Shown here one piece after another: positions 1-40,614 of a DNA stretch of 40,614 bases. The position numbers were made by a program, and so were the translations under genes. The notes under the pieces were generated by a model. That model ran no database searches and was not told where the DNA came from. It worked only from the letters and a program-made list of their open reading frames with translations. Location of the stretch: IMG/VR virus record IMGVR_UViG_3300028830_000010. One strand, written 5' to 3'. Numbering within the stretch: position 1 is the first letter of the stretch; each line of letters begins with the position of its first letter. This DNA comes from a virus.

Positions 1-141
1 AGTGCCATCACTTCGTCGTACTGGTGAATGGTGTAGGCGGTAATCATGATGGCTCCACAATAAAGCTATAGTCAGCCAGGATGGCGTAGTCCGTCGCAAC
101 CGCCATCTGAAGACTGACCGCGCACGTTACGTCGGCAGCGG
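1..141. repeat. Terminal overlap, identical to 40474-40614 (circular assembly signature or direct terminal repeat)
   Basis: Direct comparison: AGTGCCATCACTTCGTCG...GTCGGCAGCGG occurs at both contig ends over 141 bp. ORFs join cleanly across the junction. Confidence 0.9.
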
Positions 142-868
142 TGTTGATGCTAAGTTGGGATTGTGCGACCGTGGTTGTACCGTCGCTGAAGGCTGTTCCA
201 CCGCTATTGTGCTGCTGCTTTGTCTGTAGACCGCAGTTGCGAATCCAGCTCGAAGACCTTGCGACAGTGGAAGTGGTGCGCGTCCCGGTTGCAACTAACG
301 CGCCACCAAACTTTTCACTACAAATCTTGTTGTTCGCGTTGTTGGGGTGCAAGAATCTGTTTTTAGTGCGCAGCGCCCCATGATTCCCCAAACTGCCGCC
401 TGGAAGAGTCACGCTGACGGCGGTGATCTCGCTCGTCACGCCAGTGAACGCTCCTGGCCCTGCTGCGACAATCGCTGTCGGACTCGCCGGAATATCCCGC
501 GAGTTTGTTCCCGGAACGTAGATATTGTTGTACACCGTGCCGACGGTAGTCGAACTCATCACCGTCCAGTAGAACCCTGCGACGGAACCGGCATAGACTG
601 CGCCTGCCGGATAGTACATCCACAGTCCGACGGAGTAGGTCGTATTCAGCGCCGTGCCGAGCGTAACGGCACCATTCGCGCCCATCGTGCCAGATGGCGC
701 TATGCCAATCGGAACGCCGGATTGGGCGAGAATCTGCGGCACAAATATCGTGCTCCCATCCGGCCCGACCAGCCCCACCGGGTTGCCGGAGGAGTCGAGT
801 GACCAAATGGCGTTGAAAAGTGGATTGCGAAGCTTGGACTGCGGAATGGTATCAATTACTTCAGACAT
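44..868 (-). CDS. Hypothetical virion-associated protein (274 aa), Gly/Thr/Ser-rich
   Basis: Long ORF between terL and the portal module. Its stop overlaps, by ATGA, the start of the next ORF at 40520 (equivalent to position 47). No recognisable motif. Confidence 0.5.
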   Translation of the reverse strand: MSEVIDTIPQSKLRNPLFNAIWSLDSSGNPVGLVGPDGSTIFVPQILAQSGVPIGIAPSGTMGANGAVTLGTALNTTYSVGLWMYYPAGAVYAGSVAGFYWTVMSSTTVGTVYNNIYVPGTNSRDIPASPTAIVAAGPGAFTGVTSEITAVSVTLPGGSLGNHGALRTKNRFLHPNNANNKICSEKFGGALVATGTRTTSTVARSSSWIRNCGLQTKQQHNSGGTAFSDGTTTVAQSQLSINTAADVTCAVSLQMAVATDYAILADYSFIVEPS

Positions 869-959
869 GCTTGACTCCTTTCGGTTGCAGCGCCGTCGCT
901 TGGATTAGCGCCTAACAACTGCAACATAGACCATTTTTATCAGGTTTGCAAGTGCTTAC

Positions 960-2363
960 TTACAAATCCTCCCTTGCCGCTCTCATCCGTCGCAAATGCT
1001 CGTTCTTGATCTGGCCGAAATTGAGTGCATGGACGTTTCCGGCCATCATTTTCTCCATTGGGCCGATTTCGCGGCTTTCTGCTTTGGCCCGTCGCCAAGT
1101 AGTCGATACACAGCGCCATGCATCTGCCGCGTGAGAGCAAAAATCATGCAACGGTGACGTGGAAAACACCCGTTTCTCGTCGTCCCACGTCCTGCGGTAG
1201 CCGACGAGGTAATCCCGGCCCTTCTCGGTCGCTTTCCGGTCAAACCAGCACTTCGGAAACGTCGCCCTGGCTGCCTGAATGCCTTCTTCTACATCCAACC
1301 GTGGTGCGATAACGAACCGACCCACATCGCAGTCGATCAACTGCTGCAAAATTGACTTGCCGCCAGCCGCAAGCGTCCTTGGGCGTGCATCGTGAGGTAG
1401 GTAATGCGTGCCGTACTGGTACCCATGCACCTTCGACTTGGATTTGAGCATGTTGGCGTAGTATTCAATGTCTTTTAGGCGGTCATCAAAATAATCTATG
1501 ACCCTGATCTCTGCCCCAATGACCTGATAGAACCATACTGCCGTATCGTCGTCAAAGCCCAAGTCCCATCCGGTGAATACCGGGAAGCCCGGTTCGTGCT
1601 TGACATCTCCGATCCGCCCTTCCGCTTCTGCCTTGACGATGCAATCTGCCCAAATAGCGCCCGGTTGCGCCGCGTCGAAGCTGCAAAAGTATTCCTGCAA
1701 CCACAGCGCCTTGCCGTACTCATCTCCATGTTCTGCCTGCATCTCGCGCAACTCGGACGCCAACTGTTCCGGCGTGAAAATGCCCGTATCCTGTGCCGTG
1801 AGCAACTGGCTGAACCAGCCAGGCTCGGTTTGCGACAGGTCAAAAAGCGCCTTGAAGTGATTCTTCCCCCTCGGCGTGCTGTTGAAACACGCCCACCCGC
1901 CGTTCTCAAGCAGGATAGGCCGCAGGAAGCCCCATGCGCTCGGGTTGCTCAGAGCGTACTCGCTGAACACCAACCCTACTGGCGTAGAACCTACCAATGA
2001 GTCGAAATTGTCGCTACCGACAAGCTGAAACGTGCTTCCGTTCTTCAGCCGTATCCCCATTTCCTGCTGATTCGTGCTATCCCTGATCTCAGGCGGAAAC
2101 GCCTCGTCCAACCTAAGTTTCCCCGTATGCGGATTGATGGCCTGCCAGAGCGCCTTCCGGCACTGGCTGTACTCCGGCATCAAATACCAGATATTCCCCA
2201 CCCTCTCGAACGCCGCACACGCCGAATGGTGCAGCATGACCGCATCCTTGCCACTCCTCCGGTGCCAGCTAACAACCGCACGCTTCCCACCACCAGCCAA
2301 ATAGTCCCATAAAGGCTTCTGATACCCACGCGCCTCCCAATTATGCGGCAGCGTTATCTGCAT
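960..2363 (-). CDS. terL: Terminase large subunit
   Basis: 467 aa with an N-terminal ATPase motif (WHRRSGKD) and a C-terminal nuclease-like half. Sits downstream of the small-subunit candidate and near the portal. Confidence 0.9.
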   Translation of the reverse strand: MQITLPHNWEARGYQKPLWDYLAGGGKRAVVSWHRRSGKDAVMLHHSACAAFERVGNIWYLMPEYSQCRKALWQAINPHTGKLRLDEAFPPEIRDSTNQQEMGIRLKNGSTFQLVGSDNFDSLVGSTPVGLVFSEYALSNPSAWGFLRPILLENGGWACFNSTPRGKNHFKALFDLSQTEPGWFSQLLTAQDTGIFTPEQLASELREMQAEHGDEYGKALWLQEYFCSFDAAQPGAIWADCIVKAEAEGRIGDVKHEPGFPVFTGWDLGFDDDTAVWFYQVIGAEIRVIDYFDDRLKDIEYYANMLKSKSKVHGYQYGTHYLPHDARPRTLAAGGKSILQQLIDCDVGRFVIAPRLDVEEGIQAARATFPKCWFDRKATEKGRDYLVGYRRTWDDEKRVFSTSPLHDFCSHAADAWRCVSTTWRRAKAESREIGPMEKMMAGNVHALNFGQIKNEHLRRMRAAREDL

Positions 2364-2859
2364 ACTCGCCTTCTATCGCCGGAATCTCATGAATATGGGT
2401 ACCCTGACTTCCACCATCAACTAGCGAAACTACCCCCCCCCTCTGCACTACCACCGTCACCCCGTCACGCCTGTCCTCCTTCGCATCTCCCCAACTCCCC
2501 CTGTCCGCCTTCGCCGCTACCTTCAGATACGTGTCCGCCTGCAACTTGCTCACACTCACGTCCTCAACCCCCGCATCACGCGCCGCCGACACCGCATCCC
2601 ACACCAACCTGTCCGCCCAGCACCGCTTCGCCAACTCAAACACAGCAGTCCGCTTCCCGTCGTCCTCTATCCACTTCCGAACAACCATCCACGCCATGTT
2701 GTACTGCTCAGTCGCAACCTTCCACGGCTCCATGCCTTGAGATACCTTCGCGCATATTTCATCTATCAGCGCAGAATCGCCAGCAATCAACTCCGATGGC
2801 CCAAACTCGGCAATCAGATTGTCCAACCGCGAATACCCCTCTCTCACCAATGCGCCCAT
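2341..2859 (-). CDS. terS: Putative terminase small subunit
   Basis: 172-aa ORF immediately upstream of terL, overlapping it by 23 nt. The call is positional only. Confidence 0.45.
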   Translation of the reverse strand: MGALVREGYSRLDNLIAEFGPSELIAGDSALIDEICAKVSQGMEPWKVATEQYNMAWMVVRKWIEDDGKRTAVFELAKRCWADRLVWDAVSAARDAGVEDVSVSKLQADTYLKVAAKADRGSWGDAKEDRRDGVTVVVQRGGVVSLVDGGSQGTHIHEIPAIEGEYADNAAA

Positions 2860-2879
2860 AGCAACATGTTAGCGAATGC

Positions 2880-3353
2880 TTACTCCGGATGCAATAACTT
2901 CCACAATTTGCCACTTTTAATCTTATAAATTGTTTTCGTATGTATATTAAAAGCTTCCGCTATTTCAGACCGCTTCCTATCATCCAATAGAATAGCAACA
3001 ACATCCCACTCGGTTAACTTGCACATAGGATTATTTTCCCCTATATAGCGCGGTGATCTACCCTTTTTTACCATGTCAGCCATGTTGTCTGAATGTGTAC
3101 CCACAAAAAGATGATCTGGGTTTATACAAGCCCTATTGTCACAACTATGGCAAACATACTTTCCTTTCGGGATATCCCCAAACTTTTGAATATATGAAGC
3201 CCTATGAGCCGACATCGTTATTTTCTTATGCTTCAATATCCCATAACCAGCCTTCCCAATACCACCAACCCAAATTACACAACCACATTCAGGTATTGGA
3301 ACCCCATATTTATCAAGTTTTTCAGATATAGACAGCGCAGCTTTTCTCGGCAT
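2880..3353 (-). CDS. HNH homing endonuclease (HNH_3-like) with C-terminal HTH
   Basis: Motif CHSCDNRACINPDHLFVGTHSDNMADM. Visibly AT-richer than its neighbours. RBS AGGAGG lies upstream of the ATG. Confidence 0.85.
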   Translation of the reverse strand: MPRKAALSISEKLDKYGVPIPECGCVIWVGGIGKAGYGILKHKKITMSAHRASYIQKFGDIPKGKYVCHSCDNRACINPDHLFVGTHSDNMADMVKKGRSPRYIGENNPMCKLTEWDVVAILLDDRKRSEIAEAFNIHTKTIYKIKSGKLWKLLHPE

Positions 3354-3458
3354 ATATACCTCCTAGTTCATAATAGCACACATTGGTATACATAGCTAGT
3401 CGTCGAGGCTCCAACACCCGACCCCCGCCTGCCTCGAACCACCCCCCCCTATGCGTTA

Positions 3459-3556
3459 GTAAGCACTCACTCGCCCCAGTGAGCGCACACTAACACACAT
3501 ATATAAGCTAACACTAATTGGACATAACCGCCATTCTGCGAATCGTAAGCACTCAC
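3459..3556 (+). repeat. 12-bp direct repeat GTAAGCACTCAC x2 (3459-3470, 3545-3556)
   Basis: Read directly from the sequence. Lies in the 759-bp non-coding region next to the terminase module. TGAGAATC also occurs twice (3594-3601, 3633-3640). Confidence 0.6.
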
Positions 3557-3704
3557 ACTCATTAACAATCAATAACTTACGCGCATCATGCCGTGAGAAT
3601 CGTTCGCATTCATCCCATAAGCAGGCCGGCAATGAGAATCAATGCTATCCACGCACCATTCATGCAGCTCAGGCCGATACCCAGAACAGCATCGAGGCGG
3701 CAGG

Positions 3705-3874
3705 ACAGGGGCAGTAGTGGCAACGAGAATGAAAACTGGTACGGGAGTGGCGAGATATTTTATGCTTAAACTATAGGGTCACTGGTGGCAAAGCATTTTA
3801 TGCACAATGCTTATGACCCCGCTGCAAGTGCATGAGTCTAAAGGTAAAGGGGCAATAGGGGTCATTAGTGGCAA
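3705..3874 (+). repeat. Three ~20-bp direct repeats, AYAGGG(G)YCAnTrGTGGCAA (iteron- or operator-like)
   Basis: Copies at 3705-3723 (ACAGGGGCAGTAGTGGCAA), 3773-3791 (ATAGGGTCACTGGTGGCAA) and 3855-3874 (ATAGGGGTCATTAGTGGCAA). Further ATAGGGTCA boxes at 4027-4036 (+) and 3984-3991 (-). Confidence 0.65.
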
Positions 3875-3894
3875 GGAAAATGAGTGTACAAAAC

Positions 3895-3943
3895 GTATAC
3901 ATGGGGTCTTATATATGTATACATACTTCGCGGGCACGTATAC
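3895..3943. repeat. Three GTATAC palindromes spaced 21-22 bp apart in an AT-rich stretch
   Basis: GTATACAT at 3895-3902 and 3917-3924, GTATAC at 3938-3943. Confidence 0.55.
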
Positions 3944-4056
3944 GGGCCGACTTTGCAAAACTGGCTTGCTACTGACCCCGATTGACCCTATTTGTGCTGA
4001 TTTTGTTTGTATTACATACGTTTGCGATAGGGTCACTATTTTTATCGGCTGGTTGA

Positions 4057-4085
4057 TTGACTTAAATGTCTATATTAACTATACT
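4057..4085 (+). promoter_or_regulatory. Sigma70-like early promoter, TTGACT-17 nt-TATACT
   Basis: Near-consensus hexamers about 28 nt upstream of the first plus-strand gene (RBS GGAG, ATG at 4113). Confidence 0.55.
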
Positions 4086-4112
4086 GATTCAGTTATTCCG
4101 TAACCATTATTA

Positions 4113-4379
4113 ATGGAGAAACTCATGTATCCGAAAAGACTTGATGATAGTTTTGACCTGGCATTTGACTTTGATAAATTGTCTGCTTGGCTGGCTGGGC
4201 TTCCTGCGGGTTTGTACTATACCAAGGATTTGTTTAAAGCCTATACGGCGGCGCATGGGGTATCTGGTGGCCGGCATTGGCGGTTGTTTTCTTCTCAGCT
4301 ACACAAGCATGGGTTGTATGTGTCAAGGCATAACGGTTGCACCATTGCGCGAAAAGCTGATAAGGCGGCGGTGATTTAG
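4113..4379 (+). CDS. Hypothetical early protein (88 aa)
   Basis: First ORF after the early promoter, with a GGAG RBS. Confidence 0.6.
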   Translation: MEKLMYPKRLDDSFDLAFDFDKLSAWLAGLPAGLYYTKDLFKAYTAAHGVSGGRHWRLFSSQLHKHGLYVSRHNGCTIARKADKAAVI

Positions 4380-4422
4380 TTAGCCATTACTAACATCGCG
4401 CATCATCATAAAAATAACTTCC

Positions 4423-4450
4423 TTGCAATCATTGATGCATTTGCTATCAT
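4423..4450 (+). promoter_or_regulatory. Sigma70-like promoter, TTGCAA-16 nt-TATCAT
   Basis: Hexamers read directly from the sequence, upstream of the 4495 ORF. Confidence 0.4.
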
Positions 4451-4494
4451 TGCACTGTACCGAGCTAATCGGGATGACAAAGGAGCAGGGGGAA

Positions 4495-4791
4495 ATGAAA
4501 ACAGCGAGCGAGATTTATAGGCAGCATGTCCGCATTTCGGCAAGGATTTCTTTGGTGGCTAGGATGTTTGCAAAACGTGCGCATCCTGCAACAAGCGGCA
4601 ATGATATGCTTTGCCATAACTGGGGAAATGAAGAAAGCCGAAAAGTATGGAGACGCGCCTATAAACGCATGGACAAGGCGCAGGCGATATATCAACGCAT
4701 GTATTCGCTCGCGGAACATGCGCAGCACCATGATGCTAAATTCTGCCCGCTTTGGTGCGAGCATTGCCAATCCCGCCCTTCGGGGCGGTAA
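4495..4791 (+). CDS. Hypothetical protein (98 aa)
   Basis: ORF-track ORF 4423-4791. The start is placed at ATG 4495, behind AGGAG (4481-4485) and downstream of the predicted promoter. Confidence 0.5.
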   Translation: MKTASEIYRQHVRISARISLVARMFAKRAHPATSGNDMLCHNWGNEESRKVWRRAYKRMDKAQAIYQRMYSLAEHAQHHDAKFCPLWCEHCQSRPSGR

Positions 4792-4802
4792 CTGAAAGGA
4801 GA

Positions 4803-4979
4803 ATGGAAATGGGCAAATATGACGAATTCAGGCCGGGTATCTACGGCACATTCAGGGAAGATGGTTACAGGGATGCGATCAAAGACTTAGACCCAAGTCC
4901 GCCAGATATTGGCGTTTTAGCTGATGAATACATGGAAGGCTATAACGCAGGATTAATTACAATGTGGGAGACACAATGA
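4803..4979 (+). CDS. Hypothetical protein (58 aa)
   Basis: ATG 4803 is preceded by AAGGAG. The upstream part of the track ORF overlaps the previous gene. Confidence 0.45.
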   Translation: MEMGKYDEFRPGIYGTFREDGYRDAIKDLDPSPPDIGVLADEYMEGYNAGLITMWETQ

Positions 4980-5119
4980 AAACCTACATGATCCGCAACA
5001 TACCGCTTGACCTGTACAAGCAGGTTCAGCACGCCGCAATTGATCGCGGTATCACCATCGGCGCATACATGATCCTTGCGCTGCGGGCGTTTCTGAAAAC
5101 TGACACGAAGGGGGAATGA
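4976..5119 (+). CDS. Ribbon-helix-helix (Arc/CopG-like) DNA-binding protein, 47 aa
   Basis: Hand-translated, below the ORF-track size cutoff: MKTYMIRNIPLDLYKQVQHAAIDRGITIGAYMILALRAFLKTDTKGE. ATGA overlap with the upstream stop, and the next ATG follows 2 nt after its own stop. Confidence 0.55.
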   Translation: MKTYMIRNIPLDLYKQVQHAAIDRGITIGAYMILALRAFLKTDTKGE

Positions 5120-5120
5120 C

Positions 5121-5510
5121 ATGAACCGCGATACATACGAAATGCTGAACCGCCTGCAATCCATCGGGATTGACTATAACGATGCGAATGCAATCCGCCG
5201 ATGTGCTATGACCCTGCATCGCTGGAACGAACTGGAGTGTGGAACCGATTCCGGCGCAGTCGAACGTGATGAGGACACTGGCAAAACCTACTGGGTCAAC
5301 GCCATGACCGGAAAACGCTGGCCGACCCCTGACCGTGAAACCGGCGCAGTCAAACGGCTGAATGCCATTATGGCGCGGTATCCTCGATTGTCGGCATACC
5401 TGCAAGGCGATCCTCGCGGCGCATCGGTCTACATCCTGCGGCCCGGCGACGTGCCGGAAGGGTGCGATGCTGATGCTTACTACAGCCGGGGCATTGCGGT
5501 TTTCAAATAG
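5121..5510 (+). CDS. Hypothetical protein (129 aa)
   Basis: Tightly packed ORF with no recognised motif. Confidence 0.6.
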   Translation: MNRDTYEMLNRLQSIGIDYNDANAIRRCAMTLHRWNELECGTDSGAVERDEDTGKTYWVNAMTGKRWPTPDRETGAVKRLNAIMARYPRLSAYLQGDPRGASVYILRPGDVPEGCDADAYYSRGIAVFK

Positions 5511-5580
5511 CGCCTAGCCCTAATGCGCCGTGACAGGGCGCATTGTGGCAATAGTGCCGATAACAGATAGGGGAAATATC

Positions 5581-6237
5581 ATGCAAGCTCAATTCTCAAT
5601 ACCGCAACACGCCATTAAAGCCGTAGCCTATGCTATGGCCGTCAAGGATAGACGCTACTACCTGAACGGAATGCTGATCCAGCATAACGGGCAGGAAACG
5701 CGCCTGATCGCCACGGATGGGCATCGGCTTCATGCTTGCATCGTCAAGCACAAAGATGCAGAGCTTTTGCCGGAAATCATTGAAGCCATCATGCCGGATT
5801 CGCTGGTGAAAACCATTCTCAAGGCAAAGGCGCGTTGCCGTGGAACGTGGGGCATTCAAATAAACATTGACGGCACGCGCATTCAGGCTGATCTGTTTGA
5901 CGGAACAAGCGCCAGCGCAACGGCCATTGACGGTAAGTTCCCCGACTATCACCGCGTTATCCCGACTGAGTTTTCCGGCGTGGTCGCGCAATACAACCCG
6001 GAATATCTGCTCGATGCAGAACTCGGCGCACGCGACTGGTACAACAGTATCAAAGCAACCTTTGCCTTCAGCCATAACGGCGACTCGGCTGGCGGTATCG
6101 CGCTTGATGGATTTGTTGCCATCGTTATGCCGCGCCGTGTCGATGCTGCGCTTAACGCGCCTGATGCAGCATTTAAGCTTTACCCGGCCAAAGCTGAACC
6201 GCAAGCCATTGCCGAGGAGCAGCAATCATGCAAGTAA
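5581..6237 (+). CDS. DNA polymerase III beta-clamp (DnaN)-like protein, N-terminally truncated (218 aa)
   Basis: RYYLNGML, ATDGHRL and DGKFPDYHRVIP match the conserved stretch of bacterial DnaN starting in its second domain. ATG 5581 follows AGGGGA. Confidence 0.8.
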   Translation: MQAQFSIPQHAIKAVAYAMAVKDRRYYLNGMLIQHNGQETRLIATDGHRLHACIVKHKDAELLPEIIEAIMPDSLVKTILKAKARCRGTWGIQINIDGTRIQADLFDGTSASATAIDGKFPDYHRVIPTEFSGVVAQYNPEYLLDAELGARDWYNSIKATFAFSHNGDSAGGIALDGFVAIVMPRRVDAALNAPDAAFKLYPAKAEPQAIAEEQQSCK

Positions 6238-6404
6238 CCTACACAACGCTGCACCCGCAAGCCATGCACGCCATACGCGCCGCTGCAAACTGGCGCACCT
6301 GGGGGCCGCACGCCGCAGTCCAATACTGCCGCAATCGCCGGGTTCCGCTGCGCCTGATGGTACTGGCGCGACAGTTGCAGGTGGCGACGATGGCAGGCTT
6401 TTGA
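6228..6404 (+). CDS. Small hypothetical ORF (58 aa)
   Basis: Hand-translated. Its ATG overlaps the end of the clamp gene and the ORF fills an otherwise unexplained gap. Confidence 0.3.
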   Translation: MQVTYTTLHPQAMHAIRAAANWRTWGPHAAVQYCRNRRVPLRLMVLARQLQVATMAGF

Positions 6405-6406
6405 CC

Positions 6407-6502
6407 ATGACAACCGCCGAATCCCTGCTTATCGCCTCGATAATCGCCGCCCTCGGCCTGTTCGCCGCGCCTGATCTGGTGGCGTGGTGGCACGGGTTTT
6501 AG
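6407..6502 (+). CDS. Small hydrophobic peptide (31 aa, MTTAESLLIASIIAALGLFAAPDLVAWWHGF)
   Basis: Hand-translated. One predicted transmembrane helix. Starts 2 nt after the previous stop. Confidence 0.25.
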   Translation: MTTAESLLIASIIAALGLFAAPDLVAWWHGF

Positions 6503-6519
6503 CCGGTTATGGTGACGCC

Positions 6520-6771
6520 ATGAACAAAAATGCCGAATACCCATCAATGGCACTTCAAGCCGCATACAATGCGCTTATGAACGAGAATGCCGCATTGCAC
6601 AAAATTACCACCGATCTAGTATATGACGTGCTGGCGGCATGTAGCTTCCGGGATGATAATTCGCCGGCAGGATTATCCTTGACCGTACTGTATAAAAGCC
6701 CGGCATTGGACAAGGCGCGGGAACTGGTGGCCGAATCAGAGGAGAAGGAAACCGAAGCCATGCTAAAATAG
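6520..6771 (+). CDS. Hypothetical protein (83 aa)
   Basis: Track ORF 6484-6771. First ATG is at 6520. Confidence 0.5.
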   Translation: MNKNAEYPSMALQAAYNALMNENAALHKITTDLVYDVLAACSFRDDNSPAGLSLTVLYKSPALDKARELVAESEEKETEAMLK

Positions 6772-6818
6772 CTTTCCCCCTCGCGGCCACCTCCAGCCGC
6801 GCCGCCTTCGGCGGTTAT

Positions 6819-6855
6819 GCCCGGATTACGCTATCAGCGATCCGGGCAATTTTTT
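6819..6855 (+). terminator. Rho-independent terminator candidate
   Basis: Stem GCCCGGAT (6819-6826) / ATCCGGGC (6840-6847) with a 13-nt loop, followed by AATTTTTT. Confidence 0.45.
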
Positions 6856-6864
6856 AATCATCAC

Positions 6865-6893
6865 TTGCATGGTATGCGAAAATATGATAATCT
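6865..6893 (+). promoter_or_regulatory. Sigma70-like promoter, TTGCAT-17 nt-TAATCT
   Basis: Follows the terminator directly and lies upstream of the 6926 ORF. Confidence 0.4.
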
Positions 6894-6925
6894 CCGCATA
6901 CCATCACAAACAAGGAACCGCCAAA

Positions 6926-7312
6926 ATGCTGCCGACAATGACCGATGATGATCGCGCCCGTTATCTGGCAATGACCCATGAAAAGACCAAGGCGCTGATT
7001 GCCAATCTGCCGAACATGAAGACCGACTGGCTGGACGAGGAAACATGGCAGGACATGGCGCGGGACAGGGGATTGAAGCTCCCGGCAATGTACTTGCTGC
7101 CGACTCCGACCGCCATTCGTCGCTGGCTTCGACGCCTCGGAATGACCAATGCCGAGTTCCGGGAATGGGGCGGTTACGCGGCTTTGGAGGACTTCGCCCG
7201 CCTAAATCCCCGTTGGCCTCTCCGCGCCCTGGTCGGCATCCTGCTGGAATACGTCACGGAACGGGACTATGCGCGGGACTTGCTGCGCGGGAAGCTGTCA
7301 GCTAAAGGCTAA
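6926..7312 (+). CDS. Hypothetical protein (128 aa)
   Basis: ATG 6926 follows AAGGA. The 6869 start in the track would lie inside the predicted promoter. Confidence 0.55.
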   Translation: MLPTMTDDDRARYLAMTHEKTKALIANLPNMKTDWLDEETWQDMARDRGLKLPAMYLLPTPTAIRRWLRRLGMTNAEFREWGGYAALEDFARLNPRWPLRALVGILLEYVTERDYARDLLRGKLSAKG

Positions 7313-7527
7313 GCAGCGTTAGCCGCTTGCAGCCCGTTCTGGTGGCTCTCAGCGGCATTTTTAGCATCCTCGGCGCAGGTATATGTGCCGAGGACGGTTG
7401 AATGGTACCAGAGGATATACGTTGCGCCATCGCTCCACGGGAAACGCACGATGCGGTAAGCCTCGCAGCGCATGACGTTATAGGCTGAGCGTTTCCATAT
7501 TAGCATTTGCTTATGCGCTCCATGCAT
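7309..7527 (-). CDS. Hypothetical protein (72 aa)
   Basis: Convergent with the previous gene (4-nt overlap of 3' ends). Its ATG sits 2 nt from the end of inverted repeat A. Confidence 0.5.
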   Translation of the reverse strand: MHGAHKQMLIWKRSAYNVMRCEAYRIVRFPWSDGATYILWYHSTVLGTYTCAEDAKNAAESHQNGLQAANAA

Positions 7528-7528
7528 T

Positions 7529-7580
7529 TATCAGATTAGCGTCTCGGATTGGCTTTGATTCTTAAAGTATATTAGCGTTT
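7529..7580. repeat. Inverted repeat A (left copy), 50/52 identical to the reverse complement of 17606-17657
   Basis: Base-by-base alignment gives mismatches only at 7563 and 7566. Contains ACGCTAAT twice. Confidence 0.9.
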
Positions 7581-7600
7581 GCTGCGCCGGTTTACACGAC

Positions 7601-7625
7601 TCAAATAGGGTGTCTACTTCTAGTT
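7601..7625. repeat. Inverted repeat B (left copy), 25/25 reverse complement of 19029-19053
   Basis: TCAAATAGGGTGTCTACTTCTAGTT. The flanking bases on both sides mismatch. Confidence 0.9.
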
Positions 7626-7635
7626 GGCAGGCAAA
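7623..7635 (-). repeat. Terminal YAAC half-site of the left cassette array (TTTGCCTGCCAAC in gene orientation)
   Basis: Perfect 13-bp reverse complement of 9023-9035, which is the GTTGG box upstream of the methyltransferase. Confidence 0.75.
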
Positions 7636-7719
7636 AGCTCAACCTGCACCGCCGTCTCGCCAGCGCCGACTTTTGCGTCCTCGAACAGCCGGGGCTGTGC
7701 GTAGGCTTGCTCTATGCGG

Positions 7720-8289
7720 TTATGGCATGTCCGGCCATCTGAAATTGCGCTTACTCTCATTGTCGGAACCGTCAAGGATTTGCAGGTTCGATTCAACGTG
7801 CAACCCGCAAACGATCTTGCTTTGAAGCGGCACGATATGGTCAACGTGCTTGCGGATTCCTGTTTCTTCCTGCTGGCGCATTGCTTCGGCGTAGATTCTG
7901 ATAATTGCGTCCTGATCCGCCCATGATGGAGTAGCGCGCAGTTTCGCGGCCTTCCTTCTTGCATCAACTGCATTCCGCTTCGGTCGGTTCGCTCGCGCCC
8001 ACTCCAAATGCTTTGCAGCGCGACGCTCTTTATTCTTTTCGTTATGCCGCTTCTGTGCTGCTTTGGTGGCCTCCGGGTTAGCCTTTGCCCATTCGATAGC
8101 CCGTTGCTTATTACGTTCCTTGTTTTGCTCGTACCAAGCATGGTTCGCCTCTCTATGGCATTCCTTGCACCAATTAACGTGGCCATCCGCATATCGCTCA
8201 TTCTTGCTGAAACTCGATAGCGGCTTGTCCTGCCGGCACTTCTTGCATGTTTTCATTTGCCCCGAAAAGCGTATTTTGACGATACGCAT
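7720..8289 (-). CDS. HNH endonuclease
   Basis: C-terminal HVDHIVPL...GLHVESNLQIL...DNESK HNH motif, N-terminal CxxC...CxxC, and a K/R/A-rich repeat region. Start is uncertain (8289 or 8256). Overlaps the methyltransferase 3' end. Confidence 0.8.
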   Translation of the reverse strand: MRIVKIRFSGQMKTCKKCRQDKPLSSFSKNERYADGHVNWCKECHREANHAWYEQNKERNKQRAIEWAKANPEATKAAQKRHNEKNKERRAAKHLEWARANRPKRNAVDARRKAAKLRATPSWADQDAIIRIYAEAMRQQEETGIRKHVDHIVPLQSKIVCGLHVESNLQILDGSDNESKRNFRWPDMP

Positions 8290-9010
8290 TATATATTCTT
8301 TCGCACGCGATGTCAAAGTATTTGCGCTCGCGCTCGATGCCGGTGAATGCTTTGCCTTGTTGAACGCAGGCTACGCCAGTAGTCCCAGACCCCATATATG
8401 CGTCAATGCACCCTCTATCAAAAACACAACTTGAAATAATTGGAGAAACCAACCTTATTGGGTATGGGCAAGGGTGGTCGTTATCGCTATCCTTCTCAAT
8501 CCCCGGCGGAATTCTCCAAACAGATAGCATCTTGTTGTTTTCGTTATTCCATTTGTCCGGTTTTCCGAATCCAAACCAATATTCATGCGATGGTGCGTAT
8601 CTTCCGCAGTTCAACGCCATAGACCCACCGCGATCCCAAACAACCTCAGCAAACAGTGGCGCACGATAGAATTGCAGTGGATGTATGCCAAAGCCATCCC
8701 GGTATCTTGTTTTATGGTTGATCCAAACAACAGGGGCAACAGACAAACAAAGATTCAAAAAATCCTGTTGCTGTTCTTGGTATTCAATTTCATCCATCTG
8801 ATCGAAGTAACCGCCTTGTTTGTCCATCCATGCGTTTTTTCCTGTTTTTCTCTCCGCATGTAATCCAGATGGAGAGGCCGAAGGGTTTAGCGTGTTGTAA
8901 GGTGGAGAACAAACAACAGCATCATGCTTCGGCAGCAGCGGCAGCACTTCGCGGCAGTCTCCGTGGTACAGCGTGCAATTCCCGATTGTCACTTTCTCAG
9001 CCATCATCAC
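8198..9010 (-). CDS. DNA methyltransferase, beta-class N4-C/N6-A (SPPY)
   Basis: Motif IV (VVCSPPY) lies near the N-terminus and motif I (DAYMGSGTTG) near the C-terminus. This is the circular permutation typical of the N6_N4_Mtase family. Confidence 0.85.
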   Translation of the reverse strand: MMMAEKVTIGNCTLYHGDCREVLPLLPKHDAVVCSPPYNTLNPSASPSGLHAERKTGKNAWMDKQGGYFDQMDEIEYQEQQQDFLNLCLSVAPVVWINHKTRYRDGFGIHPLQFYRAPLFAEVVWDRGGSMALNCGRYAPSHEYWFGFGKPDKWNNENNKMLSVWRIPPGIEKDSDNDHPCPYPIRLVSPIISSCVFDRGCIDAYMGSGTTGVACVQQGKAFTGIERERKYFDIACERIYNAYRQNTLFGANENMQEVPAGQAAIEFQQE

Positions 9011-9022
9011 TCCGTTTCACCG

Positions 9023-9101
9023 TTTGCCTGCCAACCCGTCGCTCAAGCGGGACGCGCCGCGATAAAGCCGCGTCGCGCCCCTTAGCTATGCGTTAGATTG
9101 C
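9023..9101 (-). repeat. attC-like structured repeat E7
   Basis: Gene orientation: GCAATCTAAC (stop TAG follows), hairpin GGGGCGCGACGCG / CGCGGCGCG-T-CCC, CTT-G-AGC, then GTTGGCAGGCAAA 12 nt before ATG 9010. Confidence 0.75.
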
Positions 9102-9331
9102 TCAACCCACCCATCAGGGCCATACCACCGTCCGCCAGCGTCGTAGTAATCCTCGGTGGTGGTATCTCCAGCGTGCCACGGGCATGCGCTCTTAATGGTT
9201 GTTGTGCCAACTGGCATGGTGCCATCCCATGCAACCTTCCTAGTGCGAGGGCAGCCGGTGTGCGTGCACCGCAATCTAACCATTTTGTCGAGCGGACGGG
9301 AATAAGGCCCGCTCGTTTTCTCAACCGTCAT
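9086..9331 (-). CDS. Hypothetical Cys-rich small protein (81 aa, or 65 aa from ATG 9283)
   Basis: ORF-track ORF. The first 16 codons lie in the loop of repeat E6, so the internal ATG 9283 (ATGGTTAGA) may be the true start. Confidence 0.45.
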   Translation of the reverse strand: MTVEKTSGPYSRPLDKMVRLRCTHTGCPRTRKVAWDGTMPVGTTTIKSACPWHAGDTTTEDYYDAGGRWYGPDGWVEQSNA

Positions 9332-9365
9332 CGCGCCCGCCGCTCACAAAACCGTTAGAAGGCAT
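9271..9365 (-). repeat. attC-like structured repeat E6 (best-paired copy)
   Basis: ATGCCTTCTAAC-GG-TTTTGT-GAGCGG-CGGG, 35-nt loop, CCCG-T-CCGCTC-G-ACAAAA-TG-GTTAGATTGC. Unpaired T and G on the 3' arm. Confidence 0.8.
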
Positions 9366-10219
9366 CAGTCGCCGCAGTAGCACGGTATCGCCTCGTCGTC
9401 ATAGCCGAAAGCATCATCTTGCTCGGCTGCGTTTTGGTGCATTTGCGCGTAGCTCGCCCGGTCGGAACGAAACCGCGCCCCGCTTGGCTTGGAAGCCAAA
9501 GCCAAAGCCAAAGCCTCCATCCTTGCCCACCATACCGCCCGCTCCGGCTTTTGATTTATCAGCGACAGCACCTGCCCCGCTGGTTTCAAAAAGCACAGGT
9601 CACAGTTCCCGGCTAGGGTGCGCCCCTTGTAGGTCGGGAGTTCAAGGCCGAACGGTTGCGCTTCCCAAAACGCTTGGATTGTTTCAACCGTCACCCCATC
9701 ATCGGCCAGCGGCATGCACATCGTTTCCTTCACCGTTTCAGGGCTTGGCCTGGCGCGGATTTTCGCAACCCGCCTTTGCTCGTCGGCGCGTATCCCGACA
9801 AACTGATTCCAGCCGTCGCCCTCACCCCACCCCAAAGACCGCAGGTACTTGTGCATCGTGCGAATCTTCAGTTCCACCGTGCAAAACCTCGTTACCGGGT
9901 TCGGCAAGTAATTCCGCTTGCGTATCGCCGCCTCGAAAGGCTCTCCGTCGCGGCTCGCCGTGGCGTAATCCACCACCGCAAAGCGCGGATCGTCGGCGCG
10001 GAACTCAACCCAAACAATCGGCACGCTCCAATGCGCGCCGCAGTCACGCACAAAGCGCAGCGTGGCTTCCTCTTCCTTGCCGGTGTTGGCGAAGCAAACC
10101 ACAGCATCAGCCGGCAGTCCGCCGTTGCTCTGTAGCACCCGCCAAAGCATGTAGGCGCTCGTTCGCCCTCCACTGAAACTCAGGCATGTTGGCTCTGTAA
10201 TCTTGTATGGGTCGCGCAT
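9365..10219 (-). CDS. PAPS-reductase-family PP-loop enzyme
   Basis: N-terminal PP-loop (LSFSGGRTSAYM), 284 aa, C-terminal CYCGD. The substrate cannot be inferred. Confidence 0.8.
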   Translation of the reverse strand: MRDPYKITEPTCLSFSGGRTSAYMLWRVLQSNGGLPADAVVCFANTGKEEEATLRFVRDCGAHWSVPIVWVEFRADDPRFAVVDYATASRDGEPFEAAIRKRNYLPNPVTRFCTVELKIRTMHKYLRSLGWGEGDGWNQFVGIRADEQRRVAKIRARPSPETVKETMCMPLADDGVTVETIQAFWEAQPFGLELPTYKGRTLAGNCDLCFLKPAGQVLSLINQKPERAVWWARMEALALALASKPSGARFRSDRASYAQMHQNAAEQDDAFGYDDEAIPCYCGD

Positions 10220-10224
10220 CGCGT

Positions 10225-10303
10225 ATGCCTTCTAACAACTCATTCCAGCGGACCGCCCGCGATAGGGCCGCGTGCGGCCCCTGAATTCGGGTCGTTCGGC
10301 GTC
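10225..10303 (-). repeat. attC-like structured repeat E5
   Basis: GACGCCGAAC, hairpin GGGGCCGCACGCG / CGCGGGCGG-T-CC, then GTTAGAAGGCAT 5 nt before ATG 10219. Overlaps the 3' end of ORF 10240-10509. Confidence 0.7.
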
Positions 10304-10509
10304 AAATGGAACATCGCAAAATTCCGCCGTTCCTCGTGATACCTTGCCTGATCTGCGTCTCCCTCCTCGTCGCTCCATGCGGCTCGCTGCTCTTCATGGT
10401 GTGCTGCTATACGTTGCAGTACGTCGCGGAGCGTGTCTCGTGCTCGACATGCGCAGTTTCTGCAATCGCAATCTGGCACTGAATCGTGCGACTCAATCAA
10501 GTCGTCCAT
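10240..10509 (-). CDS. Hypothetical protein (89 aa)
   Basis: ATG 10509 follows GGGAGGCTGACTTT. The track start at 10587 lies inside repeat E4. Confidence 0.45.
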   Translation of the reverse strand: MDDLIESHDSVPDCDCRNCACRARDTLRDVLQRIAAHHEEQRAAWSDEEGDADQARYHEERRNFAMFHLTPNDPNSGAARGPIAGGPLE

Positions 10510-10513
10510 AAAG

Positions 10514-10843
10514 TCAGCCTCCCGAAGACGGCGCAGGCGACGCCGAACCCGGCGTTGCAGGGGAGATGGACGAGCTACGCTCGCCATCCCCCTGACCTTG
10601 CACGTTCGACCCCTTAGCCGCCGTGCCGCCAGCGCCGACTTCCGCCTCGCGTATGTACCGCAGTGCAGTTTCGTGTCTGCTTTCTCCGGGCCACTTGTTG
10701 CCTACCGCCATAATCAGTTCGTCGTATTTCACTCTCTCGGCCTGTGCCACTTCGTTCGCTACCTGTTGCAGCGCCAATAGCAAGCTCCGGCTGTTCGGCA
10801 TACCAAGGTTGGCCATAATCGCCTTGTATCTTTCGTCTGTCAT
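10514..10843 (-). CDS. Hypothetical protein (109 aa). The C-terminal ~30 aa are read-through of repeat E4
   Basis: ATG 10843 follows GGAGAAACGAC. The low-complexity tail (GDGERSSSISPATPGSASPAPSSGG) is encoded by the repeat. Confidence 0.5.
   Translation of the reverse strand: MTDERYKAIMANLGMPNSRSLLLALQQVANEVAQAERVKYDELIMAVGNKWPGESRHETALRYIREAEVGAGGTAAKGSNVQGQGDGERSSSISPATPGSASPAPSSGG
10539..10613 (-). repeat. attC-like structured repeat E4
   Basis: GGGGTCGAAC, hairpin GGGGGATGG-CGAGC / GCTCG-T-CCATC-T-CCCC, then GTTCGGCGTC. Confidence 0.7.
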
Positions 10844-10864
10844 GTCGTTTCTCCGTTGGTGTCC

Positions 10865-10925
10865 GGGGTCGAACCCGGCAGTCCAGCGGACGCCGTACCG
10901 GCGCCGCTGACTTTTGCGTTATGCC
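10865..10925 (-). repeat. attC-like structured repeat E3
   Basis: GGCATAAC (contains the upstream TAA stop), AGCGG-CGCCG / CGGCG-T-CCGCT-G-GAC, then GTTCGACCCC. Confidence 0.7.
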
Positions 10926-11260
10926 TTTGCACCAATCCACTCCGCGAAACTCAGGCCGCAGTCCGCACGCAACCACTCGCGGTATCGGCGCTGGCTTCTG
11001 GTCAGTTTCTTCTCGGGCGGTTTCGCCGGGCTATTCTTCGCCACGAAGTCAATTCCGGCGCGTGTCACGAAAAACACAGGGCTTCCGCCTGACAGTGCGT
11101 TTCCTGCGCGTTCTGTCATCAGTCCTTCTGCAACCAGTTCACGGCACAGTGGGAAGTCATCTGTACCTTCTCCGGTCACGAAGTGGTTCCGGTATTGCCG
11201 GCCCGCGCCGTACTGGTCTAGCCCAAGGCTGTGTTGCAGTATGTGCAGCTTGCTATTCAT
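10919..11260 (-). CDS. Hypothetical protein (113 aa)
   Basis: ATG 11260 follows GGAGAAAAGGAT. No recognised motif. Confidence 0.5.
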   Translation of the reverse strand: MNSKLHILQHSLGLDQYGAGRQYRNHFVTGEGTDDFPLCRELVAEGLMTERAGNALSGGSPVFFVTRAGIDFVAKNSPAKPPEKKLTRSQRRYREWLRADCGLSFAEWIGAKA

Positions 11261-11301
11261 ATCCTTTTCTCCGTTGTTTTCGCCGAGGCATAACCCGTTG
11301 G

Positions 11302-11583
11302 TCAAGCCGACCGTCCGCCTGCGGCGTCCGTCGGCTTACCGCTGGCGTTCGACCCCTTCCGCCCGATTGCCCGTTTCGCGGTTTCGATGTCCACCGCGCG
11401 TGCACCGGGAACGGAGAAGGGAGGCTCCAGGTTGGTCAACGCTAGGTCGCCATCCTTCAGCGCGCGGCCGCGCTTCCGTTCGTCCCACTCGATAACGCGA
11501 GTGCATTTGTAGTGCTTCATGAACTTCTTGCCGTTGGTCGTTTTCCCGGAGCCCGGCGGCCCGTAAATAATCACAATGCCCAT
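11302..11583 (-). CDS. Small P-loop NTPase-like protein (93 aa)
   Basis: MGIVIIYGPPGSGKTT Walker A at the N-terminus. ATG 11583 follows AAGGAGCG. The upstream part of the track ORF is repeat E2. Confidence 0.55.
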   Translation of the reverse strand: MGIVIIYGPPGSGKTTNGKKFMKHYKCTRVIEWDERKRGRALKDGDLALTNLEPPFSVPGARAVDIETAKRAIGRKGSNASGKPTDAAGGRSA

Positions 11584-11584
11584 G

Positions 11585-11983
11585 TCAATTCGCTCCTTCG
11601 GGGGTTGTTGTGCCAGGGGTCGAACCCGGCGTTCGTGTGGGACCGGACGAAGCTGCGCTTCGCCGGCCCCACAACTCTGCGTTAGGTGCCTGCTTCCGTG
11701 CCCACCTGTCACGCCGCAACTTGATCGTTTCCTGTATCAGCGCATATGCGCCGCAGTCATGCGGGGCCAGCGATCCAGCGGCGAGCAGATCGGAGTACAG
11801 GTCGTCGCACAATTCACGCAGCCGCTCAATCTCTCTTGCTGCCGCGTGTTCGCGCTCTGTTTTCAGTCGGCGCGAGTCGAGCAGTTCTGCAATCAGTTCG
11901 TCATGCGGTCGCGCTTGCTTGCATTGCTGCTCTGGCCGTGGTTCTACCGCAGGCCCGGTTTCGTTCTTTTCTTCCATCGTCAT
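11585..11983 (-). CDS. Hypothetical protein. The C-terminal ~35 aa are read-through of repeat E2
   Basis: ATG 11983 or 11977 follows GGAG. The tail PNAELWGRRSAASSGPTRTPGSTPGTTTPEGAN is encoded by the repeat. Confidence 0.5.
   Translation of the reverse strand: MTMEEKNETGPAVEPRPEQQCKQARPHDELIAELLDSRRLKTEREHAAAREIERLRELCDDLYSDLLAAGSLAPHDCGAYALIQETIKLRRDRWARKQAPNAELWGRRSAASSGPTRTPGSTPGTTTPEGAN
11616..11690 (-). repeat. attC-like structured repeat E2
   Basis: GGCACCTAAC, hairpin GGGGCCGG-CGAAGC / GCTTCG-T-CCGG-T-CCC, then GTTCGACCCC. Confidence 0.7.
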
Positions 11984-12008
11984 CTCCAAAAGTCGGCGCT
12001 CGCAATAC

Positions 12009-12081
12009 GGCACCTAACAGTTCATTCAACCCGGACTGGCCGAAAAGCCGGCCAGCCGGTTAATTCAAGCGTTAGCCGTCA
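12009..12081 (-). repeat. attC-like structured repeat E1
   Basis: TGACGGCTAACG, AACCGG-CTGGCCG / CGGCCAG-T-CCGG-G-TT-G-AAT, then GTTAGGTGCC. Confidence 0.75.
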
Positions 12082-12097
12082 TAGCAGCCAATCAGCA

Positions 12098-12274
12098 TTA
12101 CCCCTCATACTTCCCCCAAGCCATCCGATACGATGCAAAGTGTTTCTGCACATGCCTCGGCAGTTTGTCACGCTGTACCCACAGCGATACATTTTGCTGC
12201 GTATAGCCTAGCTCCTGCGCTGCTTTTTTCTGCGTGCCGAAATATCGGACAAGCTGTTTAGGTGTGTAGTTCAT
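12098..12274 (-). CDS. Cro/YdaS-like helix-turn-helix regulator (58 aa)
   Basis: MNYTPKQLVRYFGTQKKAAQELGYTQQNVSLWVQRDKLP is a classic short HTH. It is the first gene of the minus-strand arm, next to divergent promoters. Confidence 0.6.
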   Translation of the reverse strand: MNYTPKQLVRYFGTQKKAAQELGYTQQNVSLWVQRDKLPRHVQKHFASYRMAWGKYEG

Positions 12275-12285
12275 GGCTTCATTAA

Positions 12286-12303
12286 AGCACATATTTTTGT
12301 GCT
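12286..12303. promoter_or_regulatory. Operator-like palindrome AGCACA-N6-TGTGCT
   Basis: Perfect 6-bp arms abutting the -35 hexamer of the rightward promoter, 12 nt upstream of the cro-like ATG. Confidence 0.4.
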
Positions 12304-12331
12304 TGACAAGTATTTTGTTTGCGGCTATGCT
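12303..12331 (+). promoter_or_regulatory. Sigma70-like rightward promoter, TTGACA-17 nt-TATGCT
   Basis: Consensus -35 and a good -10, facing the 12510-17562 plus-strand arm. Confidence 0.5.
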
Positions 12332-12509
12332 TGAACTGTCCGGCGCAATTCTGACCTGCGACTGGATAGCATGTGATAGGCGACGCCACTCTGCTTGTCC
12401 TGAAAAGGCTCCAGTGCAGATTAACATGCCACGACACACCACGGCGCAACCGTGCTTTTGATGTGGGCCGGAGAGCGTAACCGGCGCATACAACTACAGA
12501 AGGACTGTC

Positions 12510-12707
12510 ATGCACTGCCTGATTTTCGAACAGCTAGAGCCGGTTCCAGTCCGCCAGTTTAAACACGGCGAGAAGGATTACACCGAGTACGCCGCTAATT
12601 TCCGCTTCGTGAAGCGGCTGGACAATGTGCGCTGGAAGGGCCTCGCATGGGACGAGGCTAAGAAACTTGTGGCGCATCCTGTGCTGCAATTTATCGGAGA
12701 GGAATGA
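12510..12707 (+). CDS. Hypothetical protein (65 aa)
   Basis: ATG follows GAAGGA. First gene of the rightward arm. Confidence 0.5.
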   Translation: MHCLIFEQLEPVPVRQFKHGEKDYTEYAANFRFVKRLDNVRWKGLAWDEAKKLVAHPVLQFIGEE

Positions 12708-12952
12708 TGGAACTCGAAAGCTTGAACATTACAAGGGTATCGTGGGGCGATAATGCCGGAAAACTGGACGGCAACATCATGTTCAAAAACCCGAAGGGAA
12801 AAGTTCAAATTATTCTGAGTGATTCAGCGGCGCAACGTATCCTAGAGATATGCGCCGAAGGACTTGTCGAAACCGCGAAGACGGTCGCTAACGAATTGAC
12901 AGCCGAGATTATCTCTCACGGCGGGAATTTACTGATGGTGGATAAAGAATGA
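12704..12952 (+). CDS. Hypothetical protein (82 aa)
   Basis: ATGA-coupled to the previous ORF. Confidence 0.5.
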   Translation: MMELESLNITRVSWGDNAGKLDGNIMFKNPKGKVQIILSDSAAQRILEICAEGLVETAKTVANELTAEIISHGGNLLMVDKE

Positions 12953-13020
12953 TGGACGTCGACTACGTAATCCTGTTCTGCATCGTCAGCTTCATGGCTG
13001 GCTATTACCTCGGAGAGTGA
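12949..13020 (+). CDS. Small hydrophobic peptide (23 aa)
   Basis: Hand-translated MMDVDYVILFCIVSFMAGYYLGE. Fills the gap between coupled genes. Confidence 0.2.
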   Translation: MMDVDYVILFCIVSFMAGYYLGE

Positions 13021-13021
13021 A

Positions 13022-13519
13022 ATGAGCTTACCCGCGCTGTACCAGCTTACCCGCGAATATCAAGAGGCATACGAGACTCTGGCTGATATGAATCTGCCGG
13101 AAGAAGTGATGCACGATACGCTCGAAGGATTGCAGGGCGATATCGAGAAGAAGGCCGAGAACGTCGCTTGCGTCATCCGCAACTTCGAGAGCATGGCCGA
13201 GCAGATCAAGCAAGCCGAGAAGCAACTGAAGCAACGCCGTGACGCATACGAACACAGGGCCGAACATATCCGCGCTTACCTGCTGCACAACATGCAGGCT
13301 TGCGGCATCAGCAAGATAGAATCGCCGTGGTTCAAGATTGCCGTGCGCGACAATCCCGAATCGGTGGAGATTACCGGCGCTGTCCCGCCTGAATACATGC
13401 GCCAGCCTGAACCGCCGCCGCCAGCACCTGACAAGGCCATGATTAAGGCCGATCTCAAGGACGGCAAGCAGTTTGACTTTGCGCGGCTTACGCGCACTCA
13501 ACGTGTGGAGATCAAATGA
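13022..13519 (+). CDS. Gp157-family protein (recombination-module accessory)
   Basis: The N-terminal pattern (YQLTREYQEAYETL...LEGLQGDIEKKAENVA) and C-terminal part (FKIAVRDNPESVEI) match the Siphovirus Gp157 family. Sits immediately upstream of ERF. Confidence 0.65.
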   Translation: MSLPALYQLTREYQEAYETLADMNLPEEVMHDTLEGLQGDIEKKAENVACVIRNFESMAEQIKQAEKQLKQRRDAYEHRAEHIRAYLLHNMQACGISKIESPWFKIAVRDNPESVEITGAVPPEYMRQPEPPPPAPDKAMIKADLKDGKQFDFARLTRTQRVEIK

Positions 13520-14214
13520 ACGAGAATCTAGGGGTCTATAAAGCCATTGCAGCAGTAACCGCAGCAATGGCCAAGGAAGGTATCGGCAAGGGCCGGAAGA
13601 ACCAGCAGCAGGGCTATTCCTTCCGAGGCATTGACGACGTGTATAACGTTCTGTCTGGCATGTTGGCAACTGCCGGCCTGTGCATCATCCCTCGCATTCT
13701 GTCCCGCGTGTGTGAGGAACGGACGACGAAAAGCGGCAGCGCGTTGTTCTACGTGACAGTAGAAGCGGAATATGATTTGGTTTCCGCCGAGGATGGAAGC
13801 AAGCATACCGCCAAGGTATTTGGCGAAGCAATGGACAGCGCCGACAAGGCCACAAACAAAGCCATGAGCGCGGCCTACAAATACATGGCGTTCCAAACCT
13901 TCGCCATACCGACAGAGGGCGACAACGACGCCGACTCTGTAACGCATGTTGTTGTACCAGCAGCAAAGGCTCCAACGCCATACGACTACGACGCCGCCCT
14001 AGATGCCATGCGCGCCGCCAAGTCCGAAGCGCAGCTTAAGGCCGCATACGTTCCAGCCGCCAAGCGCGCCAAGACTGACGGCGACGCTGCCATGCTGGAC
14101 GTGCTGACCAAGGTCAAGGATGAGTGTAAGGAGGCGATGGCTGGAAGCATTACTGGCGATCCGAGCGAAGGCGATCTTAACATTCCAGCATTGGGCGGAA
14201 AGGCGGTTATATGA
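13516..14214 (+). CDS. erf: ERF-family single-strand annealing recombinase
   Basis: The NQQQGYSFRGIDDVYNVLSGMLA and KATNKAMSAAYKYMAFQTFAIPTEG blocks are typical of ERF. Confidence 0.85.
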   Translation: MNENLGVYKAIAAVTAAMAKEGIGKGRKNQQQGYSFRGIDDVYNVLSGMLATAGLCIIPRILSRVCEERTTKSGSALFYVTVEAEYDLVSAEDGSKHTAKVFGEAMDSADKATNKAMSAAYKYMAFQTFAIPTEGDNDADSVTHVVVPAAKAPTPYDYDAALDAMRAAKSEAQLKAAYVPAAKRAKTDGDAAMLDVLTKVKDECKEAMAGSITGDPSEGDLNIPALGGKAVI

Positions 14215-14477
14215 GCAAGCACATAATTAATGCAGATTCAGATATTTCTATCCCACACGAATACGCAGGATTAAGAGCGCTATGGGCATCCGTAATGCTC
14301 TTGGCCATAAGTGATGCAAAGGACATGGCGGCGACATGCAAGGCAAACAGGCGTAGCGCAAAATCTTGGATTGAAAGCGATAGGACTGACATCCCAAATG
14401 CGTTCGTGAATATTTACGATTTCTTAAACATTTCTCCGCATCATATTCGTAATTCGATCAAAATGAAGGACAAATAA
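14211..14477 (+). CDS. Hypothetical protein (88 aa), AT-rich
   Basis: ATGA-coupled ORF with noticeably lower GC than its neighbours. Confidence 0.5.
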   Translation: MSKHIINADSDISIPHEYAGLRALWASVMLLAISDAKDMAATCKANRRSAKSWIESDRTDIPNAFVNIYDFLNISPHHIRNSIKMKDK

Positions 14478-14478
14478 C

Positions 14479-14793
14479 ATGCACCCTGAAACCAGACAGC
14501 TACGCGAGGACGAAAACGAGTACCAGCGCGGACTCGATGCCGAGGATGAACGGCAGCGTGCAATCGAAATGGAGATATCGTTTCTGCGCGTGGATATCGC
14601 CGTGAAGAACCAGCATCATCAATTCGTTGAGGATTGGTATGCTGATCCGGCTGGCGATCTTGCCGAGATCATCCGGCAAGCGTGCTTACTTAATCGCGCT
14701 CAGACCGGCGTACTCGGCGGCTGGCTGCATACCGTGGTCGAGAATAGAATCAGGCAGGTTGCCGAGATTACCGTGGATCGGAGGCTGAAATGA
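14479..14793 (+). CDS. Hypothetical protein (104 aa)
   Basis: Packed ORF with no recognised motif. Confidence 0.5.
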   Translation: MHPETRQLREDENEYQRGLDAEDERQRAIEMEISFLRVDIAVKNQHHQFVEDWYADPAGDLAEIIRQACLLNRAQTGVLGGWLHTVVENRIRQVAEITVDRRLK

Positions 14794-14951
14794 ACCGACT
14801 ATATCGTTACTGGCTTATATTCCTTCGCTATGCAAACGCTATCGACCTGCACAGCGCGAAGGCATCCGGCAACCACGACGTAGCTGCGTGGTGCAGACTG
14901 CGGATATCGCAGATTGATAACGATATAGATATACTGCGGATGCAGGGGTGA
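14790..14951 (+). CDS. Small hypothetical ORF (53 aa)
   Basis: Hand-translated. ATGA-coupled. Its TGA stop lies inside the first box of repeat E8. Confidence 0.35.
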   Translation: MNRLYRYWLIFLRYANAIDLHSAKASGNHDVAAWCRLRISQIDNDIDILRMQG

Positions 14952-15014
14952 CGGCTAACGTGGATGTCACCGGGCCGCGCTTGCGCGGCTCCGGTGGACA
15001 GCAGGGTTCGACGG
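14949..15014 (+). repeat. attC-like structured repeat E8
   Basis: TGACGGCTAACG (same 12 nt as E1), CACCGG-GCCGCG / CGCGGC-T-CCGGTG-G-ACA, then GTTCGACGGC. Confidence 0.75.
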
Positions 15015-15045
15015 CACAACCGCCGTCTTCGGGAGACTGACTTTT

Positions 15046-15237
15046 ATGAAAAGCATAGGTACAAGCGAAATATCAGCATGCCCTTTCTGCGGATTTGATG
15101 ATTTCCAGATTGCCGGAACCGCTTCAATGATGTTTTCGATTACCTGCCCAGACTGTGGTTGTATTGGCCCGCAGGCAGGAATTATTACCGATGCCATAGA
15201 ACGATGGAACGACCGGGCTTTGACGCCGAACGATTAG
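15046..15237 (+). CDS. lar: Lar-family restriction alleviation protein
   Basis: CPFCG...CPDCGC...AIERWNDR matches the Lar-family signature. 63 aa. Confidence 0.75.
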   Translation: MKSIGTSEISACPFCGFDDFQIAGTASMMFSITCPDCGCIGPQAGIITDAIERWNDRALTPND

Positions 15238-15296
15238 CTTGAGGGGCTGGACGCGGCTTTATTGCGGCCAGTCCCTCTCCAAGCGCCAGTTGGGCG
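15222..15296 (+). repeat. attC-like structured repeat E9
   Basis: GACGCCGAAC (overlaps the end of lar), GAGGG-CTGG...CCAG-T-CCCTC with loop GACGCGGCTTTATTGCGG (homologous to the E7 loop), then GTTGGGCG. Confidence 0.7.
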
Positions 15297-15310
15297 CGGA
15301 AAGGTTGAAG

Positions 15311-15640
15311 ATGGACTTGTGTGGACATAAAGGGTTTGCTGGGCCGAGTGCGTGCATCCTTGAGGAAGGGCACTACGGAAACCACCAATACGGCGATATT
15401 GCCACGGCCTACGAGGTCGAACTGCGAAAAGACGCGGAGAGATACAGGTTCCTGAGAGAGGCAGCTCATGACGCGGCAAAAATAGAAGCCTTGAATATGG
15501 CGAACAGAGAGCCGCAAACCCCAGCGGAGTTTGATGCAGCAGTGGATATAGCAATGACGACGCCCAACGGACAAGTTGAGGGGGCCGAAGGCTGCTTGCA
15601 GCCGGAGGCTCCCTCTCGAACGCCGGGTTCGGCGGATTGA
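15311..15640 (+). CDS. Hypothetical protein (109 aa). The C-terminal tail is read-through of repeat E10
   Basis: First ATG after repeat E9. The tail ...EGAEGCLQPEAPSRTPGSAD is encoded by the repeat. Confidence 0.45.
   Translation: MDLCGHKGFAGPSACILEEGHYGNHQYGDIATAYEVELRKDAERYRFLREAAHDAAKIEALNMANREPQTPAEFDAAVDIAMTTPNGQVEGAEGCLQPEAPSRTPGSAD
15561..15634 (+). repeat. attC-like structured repeat E10 (most divergent hairpin)
   Basis: CGCCCAAC, GAGGGGGCC..GGCTG / CAGCC..GGCTCCCTC, then GTTCGGCG. Confidence 0.6.
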
Positions 15641-15642
15641 CT

Positions 15643-15915
15643 ATGCCTAAGAACTACGGCGGTGACGATAAATTGACGCGCGGTTTGTTGCTCGGTGCGA
15701 TGCTGGCAAAAGGCGAGGGCGTGACAAGCGCCATGATCCACAGGCGCTTCGGGGTTTCGAGAGCAACTGCTAAGCGCGACATGAACGTGATTGAGGCGAC
15801 GTTGCCTGTTGAAGCGGAAGTGAAGGGCACGAGGGTAACGCTGTCGCTGGTGACGCCGAACGCCCAAGTAACCGGCGCTTCGCCGGCCCTTATGGCGAAG
15901 CGTCCGGTTGACTGA
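15643..15915 (+). CDS. Small winged-helix/HTH DNA-binding protein (90 aa)
   Basis: MIHRRFGVSRATAKRDMNVIE resembles HTH_11/DeoR-type N-terminal domains. The track start at 15637 is TTG. The ORF end lies in repeat E11. Confidence 0.5.
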   Translation: MPKNYGGDDKLTRGLLLGAMLAKGEGVTSAMIHRRFGVSRATAKRDMNVIEATLPVEAEVKGTRVTLSLVTPNAQVTGASPALMAKRPVD

Positions 15916-15931
15916 CGTGTTAGCGGGCATT
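15854..15931 (+). repeat. attC-like structured repeat E11
   Basis: CGCCGAAC, AACCGG-CGCTTCGCC / GGCGAAGCG-T-CCGGTT-G-ACT, then GACGT-GTTAGCGGGCATT. Confidence 0.8.
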
Positions 15932-15946
15932 TTTACGGGAGGCGAT

Positions 15947-16219
15947 ATGAGTGAAACCTACACCCCGGCGAACGGAACCGAAGGCGTTGCATTCTTCGAT
16001 TGCTGGTGCCGGCGCTGCTCCAGGGACAAGGCCATGCGCGAAGGGGCCGACTTCGACGAGTGTGACGACAACGAACTGTGCGAGATCATCGCGGCCAGCT
16101 TCCGCGGGCCGGTGAAGGAATGGATCGAGGACGATTCCGGCCCGCGCTGCACGGCGTTTGTGGAAGCCGGCAACATCGTGCCCGAAGTTGATACGCTGAC
16201 AGGGGACTTGTTCGCATGA
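15947..16219 (+). CDS. Hypothetical Cys-rich protein (90 aa)
   Basis: ATG 15947 follows GGGAGG. Confidence 0.5.
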   Translation: MSETYTPANGTEGVAFFDCWCRRCSRDKAMREGADFDECDDNELCEIIAASFRGPVKEWIEDDSGPRCTAFVEAGNIVPEVDTLTGDLFA

Positions 16220-16953
16220 CGCCGCTTGTCAAAGAGATGGTGTCGCTTGACCCGGAAGTGGCGCTGTCGTGCATCTGGTTCGACCTGGGCACGCTGCCGC
16301 GCTACACGTTCGCATGGAGCGAACTGCCGGGGAACCGTCTGCCATTCGAGAAGTGCGCAATCGTCGGGCGTGACAGCAAGGGCGACAAGTTCTTGGTGTG
16401 GGCTGCGCAGGGCGACGAATCGACGATCCTGCTGTTTGCCTGCGCGATGATGCCCGACCATTGGACGCGGACGCCTGTCTTTGCCGTTGTGATGGCCGAA
16501 GGCGGTTGCCGCATCGGCGACGTGGAAGGCGAAGAAGAAATCACAAAGGACCAGGCCGCGCCGATAGTTGGCGTGTTGGCCGAGTTCCTGAAAGCGGCGA
16601 ACCCGCCCGGCTACCGTGCGACGGAGAAGGCCAACAGCATCACGAACAAGCGCCGCACCGCGAAAGGCAAAGCACCGTTGATCTACGACTGGCATACGGT
16701 CGTTATTGAGCCAGCGAAGCCGAGCGGCGAATGCCTGGGCGGGACGCATGCCAGCCCGAGGCAGCACGAGCGGCGCGGGCACTGGCGGACATGCGCGAAC
16801 GGTAAGCGCGTTTGGGTGCGGAACTGCACGGTGGGCGACGCTTCGCGGGGCACGGTTTTCAAGGACTACAAAGTCGACGACGGCGGGACGGCAATGCCCG
16901 CTAACGCAAAAGTAACCGGCGTGCCGGCATTACCGGCACGTCCGGTTGACTGA
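16216..16953 (+). CDS. Hypothetical protein (245 aa)
   Basis: ATGA-coupled. The C-terminus ...ANAKVTGVPALPARPVD runs through repeat E12. Confidence 0.55.
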   Translation: MTPLVKEMVSLDPEVALSCIWFDLGTLPRYTFAWSELPGNRLPFEKCAIVGRDSKGDKFLVWAAQGDESTILLFACAMMPDHWTRTPVFAVVMAEGGCRIGDVEGEEEITKDQAAPIVGVLAEFLKAANPPGYRATEKANSITNKRRTAKGKAPLIYDWHTVVIEPAKPSGECLGGTHASPRQHERRGHWRTCANGKRVWVRNCTVGDASRGTVFKDYKVDDGGTAMPANAKVTGVPALPARPVD

Positions 16954-16968
16954 CGGGTTAGAGGGCAA
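16893..16968 (+). repeat. attC-like structured repeat E12
   Basis: AATGCCCGCTAAC, AGT-AACCGG-CGTGCCGG / CCGGCACG-T-CCGGTT-G-ACT, then GACGG-GTTAGAGGGCAA. Confidence 0.8.
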
Positions 16969-16977
16969 CTGCACAAC

Positions 16978-17562
16978 ATGGGAAAGTACCAAATTATCTA
17001 CGCCGACCCGCCTTGGGCTTACCAAGGGAATGCGACCGACCAGAAGAACAACAGGGGCGGGGCAGCGGCGCATTACGATGTGATGACCGTGGAAGATATT
17101 GCAGCATTGCCAGTGCGCGAGGTTGCAGCAGACGACAGCCTGCTTTTTATGTGGGGCGCGTGGCCGAAACTGTTTGAAGCGAAGACCGTGATGGACGGTT
17201 GGGGGTTTGAATTTAAGACTTGCGCCTTTGTGTGGGTGAAAACGAACAAGCGCACGAACCCCGACCAAGCCAGCTTTTTCCCTGTTGATAGCTTCGACAG
17301 CTTTTGGGGGATGGGGCGATGGACAAGGGCGAACACGGAATTTTGCCTTTTGGGTACGAGGGGGAAGCCGAAACGGGAAAGCGCGGGGGTGCACCAGATC
17401 ATTTACGCACCGATAGCAGAGCACTCGCGCAAGCCGGACGAAACGCGGGACAGGATTTTGGCCCTAGCTGGTGACGTGCCAAGGGTGGAACTTTTCGCCC
17501 GACGCACGGCACCAGGTTGGGATTTGTGGGGGAACGAGGTGGAGTGTGACCTTGCCCTCTAA
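16978..17562 (+). CDS. MT-A70-family DNA N6-adenine methyltransferase
   Basis: IIYADPPW catalytic motif. 194 aa. Confidence 0.85.
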   Translation: MGKYQIIYADPPWAYQGNATDQKNNRGGAAAHYDVMTVEDIAALPVREVAADDSLLFMWGAWPKLFEAKTVMDGWGFEFKTCAFVWVKTNKRTNPDQASFFPVDSFDSFWGMGRWTRANTEFCLLGTRGKPKRESAGVHQIIYAPIAEHSRKPDETRDRILALAGDVPRVELFARRTAPGWDLWGNEVECDLAL

Positions 17563-17563
17563 C
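17552..17563 (+). repeat. Terminal YAAC half-site of the right cassette array (TTGCCCTCTAAC)
   Basis: Perfect 12-bp reverse complement of 16957-16968. Contains the TAA stop of the MT-A70 gene. Confidence 0.75.
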
Positions 17564-17605
17564 GTGAAATAGGGAGCCTAAAATTCCAGACAAATGGCGC
17601 TCAGT

Positions 17606-17657
17606 AAACGCTAATATACGTTTAGAATCAAAGCCAATCCGAGACGCTAATCTGATA
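17606..17657. repeat. Inverted repeat A' (right copy)
   Basis: 50/52 reverse complement of 7529-7580. Followed within a few nt by an ATG, as on the left side. Confidence 0.9.
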
Positions 17658-17673
17658 TTAAATGGGGGCTTGA

Positions 17674-17760
17674 ATGAAGAAATGGCGCTGTCCAAAATGC
17701 GGACACGAAAACGAGCTAGTCTACTATCGTTGCTGGTGGTGCGGCCATGAAGTCGCGTAA
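17674..17760 (+). CDS. Zinc-ribbon miniprotein (28 aa, MKKWRCPKCGHENELVYYRCWWCGHEVA)
   Basis: Hand-translated. Two CxxC pairs. Overlaps the start of the next gene. Confidence 0.3.
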   Translation: MKKWRCPKCGHENELVYYRCWWCGHEVA

Positions 17761-18250
17761 GAAGTCACTCCGAGACACGCTGCGTGAGAATCAGCGCGCA
17801 CTGGATCATTACGCGCTGCTGTATAACAAGCCGCTGACGCAGCACATAGCCGTCAAGCCGAAAAGGGAAATCGTGAATCATACAGACGCATCCGAACTTG
17901 AGGCATCCGTTATCAGCGAGGTATCATCGCTGCTTGCCAATCATCCAGCTGTGCTGTTCGCCGTCCGCCAGAATTCCGGTGCGGCGTTTCTCAAGGGCCG
18001 AGATGGCAAGGACATGCCGGTATGGTTCTACAAGTGCATCACGTCGCCGGAGAAGATGCGTATCAGCGACTTTTGGTGCATCCTGCGCGATGGTCGTATG
18101 GCTGCGTTTGAGTGCAAGCGCCGTAGCTGGACAAAGCCAACGGATCAGCGCGAATTCGAGCAATTGGCATTCTTGACGATGGTTGCGAACAGCGGAGGCA
18201 TAGGCCGCTTTGTTACCTGTGCGGAGGATGTTTTGGAGGCATTGGCATGA
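17747..18250 (+). CDS. VRR-NUC domain nuclease
   Basis: ...AAFECKRRSWTKPTDQREFEQLAFLTMVANSGGIGRFV fits the PD-(D/E)xK VRR-NUC pattern. Confidence 0.65.
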   Translation: MKSRKKSLRDTLRENQRALDHYALLYNKPLTQHIAVKPKREIVNHTDASELEASVISEVSSLLANHPAVLFAVRQNSGAAFLKGRDGKDMPVWFYKCITSPEKMRISDFWCILRDGRMAAFECKRRSWTKPTDQREFEQLAFLTMVANSGGIGRFVTCAEDVLEALA

Positions 18251-18441
18251 CAACCGGAATGGAATTGCTAATTAAGAGTGGGGCGACCATTGAAGATATG
18301 ATTGAAGATGCCAAAAAAGAAGGTGCGAACGAACTTCGCAAGACATTCAATTACTGCCCGCGTTGTGGCAAGCCTATGCCACATGAGCATAACTTTGTGC
18401 ATACTTGCACTCCGCCAAATTGGAATAGAAGCGGGTATTAA
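18247..18441 (+). CDS. Hypothetical protein (64 aa) with CxxC...HxC
   Basis: ATGA-coupled ORF. Confidence 0.45.
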   Translation: MTTGMELLIKSGATIEDMIEDAKKEGANELRKTFNYCPRCGKPMPHEHNFVHTCTPPNWNRSGY

Positions 18442-18497
18442 GGTTGTCAATCCAGCGCAGAAAGTTGTCAATCCATAACTGAAAGGTTGTCAATGAA
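18441..18497 (+). repeat. Three direct repeats RGTTGTCAAT at 21-22 bp spacing
   Basis: AGGTTGTCAATCCA (18441), AAGTTGTCAATCCA (18462) and AGGTTGTCAATGAA (18484). The last copy overlaps ATG 18493. Confidence 0.7.
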
Positions 18498-18732
18498 CCA
18501 CAACGATCTGAACCAATGCCGCCTTGACGTTGAGCGGTTGCGGAAGGCGGCGGACAGGATGGTTGAATTGAAAGCCGAGAGGGACTTGGCTATATCCCAT
18601 CTGCGCTTCACGCTGCGCGAAATGCAGCGCATTGCAGACTGGCTGAAGCCGAATCAGGTAGGCATCGAAAACGATGGAATCCGCGCAAGAGCGCTCGACA
18701 CTTTACGCATGATGAAAGGGTGGATGAAATAA
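18493..18732 (+). CDS. Hypothetical protein (79 aa)
   Basis: The track ORF begins at TTG 18487. First ATG is at 18493. Confidence 0.45.
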   Translation: MNHNDLNQCRLDVERLRKAADRMVELKAERDLAISHLRFTLREMQRIADWLKPNQVGIENDGIRARALDTLRMMKGWMK

Positions 18733-19016
18733 TGGCAAAGAAAGTATTCGACGCGGTGGCCACAGTAGGCAAATACACCGACAAGCAAGGCAACGAGAAG
18801 AAGCGTTACACGAACGTCGGCGCGGTATTCGAGGACGACCAAGGGCGGCTCAGTATCAAGCTGGAGACTATCCCCGTCGGGCCGGAGTGGTCTGGCTGGA
18901 TAAGTCTATACCCGCCAAAGGAACGCGACGCAGCGCCAGTAACCGAGCATAGCGCGGCGAAGGCTAATGCGTATCAGAAGCAGCCGATTGATGTGGACGA
19001 AGATATTCCATTTTGA
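18732..19016 (+). CDS. SSB-like protein with acidic C-terminal tail (DVDEDIPF)
   Basis: The C-terminal D-E-D-I-P-F resembles the partner-binding tip of bacterial SSBs. TAATG junction with the previous gene. The fold cannot be verified from sequence. Confidence 0.45.
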   Translation: MAKKVFDAVATVGKYTDKQGNEKKRYTNVGAVFEDDQGRLSIKLETIPVGPEWSGWISLYPPKERDAAPVTEHSAAKANAYQKQPIDVDEDIPF

Positions 19017-19028
19017 TGTATGTGGTTT

Positions 19029-19053
19029 AACTAGAAGTAGACACCCTATTTGA
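19029..19053. repeat. Inverted repeat B' (right copy)
   Basis: AACTAGAAGTAGACACCCTATTTGA is the exact reverse complement of 7601-7625. Confidence 0.9.
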
Positions 19054-19132
19054 CGCAATACAAACCGTCACCAGCGCACCATCTGACTGTTTTGCAACAA
19101 TAATGGCAAACTAAAATTCCGGCAAAAGCATC

Positions 19133-20815
19133 TTGCTCACGATAAAAATACTTGATGTCTCTGACCAGCCGCTTAATTGGGATGCGGCTGATGCGCTTGC
19201 CGATGGCTGGACTACTGAGCAGGCATTGCAATGGGCGAAGGAACATGCCAAGATTCTCACTTCCCGCGACATAGAAAAAGCCCGGCTTGAGGAGGAAAAG
19301 CGTCTCATGGAGGAAAAAAAAACTCCGCAGGAAAATACGCCAGACTCCGCGCCGCAGCTAACCGTCGCGTCTGAGCAGAAGCCAGTAATAGTGTCAGTCA
19401 CATCCGAGCCGCAAGGCAACGTCATTCCAATGCGTGCTGTTGAAGTGCGCGAATGGATGCCGCCCGAGTTCAGCGAAGTCGACTTGGCGCTGGCATGGAG
19501 TGCGGATAATCCAGACTGGCGCTATGTCAATGAGTGGAACAAGTGGTATCAGTGGGATGGCTCACGATGGGCCGAGGACAAGAAGAACAGCGTAGTTAAT
19601 ATTGCACAGCGCAAGATGGTAGAAGCAGCAAATTGGGCTTCAGCACAAAATTTAAGTGTAAGTCAGAAGCGTGCGATATGTAGCAAGAAAACAATCAGAA
19701 GCGTAATTGATCTGGCAGGAAGTATACCAAAGCACTCAACCTGCGCCGCAGAGTGGGACAACGATCCGTGGATTCTCGGCACACCTGACGGGGTGATTGA
19801 TCTCAAGACTGGCGTTATGAGACCAGCAACGAGGGATGACGCTATCACCAAGCTTACGAAAGTATCTCCGCAACCAGGCCAGATGCCGACATGGGAAAGC
19901 GTATTGGATCGCTGCACCAATGGCGACGAGGAAATGCGGCGCTACTACCAGAAATGGGCAGGATACACGGCAACAGGATCAACCAAGGAAGAAGCCCTGT
20001 TATTCATCTTCGGGCCGCAGCAATCAGGCAAGTCGAAGTTCATTCACGCAATAGCAGACATTCTCGGGGATTACCGCGCAGAGGCCAGCGTTGAAACATT
20101 CATGGAATCCAAGATGCAGCGCCATCCTGAAGAAGTAGCTGCTATGGCTGGTGCGAGGATGATAACCTGTACCGAGCCGACAGCCGGAATGCGCTGGAAT
20201 GAGGGGCTAGTCAAGAAGATAACTGGCCGTGAGCGCATGACGGCAAGCCGTAAGTACGAACACCAGTTCGAGTTCGACATGACCGGCAAAATATGGATAA
20301 GCGGCAACGACAAGCCGCACCTGACTAACGCTGACGGCATGGAGCGACGACTGCACATAGCCGAGTTTCCGGAGTCGATACCCGATTCCGAGGTATTGGA
20401 AGATTTGCCGGAAATTCTGGAGAAGGAATATCCGGCTATTCTGGCATGGATCATCGAAGGGTGCTTGCTGTGGCAGCAGGAAGGCTTGAAGCGGCCGACC
20501 AAGGTGAGCGAGGCGGTCAAGGACTATATAGACACGCAGGACATACTAGGGGACTTCTTGGCTGAACGGACAGAGAAGTCGGATTCGGATCGAATCAAAC
20601 AGGCAGAGCTTTACAAATATTACGCCGAGTACGTTAAGTCTGTCGGGCATGGCGCTGTTGGCAATGCGCGGCTTGGGCCAGAATTGAAGAAGCGCGGATA
20701 CAAGCAGGGCAAGTCTAGCGGAGTGCGCTATGTGTATGGCGTCAGAATGCGGACTAGCTTCGATCCTGAACCGCAACAAACTTCCTACATGGACAAGTAC
20801 GATGACAAGTGGTGA
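19133..20815 (+). CDS. P4/D5-family primase-associated helicase
   Basis: Walker A (FGPQQSGKSKF) and P4-family primase C-terminal/D5-like region. The N-terminal 30 aa (KILDVSDQPLNWDAADALADGWT) look like the end of a Toprim domain. The track start is TTG. Confidence 0.8.
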   Translation: MLTIKILDVSDQPLNWDAADALADGWTTEQALQWAKEHAKILTSRDIEKARLEEEKRLMEEKKTPQENTPDSAPQLTVASEQKPVIVSVTSEPQGNVIPMRAVEVREWMPPEFSEVDLALAWSADNPDWRYVNEWNKWYQWDGSRWAEDKKNSVVNIAQRKMVEAANWASAQNLSVSQKRAICSKKTIRSVIDLAGSIPKHSTCAAEWDNDPWILGTPDGVIDLKTGVMRPATRDDAITKLTKVSPQPGQMPTWESVLDRCTNGDEEMRRYYQKWAGYTATGSTKEEALLFIFGPQQSGKSKFIHAIADILGDYRAEASVETFMESKMQRHPEEVAAMAGARMITCTEPTAGMRWNEGLVKKITGRERMTASRKYEHQFEFDMTGKIWISGNDKPHLTNADGMERRLHIAEFPESIPDSEVLEDLPEILEKEYPAILAWIIEGCLLWQQEGLKRPTKVSEAVKDYIDTQDILGDFLAERTEKSDSDRIKQAELYKYYAEYVKSVGHGAVGNARLGPELKKRGYKQGKSSGVRYVYGVRMRTSFDPEPQQTSYMDKYDDKW

Positions 20816-21620
20816 TCCTGTAACCCAAGCCCGCGCCGCCGATCTCCCGGCAATCTTAACTAGCTACGGCGTTAAGTTAAAGAAAACCGGCCAAGCTTAC
20901 TTAGCGTGCTGCATATTCCACGACGACAAGAATCCGTCAATGTCCGTCTATGAGCAAGGCGTGTGGCGCTGTCATTGCCATAGCTGCGGCGCTAATGAGG
21001 ACTCCATTGGCGTGATCCAGCATCTAGACGGGTGCGACTTCAAGACAGCCGTCAATCGGCTTACCGCAAACGGCTTCGAGCGCAAGGATGACCGCATCAC
21101 GCCTGAGAAGCCCGTCAAAGCGGCCAAGTGGAAACACACTAAGCCGCCCAAAGACTCAATGCCGAACATGGAGCTAAAAGACCTCGGCAAGCCTAGCCGC
21201 GTCTGGTGCTACCGCGATCTGGACGGAGAACCGCTAGGATACGTTGCCAGATACGAGACAGCGGAAGGCAAGACGATCCGGCCTTGGACATACGGCAGCA
21301 TGAGCGCCAACATCAAGCCGAAGTGGGAATCGAAGCAGTTCAGCTATCCGCGCCCGCTGTACGGCATGGAAAAGTTGGCTGAAATGCCGGATTCACAGAT
21401 TTTATTGGTTGAGGGGGAAAAAGCTTGCGACGCGGCTCAGGAGCTTTACCCGATGCTGTGCTGCATGACGTGGCCCGGCGGCTCAAATTCGGTCAAGCTG
21501 GCCGACTGGCGCGTGCTGAAGGGGCGCGAGAACGTGGTGCTATGGCCCGACAATGATCCGGCTGGAGAGCGTGCCATGCTTGACGTTGGCGGGTATCTGT
21601 TCGGGGTGGATGCTGAATGA
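20802..21620 (+). CDS. DNA primase, CHC2 zinc finger plus Toprim (apparently lacking the Toprim C-terminal end)
   Basis: CCIFHDDKNPSMS...CHCHSCG zinc finger, Toprim LVEGEKA...WPDNDPAGERA. ATG 20802 overlaps the helicase stop by 14 nt. Confidence 0.8.
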   Translation: MTSGDPVTQARAADLPAILTSYGVKLKKTGQAYLACCIFHDDKNPSMSVYEQGVWRCHCHSCGANEDSIGVIQHLDGCDFKTAVNRLTANGFERKDDRITPEKPVKAAKWKHTKPPKDSMPNMELKDLGKPSRVWCYRDLDGEPLGYVARYETAEGKTIRPWTYGSMSANIKPKWESKQFSYPRPLYGMEKLAEMPDSQILLVEGEKACDAAQELYPMLCCMTWPGGSNSVKLADWRVLKGRENVVLWPDNDPAGERAMLDVGGYLFGVDAE

Positions 21621-21746
21621 TCCTCTGCGGCCCGCAATTCATGATCGGCGCGTTCGTCCTTACTGGCGTGATCTGGCCGGAAGGGTGCCACATTGGATTC
21701 GATGGCGACAAGCTGCAATGCTTCAGCGAGGCCGAAGTTAGGCAGG

Positions 21747-22073
21747 CTACCTTAGTCCTTTTGCCGCCTTGTGAGCGGCAACCATTGCGTCAATCTGAGC
21801 AGCCGAAAGCCCTCTCGCACGCAACATCCCCCGCAACTGAGCTTCCTGATCTGGCGGCATTACAGTTGTTCCTACTTGCCCCTTGAAAGTATGGCCCTGC
21901 GGCTCTGCGGGCGGTTGCTCGGCAGGCCCGAATAGCTTCTGGTCAATGTAATGCTTCTGCATCCCTGCTGGAATGCTGTTCTGAGCCAATAGCATCTGCT
22001 CGGCAACGCGCTGGCGTGGCTCGGGGGTGTATCCGCCCTGCCGCTGGTACATCAAGTCCGATAGCATTCCCAT
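21747..22073 (-). CDS. Hypothetical protein (108 aa), last gene of the late operon
   Basis: ORF directly after the endolysin. No transmembrane segment or lipobox, so not an obvious spanin. Confidence 0.45.
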   Translation of the reverse strand: MGMLSDLMYQRQGGYTPEPRQRVAEQMLLAQNSIPAGMQKHYIDQKLFGPAEQPPAEPQGHTFKGQVGTTVMPPDQEAQLRGMLRARGLSAAQIDAMVAAHKAAKGLR

Positions 22074-22074
22074 G

Positions 22075-22599
22075 TCACTCTCCTATCACTTCCAAAGCCC
22101 GCTGATAGTATTTCTGCCGCTCATGCCAGCCGTTCGTACCGCCATTGATCCGTTTCGTTATCCGCAAGAAATCCTGCTTGTCCGCTAGGTCGTTTAAACC
22201 GCGTGAGTGCCAGAACCATGCTGCGCTGCGACAAGCGTTAATTGGCTCCTCCAGCAACTCAGGGCAACCTACCAAGTCAAGCTCCAGCGCCTCACCGCAC
22301 TCTTCGTAATTGTGCCGTCCTGTAAGCTGTATAAGCCCCCGGCCCTTGTACCTGATGCCATCGCCTGTGTAGAGGTTCCCGAGGTCATCACGGCCCTCGT
22401 AGGCGCTTCCTGAGGCCAATTCCTCAACGTACCGTAGCTCCCCTGACTCATGGGCGATCTGAGCAAGGAAAGCCGCTTCCCGCAGCCCGTTCTCGCTGAT
22501 ATCAAATTCCTTCATGGCGGCATTAAGCGGATCAATGAACCTGTCCGCACGTTGCTTGGCGTAAGGCATGATGCGGACAAGTTGGTTGAACGAGATCAT
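22075..22599 (-). CDS. Endolysin, glycoside hydrolase family 19-like
   Basis: FLAQIAHESGELRY...YKGRGLIQLTGRHNY matches the GH19 phage lysin signature. Start at ATG 22599 (MISFNQL), ATGA-coupled to the upstream ORF. Confidence 0.85.
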   Translation of the reverse strand: MISFNQLVRIMPYAKQRADRFIDPLNAAMKEFDISENGLREAAFLAQIAHESGELRYVEELASGSAYEGRDDLGNLYTGDGIRYKGRGLIQLTGRHNYEECGEALELDLVGCPELLEEPINACRSAAWFWHSRGLNDLADKQDFLRITKRINGGTNGWHERQKYYQRALEVIGE

Positions 22600-22817
22600 A
22601 TCTTCAAATGCCCTGACCCGTTCAGCCAAGCAGCCACCGCGAGAGCAGCCGCCCCAACCAGCCATAGAATCTTGCTAACGACCGACTTCCCGATCTGCGT
22701 GTATACGCGCTCAAGAGCAACTTCAGCGGCACGTTCCGCAATTCGTTCAATCTGGTCATCCGAAAGTTGCGGGATGGTTCGTCTTTCTTCTCCGTTGTAG
22801 CCGTCTGAGCCATTCAT
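22596..22817 (-). CDS. Holin-like membrane protein (73 aa, one C-terminal transmembrane segment)
   Basis: Hydrophobic ILWLVGAAALAVAAWL segment. Sits immediately upstream of the endolysin. Confidence 0.45.
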   Translation of the reverse strand: MNGSDGYNGEERRTIPQLSDDQIERIAERAAEVALERVYTQIGKSVVSKILWLVGAAALAVAAWLNGSGHLKI

Positions 22818-22827
22818 TATTCACTCC

Positions 22828-23238
22828 TTATGGTGCTTCCTGAACCGGATTAGACTCTCCCTGATCTGGATGTCCAGCATTGGCAAACTCCACCGCCGCG
22901 TACCAGATCGAGGCCCGAATACCCCACATGCCATCCTCCTTGCATTGCTGCTTGAAGAACTCATTCACCGTGTCCTGCCACTTGTCGTAGTCAATGAGCC
23001 TTGACCGCATCATCTGGCAAAACGCATCATGCACCAAGGATGGCCGCATGGAGGATTTTGAATCGAACGTGGGGCCGCTGGCACCGTCCCAAGCGTAGCC
23101 TTGCTTGATCCACAGTTTGCCGTTCTTCGACAGAGTGAAGAATTCTTCCCTGACAGCCTTATCCGGCTTGATGGGCGTCATGCACGAATAGGACTCGGCA
23201 AGCTGGTACTTGTACCCTGCGCGGTATTTGATGGTCAT
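22828..23238 (-). CDS. DUF1353-family protein
   Basis: YAWDGASGP...SLVHDAFC pattern. ATG 23238 follows GGAAGG. Confidence 0.55.
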   Translation of the reverse strand: MTIKYRAGYKYQLAESYSCMTPIKPDKAVREEFFTLSKNGKLWIKQGYAWDGASGPTFDSKSSMRPSLVHDAFCQMMRSRLIDYDKWQDTVNEFFKQQCKEDGMWGIRASIWYAAVEFANAGHPDQGESNPVQEAP

Positions 23239-23239
23239 T

Positions 23240-23458
23240 TCACTTCGCCTTCCACGCCATCGCGCCACCCACACCCAAGCCGCCGAGGATCATCTGATAC
23301 ATGGTGACAAGCGGCTCCATCGGCGTGTGGCCGGTAATGGCCAGCACCGTCCAGCAGGCCATGATGCCGGTTGCGGCAAGGAACTTCTCCCGGTTCGAGA
23401 GCTTTTCCTTGTCGACTGACTTGACGAGTCCTTCAACGGATTCAGAGGGGGCGTTCAT
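23240..23458 (-). CDS. Small membrane protein (72 aa, two hydrophobic segments), possible holin
   Basis: Hydrophobic stretches GIMACWTVLAI and MILGGLGVGGAMAW. Confidence 0.4.
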   Translation of the reverse strand: MNAPSESVEGLVKSVDKEKLSNREKFLAATGIMACWTVLAITGHTPMEPLVTMYQMILGGLGVGGAMAWKAK

Positions 23459-23516
23459 GCCAGTAAAACCTCCATGTGCTTATAGTGCGCGATGGCGATG
23501 GATTTAAGAACCCACA

Positions 23517-24041
23517 TTACAAAGCATCCTTCGCCGCCCAGGATGCGGCGTAAATAGCCTCGCCGTGAGCCGACAGGGCATCGGCCAGATCTAGGTGCTC
23601 ATCACGCGACAGCAGTTCGATACTGTTGTCCTTAAGGCGAACGGGCAGCTTTGCATCCACAGGAATGCGCCCCTCGCGCCAGCGTACGATGCGCCCCGTG
23701 ATAGCTGCAATCATCACGTCATCGAACGGATAGAGCTTGCCTTTGTGAAGACAGCCAGCAGTAAGGGCTGCATCGCGTTGCGTGTCGATGTCGCGTCGCT
23801 GTCGTTCCTTAATTTCTTCAGGCGTAGGAGGTTGCGGTTGTGGTGGCTCTGGTATGTCCTCAAGATCAAACCCCGCACCGTTCCACTTCGCCATCTTGCC
23901 CTCTGGCACAGCTGGAGCAGGCGCATCTACTGCACCACCCGGCAAAAGGAACACTCCGGGTTCAAGTGGTGATTCGTCTGCAATAGTTGTGCCAATAAAG
24001 TACCCATCGGCATTAAGCTGCGAGCAAAGTTTAGTTTTCAT
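23517..24041 (-). CDS. Tail fibre assembly/chaperone-like protein
   Basis: Directly downstream of the tail fibre gene. The N-terminal NADGYFIGTTIADESPLEPGV pattern is typical of tail fibre assembly proteins. Confidence 0.55.
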   Translation of the reverse strand: MKTKLCSQLNADGYFIGTTIADESPLEPGVFLLPGGAVDAPAPAVPEGKMAKWNGAGFDLEDIPEPPQPQPPTPEEIKERQRRDIDTQRDAALTAGCLHKGKLYPFDDVMIAAITGRIVRWREGRIPVDAKLPVRLKDNSIELLSRDEHLDLADALSAHGEAIYAASWAAKDAL

Positions 24042-24050
24042 GATTGCTCC

Positions 24051-25373
24051 TTAGTATTTGATGCAGGCGAGGAAGGCGACGTTGCGTGGGCGGGTTTCGG
24101 CACCGCCGGTTGCGTTAGATGTCATACTCGATCCGCCACCAGCCCCGGCCATAGCCACCCCTGATGCATACAATGAACCAATCCATGCAGGCAATGAATG
24201 CGTATGCGATGCCAAATCGGCCGCCTGCGCTGTACCGATGGCGCGCCCGGAATCGACGCCGCGCCCGTCATCCCACCCCCGGATAAACTCGCCGCGCACG
24301 TCCGGAAGGTTGAAGGTTGTCGAACCATCGCCAACGCCGAACGTAGTACCGATGACGGCGAACAGCGCCGCGTAAGCCGTGCGCGAGACGGCCGCACCGT
24401 TTGCTTTTAACCACCCAGATGGAGGTGAATTTGCCGCGAAATTCATCACAAATCCGGCAGCGATCGAGGAGACTACCCAAGCCGTCCCATCCGCCTTCCA
24501 CCCGCCGACATGCTTCCACTCGGCATTGCTGCTGTGCATCTTGCGCCAGCGGATCACGTCACCATTCGCCAGCGTGATGTTCGCGCCGCCTGCCAGATAC
24601 AGGTTCGTGGCGTGATGCGTGAGGGTGAGCGTGCCGCCGGAAATGCTGAAGATGGTCTCGATCTCGGTCCCGGCCTGAAGCGAAGCCCCGCCGAGCGAGG
24701 TGATCGCCGTGGTGCCGGTCGAGTGGGTGACGGTGACGGTGTTGCCGGTGGCGGTACCGAGGTCTACGGTAGCGCCGGAAGCGATGTTATCGGCATTGAG
24801 TTGCTGCAAGCCGGTGAAGGTGTTGGCGGCGAGGGAGGCGGGCGCGGGATTCAGCAACTCCCACCGCGTATTCGCCAAGTCGTAGCGCAGGATCAGTTCG
24901 TGACCATCCGCAACGATGTCGCCAGCAACAAGCGCAGCACCGCCTTTTTTAACGATAGTCCGCGCAGTCAGTCCATTCGGCGAAAACGTCGGCGTAGTCG
25001 TCGCATTGGCCGCAGTAGCACGCACGCAGCACATTTGTCCATCTACCAGCGCAGTAATCGCTGGAGAGTACGTCGCCGTAATCGCATCAGCCGTACCACC
25101 TCCATCAACCCAATTCAGCTTGCCGTCCTGCACCTGTCCAGCCGCAGCGTAGTCGGTGCGTGCTACAGCATTGCCGACTCCTGTATGGCGGTAGGTCGCC
25201 ATTGGTAGGTTTGCAGTAACCGTCTGCTGTCCGTCCTTCGTGATGCAGTTGGACAAGCCAGTCGCTAGATCGGCGGTAAGCGCGTTGAAATCGGCAGATT
25301 CAATCAGCGTGTTCGCGCTGACTGGTTGCCCTGTGCTGTCTATGTTAAAGAGGCCGGAACCATTCCAACTCAT
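24051..25373 (-). CDS. Tail fibre protein with C-terminal phage tail-collar domain
   Basis: GWLKANGAAVSRTAYAALFAVIGTTFGVGDGSTTFNLPDVRGEFIRGW is the tail-collar signature. Confidence 0.8.
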   Translation of the reverse strand: MSWNGSGLFNIDSTGQPVSANTLIESADFNALTADLATGLSNCITKDGQQTVTANLPMATYRHTGVGNAVARTDYAAAGQVQDGKLNWVDGGGTADAITATYSPAITALVDGQMCCVRATAANATTTPTFSPNGLTARTIVKKGGAALVAGDIVADGHELILRYDLANTRWELLNPAPASLAANTFTGLQQLNADNIASGATVDLGTATGNTVTVTHSTGTTAITSLGGASLQAGTEIETIFSISGGTLTLTHHATNLYLAGGANITLANGDVIRWRKMHSSNAEWKHVGGWKADGTAWVVSSIAAGFVMNFAANSPPSGWLKANGAAVSRTAYAALFAVIGTTFGVGDGSTTFNLPDVRGEFIRGWDDGRGVDSGRAIGTAQAADLASHTHSLPAWIGSLYASGVAMAGAGGGSSMTSNATGGAETRPRNVAFLACIKY

Positions 25374-25386
25374 TTGTCATATCCTC

Positions 25387-27021
25387 CTATTGCTGTGCTG
25401 CCGAGATTACCGCAGGATTACTGCGCTTTACTATCTCGTCAATAATCTCATTGACTCGTGAAATCTGTTGGTGCTTTGTAAGATCGCCAGCAAGCAATTG
25501 CGGATTAAGCTGCTGTTGCGCCATGTACGCATCAACCCTAGGCTCAATACCGCCTTTCTTACCGGCCAATGTTTTCATCACCGCATTAGCAAGCATCATT
25601 GGGCGAGAAAGCATATTCGGAAGATGCGTCCGAGTTTCCTCTGCGACATTGATACCTCCACCAAGGTTGGTTTTCTGAATAGGCTTCAATGCTTGCTTTG
25701 CTCTCGAAACGTCGGCCTCTATTAGTTTCATACCTGCCGAATACTTGGCTAGATAGTCCTTCCATCCAGCACCGCCAGCATTTTCAATTGCATCGTCAAT
25801 CGCAAGCTGAATCTCTCTTTCCAGCTTTGACGAAAGCCGCTTGTCCCAATTCTTCGTCTCAACAGCATTAGCCTTGATGGTATTTCCTATTTCCTTGCGA
25901 ATGTTGTAAAGACCATTCGCGCTGATCTCAGGATCGGATAATTTCCCCCTGAGATTTTCCATTGTCTTCTCAACTAGACCGATCTTTTCAAATTCAGGCT
26001 TCGTTGCTATGTCGTCTATTTTGTCGATGATGCTTTTTGTTTGGACAACACCAGCATTCTGCAATGCGGCTTCTCGCATTGGTGCCGTGGCCTTATTAAG
26101 AACCTCATGCGCCATTTCTCTTGAAGCAGCCTGATCCAGTTTCCTTTGCCCGAACAAAGCAGAAACACCGCCCGGAGTCTTGGAGGTTATTTCTTGTTGC
26201 GCTATCACAGGAGAACCTTCAGGCATATGTGCCACAGCTTGCGCAGCCGTAGGTTTGCTGCCTTGCACATATTCTGGCGCATTCCTTAGAGCATTTGATA
26301 CTTTTTCAAGATTGTCCTTCCCAATGATGTTTGCTTGATGCCTAGTAGAAATCCTTTCGGCACCCTTAGGGAGAACAAGGTCGGCAACATCCCTACCAGC
26401 ACCACCTAGGTATTTAGTGACACCATAAGCAGCAGGAATAACTCCACCAATAGCCGCGCCGATTCCGGCCTGCTTTAGTTTTTCTTCTGCAAAATTGTCT
26501 GTTTTTCCTGTTGGTTGCATCATCCCGAACAATGTTCCGCCGCCGATGCCATGTCCTAATGAAGTAGCTGAAGGCATGGCTTTCATGACTTTCAACGCGG
26601 CGGGACTCATCACTGAACCAGCAATATCCGAGGCAACACCAGTAGTATTCACATATCCCGGATAGGCTTTAGTACCTTCCTTTGTCATGTCTGAAATGCG
26701 CTGGTTTTGTTCTTGCCAGTATTTCCCGCCAAGAGCATCAGGCATCATTTCAAATCCGGCTCTGAATGGTGCGGAAGCGGCCATAGCAAATCTAGTCAAT
26801 GGATTCGCAGCAATCTTCTCAGCAATGTCAGGTTCACGCTCCTGTACTGGTGGCTTGTACTCGACAATGCCGCCCGGAATCTGATCGACAAGCGACTTCG
26901 ATTCTTGTGGAGCAGCAGTACGCACCTTGCGAATCTCACGCGCAAGAATAGTCGCACTCTCGGTATCACCAGCCGAATCTGCCTTGCGTAGTGCGTTCTC
27001 TAGTTGTGCCAAGTCAGCCAT
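25387..27021 (-). CDS. Virion internal/ejection-type protein (544 aa)
   Basis: Large ORF in the structural operon with Gly-rich hydrophobic segments. No catalytic motif recognised. Confidence 0.4.
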   Translation of the reverse strand: MADLAQLENALRKADSAGDTESATILAREIRKVRTAAPQESKSLVDQIPGGIVEYKPPVQEREPDIAEKIAANPLTRFAMAASAPFRAGFEMMPDALGGKYWQEQNQRISDMTKEGTKAYPGYVNTTGVASDIAGSVMSPAALKVMKAMPSATSLGHGIGGGTLFGMMQPTGKTDNFAEEKLKQAGIGAAIGGVIPAAYGVTKYLGGAGRDVADLVLPKGAERISTRHQANIIGKDNLEKVSNALRNAPEYVQGSKPTAAQAVAHMPEGSPVIAQQEITSKTPGGVSALFGQRKLDQAASREMAHEVLNKATAPMREAALQNAGVVQTKSIIDKIDDIATKPEFEKIGLVEKTMENLRGKLSDPEISANGLYNIRKEIGNTIKANAVETKNWDKRLSSKLEREIQLAIDDAIENAGGAGWKDYLAKYSAGMKLIEADVSRAKQALKPIQKTNLGGGINVAEETRTHLPNMLSRPMMLANAVMKTLAGKKGGIEPRVDAYMAQQQLNPQLLAGDLTKHQQISRVNEIIDEIVKRSNPAVISAAQQ

Positions 27022-28259
27022 TATTTGTACTTGTTCAGAATATCGTCAAGTGAAGGTTCGGTTTTTGATGGAACATTTGATTGAGTTCCACCCTGCAAAT
27101 GTTCGTACTTGCCCCACAGCTCCTTAACCTTTTGTAGCGCCGCTATTCTGCGCTCCCTTGGGATCGTGCTGTCTCCAACAACAGCCGCCATTTCACGGTA
27201 AAGCAAAGTGTCCTTGTCAGACTGCGGGCCTTCCATGCGCGGCATCTTTGAGGTAAGCGCACCGCCGATAGCTTTGAGTGTTTGCGCTTCCGCCGCGCCA
27301 GATGGGCTTGCCCCGACAAGCCCAGCAGCCATATCAACAACAGTCCCAACCCCACTTCCTGTAGGCAATGCTTTTCCGCTTGCCCCTGTAAGTAAATCCT
27401 CTGCTTGCTTTATCGTATCCCCAAGTCCTGCCATATTGATGGCGCGCTCGGCTTTGGCTTGTCCTGTTTTTTTAGCACCAGCAATATCGCCTTGCAATGC
27501 AGGATCGCTAGTCGACTTTCTGATCGGAGCACCAGACGCATCAACAGCAGGCACCATCTTCCCTGTACGGTGATCGAACACCATTGCGCCAGCAGAAGAA
27601 TCGAACGGACTAAAATACGGTTGAGCTTTGCTGATAGCGCCAGCCATTTGCTTCATTTCCTTTTGAGCGTCAAGTCGCATCTGCATCAATTCTTTCTGAG
27701 CCGCAAGACGTTCTTCCCTGCTCAGTCGCGCATCCTCAATCTTCATAGCCAATTCGGCCATGCGTTGCTGCGCGGCAGCAGCCCTATCTTCTTTCCGCCA
27801 ATCTTGTTGCATATCCAATGTGGCCATCTTGGATAGGCGCGGATTGTTACTGACAATGGCCTCCATGATTGCCTGACGGCGCTGTTCAGGAGTTGCCGGC
27901 ATAGCCGGCCGTCCAGGCCCCATACCGTCTTCAGGAATCGGGATTTCAGGCGACCCCATCGTTCCTTTACGGTAATTCTCAAGTTGAGCGGCTTCCACAG
28001 CCTTCCGCTTTTCACCAAGCGACTTATAGCCCTCATCAATCCTGTCCTGCTCACCTTTTGCAGCCCATGAATTAGCCAGTCCAGCCAACCCCTGAAACAC
28101 AGAAGGGCGTACATAGACGCCACCAACCATTTGCCCTTGCAGCGGCGTCATCCCGCGCTTCGCCAGTTCGTCAGCCATCATCTGCTGCCGCTTCAGGCGA
28201 CGCAGTTCTGCCGTGGTGTCCGGGTCTAGGCCGGAGAGTTCGAGGCCATAGTCATCCAT
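27021..28259 (-). CDS. Virion internal protein (412 aa), coiled-coil rich
   Basis: Positional call. Q/A/K/E-rich central region. Confidence 0.4.
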   Translation of the reverse strand: MDDYGLELSGLDPDTTAELRRLKRQQMMADELAKRGMTPLQGQMVGGVYVRPSVFQGLAGLANSWAAKGEQDRIDEGYKSLGEKRKAVEAAQLENYRKGTMGSPEIPIPEDGMGPGRPAMPATPEQRRQAIMEAIVSNNPRLSKMATLDMQQDWRKEDRAAAAQQRMAELAMKIEDARLSREERLAAQKELMQMRLDAQKEMKQMAGAISKAQPYFSPFDSSAGAMVFDHRTGKMVPAVDASGAPIRKSTSDPALQGDIAGAKKTGQAKAERAINMAGLGDTIKQAEDLLTGASGKALPTGSGVGTVVDMAAGLVGASPSGAAEAQTLKAIGGALTSKMPRMEGPQSDKDTLLYREMAAVVGDSTIPRERRIAALQKVKELWGKYEHLQGGTQSNVPSKTEPSLDDILNKYK

Positions 28260-29277
28260 GATCTATCATCCCGTAATCTACAGCCGCATATCCGTCATGC
28301 ATGGACACAGCGGCAGGCATCACCGCCATAACCTCGTCGGCCATGACGCCATGCGAATGCTCGCCCCAAATGTAGTCGAATTCGTACAGGCCGATCCCGA
28401 GGCGATGCGTGCCGATGCGCCGGATATTGCGTTTCAATCGTCTATCTGAAAATCTCATTGCAGCACTGCCAAGCCCGAACAGCCCGCTCATTGCATTACC
28501 CATGCCAGCCTGTTGCGCATTGTAGGCTCCCAAATCCGCCTCGCCTTGAGCTTGTGCAGCACCAAAGATAGGCGCTGGCGCAACCTGCGTGTTCTGTGCC
28601 GCATTCGGCACCGCAAACGGGTTGCTAACCTGAGAACCTGACATGAGAGCGTTGATCTCGTTTAGCGGTGTCTGGCGACCAGCAAGAAGCTCAGACAATG
28701 CAATACGGCGACGATCTGCATCCATCTGGTAGTCTCTTTGGGCCTCACTGCCAGATGCGATGATGGCTTGCTGACGCGCATCCGTCCTGCCGCGCTCAAT
28801 CTGAGCCATTGCGTTATCGTAGGCTTCTGTTCCTGGGCGGATACCGGCTGCGATTAGATCGGAATTCCTTTGGTCGATTGAGCGGTCAACGTCTTCATTG
28901 ACGCGACTCATCATTGCATTGATAACCTGATCCCTTGTTGCCGCAGCATCCCCTGGTGCTGCTGGTAATCCCGAAAGATCAAGATTTTGCCCGATGACAT
29001 CCCCAAGGGCCTGAGAGCCTTGGATGCCTAAATCGCCAAGAATTGATTTTGTTTGAACGGATTTGTTGTATAACGATTGCTGCTCAGGACTAAGCTCCTG
29101 AACCATCGTAGGGCGCGACGTGTCCGTAGCGCCTTCGACCCACGTCTGAGAGCCGTAAGGATTGATTACGTTCGGGTTGTTCAGGCGGGAACCTGCAACT
29201 GCTGATTCCACGTTTGCAGCGCCCTGTGCCGTTGCGGCTGCGCCGTAGTCAGGGGGATCGGGGGCGTCGTAACACAT
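28252..29277 (-). CDS. Virion/tail protein with C-terminal S74-type intramolecular chaperone domain
   Basis: The C-terminus SDRRLKRNIRRIG...GLYEFDYIW...GVMADEV...PAAV matches the endosialidase-chaperone (peptidase S74) signature. Confidence 0.6.
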   Translation of the reverse strand: MCYDAPDPPDYGAAATAQGAANVESAVAGSRLNNPNVINPYGSQTWVEGATDTSRPTMVQELSPEQQSLYNKSVQTKSILGDLGIQGSQALGDVIGQNLDLSGLPAAPGDAAATRDQVINAMMSRVNEDVDRSIDQRNSDLIAAGIRPGTEAYDNAMAQIERGRTDARQQAIIASGSEAQRDYQMDADRRRIALSELLAGRQTPLNEINALMSGSQVSNPFAVPNAAQNTQVAPAPIFGAAQAQGEADLGAYNAQQAGMGNAMSGLFGLGSAAMRFSDRRLKRNIRRIGTHRLGIGLYEFDYIWGEHSHGVMADEVMAVMPAAVSMHDGYAAVDYGMIDHG

Positions 29278-29344
29278 TTCACAGTCTCCATAACGATTGC
29301 CGTTATCGGGACTGTCGGCCCCTCACTAGCAATACTAGATCAAT

Positions 29345-29797
29345 TCAATCGGCCTGTAAAGCCTTGCTGTAGCAATACTTATCCAGCCCGTACCCGAGGT
29401 ATTCCATGATGCGGCAAGCCCCGTTATAAGGGGCGGCGGTCATGGTGATCTTCTCCACCCCGCGCCGCTTCATGTCGTCCTCGACAAACTTGTAAAACTT
29501 GATGGCGTTCCTGCCCTTGCGGTACTCAGGTTTCAGGAACCATGTATCTTCGTTCGCCACAAGCTTTTGCGTGTGCATCGAGCGTGAGATATACATGCCA
29601 CAGTTCCCTACAAGTTCACCATCATTTCTTGCAGTAAAAACAATATATTGCGGCCCATAGCTGGCGTAACGCTCGTACTGTGGATTGAATGCTTCACCGC
29701 GTTTAAACATTTCGGTTTCCTGCCAATGCTCCCATGCGTTCTTGACAAGCTCATCCCATACAGTTACCAGAGGCTCGATGGCGAACTCAAGGCTCAA
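29345..29797 (-). CDS. GNAT-family N-acetyltransferase
   Basis: The GELVGNCGMY...KPEYRKGRNAIKFYKFVEDDMKRRGV pattern fits a GNAT acetyl-CoA-binding core. Embedded in the virion module. Confidence 0.6.
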   Translation of the reverse strand: MSLEFAIEPLVTVWDELVKNAWEHWQETEMFKRGEAFNPQYERYASYGPQYIVFTARNDGELVGNCGMYISRSMHTQKLVANEDTWFLKPEYRKGRNAIKFYKFVEDDMKRRGVEKITMTAAPYNGACRIMEYLGYGLDKYCYSKALQAD

Positions 29798-31368
29798 AGC
29801 GGCCCTCCTGTCTCATAAATCCAGTCGCAGGACAGCCATTGCACCGTCAAACTGTTCGTCGCAATCTTTATTTTGCCAGCAGCGCATCTGCCTACGTCCT
29901 CGTCAGGCGAAGTCCATTCTTTGAGCACTTCCATGCCAGCCGCCCAAAATGCCTCATCCCAATTACTTACATCCCATTGCCCACCTGAGATTGCCGTGTA
30001 TGATGCTTGTCCTGTGATTTGAGTATCATTAAAGTCAATATCAATATCAGTCAAGAATGACAAGCTTCCGTTCGCGGCAAGTACGGGACGGAACATGGAA
30101 AACCGCTTTTCTGATCCCATATCCTTGAAATAGGAAAACGCTGTTTTGCCATAAGCGATGATGTTGTTTCCGGCATCCGAAGTGCCGCTCCAAGCCTTAT
30201 AGACCGCCGTAGCATCCGAGAAGTAAAGTTTCCCGTTTAATATCGCAAACGTCTCAGCATCCCAATTCGTGAATCGGCACCATGCTTTCGTGATCGTGTT
30301 CATCACGTACTGCTGATGCGTGCCATCCTCTGCGATTGGGATATTGAAAATCATGGCCGACTGCGCCGGATACACAATCGCTTCCCACCCCCATTGACTG
30401 CCGTAGCTTCTGGCGGCGGAAGTGAATGCCTTCTCGATGATGTTCGTCAGCGCAACGCGGTTATCCACGATGGCGGATTGCAAGGCGCTTGAGAGCGGGT
30501 AAGCACCGTTCTCGGTGATTACAACCAGGTCGCCCGCCACCTTCTGCATGCACCTGCGGCCAAGCGGCTTGCCAAGGTCAAACACGCCGGTCAGCGCCCA
30601 TGAAGTTGAGCTGGACGGGTTTGTGCCGGCGTAGATGATGACCTCACCCTCGCTGGTCACGAACACGGCACGGTCGTCAGGGCCGGAACCGCCGTCAAAC
30701 GTCCATGTTGCGCCAGCCATCAGGTAGCCGCCCTTTTTGGCGACGCCGGACATGTCGAACTCTGTCAGTGCGCCACCAGCAGCGCCAGCGGCTAGATACC
30801 AGAACGACAGCGAATCTTTCTCAAGGAATATGAGCCGCCCCTTGAACTCGAATAGACTGATGATGCTTGTCGTCGTAAGGCCGGTCAGCGCCGGGGATGT
30901 GGCACCATCGACCGCAGTCCATGTCGAGCCGTCATAGTAAGCAGGCTTATCCACGCCATTGACAGCAATCAGCCAGTTGCTTGTCCCATCGCCAAACATC
31001 GTCCATTGGTGCTTGCCGTTGGTACGTGCCAGTACAGAAGCACCAACCGCGCCTGCGCTTGTCACGTCATAGATACCGCTAGCGGTATAGGCAAACATCT
31101 TGTTTGTACCGCTCATGCCGTTATGCACGGCCAGCGTCTTGATGTTGCCGGTTGTGCCTGTGGCATGGCTGGAATTGCCGCCGCGAATCTCGCAATAGCT
31201 CGCCTTCGGGAAGAAGTTGTTCAGGACGATAGCGTGATCCGGGCGCATGTCGGCAAGCGAATCACGCTCGTTCCAGCCCTTTACCGGAGCCGGATAGGAC
31301 ATTGCACGGCTGATGCGCGTCCTCGGTGCTGCCTTGCGGGCTAATGCTTGCCTCATGGAGTGATCCAC
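29794..31368 (-). CDS. Virion structural protein (524 aa), possible tail/nozzle component
   Basis: Position and size only. Confidence 0.4.
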   Translation of the reverse strand: MDHSMRQALARKAAPRTRISRAMSYPAPVKGWNERDSLADMRPDHAIVLNNFFPKASYCEIRGGNSSHATGTTGNIKTLAVHNGMSGTNKMFAYTASGIYDVTSAGAVGASVLARTNGKHQWTMFGDGTSNWLIAVNGVDKPAYYDGSTWTAVDGATSPALTGLTTTSIISLFEFKGRLIFLEKDSLSFWYLAAGAAGGALTEFDMSGVAKKGGYLMAGATWTFDGGSGPDDRAVFVTSEGEVIIYAGTNPSSSTSWALTGVFDLGKPLGRRCMQKVAGDLVVITENGAYPLSSALQSAIVDNRVALTNIIEKAFTSAARSYGSQWGWEAIVYPAQSAMIFNIPIAEDGTHQQYVMNTITKAWCRFTNWDAETFAILNGKLYFSDATAVYKAWSGTSDAGNNIIAYGKTAFSYFKDMGSEKRFSMFRPVLAANGSLSFLTDIDIDFNDTQITGQASYTAISGGQWDVSNWDEAFWAAGMEVLKEWTSPDEDVGRCAAGKIKIATNSLTVQWLSCDWIYETGGPL

Positions 31369-32066
31369 GATCCAGCGGGTATGAACACTCGCGGCGTCTT
31401 GCCTTCACCGTCGCCGCCCATGTTGAGCGTGCGCTTGCCGCCATCGCGTCCTAGTGCATCCTTAACCATGCTTTCATAGGTACGGAAGTCCTCTGCGTAG
31501 TCGAATCCTTTTTCCTTCTTCCAGCGCCAGCGGAGTCCGAGCGTAAGGATTTCCTCTGGAAGCAGCGGCAAGTCACCATCTGCGGCAAAGTATTGCCGAT
31601 ACGTTGCGCCGGTAGAATCAGTCATCCAGTTCCAGCTAACGTACTCGAATGCCCATGTATGTCCGGCAGTCGGGACAGGGTTGGACAGTAAATGCCCACC
31701 ACGGATGCGCCATTGGTATCGCGGGCCAGTTACTGTCATAGACTTGATGGCTTGCCAGTCCTGATCGTTCAACGGGCCGTAGACCGGCTCCTGAAGCGTT
31801 CTATCCCAAAACGTGTTGTTCTTGATGTATCGGTATCCATTAGTGGCGATGCTGTCGATATCGCCCTGATCCTCTGCTGCGGTGGTAGTGTGGGTAGCCT
31901 GAAACGTCAATTCGTTCCAGTCGCCACGACCTGACAAATCGTTCCCTTCTTCCTCCAGCAGCGCCATGATCTGCCTGATCTGCGGGTCGGACGTACCATA
32001 AACGGTTGCCGGAACCGTCAGGTTTGTGCGGCGGCAGAAGCGTTGGACGATTGTCAGTAAACTCAT
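31353..32066 (-). CDS. Virion structural protein (237 aa)
   Basis: Position only. Overlaps its neighbours. Confidence 0.4.
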   Translation of the reverse strand: MSLLTIVQRFCRRTNLTVPATVYGTSDPQIRQIMALLEEEGNDLSGRGDWNELTFQATHTTTAAEDQGDIDSIATNGYRYIKNNTFWDRTLQEPVYGPLNDQDWQAIKSMTVTGPRYQWRIRGGHLLSNPVPTAGHTWAFEYVSWNWMTDSTGATYRQYFAADGDLPLLPEEILTLGLRWRWKKEKGFDYAEDFRTYESMVKDALGRDGGKRTLNMGGDGEGKTPRVFIPAGSWITP

Positions 32067-32067
32067 G

Positions 32068-32790
32068 TCAAATCACCGCTTCCTGAGACTTAGGCGGGCG
32101 ACCGCGCCGCTTCGGTTCTTCGATAACCGGCTCCGGCTCATCCTCAAGCAACTCAGCCGCGCTAATGTCAGGCTCACGACCAACCTGCACCATTTCAGGC
32201 TGGCGCGGAATCATGCTTTTCAGCGCCTCTACCTGCGCCTTGAGTGATTCCACGGTAGCGGAGAGATTCCGGTTCTCCTGCTCCATCGCGGCAAGCTGCA
32301 CGGTCACAGCGCCATGATCCTTCATGGACGCCAGCCAGTTCTTTGCCTTGTCGCGCAGTTCCACGGCACCCATACCAATGCGGCGCAAGCCTTCGTCATT
32401 GATGATGGCCAAGTCCTCGACAGTCAGGCAATTCATGGCAATCAGCGTGGCTTGCTGCGCTGGAGACAGTACGCCCCATCCTTTGATTGGGGTGCCACTC
32501 AGCGGCATTTCCTGCCCGTTCTTCCAGCTTTTGTATGATGCCTTCCATTGATCTGCCCACTTCTCCGGGATGCGCCCATCGCGCACGTTGCGCTCCATGT
32601 TGATAAGCCATTGCTCCACCTTGTACTCAACGCAGTCTTTCGAGTACGGCGGCGTCACAAGAGCAAAATCAACGTCCTTGGCGACATATCGGCCTTCACG
32701 GATGGATGCGGCCTTGTCCTCCATCGGGCGGCGCTCGAAACGGACATAGGCAGGACGTTCTTCACGGCTAATCAATTCTCCGACTGACAT
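32068..32790 (-). CDS. Virion structural protein (240 aa), possible head-tail adaptor
   Basis: Position only. Coiled-coil and acidic C-terminal part. Confidence 0.35.
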   Translation of the reverse strand: MSVGELISREERPAYVRFERRPMEDKAASIREGRYVAKDVDFALVTPPYSKDCVEYKVEQWLINMERNVRDGRIPEKWADQWKASYKSWKNGQEMPLSGTPIKGWGVLSPAQQATLIAMNCLTVEDLAIINDEGLRRIGMGAVELRDKAKNWLASMKDHGAVTVQLAAMEQENRNLSATVESLKAQVEALKSMIPRQPEMVQVGREPDISAAELLEDEPEPVIEEPKRRGRPPKSQEAVI

Positions 32791-32799
32791 TTGACCTCC

Positions 32800-33012
32800 T
32801 TATGCGCGAAGCGCGGTAAGTACAGCAGCAGCTTGGGTTGCGGCATTATCAGATGCCGTTGTGCGAATCAACTTCGCCTTACCAGGCGCATCCACATTGC
32901 CCTCTACATACCATTCCTGAAACGTTCCGACAACACCAAACTCCTGCGTTACCTTTGCATTGGTTTCTTTCGTTCCGAGAGCCGTTTGAAGGGCTGCGCC
33001 TGTGATTGCCAT
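32800..33012 (-). CDS. Small structural protein (70 aa)
   Basis: ATG 33012 follows AAAGGAG. Sits right after a strong terminator. Confidence 0.4.
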   Translation of the reverse strand: MAITGAALQTALGTKETNAKVTQEFGVVGTFQEWYVEGNVDAPGKAKLIRTTASDNAATQAAAVLTALRA

Positions 33013-33057
33013 GATAATCTCCTTTCGGTTTTGCAAACCACACCAATATGATGCGGT

Positions 33058-33084
33058 TTGAAAAACCCCCGCCGAAGCGGGGAT
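33058..33084 (-). terminator. Rho-independent terminator
   Basis: Minus strand reads CCCCGC-TTCG-GCGGGG-G-TTTTT, starting 7 nt after the stop of the 33090 gene. Confidence 0.75.
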
Positions 33085-33089
33085 TCTTG

Positions 33090-33806
33090 TTACAGGATTT
33101 GCCCTTGTGCAAACGGGTTCATCACAACACCAGAGCCATATCCGGTATAAGTACCGGTAAGGGTAATGGTGCCGGTTGCGGTGCTGTTTTTGTCTCCCGT
33201 AGTGCCAATCGCGCTACCCGTATAGATAGTGCGACCATCAGGATCAAGGGCAGCGACTACCGTAGAAACCGGGATACCTGTGCCAGACAAGGCGGCTCCA
33301 AGGAAGAAGCCATCATAACCAGCAGGGCAAACAACAGATGCAGTACCGATAGTGGTAAAAGCAGTAGCAGTTACGGTGGCGGTTGCAGCGTGAGTATTCC
33401 GCACACCACACAGTTGTTTTCCGCTAGCCAGAGTTCCGACAATACCAGCAGCGGCCACAGCCACAGCCGTATCAGCAGCCACGGTAGCATTCGTTTTATA
33501 GACGACGCGACCAGACGTTTGAATCCAGCCATAAGTGCCAGAAGCCATCGGAGCCATCGCAACACCGAACGGGAAACCTTGTCCGGCAGTCGACGGCAAT
33601 AGAGCGCCGTTGAAAGAACCGTTCCACATAACGAGACTGCCTTTGACAATCGCATCAGCAGACTTGATGTACATGAACTCACCAAGCCCCCAATACGGAT
33701 CAACGGCAGTCACTTTCAGGCCAAGTACGTGGCGCTGAGTCGTATCCGGCGCAAACCAATCGTTAAACGGTTGGGTGCCGGCAGCAGTTCCAATTGCAGC
33801 AAACAT
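33090..33806 (-). CDS. Capsid-associated protein (238 aa), possible decoration protein
   Basis: Immediately follows the major capsid gene and is followed by the strong terminator. Gly/Thr/Ala-rich beta-type sequence. Confidence 0.4.
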   Translation of the reverse strand: MFAAIGTAAGTQPFNDWFAPDTTQRHVLGLKVTAVDPYWGLGEFMYIKSADAIVKGSLVMWNGSFNGALLPSTAGQGFPFGVAMAPMASGTYGWIQTSGRVVYKTNATVAADTAVAVAAAGIVGTLASGKQLCGVRNTHAATATVTATAFTTIGTASVVCPAGYDGFFLGAALSGTGIPVSTVVAALDPDGRTIYTGSAIGTTGDKNSTATGTITLTGTYTGYGSGVVMNPFAQGQIL

Positions 33807-33827
33807 AATTATCTCCTTTCTGTCCGA

Positions 33828-34591
33828 TTACTCGACGATTACACCCTGCATTTTCCTGTTTGACAACGTCAAATTCCCCATCCATAGTATGGGGATCACC
33901 GAGCCATCTTGGTTGATCGGGCGCTGATCTTCCAGCACTTCCATATCGGCGTCGCGGTGAACCACAAGCTCGATATAGTTAGTGTTGAGGAAGTAAGCGT
34001 GTGAAGACGGAATTCCACTATTGCCGTCGAAATAGACATCAGCGTTCTTGTACTTCAGCGAGACAAGCCCGCCGTTGGCGTTGCTGGCATCCATATAACG
34101 CTTGATGGAAGTCTGCGAAGCCTCGAAGTAACGGTAGTACGTGTTGTCCATCACGATCAGGTCGGGCTGGTCATCCGGGCCACGATCAAGGTTCAGCCAC
34201 AACGGAAGCATCATGCTGTTCTCGATGGTCGTCGCGCTCGAAGTTACCGAGTTGGCCGAACAGTCAAAGATCGTGTTTTTCCAGAACGAGAACGAGGACG
34301 AGTTGATGCCACCCACGGTGCCGGTGCCAGCGTCGGCCACAAGGGCTTGCAGACCGTTGATCTGGTTGGTCGCGGTGCCGTCGCTGTACAGATCGGACGA
34401 GAACGAGTTGTTGAAGGTACGGATCGCGTTCTTCATCTTGGCCTTCGCCAGAGAGAAGATACGGGATTCGCCGCTGTTGATGCGCTGCTCACGACCGGAA
34501 GCAACCACGTTGACCGCAATCTGCCGCCATTGGTACTCTGCGGCGCTGATAACGTCGGATTGCTGGATATTCAGCAAGTCCCAGTCACTAT
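33828..34591 (-). CDS. Major capsid protein, exon 2
   Basis: In frame with exon 1 after removing 34592-35496. The junction reads ...DYTTNSTYQR-Y-SDWDLLNIQQSDVISAAEYQWRQ, giving a 320-aa spliced protein. Confidence 0.75.
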
Positions 34592-35496
34592 CGAAAATGT
34601 TATCGTGCGGCTCTTTATCCGCACTTCTATGGGTCACCCCATAGTCCAGACTATATCTTCCCTTGCGGGCCGGGGGCTCGTGTCGCTTTACCGCCATGCC
34701 GCTTTCGCGGGTTAGGCTCCATGCGTTAGTCGTTACACCTTCCGCTGCTTTCGCAAGCGGCTTGGCTCGGTATTGACTTAATGTTTGGGACAGTGTATCG
34801 TTGATAACATTAAGTGTTCCACCGAATTCACCCGGTTTTTCAATGGAGGCAACATGAGGAAGCGCAAAGACAGCGGCGTTGGTGCTAGGCCGTACCGCAA
34901 GAATGGTGCAATGTTCAACTGCATCATTTGCGGTGCTGAATTCTACCGGAAGGCTAGTTTTATAGCTCGCGGCATAACCAAGACTTGCGGTAAATCCGAG
35001 TGCAAGAGCAAGGCTTTTAGCGGCGAAAACAATCCGGCTTGGGGACGAATCCCTACGCAAGAGAACAGAGACGCTGTTACCAATAGCAACTTGGCTAGAC
35101 CGAAACGACCCGGCCCGCCCGCTGGATGGAAGCCCAGTCTTGAGCATAGGGCGGCTATTTCTGCCGCACTCAAAACCCGCTGGCTTCTTCACCGTGACAA
35201 GATGATCGCCGCACTCACGAAGCCGAAGCTTAGTGATAGCCCAAGACATAGGCGAGAATTCACTCCCTGGCAAAAGGCGAACTGGAAAGCAGCCTGTTGC
35301 GCTTGGTGTGAAACTACCGATGGTCTTGAGTTGGATCACATCATTCCTATCGTTGCTGGTGGCATTAACATCAAAGAAAACTCTCAAACCCTATGTCGTA
35401 AGTGCAATCTATGGAAAATGGCTTACGTTGATCGCCCTTACTACATTTCTATGTTGGCATCCAAAGCGGCTAGTTAGGCGCAAAACGCCAAGGTCA
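34592..35496 (-). ncRNA. Group I self-splicing intron (T4 td / IA2-like core), 905 nt
   Basis: The minus strand contains UAACGACUAA (P7 5') and GGGAAGAUAUAGUCUG (J8/7-P7 3'). GACUA pairs with UAGUC. Followed by hairpin CUAUGGG-GUGA-CCCAUAG, plus GNRA hairpins CCGC-GAAA-GCGG and CCC-GCAA-GGG. The 5' exon ends in U and the intron ends in G. Confidence 0.8.
34854..35477 (+). CDS. HNH homing endonuclease with NUMOD-like repeats, encoded antisense inside the capsid-gene intron
   Basis: CAWCETTDGLELDHIIPIVAGGINIKENSQTLCRKCNLWK HNH motif. ATG 34854 follows GGAGG. A candidate promoter TTGACT-17 nt-TATCGT lies at 34773-34801. Confidence 0.8.
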   Translation: MRKRKDSGVGARPYRKNGAMFNCIICGAEFYRKASFIARGITKTCGKSECKSKAFSGENNPAWGRIPTQENRDAVTNSNLARPKRPGPPAGWKPSLEHRAAISAALKTRWLLHRDKMIAALTKPKLSDSPRHRREFTPWQKANWKAACCAWCETTDGLELDHIIPIVAGGINIKENSQTLCRKCNLWKMAYVDRPYYISMLASKAAS

Positions 35497-35695
35497 ACCG
35501 TTGGTAAGTGCTGTTGGTCGTGTAATCAAGCGGGCAAACGATAGTCAGTCCGCCATCTTCGGTGCGGTAGTTCCCGCGCTTGTAGATGTGCTTGAGCAGG
35601 GCGTTGCGGTTGGAAAGGTTGTCTTTGACATCCTTCCGAACCTTACGGAAGGTCGAAGTGACCAGTTCCGTAAAAGTGCTGTTAGGCGAGGCCAT
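35497..35695 (-). CDS. Major capsid protein, exon 1
   Basis: MASPNSTFTELVTSTFRKVRKDVKDNLSNRNALLKHIYKRG... is a typical capsid N-terminus. The unspliced ORF stops 7 codons into the intron. Confidence 0.75.
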
Positions 35696-35713
35696 AATTG
35701 GCTCCTTTCAGAG

Positions 35714-36769
35714 TTAATGAGTACGTGCTTTGATTTCGCGCATTGCTTCTTTCATTGCGCTATCCAAGTCCCTCATCGTTCCTTTCGGCTGCTCTGTAGG
35801 AGTCCTACGGGTGTCACGATTGCGGATATTCGTTGATGCTGCCTTCTTTGCCGCTTCTGCCTGCTCTCTCGCCTTTTTGTCGGCTTCCGCTTTGGCTTCT
35901 GTCTGAATCCTTGCGGTTTCCTTGGCGCGAGTGCCGGGATTTGCCCATACCGCCCGATCATAAGCATCCTGCAACGGCAAACCAGCCTTAAGCATCACAA
36001 TGATGTCGTCGGCCACTTCGTCAAAGTAGGGATGCGCCGGATCGGACGCAAAGGTATTCACTTCCTGACTGATGCGGGTACGCTCGGCGTTGAGTTGTTG
36101 TTCACTGCCGGAGTGGATAACCTGCTTCAGTTGATGCAATTCATCTTGTAGTTGTGCCAAGCGCGGATCGACGGATTGCTGTCCACCCTGCGTCTGTTGG
36201 CGCAGGCTTTGGTCGATACCGTACTGTTTTGCGATGTAATCTAGGTACTGCGCCTTCTGTGAAGGTGGTGATACGGAAAGCTTGTAATGCGCGTTCAGGA
36301 GGGTTTGAACCGCTCTCGGCGCATCAATGCCCTGCGCTTGGATAAGCGCCATATAAGGCGTAACGGCATCCCGCATTGCCTTCCCATATACAGCATCACC
36401 TTTGTACTGTTCGAGTCCGTCAAGCATTTGCTTCTCGCGGACTTCCCAATAGTCCTGCACTTCCTTGGGAGTTTTGCTCCAATGTTCGTGCATTTCCTTG
36501 GGCCATGTCTTTGGGGCTGGCTTTCCTTCAATCGCGGCCTTGGCCGCATCGTCTGTGGAAGCGCCATCTTTTTCCGGTTCAGTTGCCTGCTTAGTATCAG
36601 CAGGTTCCGTGATTGCATTAGTACCCGCATCTTCTGCATCGTCGGACGCCTCTCTTTCGGAAGCAGGAAACAGGTCTCCGGCCAAGTCGTTTGACGCTTG
36701 ATCTATATCAAATCCGCCTTGATCGCCGGTATCTTGGCCGCTGTCGGCAACCGCTGCTTCGTCTGACAT
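35714..36769 (-). CDS. Scaffolding protein
   Basis: Lies between portal and capsid genes. Acidic N-terminus, helical Q/A/E-rich core and basic C-terminus. Confidence 0.6.
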   Translation of the reverse strand: MSDEAAVADSGQDTGDQGGFDIDQASNDLAGDLFPASEREASDDAEDAGTNAITEPADTKQATEPEKDGASTDDAAKAAIEGKPAPKTWPKEMHEHWSKTPKEVQDYWEVREKQMLDGLEQYKGDAVYGKAMRDAVTPYMALIQAQGIDAPRAVQTLLNAHYKLSVSPPSQKAQYLDYIAKQYGIDQSLRQQTQGGQQSVDPRLAQLQDELHQLKQVIHSGSEQQLNAERTRISQEVNTFASDPAHPYFDEVADDIIVMLKAGLPLQDAYDRAVWANPGTRAKETARIQTEAKAEADKKAREQAEAAKKAASTNIRNRDTRRTPTEQPKGTMRDLDSAMKEAMREIKARTH

Positions 36770-36803
36770 GCTTCCTCCTAAAGTTAGTTATTGCTTACTT
36801 AGA

Positions 36804-37217
36804 CTAAGCCCTTGTTACAGCAATGTCAAGATGCTCCACTTCTGCGGCCAATTTCTCTCTTTTTTGCGCTGGCATCTCGTAAATCGTCTTTTCAACGTGT
36901 TCGTCCACTTTCTTCTCAAGCTCTGCATCTTCTCTGGCGATACGCTTGGTTTGCTCATCCTTCAGACTAGGTTCGTAATCAACGCAATTTGACGCCTTCA
37001 TGTCCTCGCGGCGCTGAGTCTTGGACGTTATCCAGCGCCCTGTCGTTGGCGACTGGTAGGAGGGGAAGTTTGTGGCATCAATACTGAACATGACGGGCGA
37101 TATGAGCCGTTTTGCTGCGCTGCCGCATTCGCAGAATTGAGGCAGATCAAGTTCAACCAGCTTTAGATAGCGGTCAAACTTGTGGCCTTTTTCGCACAAG
37201 TGTTCGTAAACTGGCAC
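36804..37217 (-). CDS. FmdB-like zinc-ribbon protein
   Basis: The N-terminus MPVYEHLCEKGHKF...FCECGS resembles the FmdB family. GTG start follows AAGAGG. Confidence 0.5.
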   Translation of the reverse strand: MPVYEHLCEKGHKFDRYLKLVELDLPQFCECGSAAKRLISPVMFSIDATNFPSYQSPTTGRWITSKTQRREDMKASNCVDYEPSLKDEQTKRIAREDAELEKKVDEHVEKTIYEMPAQKREKLAAEVEHLDIAVTRA

Positions 37218-37263
37218 GGCTTACCTCTTTGGCGGTTTCGGTTTTTTGCCTTTGCATCCCATA

Positions 37264-39483
37264 TCAAACTCCTTCCTGTTGTGTTCTTGCGGAGGCCTGA
37301 ATACGTGCTATTTCAACTTGCGCTGCAACTTGAATCTCTGTTTTCTTTATCTCTGTATCTCGCTGAATGTTCGCTTTCATCTGCTCGATGCGCTGCTCCA
37401 TCATAAGCTTTTCTTTTTCCGCAGCAAGGTCGGCAATCAACTGTTGCTTCTCTGCCTCTTTCTCTGCTTGCAACTTAGCCATTTCAAGTTGCATTTCAGC
37501 TTTGAACTCCATAACCTTCTGCTGCATTTCAGCCTGTAGCGCCTGCTGATCCATCTGCGCTTTTTGCTGCACTTCGGCCATCTGCATCTTGGCGTCCTGA
37601 TGCGCCTGAGCCATCTCTGCCTTCAGCTTGTCCGCTTCAGGATTACCCTTACCTTGCGGAGCCTGCATGTTCTTGAACTGTTCCTCGACTTCCGTACCGA
37701 ATCGGAAGCGCCGGATGACGGCAAGCATCAACTCCTTCGCGCCCTCGAACGGCATGGTGCCGGACTCGACCATCGGATTCAGACCGGCAAGCAACTGGCC
37801 CATCGCGTTCATGAAGTCGCCTATCTGTTTCTGATCCTCTGTGGCTTCCACGTCGACCGTGCTGTTCGTCTCGATGTCGATGCGATAGGCGCGTTGAATG
37901 TCGTCACGCAGCAACGCGAGAACGTCATCCCATACTGGCGCTGCTAATGCTTGTTGAATCTGCGGATCGGGCGGCTGTGGCGGCGGCGGTTGCATACCTT
38001 GCTGCTGTGCCATCATGGCTTGCTGCTGCGCTTGTATTTGCTGCGCTTGGACGATCTGCTGTGCTTGAGCCTTCTGTTGTGCGGTTACGAACGGCAGTCC
38101 AGTAGCCTTGGCCCATGTCTCAACGCTAAACTTGCTGGCGGCGATCTCCAGCATGATGCGGAGCATGTCGCGTGAGTAGCGTTGCACTTCTTTCTGCAAC
38201 CGCTTGAGTCGCATGGTTCCCCACGATTCCTTGATCTTCTGCGCTCCAAGCGTCTCACTCGCAACCGATTGGCCGCGAATGATGTCGGATACACCTGTGA
38301 TCTCGTAGATAACGCGCTTGCATTGCTCACGCGCTGCAACCAGCTTCTCGGCAACCTGCATCAACTCCTGCAACGGCATGAACCAGATCGCCTTGTCCAA
38401 GCCACCTTCTCCGATCAGCGACGATGCCTTGTCTGTCGGTATGAGCGCGTTGTCGTCTTCCTTGAGGATGGATTCGATCTCATTGCCGAGGGAGCCGTCA
38501 TACGCTCCGCGCACCTTCAACGCGCTTACGACTTTCTGCAAGCGTCGCGTCAAGTTATTCAGTTCCTTGGCCTGATTCTCGTACAGCTTGTACATCGCCG
38601 TAGGAAGCAGGTCGTTTGACTTCTCGATGAATTGCAGCGGTCTTGGGCAGTTGTAGAACCCTGTGATGCCTAGTGGATCGTCCTCGACCTTGAGATAACC
38701 GTCGTGGTATGCCGGTGAGATATAACGCACCACCTTTCCGCCGGACTTGTCCCAAATCTGGTAGACGAGTGCTGTTTTGCGTCCTCCCTGCTCGTTGTCG
38801 GCGTCGTCTCTACCGCCAGTTCCGGTTCCTTTTTCTTCCGGGTCATCGTCATCCTCTCCAAGCGTGTAGGTGATCTTCCCGGCAATTTCAGCGCCAAAAA
38901 GGCGTTCTGCTTCTTCCTTGTCGATAAATTCCTCGTAGGCAATCCACGGCACTTTCGACCACTTCTTCGCGTATCCGAAATACACCCTGTCCCATCCGCG
39001 AGTTTCGGTGCAGACCTGCTCCCAGTTGACTACAGGGACAGAACCTTCTTCTCCGGTATCCAGAATGTCCGCGTCGTATTTAATAGACGTGATACCGCGT
39101 CCGGGCAGAAGCCCGTCAAGTGTTGCGTATCTGACTGATTGCTCAAAAGTCTCGTATCCTTCTACGTTAGTGTCGCACAGATATTCCAGCATCCGCTGTC
39201 CAGCCTTGGACGATGCTGCGCCTACGGGATCATCGTCCTTGAAACGGCGTTGTACTACGGGGCGCGGGACTTGTGAGAACAGGGCGGGAAGTAGGGTCTC
39301 TACATTTGAAAAACATATATTGAAGGGCGTCTCATCCTGACGTTTTCCAGAATAAATCTCTATAACTTCTTGTCCGTCTTTCCTGTAATCCTTTTCTCTC
39401 CGCTTTGCCGAAGCAATTTCACCAAGCCAATATCTAACTTCAGATGAAGGCTCTCCAGCTTTTCTTTCCTTAGGCTTGGCCAT
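37264..39483 (-). CDS. Portal protein with long C-terminal coiled-coil (barrel-like) extension
   Basis: 739 aa. The N-terminal FNICFSNVETLLPALFSQVPRPVVQRR block is typical of portals. The C-terminal ~150 aa are Q/E/K/A/M-rich. Confidence 0.85.
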   Translation of the reverse strand: MAKPKERKAGEPSSEVRYWLGEIASAKRREKDYRKDGQEVIEIYSGKRQDETPFNICFSNVETLLPALFSQVPRPVVQRRFKDDDPVGAASSKAGQRMLEYLCDTNVEGYETFEQSVRYATLDGLLPGRGITSIKYDADILDTGEEGSVPVVNWEQVCTETRGWDRVYFGYAKKWSKVPWIAYEEFIDKEEAERLFGAEIAGKITYTLGEDDDDPEEKGTGTGGRDDADNEQGGRKTALVYQIWDKSGGKVVRYISPAYHDGYLKVEDDPLGITGFYNCPRPLQFIEKSNDLLPTAMYKLYENQAKELNNLTRRLQKVVSALKVRGAYDGSLGNEIESILKEDDNALIPTDKASSLIGEGGLDKAIWFMPLQELMQVAEKLVAAREQCKRVIYEITGVSDIIRGQSVASETLGAQKIKESWGTMRLKRLQKEVQRYSRDMLRIMLEIAASKFSVETWAKATGLPFVTAQQKAQAQQIVQAQQIQAQQQAMMAQQQGMQPPPPQPPDPQIQQALAAPVWDDVLALLRDDIQRAYRIDIETNSTVDVEATEDQKQIGDFMNAMGQLLAGLNPMVESGTMPFEGAKELMLAVIRRFRFGTEVEEQFKNMQAPQGKGNPEADKLKAEMAQAHQDAKMQMAEVQQKAQMDQQALQAEMQQKVMEFKAEMQLEMAKLQAEKEAEKQQLIADLAAEKEKLMMEQRIEQMKANIQRDTEIKKTEIQVAAQVEIARIQASARTQQEGV

Positions 39484-40144
39484 TTGTCACTACCTTTCTT
39501 GACAGCCCATTCTTAATCCTCCAAGCCATCCCAATACTAACTCCGAATTCCTTTGCCATACTTTTGTATGTTTTTCCTACTGAATTGAAAATTTCAAGCA
39601 CTACATCAGCAGGAATTCTTGCGGTTGTTTTTTGTTTTATTGCCCACCTTGCCTTTAGTGAAGCGACTCTTTTCGCAACTGATTCGGCAGATTGTTTTTC
39701 AGGGTGAATCTCATGCCACCGTGCCTTGTATGTAGCAGCTGCTTTTTTACGAGATTCAGGCGTCATAAGATGAATCGGTTTCTTTCCCTTTTTAGCAGCA
39801 GACATATTTGAGCGCGCTTCGTCACTAGCCTTTACTCCGCGTCGGCTACTTCCTTCCAAGCAAACGTTGTATTTTTTATCGTGTTGTGCGATCCAGAATG
39901 TTTCTCTCTCATCAATCACATGCATATCGCAAAACTCAATGATGAAGAATCTAAACGCACTTTCACCGTCACGATTGTATGCGCGCTGAAGTCTCGGATT
40001 GCGATGATCTCCTCTACGGAAGGCTCTGAAATGCTGTTCGCAGCGAAGCCAAATGTGCTGTGCTTGACCAACATACACGCGGCCATCGTTGAGATTCACA
40101 ATGCCGTAAATTCCAGCCTTTCGTTCTTCTTTGCGCTTCGCCAT
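39470..40144 (-). CDS. GIY-YIG homing endonuclease
   Basis: GIYGIVN...GRVYVGQA...R..H...N..E motif set, NUMOD-like repeats and a C-terminal HTH. AT-rich. Overlaps the portal start by 14 nt. Confidence 0.85.
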   Translation of the reverse strand: MAKRKEERKAGIYGIVNLNDGRVYVGQAQHIWLRCEQHFRAFRRGDHRNPRLQRAYNRDGESAFRFFIIEFCDMHVIDERETFWIAQHDKKYNVCLEGSSRRGVKASDEARSNMSAAKKGKKPIHLMTPESRKKAAATYKARWHEIHPEKQSAESVAKRVASLKARWAIKQKTTARIPADVVLEIFNSVGKTYKSMAKEFGVSIGMAWRIKNGLSRKVVTNGQA

Positions 40145-40255
40145 TTACGTTATCCTTTTAACATCCAACCAATCCCGCACCAGCCAGAACAGGATCACGA
40201 GGGCGAGGATGGGGAGGAGTCCGATGGCGGCTAGGAGTGTGAGAAGCTGGGTCAT
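40145..40255 (-). CDS. Small membrane peptide (36 aa)
   Basis: MTQLLTLLAAIGLLPILALVILFWLV gives one transmembrane helix. Internal ATG of the track ORF. Confidence 0.3.
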   Translation of the reverse strand: MTQLLTLLAAIGLLPILALVILFWLVRDWLDVKRIT

Positions 40256-40268
40256 CGTGCAGAGGGGA

Positions 40269-40520
40269 TTAGGATGGGGATGGTAAGGAGGCAGCTGCCG
40301 TCTTGAGTGCCGCGTCGGCAGTGGTGTCATCCTTCACGCCGGCGGTTCTCAGCGCCTTGATTGCGGCAGCTTTTTCGACGTACTCAACCGCCGGTGGCGG
40401 GGGCGGCGGGATGTCTTTGCCGGTATAGACGCGGATCACGTTGCCATCGATCCAGACATGCTTCGGATCTGGCAGTGCCATCACTTCGTCGTACTGGTGA
40501 ATGGTGTAGGCGGTAATCAT
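40269..40520 (-). CDS. Hypothetical protein (83 aa)
   Basis: Its start lies in the terminal overlap and is ATGA-coupled to the stop of ORF 44-868 across the circular junction. Confidence 0.5.
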   Translation of the reverse strand: MITAYTIHQYDEVMALPDPKHVWIDGNVIRVYTGKDIPPPPPPAVEYVEKAAAIKALRTAGVKDDTTADAALKTAAASLPSPS

Positions 40521-40614
40521 GATGGCTCCACAATAAAGCTATAGTCAGCCAGGATGGCGTAGTCCGTCGCAACCGCCATCTGAAGACTGACCGCGCACGT
40601 TACGTCGGCAGCGG
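40474..40614. repeat. Terminal overlap, identical to 1-141
   Basis: Direct comparison of the two contig ends. Confidence 0.9.

Follow-up and report, generated by a model that had tools for sequence, protein, structure and literature searches.

The DNA analysed here, a 40,614-nt stretch of a phage genome (the window), carries small genes separated by hairpin repeats, and the question raised by this locus is whether the repeats delimit mobile cassettes and, if so, which enzyme moves them. Our analysis indicates that the region is very probably a phage-borne integron platform without an integrase of its own. Since copies of the docking sites are present but the recombinase is absent, the phage probably borrows a recombinase of its host for gene swapping.

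Layout of the cassette arrays

The window contains 13 attC sites and 13 gene cassettes in two arrays of 8 and 5 cassettes (Table 1), both of which are divergent, run outward from a fixed early regulatory and recombination block and are co-linear with the early operons of the phage. Two of the three attI-type sites (WL and WR) bear these arrays, and the third (W3), located between the gene at 18720-19016 and the D5 primase/helicase gene, is empty. The entire 10-kb early module is enclosed by a 59-nt inverted repeat, and since a Logan contig (L166) corresponds to positions 7533-17653 of the window, its assembly breaks at the arms of this repeat. The central region is 98.5-100% conserved in the contigs L155, L166 and L168, with the flanking arrays varying on both sides. 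As far as family names and a small number of cassettes allow such a reading, the cargo that can be identified leans towards countering restriction and defence, with Lar, two orphan DNA methyltransferases and, in a relative, Tad3. The HNH assignment of one ORF in cassette L8 comes only from a motif reading of the sequence, no match having been found in Pfam or PHROGs, and the small protein of L2 gave sub-threshold matches to P-loop NTPases. The TAA stop codon of the MT-A70 gene in R5 falls within the CTCTAAC box.

Table 1. Features of the cassette region and the neighbouring attI-type site (a caret marks the junction)
Feature	Position	Strand	attC unit	Genes or description	Boxes
Inverted repeat, left arm (59 nt)	7529..7587			just outside the left attI-like site; 93% complementary	
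WL, attI-like	7588..7625	-		left array end; motif match, L168 junction J1	AA^C TAGAAGTAGACACCCTATTTGAGTCGTGTAAACCG on - strand
L8	7624..9092	-	U8 (9029-9098)	N6_N4 DNA methyltransferase (8198-9010); HNH-motif ORF (7620-8201)	GTTGGCAGGCAAA/TTTGCCTGCCAAC, 13 nt
L7	9093..9354	-	U7 (9274-9360, long variable loop)	small ORF	GTTAGATTGC/GCAATCTAAC, 10 nt
L6	9355..10294	-	U6 (10230-10300)	PAPS-reductase-like gene (9365-10219)	GTTAGAAGGCAT/ATGCCTTCTAAC, 12 nt
L5	10295..10604	-	U5 (10542-10610)	small ORF	10 nt
L4	10605..10918	-	U4 (10868-10924)	small ORF	GTTCGACCCC/GGGGTCGAAC, 10 nt
L3	10919..11347	-	U3 (11288-11353)	ORF of ~110-128 aa	GTTATGCCT/AGGCATAAC, 9 nt
L2	11348..11681	-	U2 (11619-11687)	small protein	GTTCGACCCCT/AGGGGTCGAAC, 11 nt
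L1	11682..12071	-	U1 (12012-12077)	ORF in 11585-12013	GTTAGGTGCC/GGCACCTAAC, 10 nt
Central early region, fixed	12072..14958			bounded by inverted copies of the box	TGACGGCTAAC
Cro/cI-like regulator	12098-12493	-		central early region	
Promoter-like site	12303-12331			central early region; rightward reading	
Small ORFs		+		central early region; preceding Gp157	
Gp157	13022-13519	+		central early region	
Erf	13516-14214	+		central early region	
Three small ORFs		+		central early region; after Erf	
R1	14959..15230	+	U9 (14953-15012)	Lar restriction alleviation (15046-15237)	
R2	15231..15567	+	U10 (15225-15295)	small ORF	GTTGGGCG/CGCCCAAC, 8 nt
R3	15568..15860	+	U11 (15562-15633)	HTH_11 protein (15637-15915)	8 nt
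R4	15861..16904	+	U12 (15855-15925)	ORFs 15908-16219 and 16216-16953	GTTAGCGGGCATT/AATGCCCGCTAAC, 13 nt
R5	16905..17562	+	U13 (16899-16963)	MT-A70 methyltransferase (16978-17562)	12 nt
WR, attI-like	17561..17598	+		right array end	AA^C GTGAAATAGGGAGCCTAAAATTCCAGACAAATGG
Inverted repeat, right arm (59 nt)	17599..17657				
W3, attI-like, empty	19022..19065	+		motif match	GTGGTTTAA^C TAGAAGTAGACACCCTATTTGACGCAATACAAACC

Nature of the repeats and complementarity of the cassette ends

Both sequence and predicted structure identify the repeats between the genes as true attC sites of the integron type. A covariance model built solely from the 13 phage units recovered exactly these units in the window with 41-77 bits, the opposite strand scoring below 15 bits. 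The same model matched the aadA1 attC of plasmid R100 (47 bits on the bottom strand, 21.5 bits on the top strand) and seven attCs (37-52 bits) adjoining an integron integrase (TIGR02249, 500 bits) in the bacterial MAG contig L152. The reconstituted sites were predicted to fold into an R stem, an unpaired spacer, an L stem and a variable loop, with a T and a G bulged on the 3' arm, and their fold z-scores ranged from -4.6 to -9.5. Across 74 units, 93.9% of the cells were paired and 219 double changes were counted, the covariation score being 0.474 compared to 0.106 when shuffled and 0.04-0.07 when slid. On the gene-sense strand G exceeded C, as seen in a GC skew above zero in 68 of the 74 units, and the purine fraction was 0.55; both a high purine content and bulges facing the AAC arm are known features of the attC bottom strand (PMC5027507). 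The sense strand of the genes coincides with the bottom strand of attC, and the polarity of the phage cassettes is opposite to that of bacterial integron cassettes.

The original prediction held that 11 intervals between the repeats begin with the exact reverse complement of their own end, and all 11 pairs were recovered as such upon recomputation. Likewise, the two boxes within a single repeat proved far less complementary, as had been claimed, with the two R boxes of one unit in array form pairing over only 3-6 nt. Two exceptions had been named, the Lar interval and the P-loop interval. The former is indeed the sole imperfect pair (5 nt perfect, 8/10 matching), but the latter consists of two perfect cassettes, since a repeat that had been overlooked (U3) splits it into L2 and L3, with 11 and 9 nt, respectively. 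Complementarity is thus perfect over 8-13 nt in 12 of the 13 gene intervals, and the central segment is perfect as well. In an L6-type cassette of L125 with 68% identity, the GTTAGAAGGC boxes are still present. Chance as a source of the complements, a check proposed together with the prediction, was excluded by re-pairing and shuffle tests. In the window and its relative L001, perfect pairs of at least 8 nt were found for 20 of 26 cognate but only 23 of 757 non-cognate combinations, and none of 100,000 re-pairings reached 20 perfect pairs (maximum 8). When 10 related phage loci were pooled, a perfect flank complement of at least 8 nt was present in 45 of 67 cassettes and of at least 7 nt in 53. 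Among the non-cognate pairs the share that reached 8 nt was only 2.5%, and 20,000 shuffles gave a maximum of 9. Terminal complementarity alone cannot tell the two possible cassette polarities apart, since both of them predict it.

Cassette turnover, attI sites and the missing integrase

Genomes that are 99.5-100% identical to the window differ from it by whole cassettes, with every junction located within an AAC box. One of these, L168, lacks U8 with its methyltransferase and HNH genes as well as the blocks U3-c3, U4-c4 and U5-c5, and a variant of L8, a U8-like methyltransferase cassette, opens its right array; all three junctions lie at ...AAC^. In the three-cassette loss, the downstream unit U6 was retained and U3 was gone. 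Moreover, a single cassette fills the W3 site in L155 (314 nt, with both flanks present) and likewise in L083, inserted in each case exactly after ...TTTAAC and consisting of a unit plus the gene downstream of it. The retention of U6 with the loss of U3 and the composition of these inserts place the crossover in the AAC box and not in GTT, and each gene therefore has its own attC upstream rather than downstream. These differences show that the mobile block is one attC together with the gene downstream of that attC. In addition, the PAPS-reductase-like cassette has an internal position in the window but is the last one of the array in L122, next to an attI-like site. The unit that comes after R4 is a different one in each of the window, L087 and L088/L089 (three in all), with homology stopping at ...CGCTAAC. 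The attC sites, the attI ends and the whole-cassette differences at the boxes thus strongly support the predicted identity of the intervals as integron-type circularisable cassettes, albeit without data on circular intermediates or junction reads. Gains and losses in related genomes break exactly at the boxes, as had been anticipated, but within AAC (AA^C on the gene-sense strand), so that the proposed crossover at or next to GTT could not be upheld. When more divergent genomes were compared, conservation was much lower in the unit lying upstream of the shared cassette than in the GTT...AAC interval (U6 versus the L122 unit, U12 versus L087 3655-3710, U1 versus L155 1574-1657), and hairpin-internal exchange, top-strand events or homologous recombination therefore also contribute.

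Every array ends in AAC followed by a conserved site of ~35 nt reading KWGAARTAGRSRSCCTAW. In the bacterial MAG contigs L152, L158, L153 and L163 this motif is found ~100-150 nt upstream of intI and co-directional with it, and its position directly upstream of intI identifies the site as attI. The IntI genes of these contigs are 55% identical to IntI1 (TIGR02249, 486-500 bits). The motif scan returned 16 matches with ~4 expected by chance, and the motif-bearing MAGs include Gallionella, Sideroxydans (L158) and Rugosibacter (L163), from Burkholderiales and Gammaproteobacteria. A link to a Gallionellaceae/Rhodocyclaceae-type host is only putative, resting on the attI motif shared with these MAG contigs.

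Neither the phage nor any of the relatives with arrays yielded an integrase, and the acting enzyme is therefore inferred from site homology only. We propose that during infection a host integron integrase (IntI) would bind the folded gene-sense strand of the phage attCs (the integron bottom strand), excise cassettes in circular form through attC x attC recombination, and reinsert these circles at phage attI or attC sites. Each circle would be cut inside its own R stem, so that the two halves would land at opposite ends of the linear cassette and the gene interval would begin with the reverse complement of its own end; as the genes lie on the bottom strand, the cassettes point towards attI. Expression of the cassettes may depend on read-through from phage early promoters and not on an integron Pc promoter.

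Alternative explanations and relation to known systems

The cassettes could instead be shuffled by the phage's own recombination, either by the Erf/Gp157 single-strand annealing system or by HNH and GIY-YIG endonucleases, with the hairpin repeats serving as short homologies or break sites and their attC likeness being incidental or ancestral. Such a process would resemble the linker-mediated modular exchange of lambdoid or T4-type phages, and it could account for the lack of an integrase, the presence of Erf and Gp157 at the centre of the module and the breakpoints inside units upstream of shared cassettes in divergent comparisons, where units look chimeric. However, homologous exchange does not explain the cassette-specific flank complementarity of 8-13 nt. 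It also leaves unexplained the constant AA^C junctions between non-homologous partners (such as unit versus attI, at J1 and W3), the conservation of a host-type attI, and the bulged bases and strand skew by which IntI selects a strand, and we consider this possibility quite unlikely. Passive capture of a host chromosomal integron fragment through illegitimate recombination, a process known from Vibrio anguillarum prophages, would involve neither ongoing recombination nor an adaptive role. This explanation agrees with the absence of an integrase from the phage, with the membership of the phage attC and attI sites in the same family as those of bacterial MAG integrons, and with documented phages carrying fragments of sedentary integrons (PMC9892861). 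It is already disfavoured, and has very little chance of being correct, in view of the precise cassette events between genomes that are 99.5-100% identical, the three separate attI sites including an empty one, the co-linearity of the arrays with early operons and their phage-beneficial cargo (Lar, methyltransferases, Tad3), and a gene/attC polarity opposite to that of the bacterial integron with the same attI in all phage cassettes with identifiable genes.

A role of the repeats purely as RNA punctuation (processing sites, stabilisers or terminators), with complementarity as a by-product or by chance and nothing being mobile, might be suggested by the stable hairpins that the units form between the genes of polycistronic early operons, and weak terminator activity has been ascribed to attC sites (PMC9892861). 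As the sole explanation it is refuted and extremely hard to credit, given that none of the 13 units was called an intrinsic terminator, that the terminator count equalled the shuffled expectation, that chance complementarity was excluded, that presence/absence and relocation of cassettes were directly observed, and that cross-matches to real attC and attI sites were obtained. A secondary role in RNA is not excluded.

The integron platform proposed here can be compared with several known systems. The promoter-early stem-loop (PeSL) mobile cassettes of T4-type phages, reportedly described by Arbiol et al. in 2010, are said to be promoter-plus-hairpin units exchanged via homologous recombination. 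They likewise comprise small early accessory genes between repeated hairpin elements that are shuffled among related phages, but reportedly lack AAC/GTT boxes, cassette-specific flank complementarity and a connection to attI or IntI. The chromosomal integrons of the four MAG contigs share with the phage the attI motif (AAC^KWGAAGTAGACACCCTAAAA…), an attC family recognised by the phage-derived model and the orientation of the units relative to attI. In contrast to the phage, they have an IntI gene right behind attI, and their cassette genes (hydrolase, GNAT, EamA) occupy the top strand and face away from attI, whereas the phage genes read towards it. Complementarity between the cassette flanks is also weaker in these integrons (0-11 nt in L152).

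The window also resembles a CALIN, a cluster of attC sites lacking an integron integrase (Cury et al. 2016, IntegronFinder, PMC4889954), in its R''/R' boxes (…AAC/GTT…), L boxes, unpaired spacer, extrahelical bases and variable loop, in having 1-2 genes per cassette and no intI nearby, and in the complementary flanks of each cassette, which arise as the crossover divides the R box. Unlike a CALIN, it lies in a phage genome with three attI-type sites despite the lack of intI, and forms two divergent arrays flanking a fixed early-gene block. All of its genes are on the attC bottom strand, pointing towards attI with their own attC upstream; the flank complement extends over 8-13 nt rather than ~7, and the R boxes of one unit pair over 3-6 nt only, more weakly than in typical integron attCs. 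Small integrase-less attC clusters have been described for temperate as well as virulent phages (Qi, Rajabal, Ghaly, Tetu and Gillings 2023, Front Microbiol, PMC9892861) in a study that also noted methyltransferase cassettes as possible anti-restriction cargo and showed in an assay that IntI1 recombines phage attCs. Host-type attI sites in integrase-less phages, empty versus occupied sites, population-level cassette turnover and inverted gene polarity were not described in that study. Its CALINs came from isolate genomes, needed no more than two attC sites to qualify and carried cassettes in the usual direction or in mosaic arrangement, whereas the window combines 13 attCs and three attI sites within 40 kb.

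Complementary cassette ends and the position of the crossover

The original prediction held that the intervals between the repeat units begin with the exact reverse complement of their own ends, and all 11 of the coordinate pairs on which it was based proved to be exact reverse complements. Of the two intervals regarded as exceptions, the P-loop interval turned out not to be one, since a unit (U3) had been missed and the interval consists of two cassettes with perfect complements of 11 nt and 9 nt, while the Lar interval remained exceptional, with 5 nt perfectly complementary and 8 of 10 positions matching. The 13 units (U1-U13) were extracted in gene orientation; the eight at 12077-9029 are on the - strand, and the five at 14953-16963 are on the + strand. 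Perfect terminal complements of 8-13 nt were found in 12 of the 13 gene intervals and in the central segment. The boxes inside a single unit were, as had been stated, poorly complementary, with a match of no more than 6 nt within any unit. When the window was analyzed together with the related phage locus L001, perfect complements of at least 8 nt were obtained for 20 of 26 cognate pairs compared to 23 of 757 non-cognate pairs, and none of 100,000 re-pairings reached 20 perfect pairs. Similarly, a complement of at least 8 nt was present in 45 of the 67 cassettes of 10 phage loci relative to 2.5% of non-cognate pairs, the maximum among 20,000 shuffles being 9. Cognate complementarity far above that of non-cognate and shuffled controls is what the original prediction had required, and the pattern is far beyond chance.

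The reasoning that derived such flanks from a circle was likewise correct. In a circular cassette the attC site would be complete, with its R' and R'' boxes paired, and a cut within R' followed by insertion would leave xxxxAA at one linear end and C-unit-GTTxxxx at the other. Such a cut splits the box between the two cassette ends, so that the first bases of the gene interval would be the reverse complement of its last ones. The predicted circle junctions are TTTTGCCTGCCAA|CGCATAGCTAAGG for U8 with the methyltransferase gene and GACGCCGAA|CGCCAGCGGTAAG for the block from U3 to the gene following U5. The extension of the box belongs to the cassette; the PAPS-reductase-like cassette retains GTTAGAAGGC at 89% and at 68% nucleotide identity. 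Since crossovers at G|TT and at AA|C predict the same complementarity, only comparative data and strand features can discriminate between them, and near-identical variants together with these strand features place the crossover at AA|C rather than at or next to GTT, as had been proposed.

The units as attC sites

The AAC and GTT triplets of the terminal R'' and R' boxes are invariant in all 13 units, and AAC/GTT pairing was found in 99.5% of the cells of a 74-unit alignment, which meets the box criterion for attC sites. The units are 56-123 nt long, with a mean column identity of 51% and the layout ...YAAC-G-(~5 nt)-L arm-GC-rich hairpin-L arm with 1-2 extra bases-(~5 nt)-GTTRR.... When folded, the reconstituted (circular-form) sites formed a long R stem and, beyond an internal loop, an L stem and a variable loop; on the gene-sense strand the 3' arm of the L stem bulges at single bases (T, G), and the z-scores are -4.6 to -9.5. 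Across the 74 units, which come from 15 sources, the L stem and hairpin were paired in 93.9% of the cells with 219 compensatory double changes, and the covariation score was 0.474 compared to 0.106 for shuffled and 0.04-0.07 for slid controls. Although this alignment was fitted to our covariance model R1, the covariation margin is large. The model itself was built from the 13 window units only, and since RNAalifold recovered just a part of the L stem from the MAFFT alignment, its structure was supplied by hand. The features of an imperfect attC hairpin (an L box, an unpaired spacer, a variable terminal structure and conservation of structure above that of sequence) are all present.

A search of the window with R1 retrieved exactly the 13 units, with 41-77 bits, and less than 15 bits on the opposite strand. 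R1 also recognized the aadA1 attC of plasmid R100 (47 bits) on the strand opposite aadA1, the integron bottom strand, with 21.5 bits on the top strand, as well as seven attCs adjoining intI in the bacterial contig L152, so that the criterion of cross-recognition with bona fide attCs is fulfilled. The dfrA1 attC scored only 8 bits, and R1 is thus no universal attC model. In attC sites the extrahelical bases of the bottom strand lie on the arm opposite the cleaved AAC triplet, and this strand is purine-rich (Nivina et al., 2016, PMC5027507). In the phage units the gene-sense strand shows both the extrahelical bases and the purine enrichment, with G exceeding C in 68 of the 74 units and a purine fraction of 0.55, and by all three criteria of Nivina et al. 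it is the attC bottom strand.

Other classes of repeats were also considered. MITE or IS elements are recognized by one common terminal inverted repeat for the transposase and by target-site duplications. Here the inverted termini differ among the cassettes beyond GTT/AAC, and an insertion at the attI-like site W3 occurred without duplication except for the common AAC; this reading was rejected, as was that of the units as intrinsic terminators. No Rfam family reached its gathering score, and no tRNA or tmRNA was found. A subclass of units of ~120 nt, present in phage and bacterial arrays alike, contains an RBS-like sequence and an ATG inside the variable loop, and these loops are possible micro-ORFs.

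Cassette turnover and attI-like sites

The contig L168 (Logan SRR8427159) is 99.5-100% identical to the window where aligned and differs from it at three junctions. At J1 (GAGCAATCTAAC|TAGAAGTAGACACCC) U8 and the methyltransferase/HNH genes are absent, so that the preceding cassette abuts attI; at J2 (GGGGTCGAAC|GACCCGAATTCAGGGG) U3, U4 and U5 are absent, each together with the gene that follows it, U6 being kept and U3 lost; and at J3 (TGACGGCTAAC|GCATAGCTAAGGGG) a U8-like unit with a methyltransferase gene occupies the first position of the right array. The W3 site (GTGGTTTAAC|TAGAAGTAGAC), which is empty in the window, is occupied in two relatives. In L155 (JAJVIE010000007.1), whose identity to the window is 83-99% in the flanks, it holds 314 inserted nt, made up of a unit, then GTTATGC…, a gene and …GCATAAC, flanked on both sides by sequence 96-98% identical to the window, and in L083 a different cassette is found at the same point. 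The right array of L155 has two cassettes compared to five in the window, and its left array differs from that of the window and is apparently longer. Furthermore, the PAPS-reductase-like cassette, which is internal in the window, is terminal in the locus L122, where it borders directly on an attI-like site and comes after the end of the cassette that is terminal in the window, indicating that cassette order has been permuted. Cassette R4 of the right array has a different unit after it in the window, in L087 and in L088/L089, three in all, with homology stopping at ...CGCTAAC each time, and L001 contains 14 + 1 units with a cargo entirely different from that of the window except for the terminal methyltransferase.

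All junctions in L168, L155, L083 and L122 lie within ...AAC|, catalysis by IntI itself being inferred. The expectation that genes are gained and lost at the box ends was thus confirmed for recent events, but the breaks fall at AAC and not at GTT. In the L168 and W3 events, what moves is one unit with its downstream gene, and the joints are at AA|C, as predicted by IntI chemistry on the bottom strand. In divergent genomes it is ambiguous whether a unit travels with its upstream or its downstream gene, and many units are chimeric, whereas the near-identical L168 resolves this linkage for recent events. In the divergent comparisons conservation of the upstream unit was far below that of the GTT...AAC interval, and some units appear to be chimeric; U1 and an L155 unit are identical in the 5' half and different in the 3' half, and U12 and an L087 unit have mutually compensating L-box changes in common and differ in their loops. 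Contributions from top-strand events, from template switching at hairpins or from Erf-mediated exchange are possible. Some cassette reading frames extend beyond the AAC box into a unit: a 245-aa ORF ends 48 nt inside U13, and a second ORF reads through the whole of U5. Homologues of the former in L087-L089 align to residues 1-230 or 1-237 only, which implies that its C-terminal tail is encoded by the attC of the neighbouring cassette and changes upon shuffling.

At all array ends of the window and its relatives, ...AAC is followed by a conserved site with the consensus KWGAARTAGRSRSCCTAW..., and with three such sites in the window an attI at the array end, as in a complete integron, is present. 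A scan for a 20-nt motif in one genome per bacterial species yielded 16 contigs, mostly MAGs with Gallionella, Sideroxydans, Rugosibacter, Casimicrobiaceae, Burkholderiales or Gammaproteobacteria labels. About four random matches are expected among the 16 for a pattern of that size, and those in Lachnospiraceae and Flavobacterium look like chance. Four MAG contigs (L152, L158, L153 and L163) have, ~100-150 nt downstream of the motif and in the same direction, an intI gene whose product is 55% identical to IntI1 and scores 486-500 bits with the TIGR02249 'integron integrase' model (cut-off 265), and in L152 the seven R1 matches are located upstream of the motif on the same strand. The homology between phage and bacterial sites covers ~20-35 nt, past the searched 20 nt (CCTAAAAAATCsGGGAAAT), the bacterial part lying between the last cassette and intI. 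It follows that the phage end site belongs to the attI sites of a betaproteobacterial-type chromosomal integron family. Exact-pattern scans of IMG/VR for the attI motif and the inverted-repeat arm described below returned only 1-2 contigs, too few for prevalence, and a look-up of the 98-aa protein upstream of W3 gave a single 1-kb contig.

Outside WL and WR, a 59-nt inverted repeat (93% complementary) with a repeated ACGCTAAT motif brackets the 10-kb early module, and outward-facing genes follow on either side. An independent assembly (L166) breaks exactly at its arms, and in L084 an attI variant of the right type adjoins the left flank; a common promoter/operator or a substrate for module inversion are possible roles. 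The ends of the central segment carry inverted TGACGGCTAAC copies, identical over 11 nt and conserved in the near-identical L155, which form the first R box of each array. Such copies could stem from a single original attI junction by inverted duplication, or from gene conversion between the two, and boxes and 59-nt arms suggest, as far as their sequences go, an inverted duplication of the attI region.

Features of the window and of other contigs (L numbers)
Feature	Sequence	Position	Strand	Remark
attI-like site WL	window	7605-7625 (motif; site 7588-7625)	-	motif match
attI-like site WR	window	17561-17581 (motif; site 17561-17598)	+	motif match
attI-like site W3	window	19029-19049 (motif; site 19022-19065)	+	motif match; no cassette
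Central block	window	12072-14958	-	Cro/cI-like regulator
Central block	window	12072-14958	+	Gp157, Erf, small ORFs
Central-segment ends	window	12070-12081, 14949-14960
Inverted-repeat arms	window	7529-7587, 17599-17657
Unit U3	window	11288-11353
Cassette gene	window			N6_N4 methyltransferase
Cassette gene	window	7620-8201		HNH-motif ORF; motif read by eye, no Pfam/PHROG match
Cassette gene	window			PAPS-reductase-like protein
Cassette gene	window			small protein, sub-threshold P-loop NTPase matches
Cassette gene	window			Lar
Cassette gene	window			HTH_11 protein
Cassette gene	window			MT-A70 methyltransferase
245-aa ORF	window	16216-16953	+
ORF through U5	window	10514-10843	-
Sigma-70 consensus	window	8288-8316	-	TTGACA, 17 nt, TATAAT; 12/12
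HNH_3 endonuclease	window	2880-3353	-	adjoins small terminase subunit
GIY-YIG endonuclease	window	39470-40144	-	beside 739-aa structural gene
Sliding-clamp ORF	window	5530-6237	+	Pfam E = 4e-14
Tandem repeats	window	18440-18503
Tad3	L001	7839-8276	-	Pfam E = 4e-39
Pentapeptide-repeat protein	L001	9037-9750	+	central region
PAPS-reductase homologue	L123	760-830
Long units (~120 nt)	L001	7554-7676, 3366-3488
Long unit	L156	5840-5962
Long unit	L088	6293-6413
Long unit	L152	3858-3980

Element class, cargo and comparison with known systems

A tblastn search with IntI1 found nothing in the window or in any array-bearing relative, a weak match in L001 (E = 0.27) having been discarded when Pfam revealed no recombinase, and its sensitivity was supported by the detection of tyrosine recombinases in three unrelated Erf-bearing loci. 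No integrase came up either when the large ORFs were scanned with Pfam and PHROG, small ORFs being only partly covered. A complete integron would have intI adjoining attI and genes that read away from attI and are expressed from Pc, neither of which applies to the phage. A CALIN in the IntegronFinder definition consists of at least two clustered attC sites without an integron integrase nearby, and with 8 + 5 attCs at a spacing of 0.2-1.4 kb and no intI found in the 40.6-kb window this definition is met. The acting integrase and the host are inferred.

In R100 (aadA1) and L152 (alpha/beta hydrolase, GNAT and EamA proteins) the cassette genes lie on the strand opposite the R1 matches and point away from attI and intI. 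Throughout the phage and its relatives, every family-assigned cassette gene lies on the strand of the R1 match and reads towards attI, so that the attC of each phage gene is upstream of it. The phage cassette genes would be expressed from phage early promoters and not from an integron Pc, and a cassette newly inserted at attI takes the promoter-distal place in the operon. Since an ordinary bacterial cassette inserted in a phage array would be antisense to phage transcription, we infer that a separate phage-adapted cassette pool is suggested.

The window is a phage genome encoding small and large terminase subunits, an SU10-like capsid, tail and tail-fibre proteins, an endolysin-like glycosyl hydrolase, a D5-type primase/helicase, a DnaG-like primase, and HNH and GIY-YIG endonucleases. 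The flagged region is its early region, in which the two gene arrays extend outward from a fixed centre. No match to the region was obtained by megablast against 50,697 GenBank phages, and tblastn with the primase found distant relatives only. Units occurred in only L001 and L036 among 80 Erf-based IMG/VR relatives, and Erf is therefore no marker for the arrays. The 3' end of the methyltransferase gene contains a perfect sigma-70 consensus, a short way upstream of the HNH-motif ORF; an L156 cassette with the boxes of this methyltransferase/HNH cassette measures 842 nt compared to 1,413 nt, with similarity only near both ends. The HNH gene may have inserted into the methyltransferase cassette with a promoter of its own. 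In L001 the first cassette of the array encodes a Tad3 Thoeris inhibitor, and the central region a pentapeptide-repeat protein. A PAPS-reductase homologue in the viral contig L123 (80% nucleotide identity) has no flanking attC units or AAC/GTT boxes, so that this gene also exists outside a cassette context. Between small genes upstream of the primase module, three tandem direct repeats of 21-22 nt (AAGGTTGTCAATCC…) look like iterons or operators. An ORF matching the central domain of the sliding clamp, the beta subunit of DNA polymerase III, has neighbouring long ORFs on the - strand and is overlapped by a 209-aa ORF on that strand. The HNH_3 and GIY-YIG enzymes probably act in homing or packaging and have nothing to do with the cassette arrays.

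Integrons are known as bacterial stockpiles of resistance genes and, more recently, of anti-phage defence genes. On balance we lean towards the interpretation that a phage lineage, whose host is probably an iron-oxidising or related member of the Burkholderiales, keeps integrase-less platforms of host-type attI sites and attC arrays that exploit the host IntI during infection to capture, discard and reorder phage-specific cassettes of inverted polarity rich in anti-defence genes. If true, these platforms are the viral counterpart of integrons stockpiling defence systems, a mirror image in which early accessory and anti-restriction genes of the phage serve as cassettes next to copies of a bacterial attI, and in which reshuffling apparently relies on the integrase of the host. 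That the circular phage genome, carrying attC sites, integrates as a giant cassette into a host integron would explain a Cro/cI-type regulator in a phage without its own integrase, and is a speculation that we regard as very improbable.

With cassette turnover visible between genomes that are 99.5-100% identical, confirmation of the platform interpretation would show by what concrete mechanism phages exchange counter-defence genes in modules so quickly. It would also point to a cassette pool of opposite polarity, not readily expressed from Pc by bacterial integrons, which bears on the origin and circulation of cassettes, and would make the remaining small unknown ORFs candidate anti-defence genes. 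All components of the attC x attI reaction are defined by sequence, and recombination is therefore directly testable with a specific IntI.

Previously, 17 CALINs, each with at least two attC sites, were described in phages, methyltransferase cassettes were noted among them, and IntI1 was found to recombine phage attCs (Qi et al., 2023, PMC9892861); a full-text literature search returned no other report of phage attC arrays. The present case is of the same kind. Beyond those phage CALINs, however, the window, without an integrase, possesses attI sites of the host type, of which one is empty, its 13 cassettes organise both early operons, gene polarity in the phage is inverted, and cassette turnover at AA|C is supported by direct evidence at the population level.

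Follow-up and report, generated by a model that had tools for sequence, protein, structure and literature searches.

We identified 13 genuine integron gene cassettes in a complete phage genome of 40 kb. Their docking sites match those of bacterial integrons. However, the genome encodes no integrase and the cassette genes are on the opposite strand from those of bacterial cassettes. Hence, the phage probably borrows the integrase of its host to swap accessory genes. The window, meaning the whole stretch of DNA analysed, is IMG/VR virus record IMGVR_UViG_3300028830_000010 (40,614 nucleotides). The region from 7.6 to 17.6 kb consists of two integron platforms without an integrase, arranged as mirror images around the early regulatory region. 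The left platform has eight cassettes and the right has five. A third platform is empty. Briefly, each platform has an attI-like docking site at its outer end, with the core (T/G)(A/T)GAAGTAGACACCCTA next to the crossover triplet AAC. Each cassette is one attC site followed by one or two ORFs and ends in YAA-C. Features of the region are listed in Table 1. We consider this reading well supported, with the exception that catalysis by the host integrase, its timing and the functions of the cassette genes are inferred.

We first examined the repeats themselves. A preliminary description reported 12 attC-like copies, lacking an integrase, in two divergent arrays. All 12 are present where it placed them, and its interpretation as integron attC sites is supported. 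However, a further copy was missed. With a covariance model (R1), every copy scored better on the strand of the flanking genes than on the opposite strand; for example, 94 versus 49 bits, 50 versus 10 and 44 versus 9. Nothing convincing was found outside positions 9021-16971. All copies share, in order, AAC, a spacer, a lower stem, a variable hairpin, a bulged T, 6 bp, a bulged G, 3 bp, a spacer and GTT. Within the window, AAC and GTT are invariant and the base after AAC is G in 13/13 copies. The bulged T is present in 12/13 and the bulged G in 11/13; the other two have C at the latter position. Contrary to the preliminary description, the YAAC box does not always coincide with the upstream stop codon. 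Three ORFs (11585-11977 -, 10514-10843 - and 15311-15640 +) read through a whole copy, and several others stop inside the next copy. Several ORFs run past the proposed cassette boundary.

Table 1. Coordinates of the cassette arrays and adjacent features. R1, covariance model R1; R2, model derived from class 1 attC sites. Chain match refers to identity between boxes of neighbouring copies. L090, L098, L101 and L104 are described in the text.
Position	Strand	Feature	Observations
12004..12080	-	attC site, innermost of the left array; 5' box GACGGCTAAC, 3' box GTTAGGTGCC	R1 43.7 bits; R2 49.4 bits, E 7e-13; 3' box matches the next 5' box 10/12
11620..11690	-	attC site, variant with a GTGGGG/TCCCAC lower stem	R1 14 bits; R2 partial hit only, 17.5 bits; chain match to both neighbours 10 and 11 of 12
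11280..11356	-	attC site missed by the preliminary description (approximate position)	R1 19.1 bits; R2 33.7 bits, E 5.5e-8; chain matches 11 and 9 of 12
10865..10927	-	attC site; stop codon TAA of the upstream ORF lies inside the ATAAC box	R1 36.8 bits; R2 30.3 bits; an 88% identical attC sits in a different cassette in L090
10534..10613	-	attC site, variant with C in place of the bulged G	R1 8.6 bits; R2 15.1 bits; chain matches 10 and 10 of 12
10222..10303	-	attC site	R1 34.3 bits; R2 38.2 bits; chain match to the next copy 12/12
9266..9363	-	attC site with a long variable terminal structure	R1 30.1 bits; R2 28 bits
9021..9101	-	attC site, outermost of the left array; 3' box GTTGGCAGGC	R1 50.3 bits; R2 31.6 bits; partner box predicted and then found exactly once, at 7623-7632
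7601..7632	-	Left array end; lone 5' box GCCTGCCAAC followed by the attI-like core TAGAAGTAGACACCCTATTTGA	Inverted pair I4; same core next to integron integrase genes in L098 and L104
14950..15020	+	attC site, innermost of the right array; 5' box GACGGCTAAC	R1 41.6 bits; R2 29.5 bits
15222..15295	+	attC site, weak variant with C in place of the bulged G	R1 9.1 bits; not found by R2; chain match 8/12 to the next copy; an 84% identical copy occurs in L092
15559..15641	+	attC site, weak variant	R1 9.2 bits; not found by R2; chain matches 8 and 8 of 12
15852..15933	+	attC site; 3' box GTTAGCGGGCAT	R2 50 bits, E 4.5e-13; 3' box matches the next 5' box 12/12
16896..16971	+	attC site, outermost of the right array	R2 47.3 bits; partner box predicted and then found exactly once, at 17554-17563
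17554..17585	+	Right array end; lone 5' box GCCCTCTAAC, supplying the stop codon of the MT-A70 gene, followed by a diverged attI-like core GTGAAATAGGGAGCCTAAAA	Identity to the near-identical phage L101 resumes exactly at this box
19026..19053	+	Empty attI-like site, GGTTTAAC-TAGAAGTAGACACCCTATTTGA, upstream of the primase gene	Occupied in L101 and L090
7620..11977	-	Genes of the eight left-array cassettes, including a P-loop fragment (11302-11583), a PAPS-reductase-like gene (9365-10219), an N6/N4 DNA methylase (8198-9007) and an unknown gene (7620-8201)	Pfam and PHROG hits; codon-usage log-odds positive for all sense ORFs and negative for all antisense ORFs
15046..17562	+	Genes of the five right-array cassettes: Lar (15046-15237), a 109-aa ORF, an HTH_11 protein (15643-15915), a DUF8270-like ORF plus a 245-aa ORF, and an MT-A70 methylase (16978-17562)	Pfam hits; codon usage supports the sense strand
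12098..14951	.	Central backbone between the arrays: a Cro-like gene (12098-12274, -), a promoter-like site (12303-12331, +), Gp157 and ERF genes, and a 53-aa ORF	Proteins 98-100% identical in L101, while the cassettes differ
7529..7587	-	Copy 1 of a 59-nt phage-specific block with two ACGCTAAT motifs	43 nt beyond the array end; inverted pair I1
17599..17657	+	Copy 2 of the 59-nt block

To determine if the stems are conserved as structures, we aligned 34 sense copies from this phage and its relatives. Standard pairs account for 95.6% of stem cells, and 15 of 20 stem pairs show changes on both sides. In controls, where the 3' partner was slid by 1-3 columns, only 28-45% were paired. The alignment was fitted to the structure of the model, which biases the paired fraction upwards. 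The bulged T is present in 28/34 of these copies and the bulged G in 29/34. Consistent with the preliminary description, hairpins 9049-9081 and 10250-10281 differ by three compensatory swaps.

We next compared the phage copies with bona fide class 1 attC sites. A model made from two phage copies found all annotated class 1 attCs in R100 and pSTM6-275. Six of these scored 27.7-36 bits (E 3e-8 to 6e-6) and that of cmlA1 scored 13.7 bits (E 0.05). All are on the strand opposite the resistance genes. Conversely, a model made only from seven class 1 attC bottom strands (R2) found 9 of 13 phage copies at E <= 3e-6 and 11 of 13 at E < 0.05. All are on the gene-sense strand. The remaining two copies were not found by this model, and two others scored weakly.

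The 3' box of each copy matches the reverse complement of the 5' box of the next copy, which is the signature of cassette arrays. The median identical prefix is 10 of 12 between adjacent copies. This falls to 3 for the two boxes of a single copy and 3 for non-adjacent pairs (p = 8e-9 and 8e-16). The arrays begin with a full site and end in a lone 5' box, as expected if the crossover lies in the sense-strand AAC. In integron terms, the arrays grow from attI-like sites at their outer ends and do not grow outward from the centre.

The preliminary description noted that the unpaired T and G lie on the coding-strand 3' arm. This means that the gene-sense strand, which folds into the recombinogenic hairpin, is the canonical bottom strand. 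The genes are therefore antisense relative to bacterial cassettes, and are transcribed from the central early promoters towards attI. Pfam or PHROG hits, and codon usage, place 14 of 14 cassette ORFs on the sense strand. The annotated cassette genes include two DNA methylases and a Lar-like gene. This suggests anti-restriction roles, although these functions are inferred from family names.

The attI-like core was also found in bacteria. In two bacterial contigs, L104 and L098, the 20-nt core lies 82 and 129 nt, respectively, from integron integrase genes. These score 486 and 500 bits against TIGR02249 (cut-off 265). L098 also has a canonical array on the other side of the core. The core lies between a bona fide integrase gene and, where that side is assembled, the first cassette. 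This marks it as an attI-like site. However, eight bacterial loci carry the core with no detectable attC or integrase gene in the 4-8 kb examined. Hence, the core is not exclusive to recognisable integrons.

Comparison with related phages revealed differences by precise presence or absence of cassettes. Phages L101 and L102 share 98-100% identical backbone proteins with the phage studied here but carry different cassettes. Identity breaks at the boxes at both ends of the right array. The third attI-like site, empty here, holds a 321-nt attC plus ORF insert in L101. This begins right after AAC and ends in GGCATAAC. In a second relative, L090, a different cassette occupies the site. At the innermost left attC, identity with L101 ends inside the 3' arm and not at the box, which implies that some rearrangements are not integrase-type. 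The arrays are not an assembly artefact; an independent Logan assembly (L001) has the same order across both.

The preliminary description reported no tyrosine recombinase ORF, and we confirmed this for the whole circular genome. No integrase was found in the parts of its relatives examined either. The most likely mechanism is that the host integron integrase acts in trans during infection. It would excise cassettes (attC x attC) and insert them at the phage attI-like sites, which would let related phages swap accessory genes. Action of the host enzyme is an inference. The host itself is only suggested by contigs of metagenome-assembled genomes (Gallionella, Sideroxydans, Rugosibacter and Burkholderiales) that share the core.

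We considered whether the arrays could be a passive relic, acquired when the phage picked up pieces of a host chromosomal integron by illegitimate recombination, with the sites now inert and merely tolerated. The absence of an integrase, the L101 junction that looks like a deletion that is not site-specific, and the documented capture of host integron fragments by temperate Vibrio phages (PMC9892861) are consistent with this. Nevertheless, it is unlikely. Gene polarity is the opposite of that in bacterial arrays sharing the attI core (L098 and another locus, L103), and the annotated cassette genes are phage-type, namely Lar, orphan methylases and a PAPS-reductase PHROG. In addition, there are three separate attI-like sites, one of them empty, genomes with near-identical backbone proteins differ by whole cassettes with breaks at the boxes, and stems and bulges are well preserved. 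Use of an unrecognised phage-encoded recombinase also seems improbable. Several sizeable ORFs, for example 44-868, 7620-8201 and 16216-16953, have no family assignment, and the phage does encode the recombination proteins ERF and Gp157. However, no ORF of 90 aa or more matches any tyrosine or serine recombinase family. Furthermore, the AAC/GTT triplets, and bulged T and G at canonical spacing, appear to be the features that integron integrases read, and the same core sits next to genes for such enzymes in bacteria.

It is very unlikely that the hairpins are primarily RNA elements of the polycistronic early transcripts, such as RNase III or RNase E processing sites, stabilisers or attenuators, with only a coincidental likeness to attC. 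The structured strand is the transcribed sense strand, and each hairpin sits 16-63 nt upstream of a start codon. However, an RNA role does not explain the chain complementarity of the boxes, the lone terminal boxes, the precise presence or absence of whole units or the shared attI core. There is no Rfam match and the copies lack terminator-like T runs. A secondary RNA role is not excluded. Least likely of all are REP/BIME-like or MITE-like selfish repeats spreading between genes. The copies are short, palindromic, GC-rich and intergenic, but they differ almost completely in stem sequence, which is not what copies of one repeat look like. Each gene, and not each repeat, is flanked by the matching inverted boxes. 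There is no Y1 (RAYT-type) transposase in the genome; the only IS200-like gene seen is in an unrelated bacterial locus.

The order of parts is that of integron attC sites, for example those of aadA1 and aadA2 in class 1 integrons: an R box (AAC/GTT), an unpaired spacer of about 5 nt, a 3-bp plus 6-bp L box with bulged G and T, and a variable terminal hairpin, with a total length of 60-100 nt. In canonical cassettes the ORF comes first, whereas here each unit is attC followed by its ORF. The phage also has no integrase-associated Pc promoter. Clusters of attC sites lacking an integrase (CALINs) were already reported in phages, including virulent ones, in 2023 (PMC9892861). Those cassette genes include orphan DNA methylases, and the authors showed that phage attCs recombine with IntI1. 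The arrays drawn in the figure of that paper hold 2-3 attC sites, while the 13 cassettes described here occupy 17.5% of the genome. They form two mirror arrays plus an empty site, share a defined attI-like core with integrons of bacterial metagenome-assembled genomes, have reversed gene polarity and show turnover between close relatives. We found none of these points in that paper or in our other literature searches.

Insertion of cassettes at genomic GWT sites (attG) by integron integrases provides a route into DNA that has no integron, using an integrase supplied in trans and a double-stranded target (Loot et al., bioRxiv 10.1101/2022.09.11.507474). However, attG sites have only a GWT consensus. 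Here, the same roughly 20-nt core recurs at three sites and in bacterial integrons, which fits an attI-type site better. In attI sites of chromosomal integrons from metagenome-assembled genomes (Sideroxydans contig CAZRZH010000048.1 and Gammaproteobacteria contig JAHJJI010000104.1), the 20-nt core TAGGGTGTCTACTTC(T/A)(A/C)G-TT is identical, with the same position relative to the first cassette and the same crossover triplet. In bacteria, the core is followed within 82-129 nt by an integrase gene. In the phage it is followed by phage sequence, which at two sites is the 59-nt block with ACGCTAAT motifs. Similarity ends about 20-25 nt from the crossover.

The window is a circularly closed assembly. 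An identical 141-nt overlap joins its two ends, so the genome is 40,473 bp. It is a tailed phage with portal, major head, terminase, tail fibre, endolysin and primase genes. Megablast and blastn of the region against 50,697 phage records gave nothing useful. The best terminase match to a cultured phage is 49% identical, so there is no cultured relative or known host. We focused on the structured repeats between accessory genes. The preliminary description listed 12 and all are present. However, it missed a 13th. Read in the direction of the flanking genes, each copy has YAAC followed by G, a spacer of about 5 nt, a 3-bp stem and then a 6-bp stem. Next come a variable GC-rich hairpin, a bulged T, 6 bp, a bulged G, 3 bp, a spacer of about 5 nt and GTTNG. 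In the window the base after AAC is G in 13/13 copies, the T bulge is present in 12/13 and the G bulge in 11/13. Three compensatory swaps reported between two of the hairpins are real. Conversely, the claim that the YAAC box lies at or overlaps the upstream stop codon does not always hold. Three ORFs read through an entire attC and end next to the following start codon, and several others stop inside the next copy. If translated, their C-terminal tails are encoded by the neighbouring cassette. Coordinates of the features are collected in the table.

Coordinates of features in the window and in related or bacterial sequences
Feature	Sequence	Coordinates	Strand
Identical terminal overlap	window	1-141 and 40474-40614	
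13th attC copy	window	about 11280-11356	-
Hairpins with three compensatory swaps	window	9049-9081 and 10250-10281	
attC copies missed by model R2	window	15222-15295 and 15559-15641	
ORFs reading through an entire attC	window	11585-11977	-
	window	10514-10843	-
	window	15311-15640	+
ORFs stopping inside the next attC	window	15643-15915, 16216-16953, 10240-10509 and 11302-11583	
Lone box GCCTGCCAAC, next to the stop of gene 7620-8201	window	7632-7623	-
Lone box GCCCTCTAAC, at the stop of the MT-A70 gene	window	17554-17563	+
Recurrence of the 25 nt found at the left array end	window	19029-19053	+
Third attI-like site, with flank	window	19014-19053	
CTAAC box where identity resumes	window	17559	
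CTAAC box where identity resumes	L101	4929	
59-nt inverted repeat, copy 1	window	7529-7587	-
59-nt inverted repeat, copy 2	window	17599-17657	+
Shared 11-mer TGACGGCTAAC of the innermost attCs	window	12071-12081 and 14949-14959	
Innermost left attC	window	12004-12080	-
Innermost left attC	L101	1591-1656	-
Shared 5' leader	window	10510-10540	-
Shared 5' leader	window	15020-15044	+
Sigma-70 consensus	window	8288-8316	-
Tandem 21-22-nt repeats	window	18440-18503	
ORF downstream of the tandem repeats	window	18487-18732	
HNH endonuclease gene	window	2880-3353	-
GIY-YIG endonuclease gene	window	39470-40144	-
Integron integrase gene	L098	999-1970	-
attI core	L098	2099-2118	
First cassette	L098	from 2117	
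Two copies of TTTTAGGGTGT	L098	1986-2008 and 2096-2118	

A plain MAFFT alignment of the copies followed by RNAalifold gave no consensus structure, because the variable hairpins were misaligned. Hence, we built a covariance model (R1) from two copies with a hand-annotated structure. With filters off, R1 finds all 13 copies on the gene-sense strand. Each scores higher there than on the opposite strand and nothing convincing lies elsewhere in the 40 kb. Model-guided alignment was then applied to 34 sense copies from this phage and four relatives. In this alignment 95.6% of stem cells are standard pairs and 15 of 20 pairs show changes on both sides. Sliding the 3' partners by 1-3 columns gives 28-45%. 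The alignment was fitted to the structure, which favours pairing. Even so, the terminal stems differ almost completely in sequence and stay paired.

The sites meet every structural criterion of attC that we could test. The AAC and GTT triplets of the R''/R' boxes pair in 34 of 34 copies. The 3-bp and 6-bp stems are 91-100% paired, with 2-4 pair types per position, and the unpaired spacers are 5-6 nt. The extrahelical T is present in 28/34 copies of the family and the extrahelical G in 29/34. Their spacing equals that in the aadA1 attC bottom strand. Total length is 60-100 nt and the terminal stem pairs show G-C, C-G, A-T and T-A alternatives.

We next compared the copies with class 1 attC sites. 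A 60-nt aadA1 attC query matched plasmid R100 at 100% identity over bases 3-60, directly downstream of aadA1 on the gene strand. R1, which contains phage sequence only, finds every annotated class 1 attC in R100 and pSTM6-275. Six hits score 27.7-36 bits (E 3e-8 to 6e-6) and the cmlA1 site scores 13.7 bits (E 0.05). All are on the strand opposite the resistance genes. For the converse test, and as a stand-in for IntegronFinder, we built model R2 from seven class 1 attC bottom strands only. This model was small and built from related attCs. It finds 9 of 13 phage copies at E <= 3e-6 and 11 of 13 at E < 0.05, all on the gene-sense strand. Two copies are missed. The only other hit below E 0.1 is an antisense match to a true copy. 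The alignments are striking; the phage sequence is CGTCCGGTTGACTGACGGGTTAG and the aadA-type sequence is CGTCGGCTTGAATGACTTGTTAG. The T and G bulges sit in the same places in both.

In integron arrays the sequence after the crossover of one attC belongs to the next cassette. It is therefore complementary to the inverse core of that cassette's own attC. This holds here. The 3' box of one copy and the reverse complement of the 5' box of the next share a median identical prefix of 10 of 12 nt, measured for 32 adjacent pairs across five sequences. The median is 3 for a copy's own two boxes and 3 for non-adjacent pairs (Mann-Whitney p = 8e-9 and 8e-16, respectively). The rule predicted a partner for each outermost copy. 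On the left, the partner occurs exactly once. On the right, it occurs exactly once apart from its own complement. No attC body follows either box.

In canonical cassettes the bulged G and T are on the bottom strand, opposite the gene, and the attC is at the 3' end of the ORF. The bacterial controls are canonical. In the phage, the bulges are on the sense strand. The coding strand is secure. Pfam or PHROG hits support an N6/N4 methylase, a PAPS-reductase PHROG (E 3e-48), Lar, HTH_11, MT-A70 and a P-loop fragment. Codon-usage log-odds are positive for 14 of 14 sense ORFs and negative for 10 of 10 long antisense ORFs. From the established mechanism, the crossover lies in the 5' AAC of the strand that carries the bulges. 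Cassettes here should therefore consist of C, the attC body, the ORF(s) and ...YAA. Consistent with this, arrays begin with a full attC and end with a lone YAAC box.

Right after the left lone box comes TAGAAGTAGACACCCTATTTGA. The same 25 nt, including AAC, recur at the third site and at the end of the right array of relative L009. The right array of the window and relative L092 have close variants. A scan of one genome per GTDB species for AACKWGAAGTAGACACCCTA returned 16 loci. Most come from Gallionella, Sideroxydans, Rugosibacter, Burkholderiales, Casimicrobiaceae and other Gammaproteobacteria metagenome-assembled genomes. Two of these loci are decisive. In bacterial locus L098, an integrase gene scores 500 bits against TIGR02249 "integron integrase" (cut-off 265; the IntI1 control scores 509). 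The 20-nt core and then six attCs come next, with an alpha/beta hydrolase and a GNAT gene on the top strand. This is a canonical integron with the core exactly where attI should be, reading ...TTTTAGGGTGTCTACTTCTAG then TTATGCACC, with the predicted crossover between G and TT. A second copy of TTTTAGGGTGT lies about 105 nt upstream of the crossover-proximal copy, which recalls the direct-repeat integrase-binding sites of attI1. In locus L104 (Sideroxydans), the core is 82 nt from an integron integrase gene scoring 486 bits. The phage therefore carries three copies of an attI-type core, although only the cassette side of the comparison applies to the phage. Two are occupied and one is empty. 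In integron terms both arrays grow from their outer ends towards the central regulatory region, and the phage genes are transcribed the other way. Eight further bacterial contigs (L094, L096, L097, L099, L100, L105, L108 and L109) have the core with no detectable attC or integrase gene in the 4-8 kb examined. Several share a further motif, ACACCTT.C.GAGGTGTA.AAT, about 30 nt away, and in some a gene starts immediately on the cassette side of the core. No cassette protein of the window was found in the bacterial loci by tblastn.

Cassettes were gained and lost recently between near-identical phages. Contig JAJVIE010000007.1 (L101/L102, 42.5 kb) encodes backbone proteins 98-100% identical to those of the window. 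These are the Cro-like protein, the 65-aa and 82-aa ORFs, Gp157, ERF, the 53-aa ORF, the endonuclease-like protein, the 98-aa ORF and the primase. Its cassettes are different. At the start of the right array, identity ends at the GACGGCT(A/G)AC box, which is the same box in L101. At the end of the right array, identity resumes at the CTAAC box. The third site reads TGTATGTGGTTTAAC then TAGAAGTAGACACC in the window, while L101 has the same flanks with a 321-nt insert. The insert begins directly with an attC body and has a Shine-Dalgarno sequence and an 83-codon ORF. The TAA of this ORF lies in the closing box GGCATAAC. L090, another relative, has a different cassette at the same point. L092 and L009 show further arrays, with other cassettes, that end at the same core. 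One junction does not break at a box. The innermost left attC is identical in the window and L101 up to GTCCGG in the 3' arm and then diverges. This looks like a hybrid or truncated attC, made by a rearrangement that is not box-specific; other rearrangements therefore also occur. The arrangement is not an assembly artefact, since an independent Logan contig (L001) spans both arrays in the same order.

No ORF of 90 aa or more in the genome matches a tyrosine or serine recombinase, and none was found in the parts of its relatives examined. The preliminary description had noted no tyrosine recombinase ORF in the window. The cluster fits the definition of a CALIN (an attC cluster lacking an integrase). 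It differs from a complete canonical integron in having no integrase gene, and in that its ORFs are not on the top strand. The best-supported interpretation of our data is that a host integron integrase acts in trans on the folded sense strand of the attCs and on the double-stranded attI-like cores. It would excise and insert attC+ORF units. This step is inferred, but two published results make it plausible. Phage attCs are substrates of IntI1 (PMC9892861), and integron integrases insert cassettes into DNA outside integrons (bioRxiv 10.1101/2022.09.11.507474). The annotated cassette functions are two DNA methylases, Lar, a PAPS-reductase-like protein and small DNA-binding proteins. These suggest anti-restriction and host-takeover roles, although they are family names rather than demonstrated functions. 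The reversed polarity could reflect selection for expression from the phage early promoters, exposure of the recombinogenic strand as the non-template strand during transcription, or the position of that strand relative to replication.

Other readings of the elements were considered. No copy is called terminator-like on the sense strand and there are no Rfam hits at gathering thresholds, so the hairpins are not recognised as intrinsic terminators or as members of a curated RNA family. A canonical boundary, with the crossover at the sense-strand GTT and the attC 3' of its ORF, was rejected. This is because arrays end in lone AAC boxes and the L101 insert is attC followed by its ORF. Only 2 of 80 IMG/VR loci with ERF homologues have such sites. 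The elements are therefore confined to a narrow lineage and are not a general feature of ERF phages.

Integrons are regarded as bacterial devices, and recent work shows that they stockpile anti-phage defence cassettes. Here, integron cassettes docked at sites that match bacterial attI sites make up 17.5% of a complete phage genome. Phage CALINs were already reported by Qi et al. 2023 (PMC9892861), who found 17 in 10,705 genomes and noted methylase cassettes. The arrays drawn in their figure hold 2-3 attC sites. In the literature searched, we did not find arrays of the size described here, mirror-image pairs with an additional empty site, an attI core shared with bacterial integrons, systematic bottom-strand coding, or cassette turnover between near-identical phages. 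If a host integrase drives this, phages can use the host's gene-capture machinery to exchange accessory genes. It would also imply a phage-specific cassette pool that standard integron annotation may place on the strand opposite the genes. The system gives a direct test of how strand polarity and transcription direction affect attC folding and recombination.

A broader interpretation, which we consider about as likely as not, is that a lineage of phages maintains its own mirror-image integron system. These phages would probably infect Gallionellaceae-like or other Burkholderiales bacteria. Their attI-like docking sites would be copied from, or shared with, the host's chromosomal integron, with no integrase, and their cassette genes would be encoded on the recombinogenic bottom strand. 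In a bacterial integron such cassettes would lie antisense to the cassette promoter and presumably go unexpressed, whereas phage early transcription reads them. The phage would use the host integrase to shuffle accessory genes, possibly anti-restriction and other counter-defence genes. That would make it the counterpart of bacterial integrons that stockpile anti-phage defences.

A 59-nt inverted repeat (93% complementary) with two ACGCTAAT motifs starts 43 nt beyond each array end. A scan for this block found only the same IMG/VR contig and three metagenome contigs. It is conserved in phage relatives L009, L092 and L102. However, it is absent from the bacterial attI regions, which we had considered it might form part of. 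The AAATAGGG motifs could have been T7-like promoters, but no phage RNA polymerase was found. The block might be a promoter or a regulator-binding site for the next gene block. Both innermost attCs start with an identical 11-mer. The 2.9-kb central early segment is therefore itself flanked by cassette-like inverted ends, which is not seen in the more distant relative L009. Two cassettes on opposite arms share a 5' leader, CCGTCTTCGGGAG(A/G)CTGACTTT, between the attC and the start codon. A shorter GACTTTT(G/T) motif precedes the ribosome-binding site in other cassettes here and in L092. A perfect sigma-70 consensus (TTGACA, 17 nt, TATAAT) lies inside the N6/N4 methylase gene and points at gene 7620-8201 in the same cassette. 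Elsewhere, three tandem repeats (AAGGTTGTCAATCC...) lie just upstream of an ORF and near the primase gene. They resemble iterons and might mark a replication origin. Finally, HNH and GIY-YIG endonuclease genes lie among the packaging and structural genes and could be homing endonucleases.

Follow-up and report, generated by a model that had tools for sequence, protein, structure and literature searches.

The 40,614 nt viral contig IMGVR_UViG_3300028830_000010, which we refer to in its full length as the window, contains a major capsid gene that gene callers split into ORFs of 73 and 519 aa. This raises the question of what separates the two halves of an essential head gene, and of how an intact head protein could still be produced from this locus.

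A group I intron within the gene for the major capsid protein

The 73 aa ORF (35,474–35,695) contains the N-terminus of the capsid protein followed by seven codons (LTLAFCA) and a stop, and the rest of the protein resumes in a different frame and ends at 33,828, as described in an earlier note on this DNA. Excision of the 905 nt interval 34,592–35,496 from the minus strand fuses positions 35,695–35,497 to 34,591–33,828; as delimited by tblastn with homologues, exon 1 (35,497–35,695, minus strand) comprises codons 1–66 plus the first base of codon 67, and exon 2 (33,828–34,591, minus strand) runs from the second and third bases of codon 67 to the stop codon. The fused product is a 320 aa major head protein, a length identical in more than 100 uninterrupted homologues, and matches phrog_9953 (major head protein) from end to end (residues 4–320, E = 3.5e-77). 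The motif STYQRYSDWD spans the junction position in the uninterrupted 320 aa homologues; among the matches listed, the junction motif occurs in 120 of 120, with R-Y in 119 of them and R-F in the remaining one. T|AT is the sole junction yielding ...YQR-Y-SDWD..., and three intron-less DNA alleles align to it exactly; intron-less alleles include L005 and L002 (sequence around ACCTACCAGCGTTACAGCGATTGG). The junction residue and the 320 aa product proposed in the earlier note were thus confirmed by the alignment to intron-less homologues that it had advised. Because only this junction restores the conserved motif, G34592 is the last base of the intron, with U35497 ending exon 1; both bases had been anticipated, and a terminal G and the exact restoration of the host gene upon removal are what is expected of a group I intron. 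The predicted ligated-exon RNA reads CAACGGU|AUAGUGAC across the junction, and the predicted head-protein peptide ...STYQRYSDWDLLNIQQSDVISAAEYQWR. Since excision joins T|AT, a normal 320 aa head protein would be made if the intron splices as its structure predicts. A spliced junction with intron-type codons (ACCAACGGTATAGTGACTGG), either as a transcript or as a precise intron loss, was not found in the metagenome and viral contigs.

The 519 aa ORF had already been taken for an artefact, and indeed it consists of intron sequence, mostly an antisense shadow of the HNH gene described below, in frame with exon 2. We rejected it as a real gene because its length is not conserved: in related loci the equivalent ORF extends just around 20–36 codons into the intron. 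An intein was rejected because of the stop codons and the frame shift, and translational bypassing because 905 nt is far too long.

In a permissive scan, the insert matched the complete Rfam model Intron_gpI (RF00028, model positions 1–253) with 46.7 bits and an E value of 6.4e-9, which is far beyond chance and is the sole Rfam identification in the whole window. The scan suggested in the earlier note was empty at the default threshold, because the copy in the window lies under the gathering score of 50 bits, which is an operational cut-off and not a biological feature; the score is lowered by a short P8 and a large insert in P2. The match covers 34,627–34,881 (minus strand), of which only 34,627–34,837 is the true core, the placement of P1/P2 at 34,838–34,881 by the model being spurious. 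Related capsid genes have introns in the same region, which scored 51–77 bits in nine loci and 35–46 bits in four others. A weak match to the LOOT RNA (23.9 bits, cut-off 46.4), overlapping P7.1–P9.1, was treated as noise. Judging from the permissive match and the homologues, the 905 nt insert (34,592–35,496, minus strand) is a real group I intron, as had been claimed, with its splicing predicted from structure.

The intron contains a P7.1/P7.2 extension between P7 and P3′, as is characteristic of subgroup IA. Its description as T4 td-like is therefore valid at the level of this IA-type core, but only there, because BLAST did not detect primary similarity to the T4 td intron. Megablast of a 2.1 kb region against deposited phages retrieved nothing besides a 129 nt match to Sporosarcina phage Lietuvens (MT104122). 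This phage contains, in its tape-measure gene region, the nearest intron in cultured phages (81% identity over 129 nt, 75% over 180 nt), which shares the P3–P9.1 core but lacks both an endonuclease gene and a P2 helix; its P5 is short, and the record does not annotate it as an intron. Weaker partial intron matches were found by BLAST in Bacillus and Clostridium phages.

Structure and covariation of the ribozyme

All the elements of the ribozyme are on the minus strand. P1 (35,461–35,504) pairs the exon sequence CCAACGGU (35,497–35,504) with the guide GCCG-CU-UUGG (35,461–35,470), with a small loop hairpin at 35,477–35,489. The minimum-energy fold places the wobble pair U35497·G35470 at the 5′ splice site and uses precisely the internal guide postulated in the earlier note, GCCGCUUUGG (35,461–35,470). 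A short putative P10 guide, ACUA (35,471–35,474), complements positions +2 to +5 of exon 2 (UAGU, 34,587–34,590). The 5′ strand of P2, GGAUGCCAACAU (35,451–35,462), is antisense to the final HNH codons, and its 3′ strand, AUGUUGCCUCC (34,845–34,855), is the exact antisense of the HNH Shine-Dalgarno and start codon. The core continues with P3 (CCGGGUG, 34,829–34,835, with its 3′ strand at 34,670–34,676), P4/P5 (34,767–34,825; P4, 34,820–34,825/34,767–34,772; P5, 34,807–34,815/34,776–34,784; L5, 34,785–34,806), P6/P6a (34,737–34,766) and P7, whose strands GACUA (34,727–34,731) and UAGUC (34,649–34,653, after J8/7 AAGAUA) are invariant in 15 sequences. The two P7 strands lie within the strings AACGACUAACG (34,724–34,734) and AAGAUAUAGUC (34,649–34,659), quoted in the earlier note and found here at these positions. 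The structure is completed by the P7.1/P7.2 extension (34,684–34,725), a very short P8 of 3 bp (CCC-GCAA-GGG, 34,660–34,669), and P9 plus P9.1 (34,605–34,644), where P9 is the previously noticed hairpin CUAUGGG-GUGA-CCCAUAG (34,627–34,644) and P9.1 spans 34,605–34,624. As had also been pointed out, several helices are capped by GNRA-type loops: P6 and P7.1 (GAAA), P8 (GCAA) and P9 (GUGA).

The minimum-energy fold of the ORF-deleted intron yields P1, P2, P3–P6, P8, P9 and P9.1. When drawn by hand on 15 family sequences, 96.4% of the cells of the structure were paired, versus 36% in slid controls, and 25 of 48 pairs showed changes on both sides (compensatory), a figure matched by 0 of 500 shuffles; family members are mutually related, so that counts over the family are not independent. 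For P5 and P9.1 only the P5 base and the inner P9.1 pairs were counted, because MAFFT gave no single register for these helices. In the outer stem of P7.1/P7.2, four of five pairs covary. For several of the 15 loci a P2 helix can be drawn manually, and P2 rests on the window fold and this hand alignment, because the z-scores of duplex folding versus shuffles were mostly weak (−3.8 to +1.4 in the 15 loci).

The exon and the guide also covary among loci (CGGU/GCCG, AGGU/GCCU, GGGU/GCCC and GGACU/GGUCC), and constrained folding of 15 family members gave a U·G pair at the splice site in 11 of them. Likewise, P10 as read from the sequence is UAGU/ACUA in the window and AUUCAG/CUGAAU in locus L088. 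Six synonymous changes in the exons are clustered no more than 12 nt from the junction, and two of them create pairs with the guide (CGT to CGG in P1 and AGC to AGT in P10).

An antisense HNH endonuclease gene within the intron

A gene for a 207 aa HNH/NUMOD3 homing endonuclease (34,854–35,477, plus strand), missed in the earlier note, fills the loop of P2 on the strand opposite to the intron, preceded by GGAGG (34,845–34,849); no other feature of the locus is as unusual. The gene lies within the intron boundaries, between P1 and P3, and its protein, encoded on the other strand, cannot be translated from the capsid transcript. Pfam domains HNH_5 (5e-10), HNH (8e-8) and NUMOD3 (5e-4) were identified in the product, whose nearest solved structure is an HNH endonuclease (4h9d). 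The sequence contains the zinc-binding cysteines and the D-H...N...N motif of a catalytic HNH (beta-beta-alpha-metal) domain, both conserved among 33 homologues, in which C149, C152, C181, C184, D161, H162, N176 and N185 show little or no variation. A tblastn search with the protein against 50,697 deposited phage genomes produced no match. A packaging-associated HNH protein was rejected, given that no terminase gene adjoins it and that the majority of relatives lack it.

As a rule, the endonuclease genes of phage introns are sense-oriented, and their translation has to be restrained lest ribosomes unfold the ribozyme. The inverted orientation found here is not restricted to the window: in every homologue locus with enough flank (more than 60, with capsid identities of 25–100%) the HNH gene is antisense inside the capsid gene, and of 65 metagenome loci, 33 had the core signature on the strand opposite to the HNH gene while none had it on the strand of that gene. 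Across the related intron population, most HNH-like ORFs are in sense orientation.

Self-splicing IA-type introns in essential phage genes, with an HNH or HNH plus NUMOD ORF in a peripheral loop, presence/absence polymorphism and co-conversion of the flanking exons, are found in the Bacillus phages SPO1/SP82 (I-HmuI) and Bastille (I-BasI), in Pf-WMP3 (I-PfoP3I) and in T4 nrdB (I-TevIII). In these introns the ORF is on the intron strand and is translated from intron-containing RNA, and the host genes are involved in DNA metabolism, whereas here all the family members examined carry it on the opposite strand and the host gene encodes the major capsid protein. The cyanophage Pf-WMP3 intron encodes the HNH homing endonuclease I-PfoP3I (PMC3428280). 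Antisense endonuclease genes situated in a peripheral helix and needing their own promoter are found in Dir.S956-2 of Didymium iridis (I-DirII) and in other nuclear rDNA introns; these are IC1/IE introns whose enzymes are of the His-Cys box type and whose endonuclease expression involves a Pol II promoter, a spliceosomal intron and polyadenylation (PMC3073962; PMC3679873), so that the antisense layout alone is shared with the phage capsid intron and its HNH enzyme. The literature searched for endonuclease genes inverted relative to a phage or bacterial group I intron yielded only nuclear rDNA cases plus one chloroplast report, and neither a review of bacterial introns (PMC3984707) nor a 2025 paper on an intron and endonuclease database (PMC11835236) mentions orientation.

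A candidate promoter inside the ribozyme

A sigma-70-like promoter candidate, TTGACT-17-TATCGT (34,773–34,801, plus strand), lies antisense to P5′/L5, with the ATG of the HNH gene 52 nt downstream. The pattern TTGNNN-16..18-TAnnnT is present in 11 of 15 family members (Fisher p = 8e-6 for this first set) and in 20 of 30 further ones, versus 3 of 36 introns outside the family that have this core signature, and no promoter-like pattern occurs in the short P5 of the endonuclease-less Lietuvens intron. Judging from these comparative data, the HNH gene is most likely transcribed from this putative promoter of its own. We give about even chances to the broader proposal of a widespread family of phage capsid-gene group I introns, each with a DNA segment read on both strands, where the P5 hairpin and J5/4 would double as −35 and −10 boxes and P2 would be the antisense of the ribosome-binding site, start and last codons of the HNH gene.

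It is possible, albeit less probable, that the TTG...TAnnnT pattern is instead a feature of the ribozyme RNA, such as a tertiary contact or a protein-binding loop in P5/L5, and that the HNH gene is expressed by read-through from elsewhere on the plus strand, or never. The TTG is the plain antisense of the conserved CAA in J5/4 of the ribozyme, and as such was found in 25 of 37 control introns; additionally, a promoter scan of the window alone was at chance level (one site found, 1.2 expected), and the −10 boxes depart from the consensus, with a clean one missing from about a third of the family members and a weak one (TATCGT) in the window. An RNA feature accounts less well for TAnnnT, which at its fixed 17 nt spacing is almost limited to the family with antisense endonucleases (31/45 versus 3/36), sits in a loop otherwise variable in sequence and length, and places the pattern 45–60 nt upstream of the HNH start codon in all members.

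Probable homing and distribution of the intron

The intron is present in just two of 80 related IMG/VR capsid loci. The copies in the window and in locus L043 differ by one mismatch over the 905 nt (99.9% identity), while exon 2 and the scaffold gene are 92.3 and 91.4% identical, respectively; the identical tract extends from −28 to +115 nt around the intron. Such an intron identity within a capsid gene that is 92% identical indicates that the intron probably homed recently, and the hallmarks of homing are all seen at this locus: optional presence in relatives, an identity above that of the flanks, and co-conversion tracts.

Overall, we consider it very probable that the locus is a mobile IA-like group I intron that interrupts the major capsid gene in a podovirus-like phage and carries a backwards homing endonuclease gene, with splicing and mobility as predicted from structure and comparison. 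In such a cycle, the intron would be transcribed as part of the late capsid mRNA, and a ribosome translating exon 1 would halt seven codons into the intron. The RNA would then fold into P1, with U35497 paired to G35470, P2 and the P3–P9 core, and the intron would excise itself, joining T|AT. The 207 aa HNH/NUMOD3 enzyme would be produced from the other strand, using a −35 box antisense to the P5′ end and J5/4 and a −10 box antisense in L5, and would introduce a cut or a nick into the capsid alleles of co-infecting relatives that lack the intron, into which recombinational repair would copy the intron together with short exon tracts. It is suggested that the inverted layout uncouples the expression of the endonuclease from the very strong late expression of the capsid gene, and that it keeps ribosomes off the ribozyme.

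The HNH gene could alternatively be an independent selfish gene lodged in the intron or using it as a safe site, with another target or in a loose form of collaborative homing, and not the driver of homing. We regard this as improbable. In its favor, the inverted orientation of the gene shows that it did not arise by inheritance of an intron ORF in sense orientation, and the Lietuvens intron, without P2 helix or ORF, suggests that a cassette was added to a compact intron; moreover, the HNH gene adjoins an uninterrupted capsid gene in L111 and L292, and three endonuclease ORFs occur in two neighboring introns of L086. However, the gene resides inside the intron boundaries, is linked to the capsid intron in all loci with flanks, across the whole range of capsid identities, and moved jointly with it as one nearly identical block with co-converted exon tracts. 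That the HNH cassette merely broke the capsid gene, without splicing, in defective phages or assembly chimeras, would fit the split ORF calls and the empty default Rfam scan but is extremely unlikely, since the architecture is repeated in dozens of independent assemblies, 40 kb contigs among them, the core of the ribozyme shows structural selection through compensatory changes, the intron boundaries are base-exact and obey the U/G rules, and an essential single-copy head gene could not remain broken across such divergence.

Implications of the antisense layout

What is new in this locus is an antisense endonuclease gene, with a candidate promoter of its own, in a phage group I intron. In collaborative homing, reportedly described in 2009 by Bonocora and Shub and by Zeng et al., ORF-less introns are paired with free-standing endonucleases (T7-like PhiI; cyanophage psbA/F-CphI). 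There, as proposed here, expression of the endonuclease does not depend on the intron transcript, and the presumed target of the enzyme is interrupted by the intron, but the endonuclease gene is outside the intron and on the same strand, whereas here it is inside and inverted. Translation of an intron ORF can block splicing, and an early in-frame stop is usual (PMC3073962). The antisense family appears to have solved this clash between translation and ribozyme by means of an inverted gene and a putative promoter within a ribozyme hairpin, and its layout lends support to the idea that endonuclease genes are independent cassettes able to invade introns. If the proposed reading of both strands is correct, the endonuclease would have an expression program separate from the late capsid transcript, with the clash between translation and splicing removed, the antisense RNA might also affect the capsid pre-mRNA, and this would be the first such architecture described among bacterial and phage group I introns. 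The locus would also be a compact case of one DNA segment with two functional readings, and the family is a natural resource for work on homing as a gene drive that acts in a structural gene.

In practical terms, capsid-based classification and marker surveys will mishandle this lineage because of the split ORF calls and the failure of the default Rfam scan, as they will dozens of related metagenomic contigs and the unannotated intron in the deposited phage genome.

Within the family, introns occupy several insertion sites spaced 9 nt apart, some capsid genes contain two or three of them, and fresh co-conversion tracts are present.

The capsid gene and its splice junction

In the minus-strand ORF 35695–35474, 66 head-protein residues are followed by LTLAFCA and a stop, and the remainder of the head protein lies in a different frame that terminates at 33828. 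Once 35497 is joined to 34591, with the loss of 905 nt, the result is a protein of 320 aa that aligns end to end with PHROG 9953 "major head protein" (E 3.5e-77); upstream are genes for a portal protein (phrog_12082) and a protein of scaffold size. Thousands of relatives came up among 5.8 billion proteins, of which the best 120 are uninterrupted, 80–100% identical and nearly all exactly 320 aa long; in all of these 120 the motif (S/G/T)TYQR(Y/F)SDWD spans the proposed junction, which is the check on intron-less homologs proposed in the earlier note. When three alleles without the intron (L002, L004, and L005) are aligned as DNA to both exons, exactly the junction T|AT remains, and no alternative junction yields the conserved tyrosine. 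The interruption, the 905 nt insert and the 320-aa product deduced from the sequence in the earlier note are thus right to the base. The 519-aa ORF 33828–35387, taken there for an artifact, is indeed spurious: it is mostly the antisense shadow of an HNH gene, continued into exon 2, and its equivalent in related loci extends only about 20–36 codons into the intron.

Structure of the ribozyme

The suggested Rfam scan of the window gave a divided answer, with no match at default settings but, in a permissive scan, a single match in the whole window to Intron_gpI (34627–34881, capsid strand, 46.7 bits, E 6.4e-9), which falls short of the 50-bit cut-off and in which the model places P3 to P9 sensibly and P1 and P2 spuriously. 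Introns in the same capsid region score 51–77 bits in nine related loci and 35–46 bits in four others. We aligned the 3′ halves of 15 introns from the family of capsid-gene introns with an HNH gene on the opposite strand (capsid identity 25–100%), drawing by hand helices P3, P4, the base of P5, P6, P6a, P7 (pseudoknot), P7.1, P8, P9, and P9.1. Standard pairs fill 96.4% of the cells, vs. about 36% when the partners are slid by 1–3 columns, 25 of the 48 pairs changed on both sides, and none of 500 shuffles matches the observed pairing values, although the members are mutually related and counts across the family overstate their independence. The P7 pairing GACUA/UAGUC, already recognized in the earlier note, does not vary among the 15 introns.

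The minimum-energy fold of the ORF-deleted intron recovered P1, P2, P3–P6, P8, P9, and P9.1. Its P1 uses the predicted guide GCCGCUUUGG (35461–35470), with G35470 paired to U35497, and its modeled P2 pairs 35451–35462 with 34845–34855. Exon end and guide covary across loci (CGGU/GCCG, AGGU/GCCU, GGGU/GCCC, and GGACU/GGUCC), and the 5′ part of the guide is complementary to the start of exon 2 in a modeled P10 (UAGU/ACUA in the window, AUUCAG/CUGAAU in the related locus L088). On this comparative evidence, the capsid insert is a real group I intron, with a structurally conserved ribozyme and canonical splice-site features. Six synonymous differences separate the window from the intron-less alleles, all of them no more than 12 nt from the junction, and at least two create guide pairs: one in P1 (CGT to CGG) and one in P10 (AGC to AGT). 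Neither the metagenome nor the viral collections contain the ligated-junction 20-mer with the window codons, so the changed codons travel with the intron.

The claimed likeness to T4 td holds for the class, since the P7.1/P7.2 extension makes this an IA intron, as td is, but there is no similarity to td by BLAST. Among introns of cultured phages, the closest by BLAST is that of Sporosarcina phage Lietuvens; Bacillus and Clostridium phages gave partial matches that were weaker. The Lietuvens intron is endonuclease-less and of ca. 230 nt (about 2945–3185 in the retrieved locus and about 12970–13210 in the record, MT104122), with ORF18 "minor tail protein" on one side and ORF20 "tape measure protein" on the other; the record labels part of it as ORF19 "hypothetical protein," so that the annotation of the tape-measure gene, which the intron probably splits, is likely wrong.

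An antisense HNH gene within P2

Overlooked in the earlier note, an intact gene of 207 codons (34854–35477) lies on the plus strand within the insert, with GGAGG five bases 5′ of its ATG. The product matches HNH_5 (5e-10), HNH (8e-8), and NUMOD3 (5e-4) in Pfam, and its closest solved structure is the HNH endonuclease 4h9d. It has 88 homologs (34–99% identity); across 33 sequences, D161-H162, N176, N185, and two CxxC pairs vary little or not at all, and tblastn against 50,697 deposited phage genomes found no relatives of the protein. The gene fills the loop of the modeled P2, whose 3′ strand is the exact antisense of the HNH Shine-Dalgarno and start codon and whose 5′ strand is antisense to the final HNH codons, with the HNH stop codon bordering the guide. 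As read from the sequence, the HNH gene is intact, antisense and inside P2. At 35474–35477, the stop of the exon 1 read-through (UAA, minus strand, 35476–35474) overlaps the HNH stop (TAG, plus strand, 35475–35477), directly adjoining the guide.

Three homologs found by exact protein sequence have the HNH gene opposite to a run of structural genes, flanked by ORFs of 69–73 and 274–289 aa. The HNH profile retrieved 17 IMG/VR, 10 genome and 65 metagenome loci; in every one with enough flank, capsid residues 1 to about 66 lie past the HNH 3′ end and the capsid from residue ~68 on precedes the HNH 5′ end, both on the other strand. Of the 65 metagenome loci, 33 have the core signature of the intron opposite to the HNH strand and none has it on that strand, and all Rfam matches in family loci are opposite to it. 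For contrast, we sampled 120 IMG/VR loci with the core signature AACGACTA...CAMGAR...GAKATAGTC: sense-strand HNH-like ORFs occur near at least 10 introns, whereas antisense ones were limited to one more family member and one weak downstream case. The inverted layout, judged from these loci, is a family trait and no accident.

A putative promoter for the HNH gene

The sole promoter-like site in 34300–35800 is TTGACT-17-TATCGT (34773–34801, plus strand), 52 nt 5′ of the ATG. Taken alone it is at chance level, but it gains weight from its placement, its -35 box being antisense to the J5/4 CAA together with the final part of P5′ and its -10 box lying antisense within loop L5. The pattern TTGNNN followed by TAnnnT at 16–18 nt, nearly always 17, occurs in 11 of 15 family members of a first set and in 20 of 30 distinct members of an independent metagenome set. 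By comparison, it is present in three of 36 non-family introns that share the core signature and lack an antisense ORF (Fisher p = 8e-6 vs. the first set); the TAnnnT background is 1.8% per position. The Lietuvens intron, without endonuclease, has a shorter P5 without the TTG/TAnnnT pattern and is missing P2. This is good comparative evidence, although not proof, for an internal promoter of the HNH gene.

Mobility and possible mechanism

Only two of 80 IMG/VR relatives have the capsid intron, both at the same site. Between the window and the intron-bearing relative L043, the intron shows one difference in 905 positions, identity is 92.3% in exon 2 and 91.4% in the scaffold gene, and an identical tract covers 28 nt of exon 1 and 115 nt of exon 2, with dense mismatches beyond. 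This presence/absence polymorphism and identity block are the pattern that would be expected of recent homing with co-conversion.

We propose that the late capsid transcript would self-splice, while the HNH gene would be transcribed from the putative P5 promoter and its enzyme would cleave or nick intron-less alleles, repair then copying the intron in. Ribosomes in an intron ORF can prevent splicing, early in-frame stops being usual, and translation of I-TevI must be restrained (PMC3073962). In our interpretation, inversion would remove the conflict between ribosomes and splicing and would uncouple endonuclease expression from the very strong late expression of the capsid.

Phage structural genes are well known to harbor group I introns, as phage introns are to encode HNH endonucleases; examples include RT-PCR-confirmed introns in TerL and DNA polymerase genes (PMC8541194) and, in Jug phages, introns numbering in the thousands (PMC12880540). 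In the open-access literature, antisense endonuclease genes appeared in nuclear rDNA group I introns, such as that of Didymium I-DirII, which is served by its own Pol II promoter (PMC3073962, PMC3679873), and possibly in one chloroplast genome paper; neither a bacterial group I intron review nor a 2025 intron/endonuclease database mentions the orientation. Set against this open-access literature, the locus is rated as a new form of a known intron type.

A 42.5-kb contig (L108, JAJVIE010000007.1) shares 97.8% identity with the window along 4.9 kb and is 100% identical in capsid and intron. It was binned in a "Candidatus Omnitrophota" MAG, a doubtful host assignment because it is most likely a phage contig. 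A distant family member is in a high-coverage 42.5-kb contig (L109, NZ_JAULLL010000031.1) from a cultured bacterium, Sinorhizobium sp. CB7, which might serve as an experimental system. Additionally, in a 224-aa ORF of the window (39470–40144, minus strand) Pfam recognizes a GIY-YIG catalytic domain (9.5e-9). This ORF immediately precedes the portal gene (37264–39483) and overlaps it by 14 nt; this candidate free-standing homing endonuclease could represent a second mobile element.

Insertions in related capsid genes

Insertion sites fall in capsid codons about 63–70, shifted by exactly 9 nt between subfamilies and always 3′ of the U that opens a codon for an aromatic residue: after NST+U in the upstream insertion of L086, after YQR+U in the window, L088, and L089, and after YSG+U in L093, L095, L096, L099, L102, L103, and L109. 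This suggests that one conserved motif was invaded repeatedly. L086 (about 3200–5390, capsid on the minus strand) apparently has two insertions 9 nt apart, separated by the mini-exon AUCAACGGU, neither picked up by Rfam at E 0.001. The upstream one contains an antisense HNH gene of another kind (172 aa, phrog_5046). In the downstream intron, the antisense HNH gene of the family is accompanied by a sense ORF (176 aa) in the P9 loop that resembles endonuclease VII, making three endonuclease genes in one head gene. L097 has three capsid-strand Intron_gpI matches (922–1193, 2252–2525, and 3221–3454; 51, 44, and 33 bits), and L103 has a second intron-like insert past residue ~95 (about 1200–2280) with a sense-strand ORF. 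Finally, the capsid is apparently unbroken (residues 6–318 in one piece) in L111, from a Verrucomicrobia MAG, and L292, from activated sludge, and both have an antisense HNH relative and an additional copy of the first 60 capsid codons immediately upstream, which may represent an intron-free endonuclease gene or a recombination remnant.
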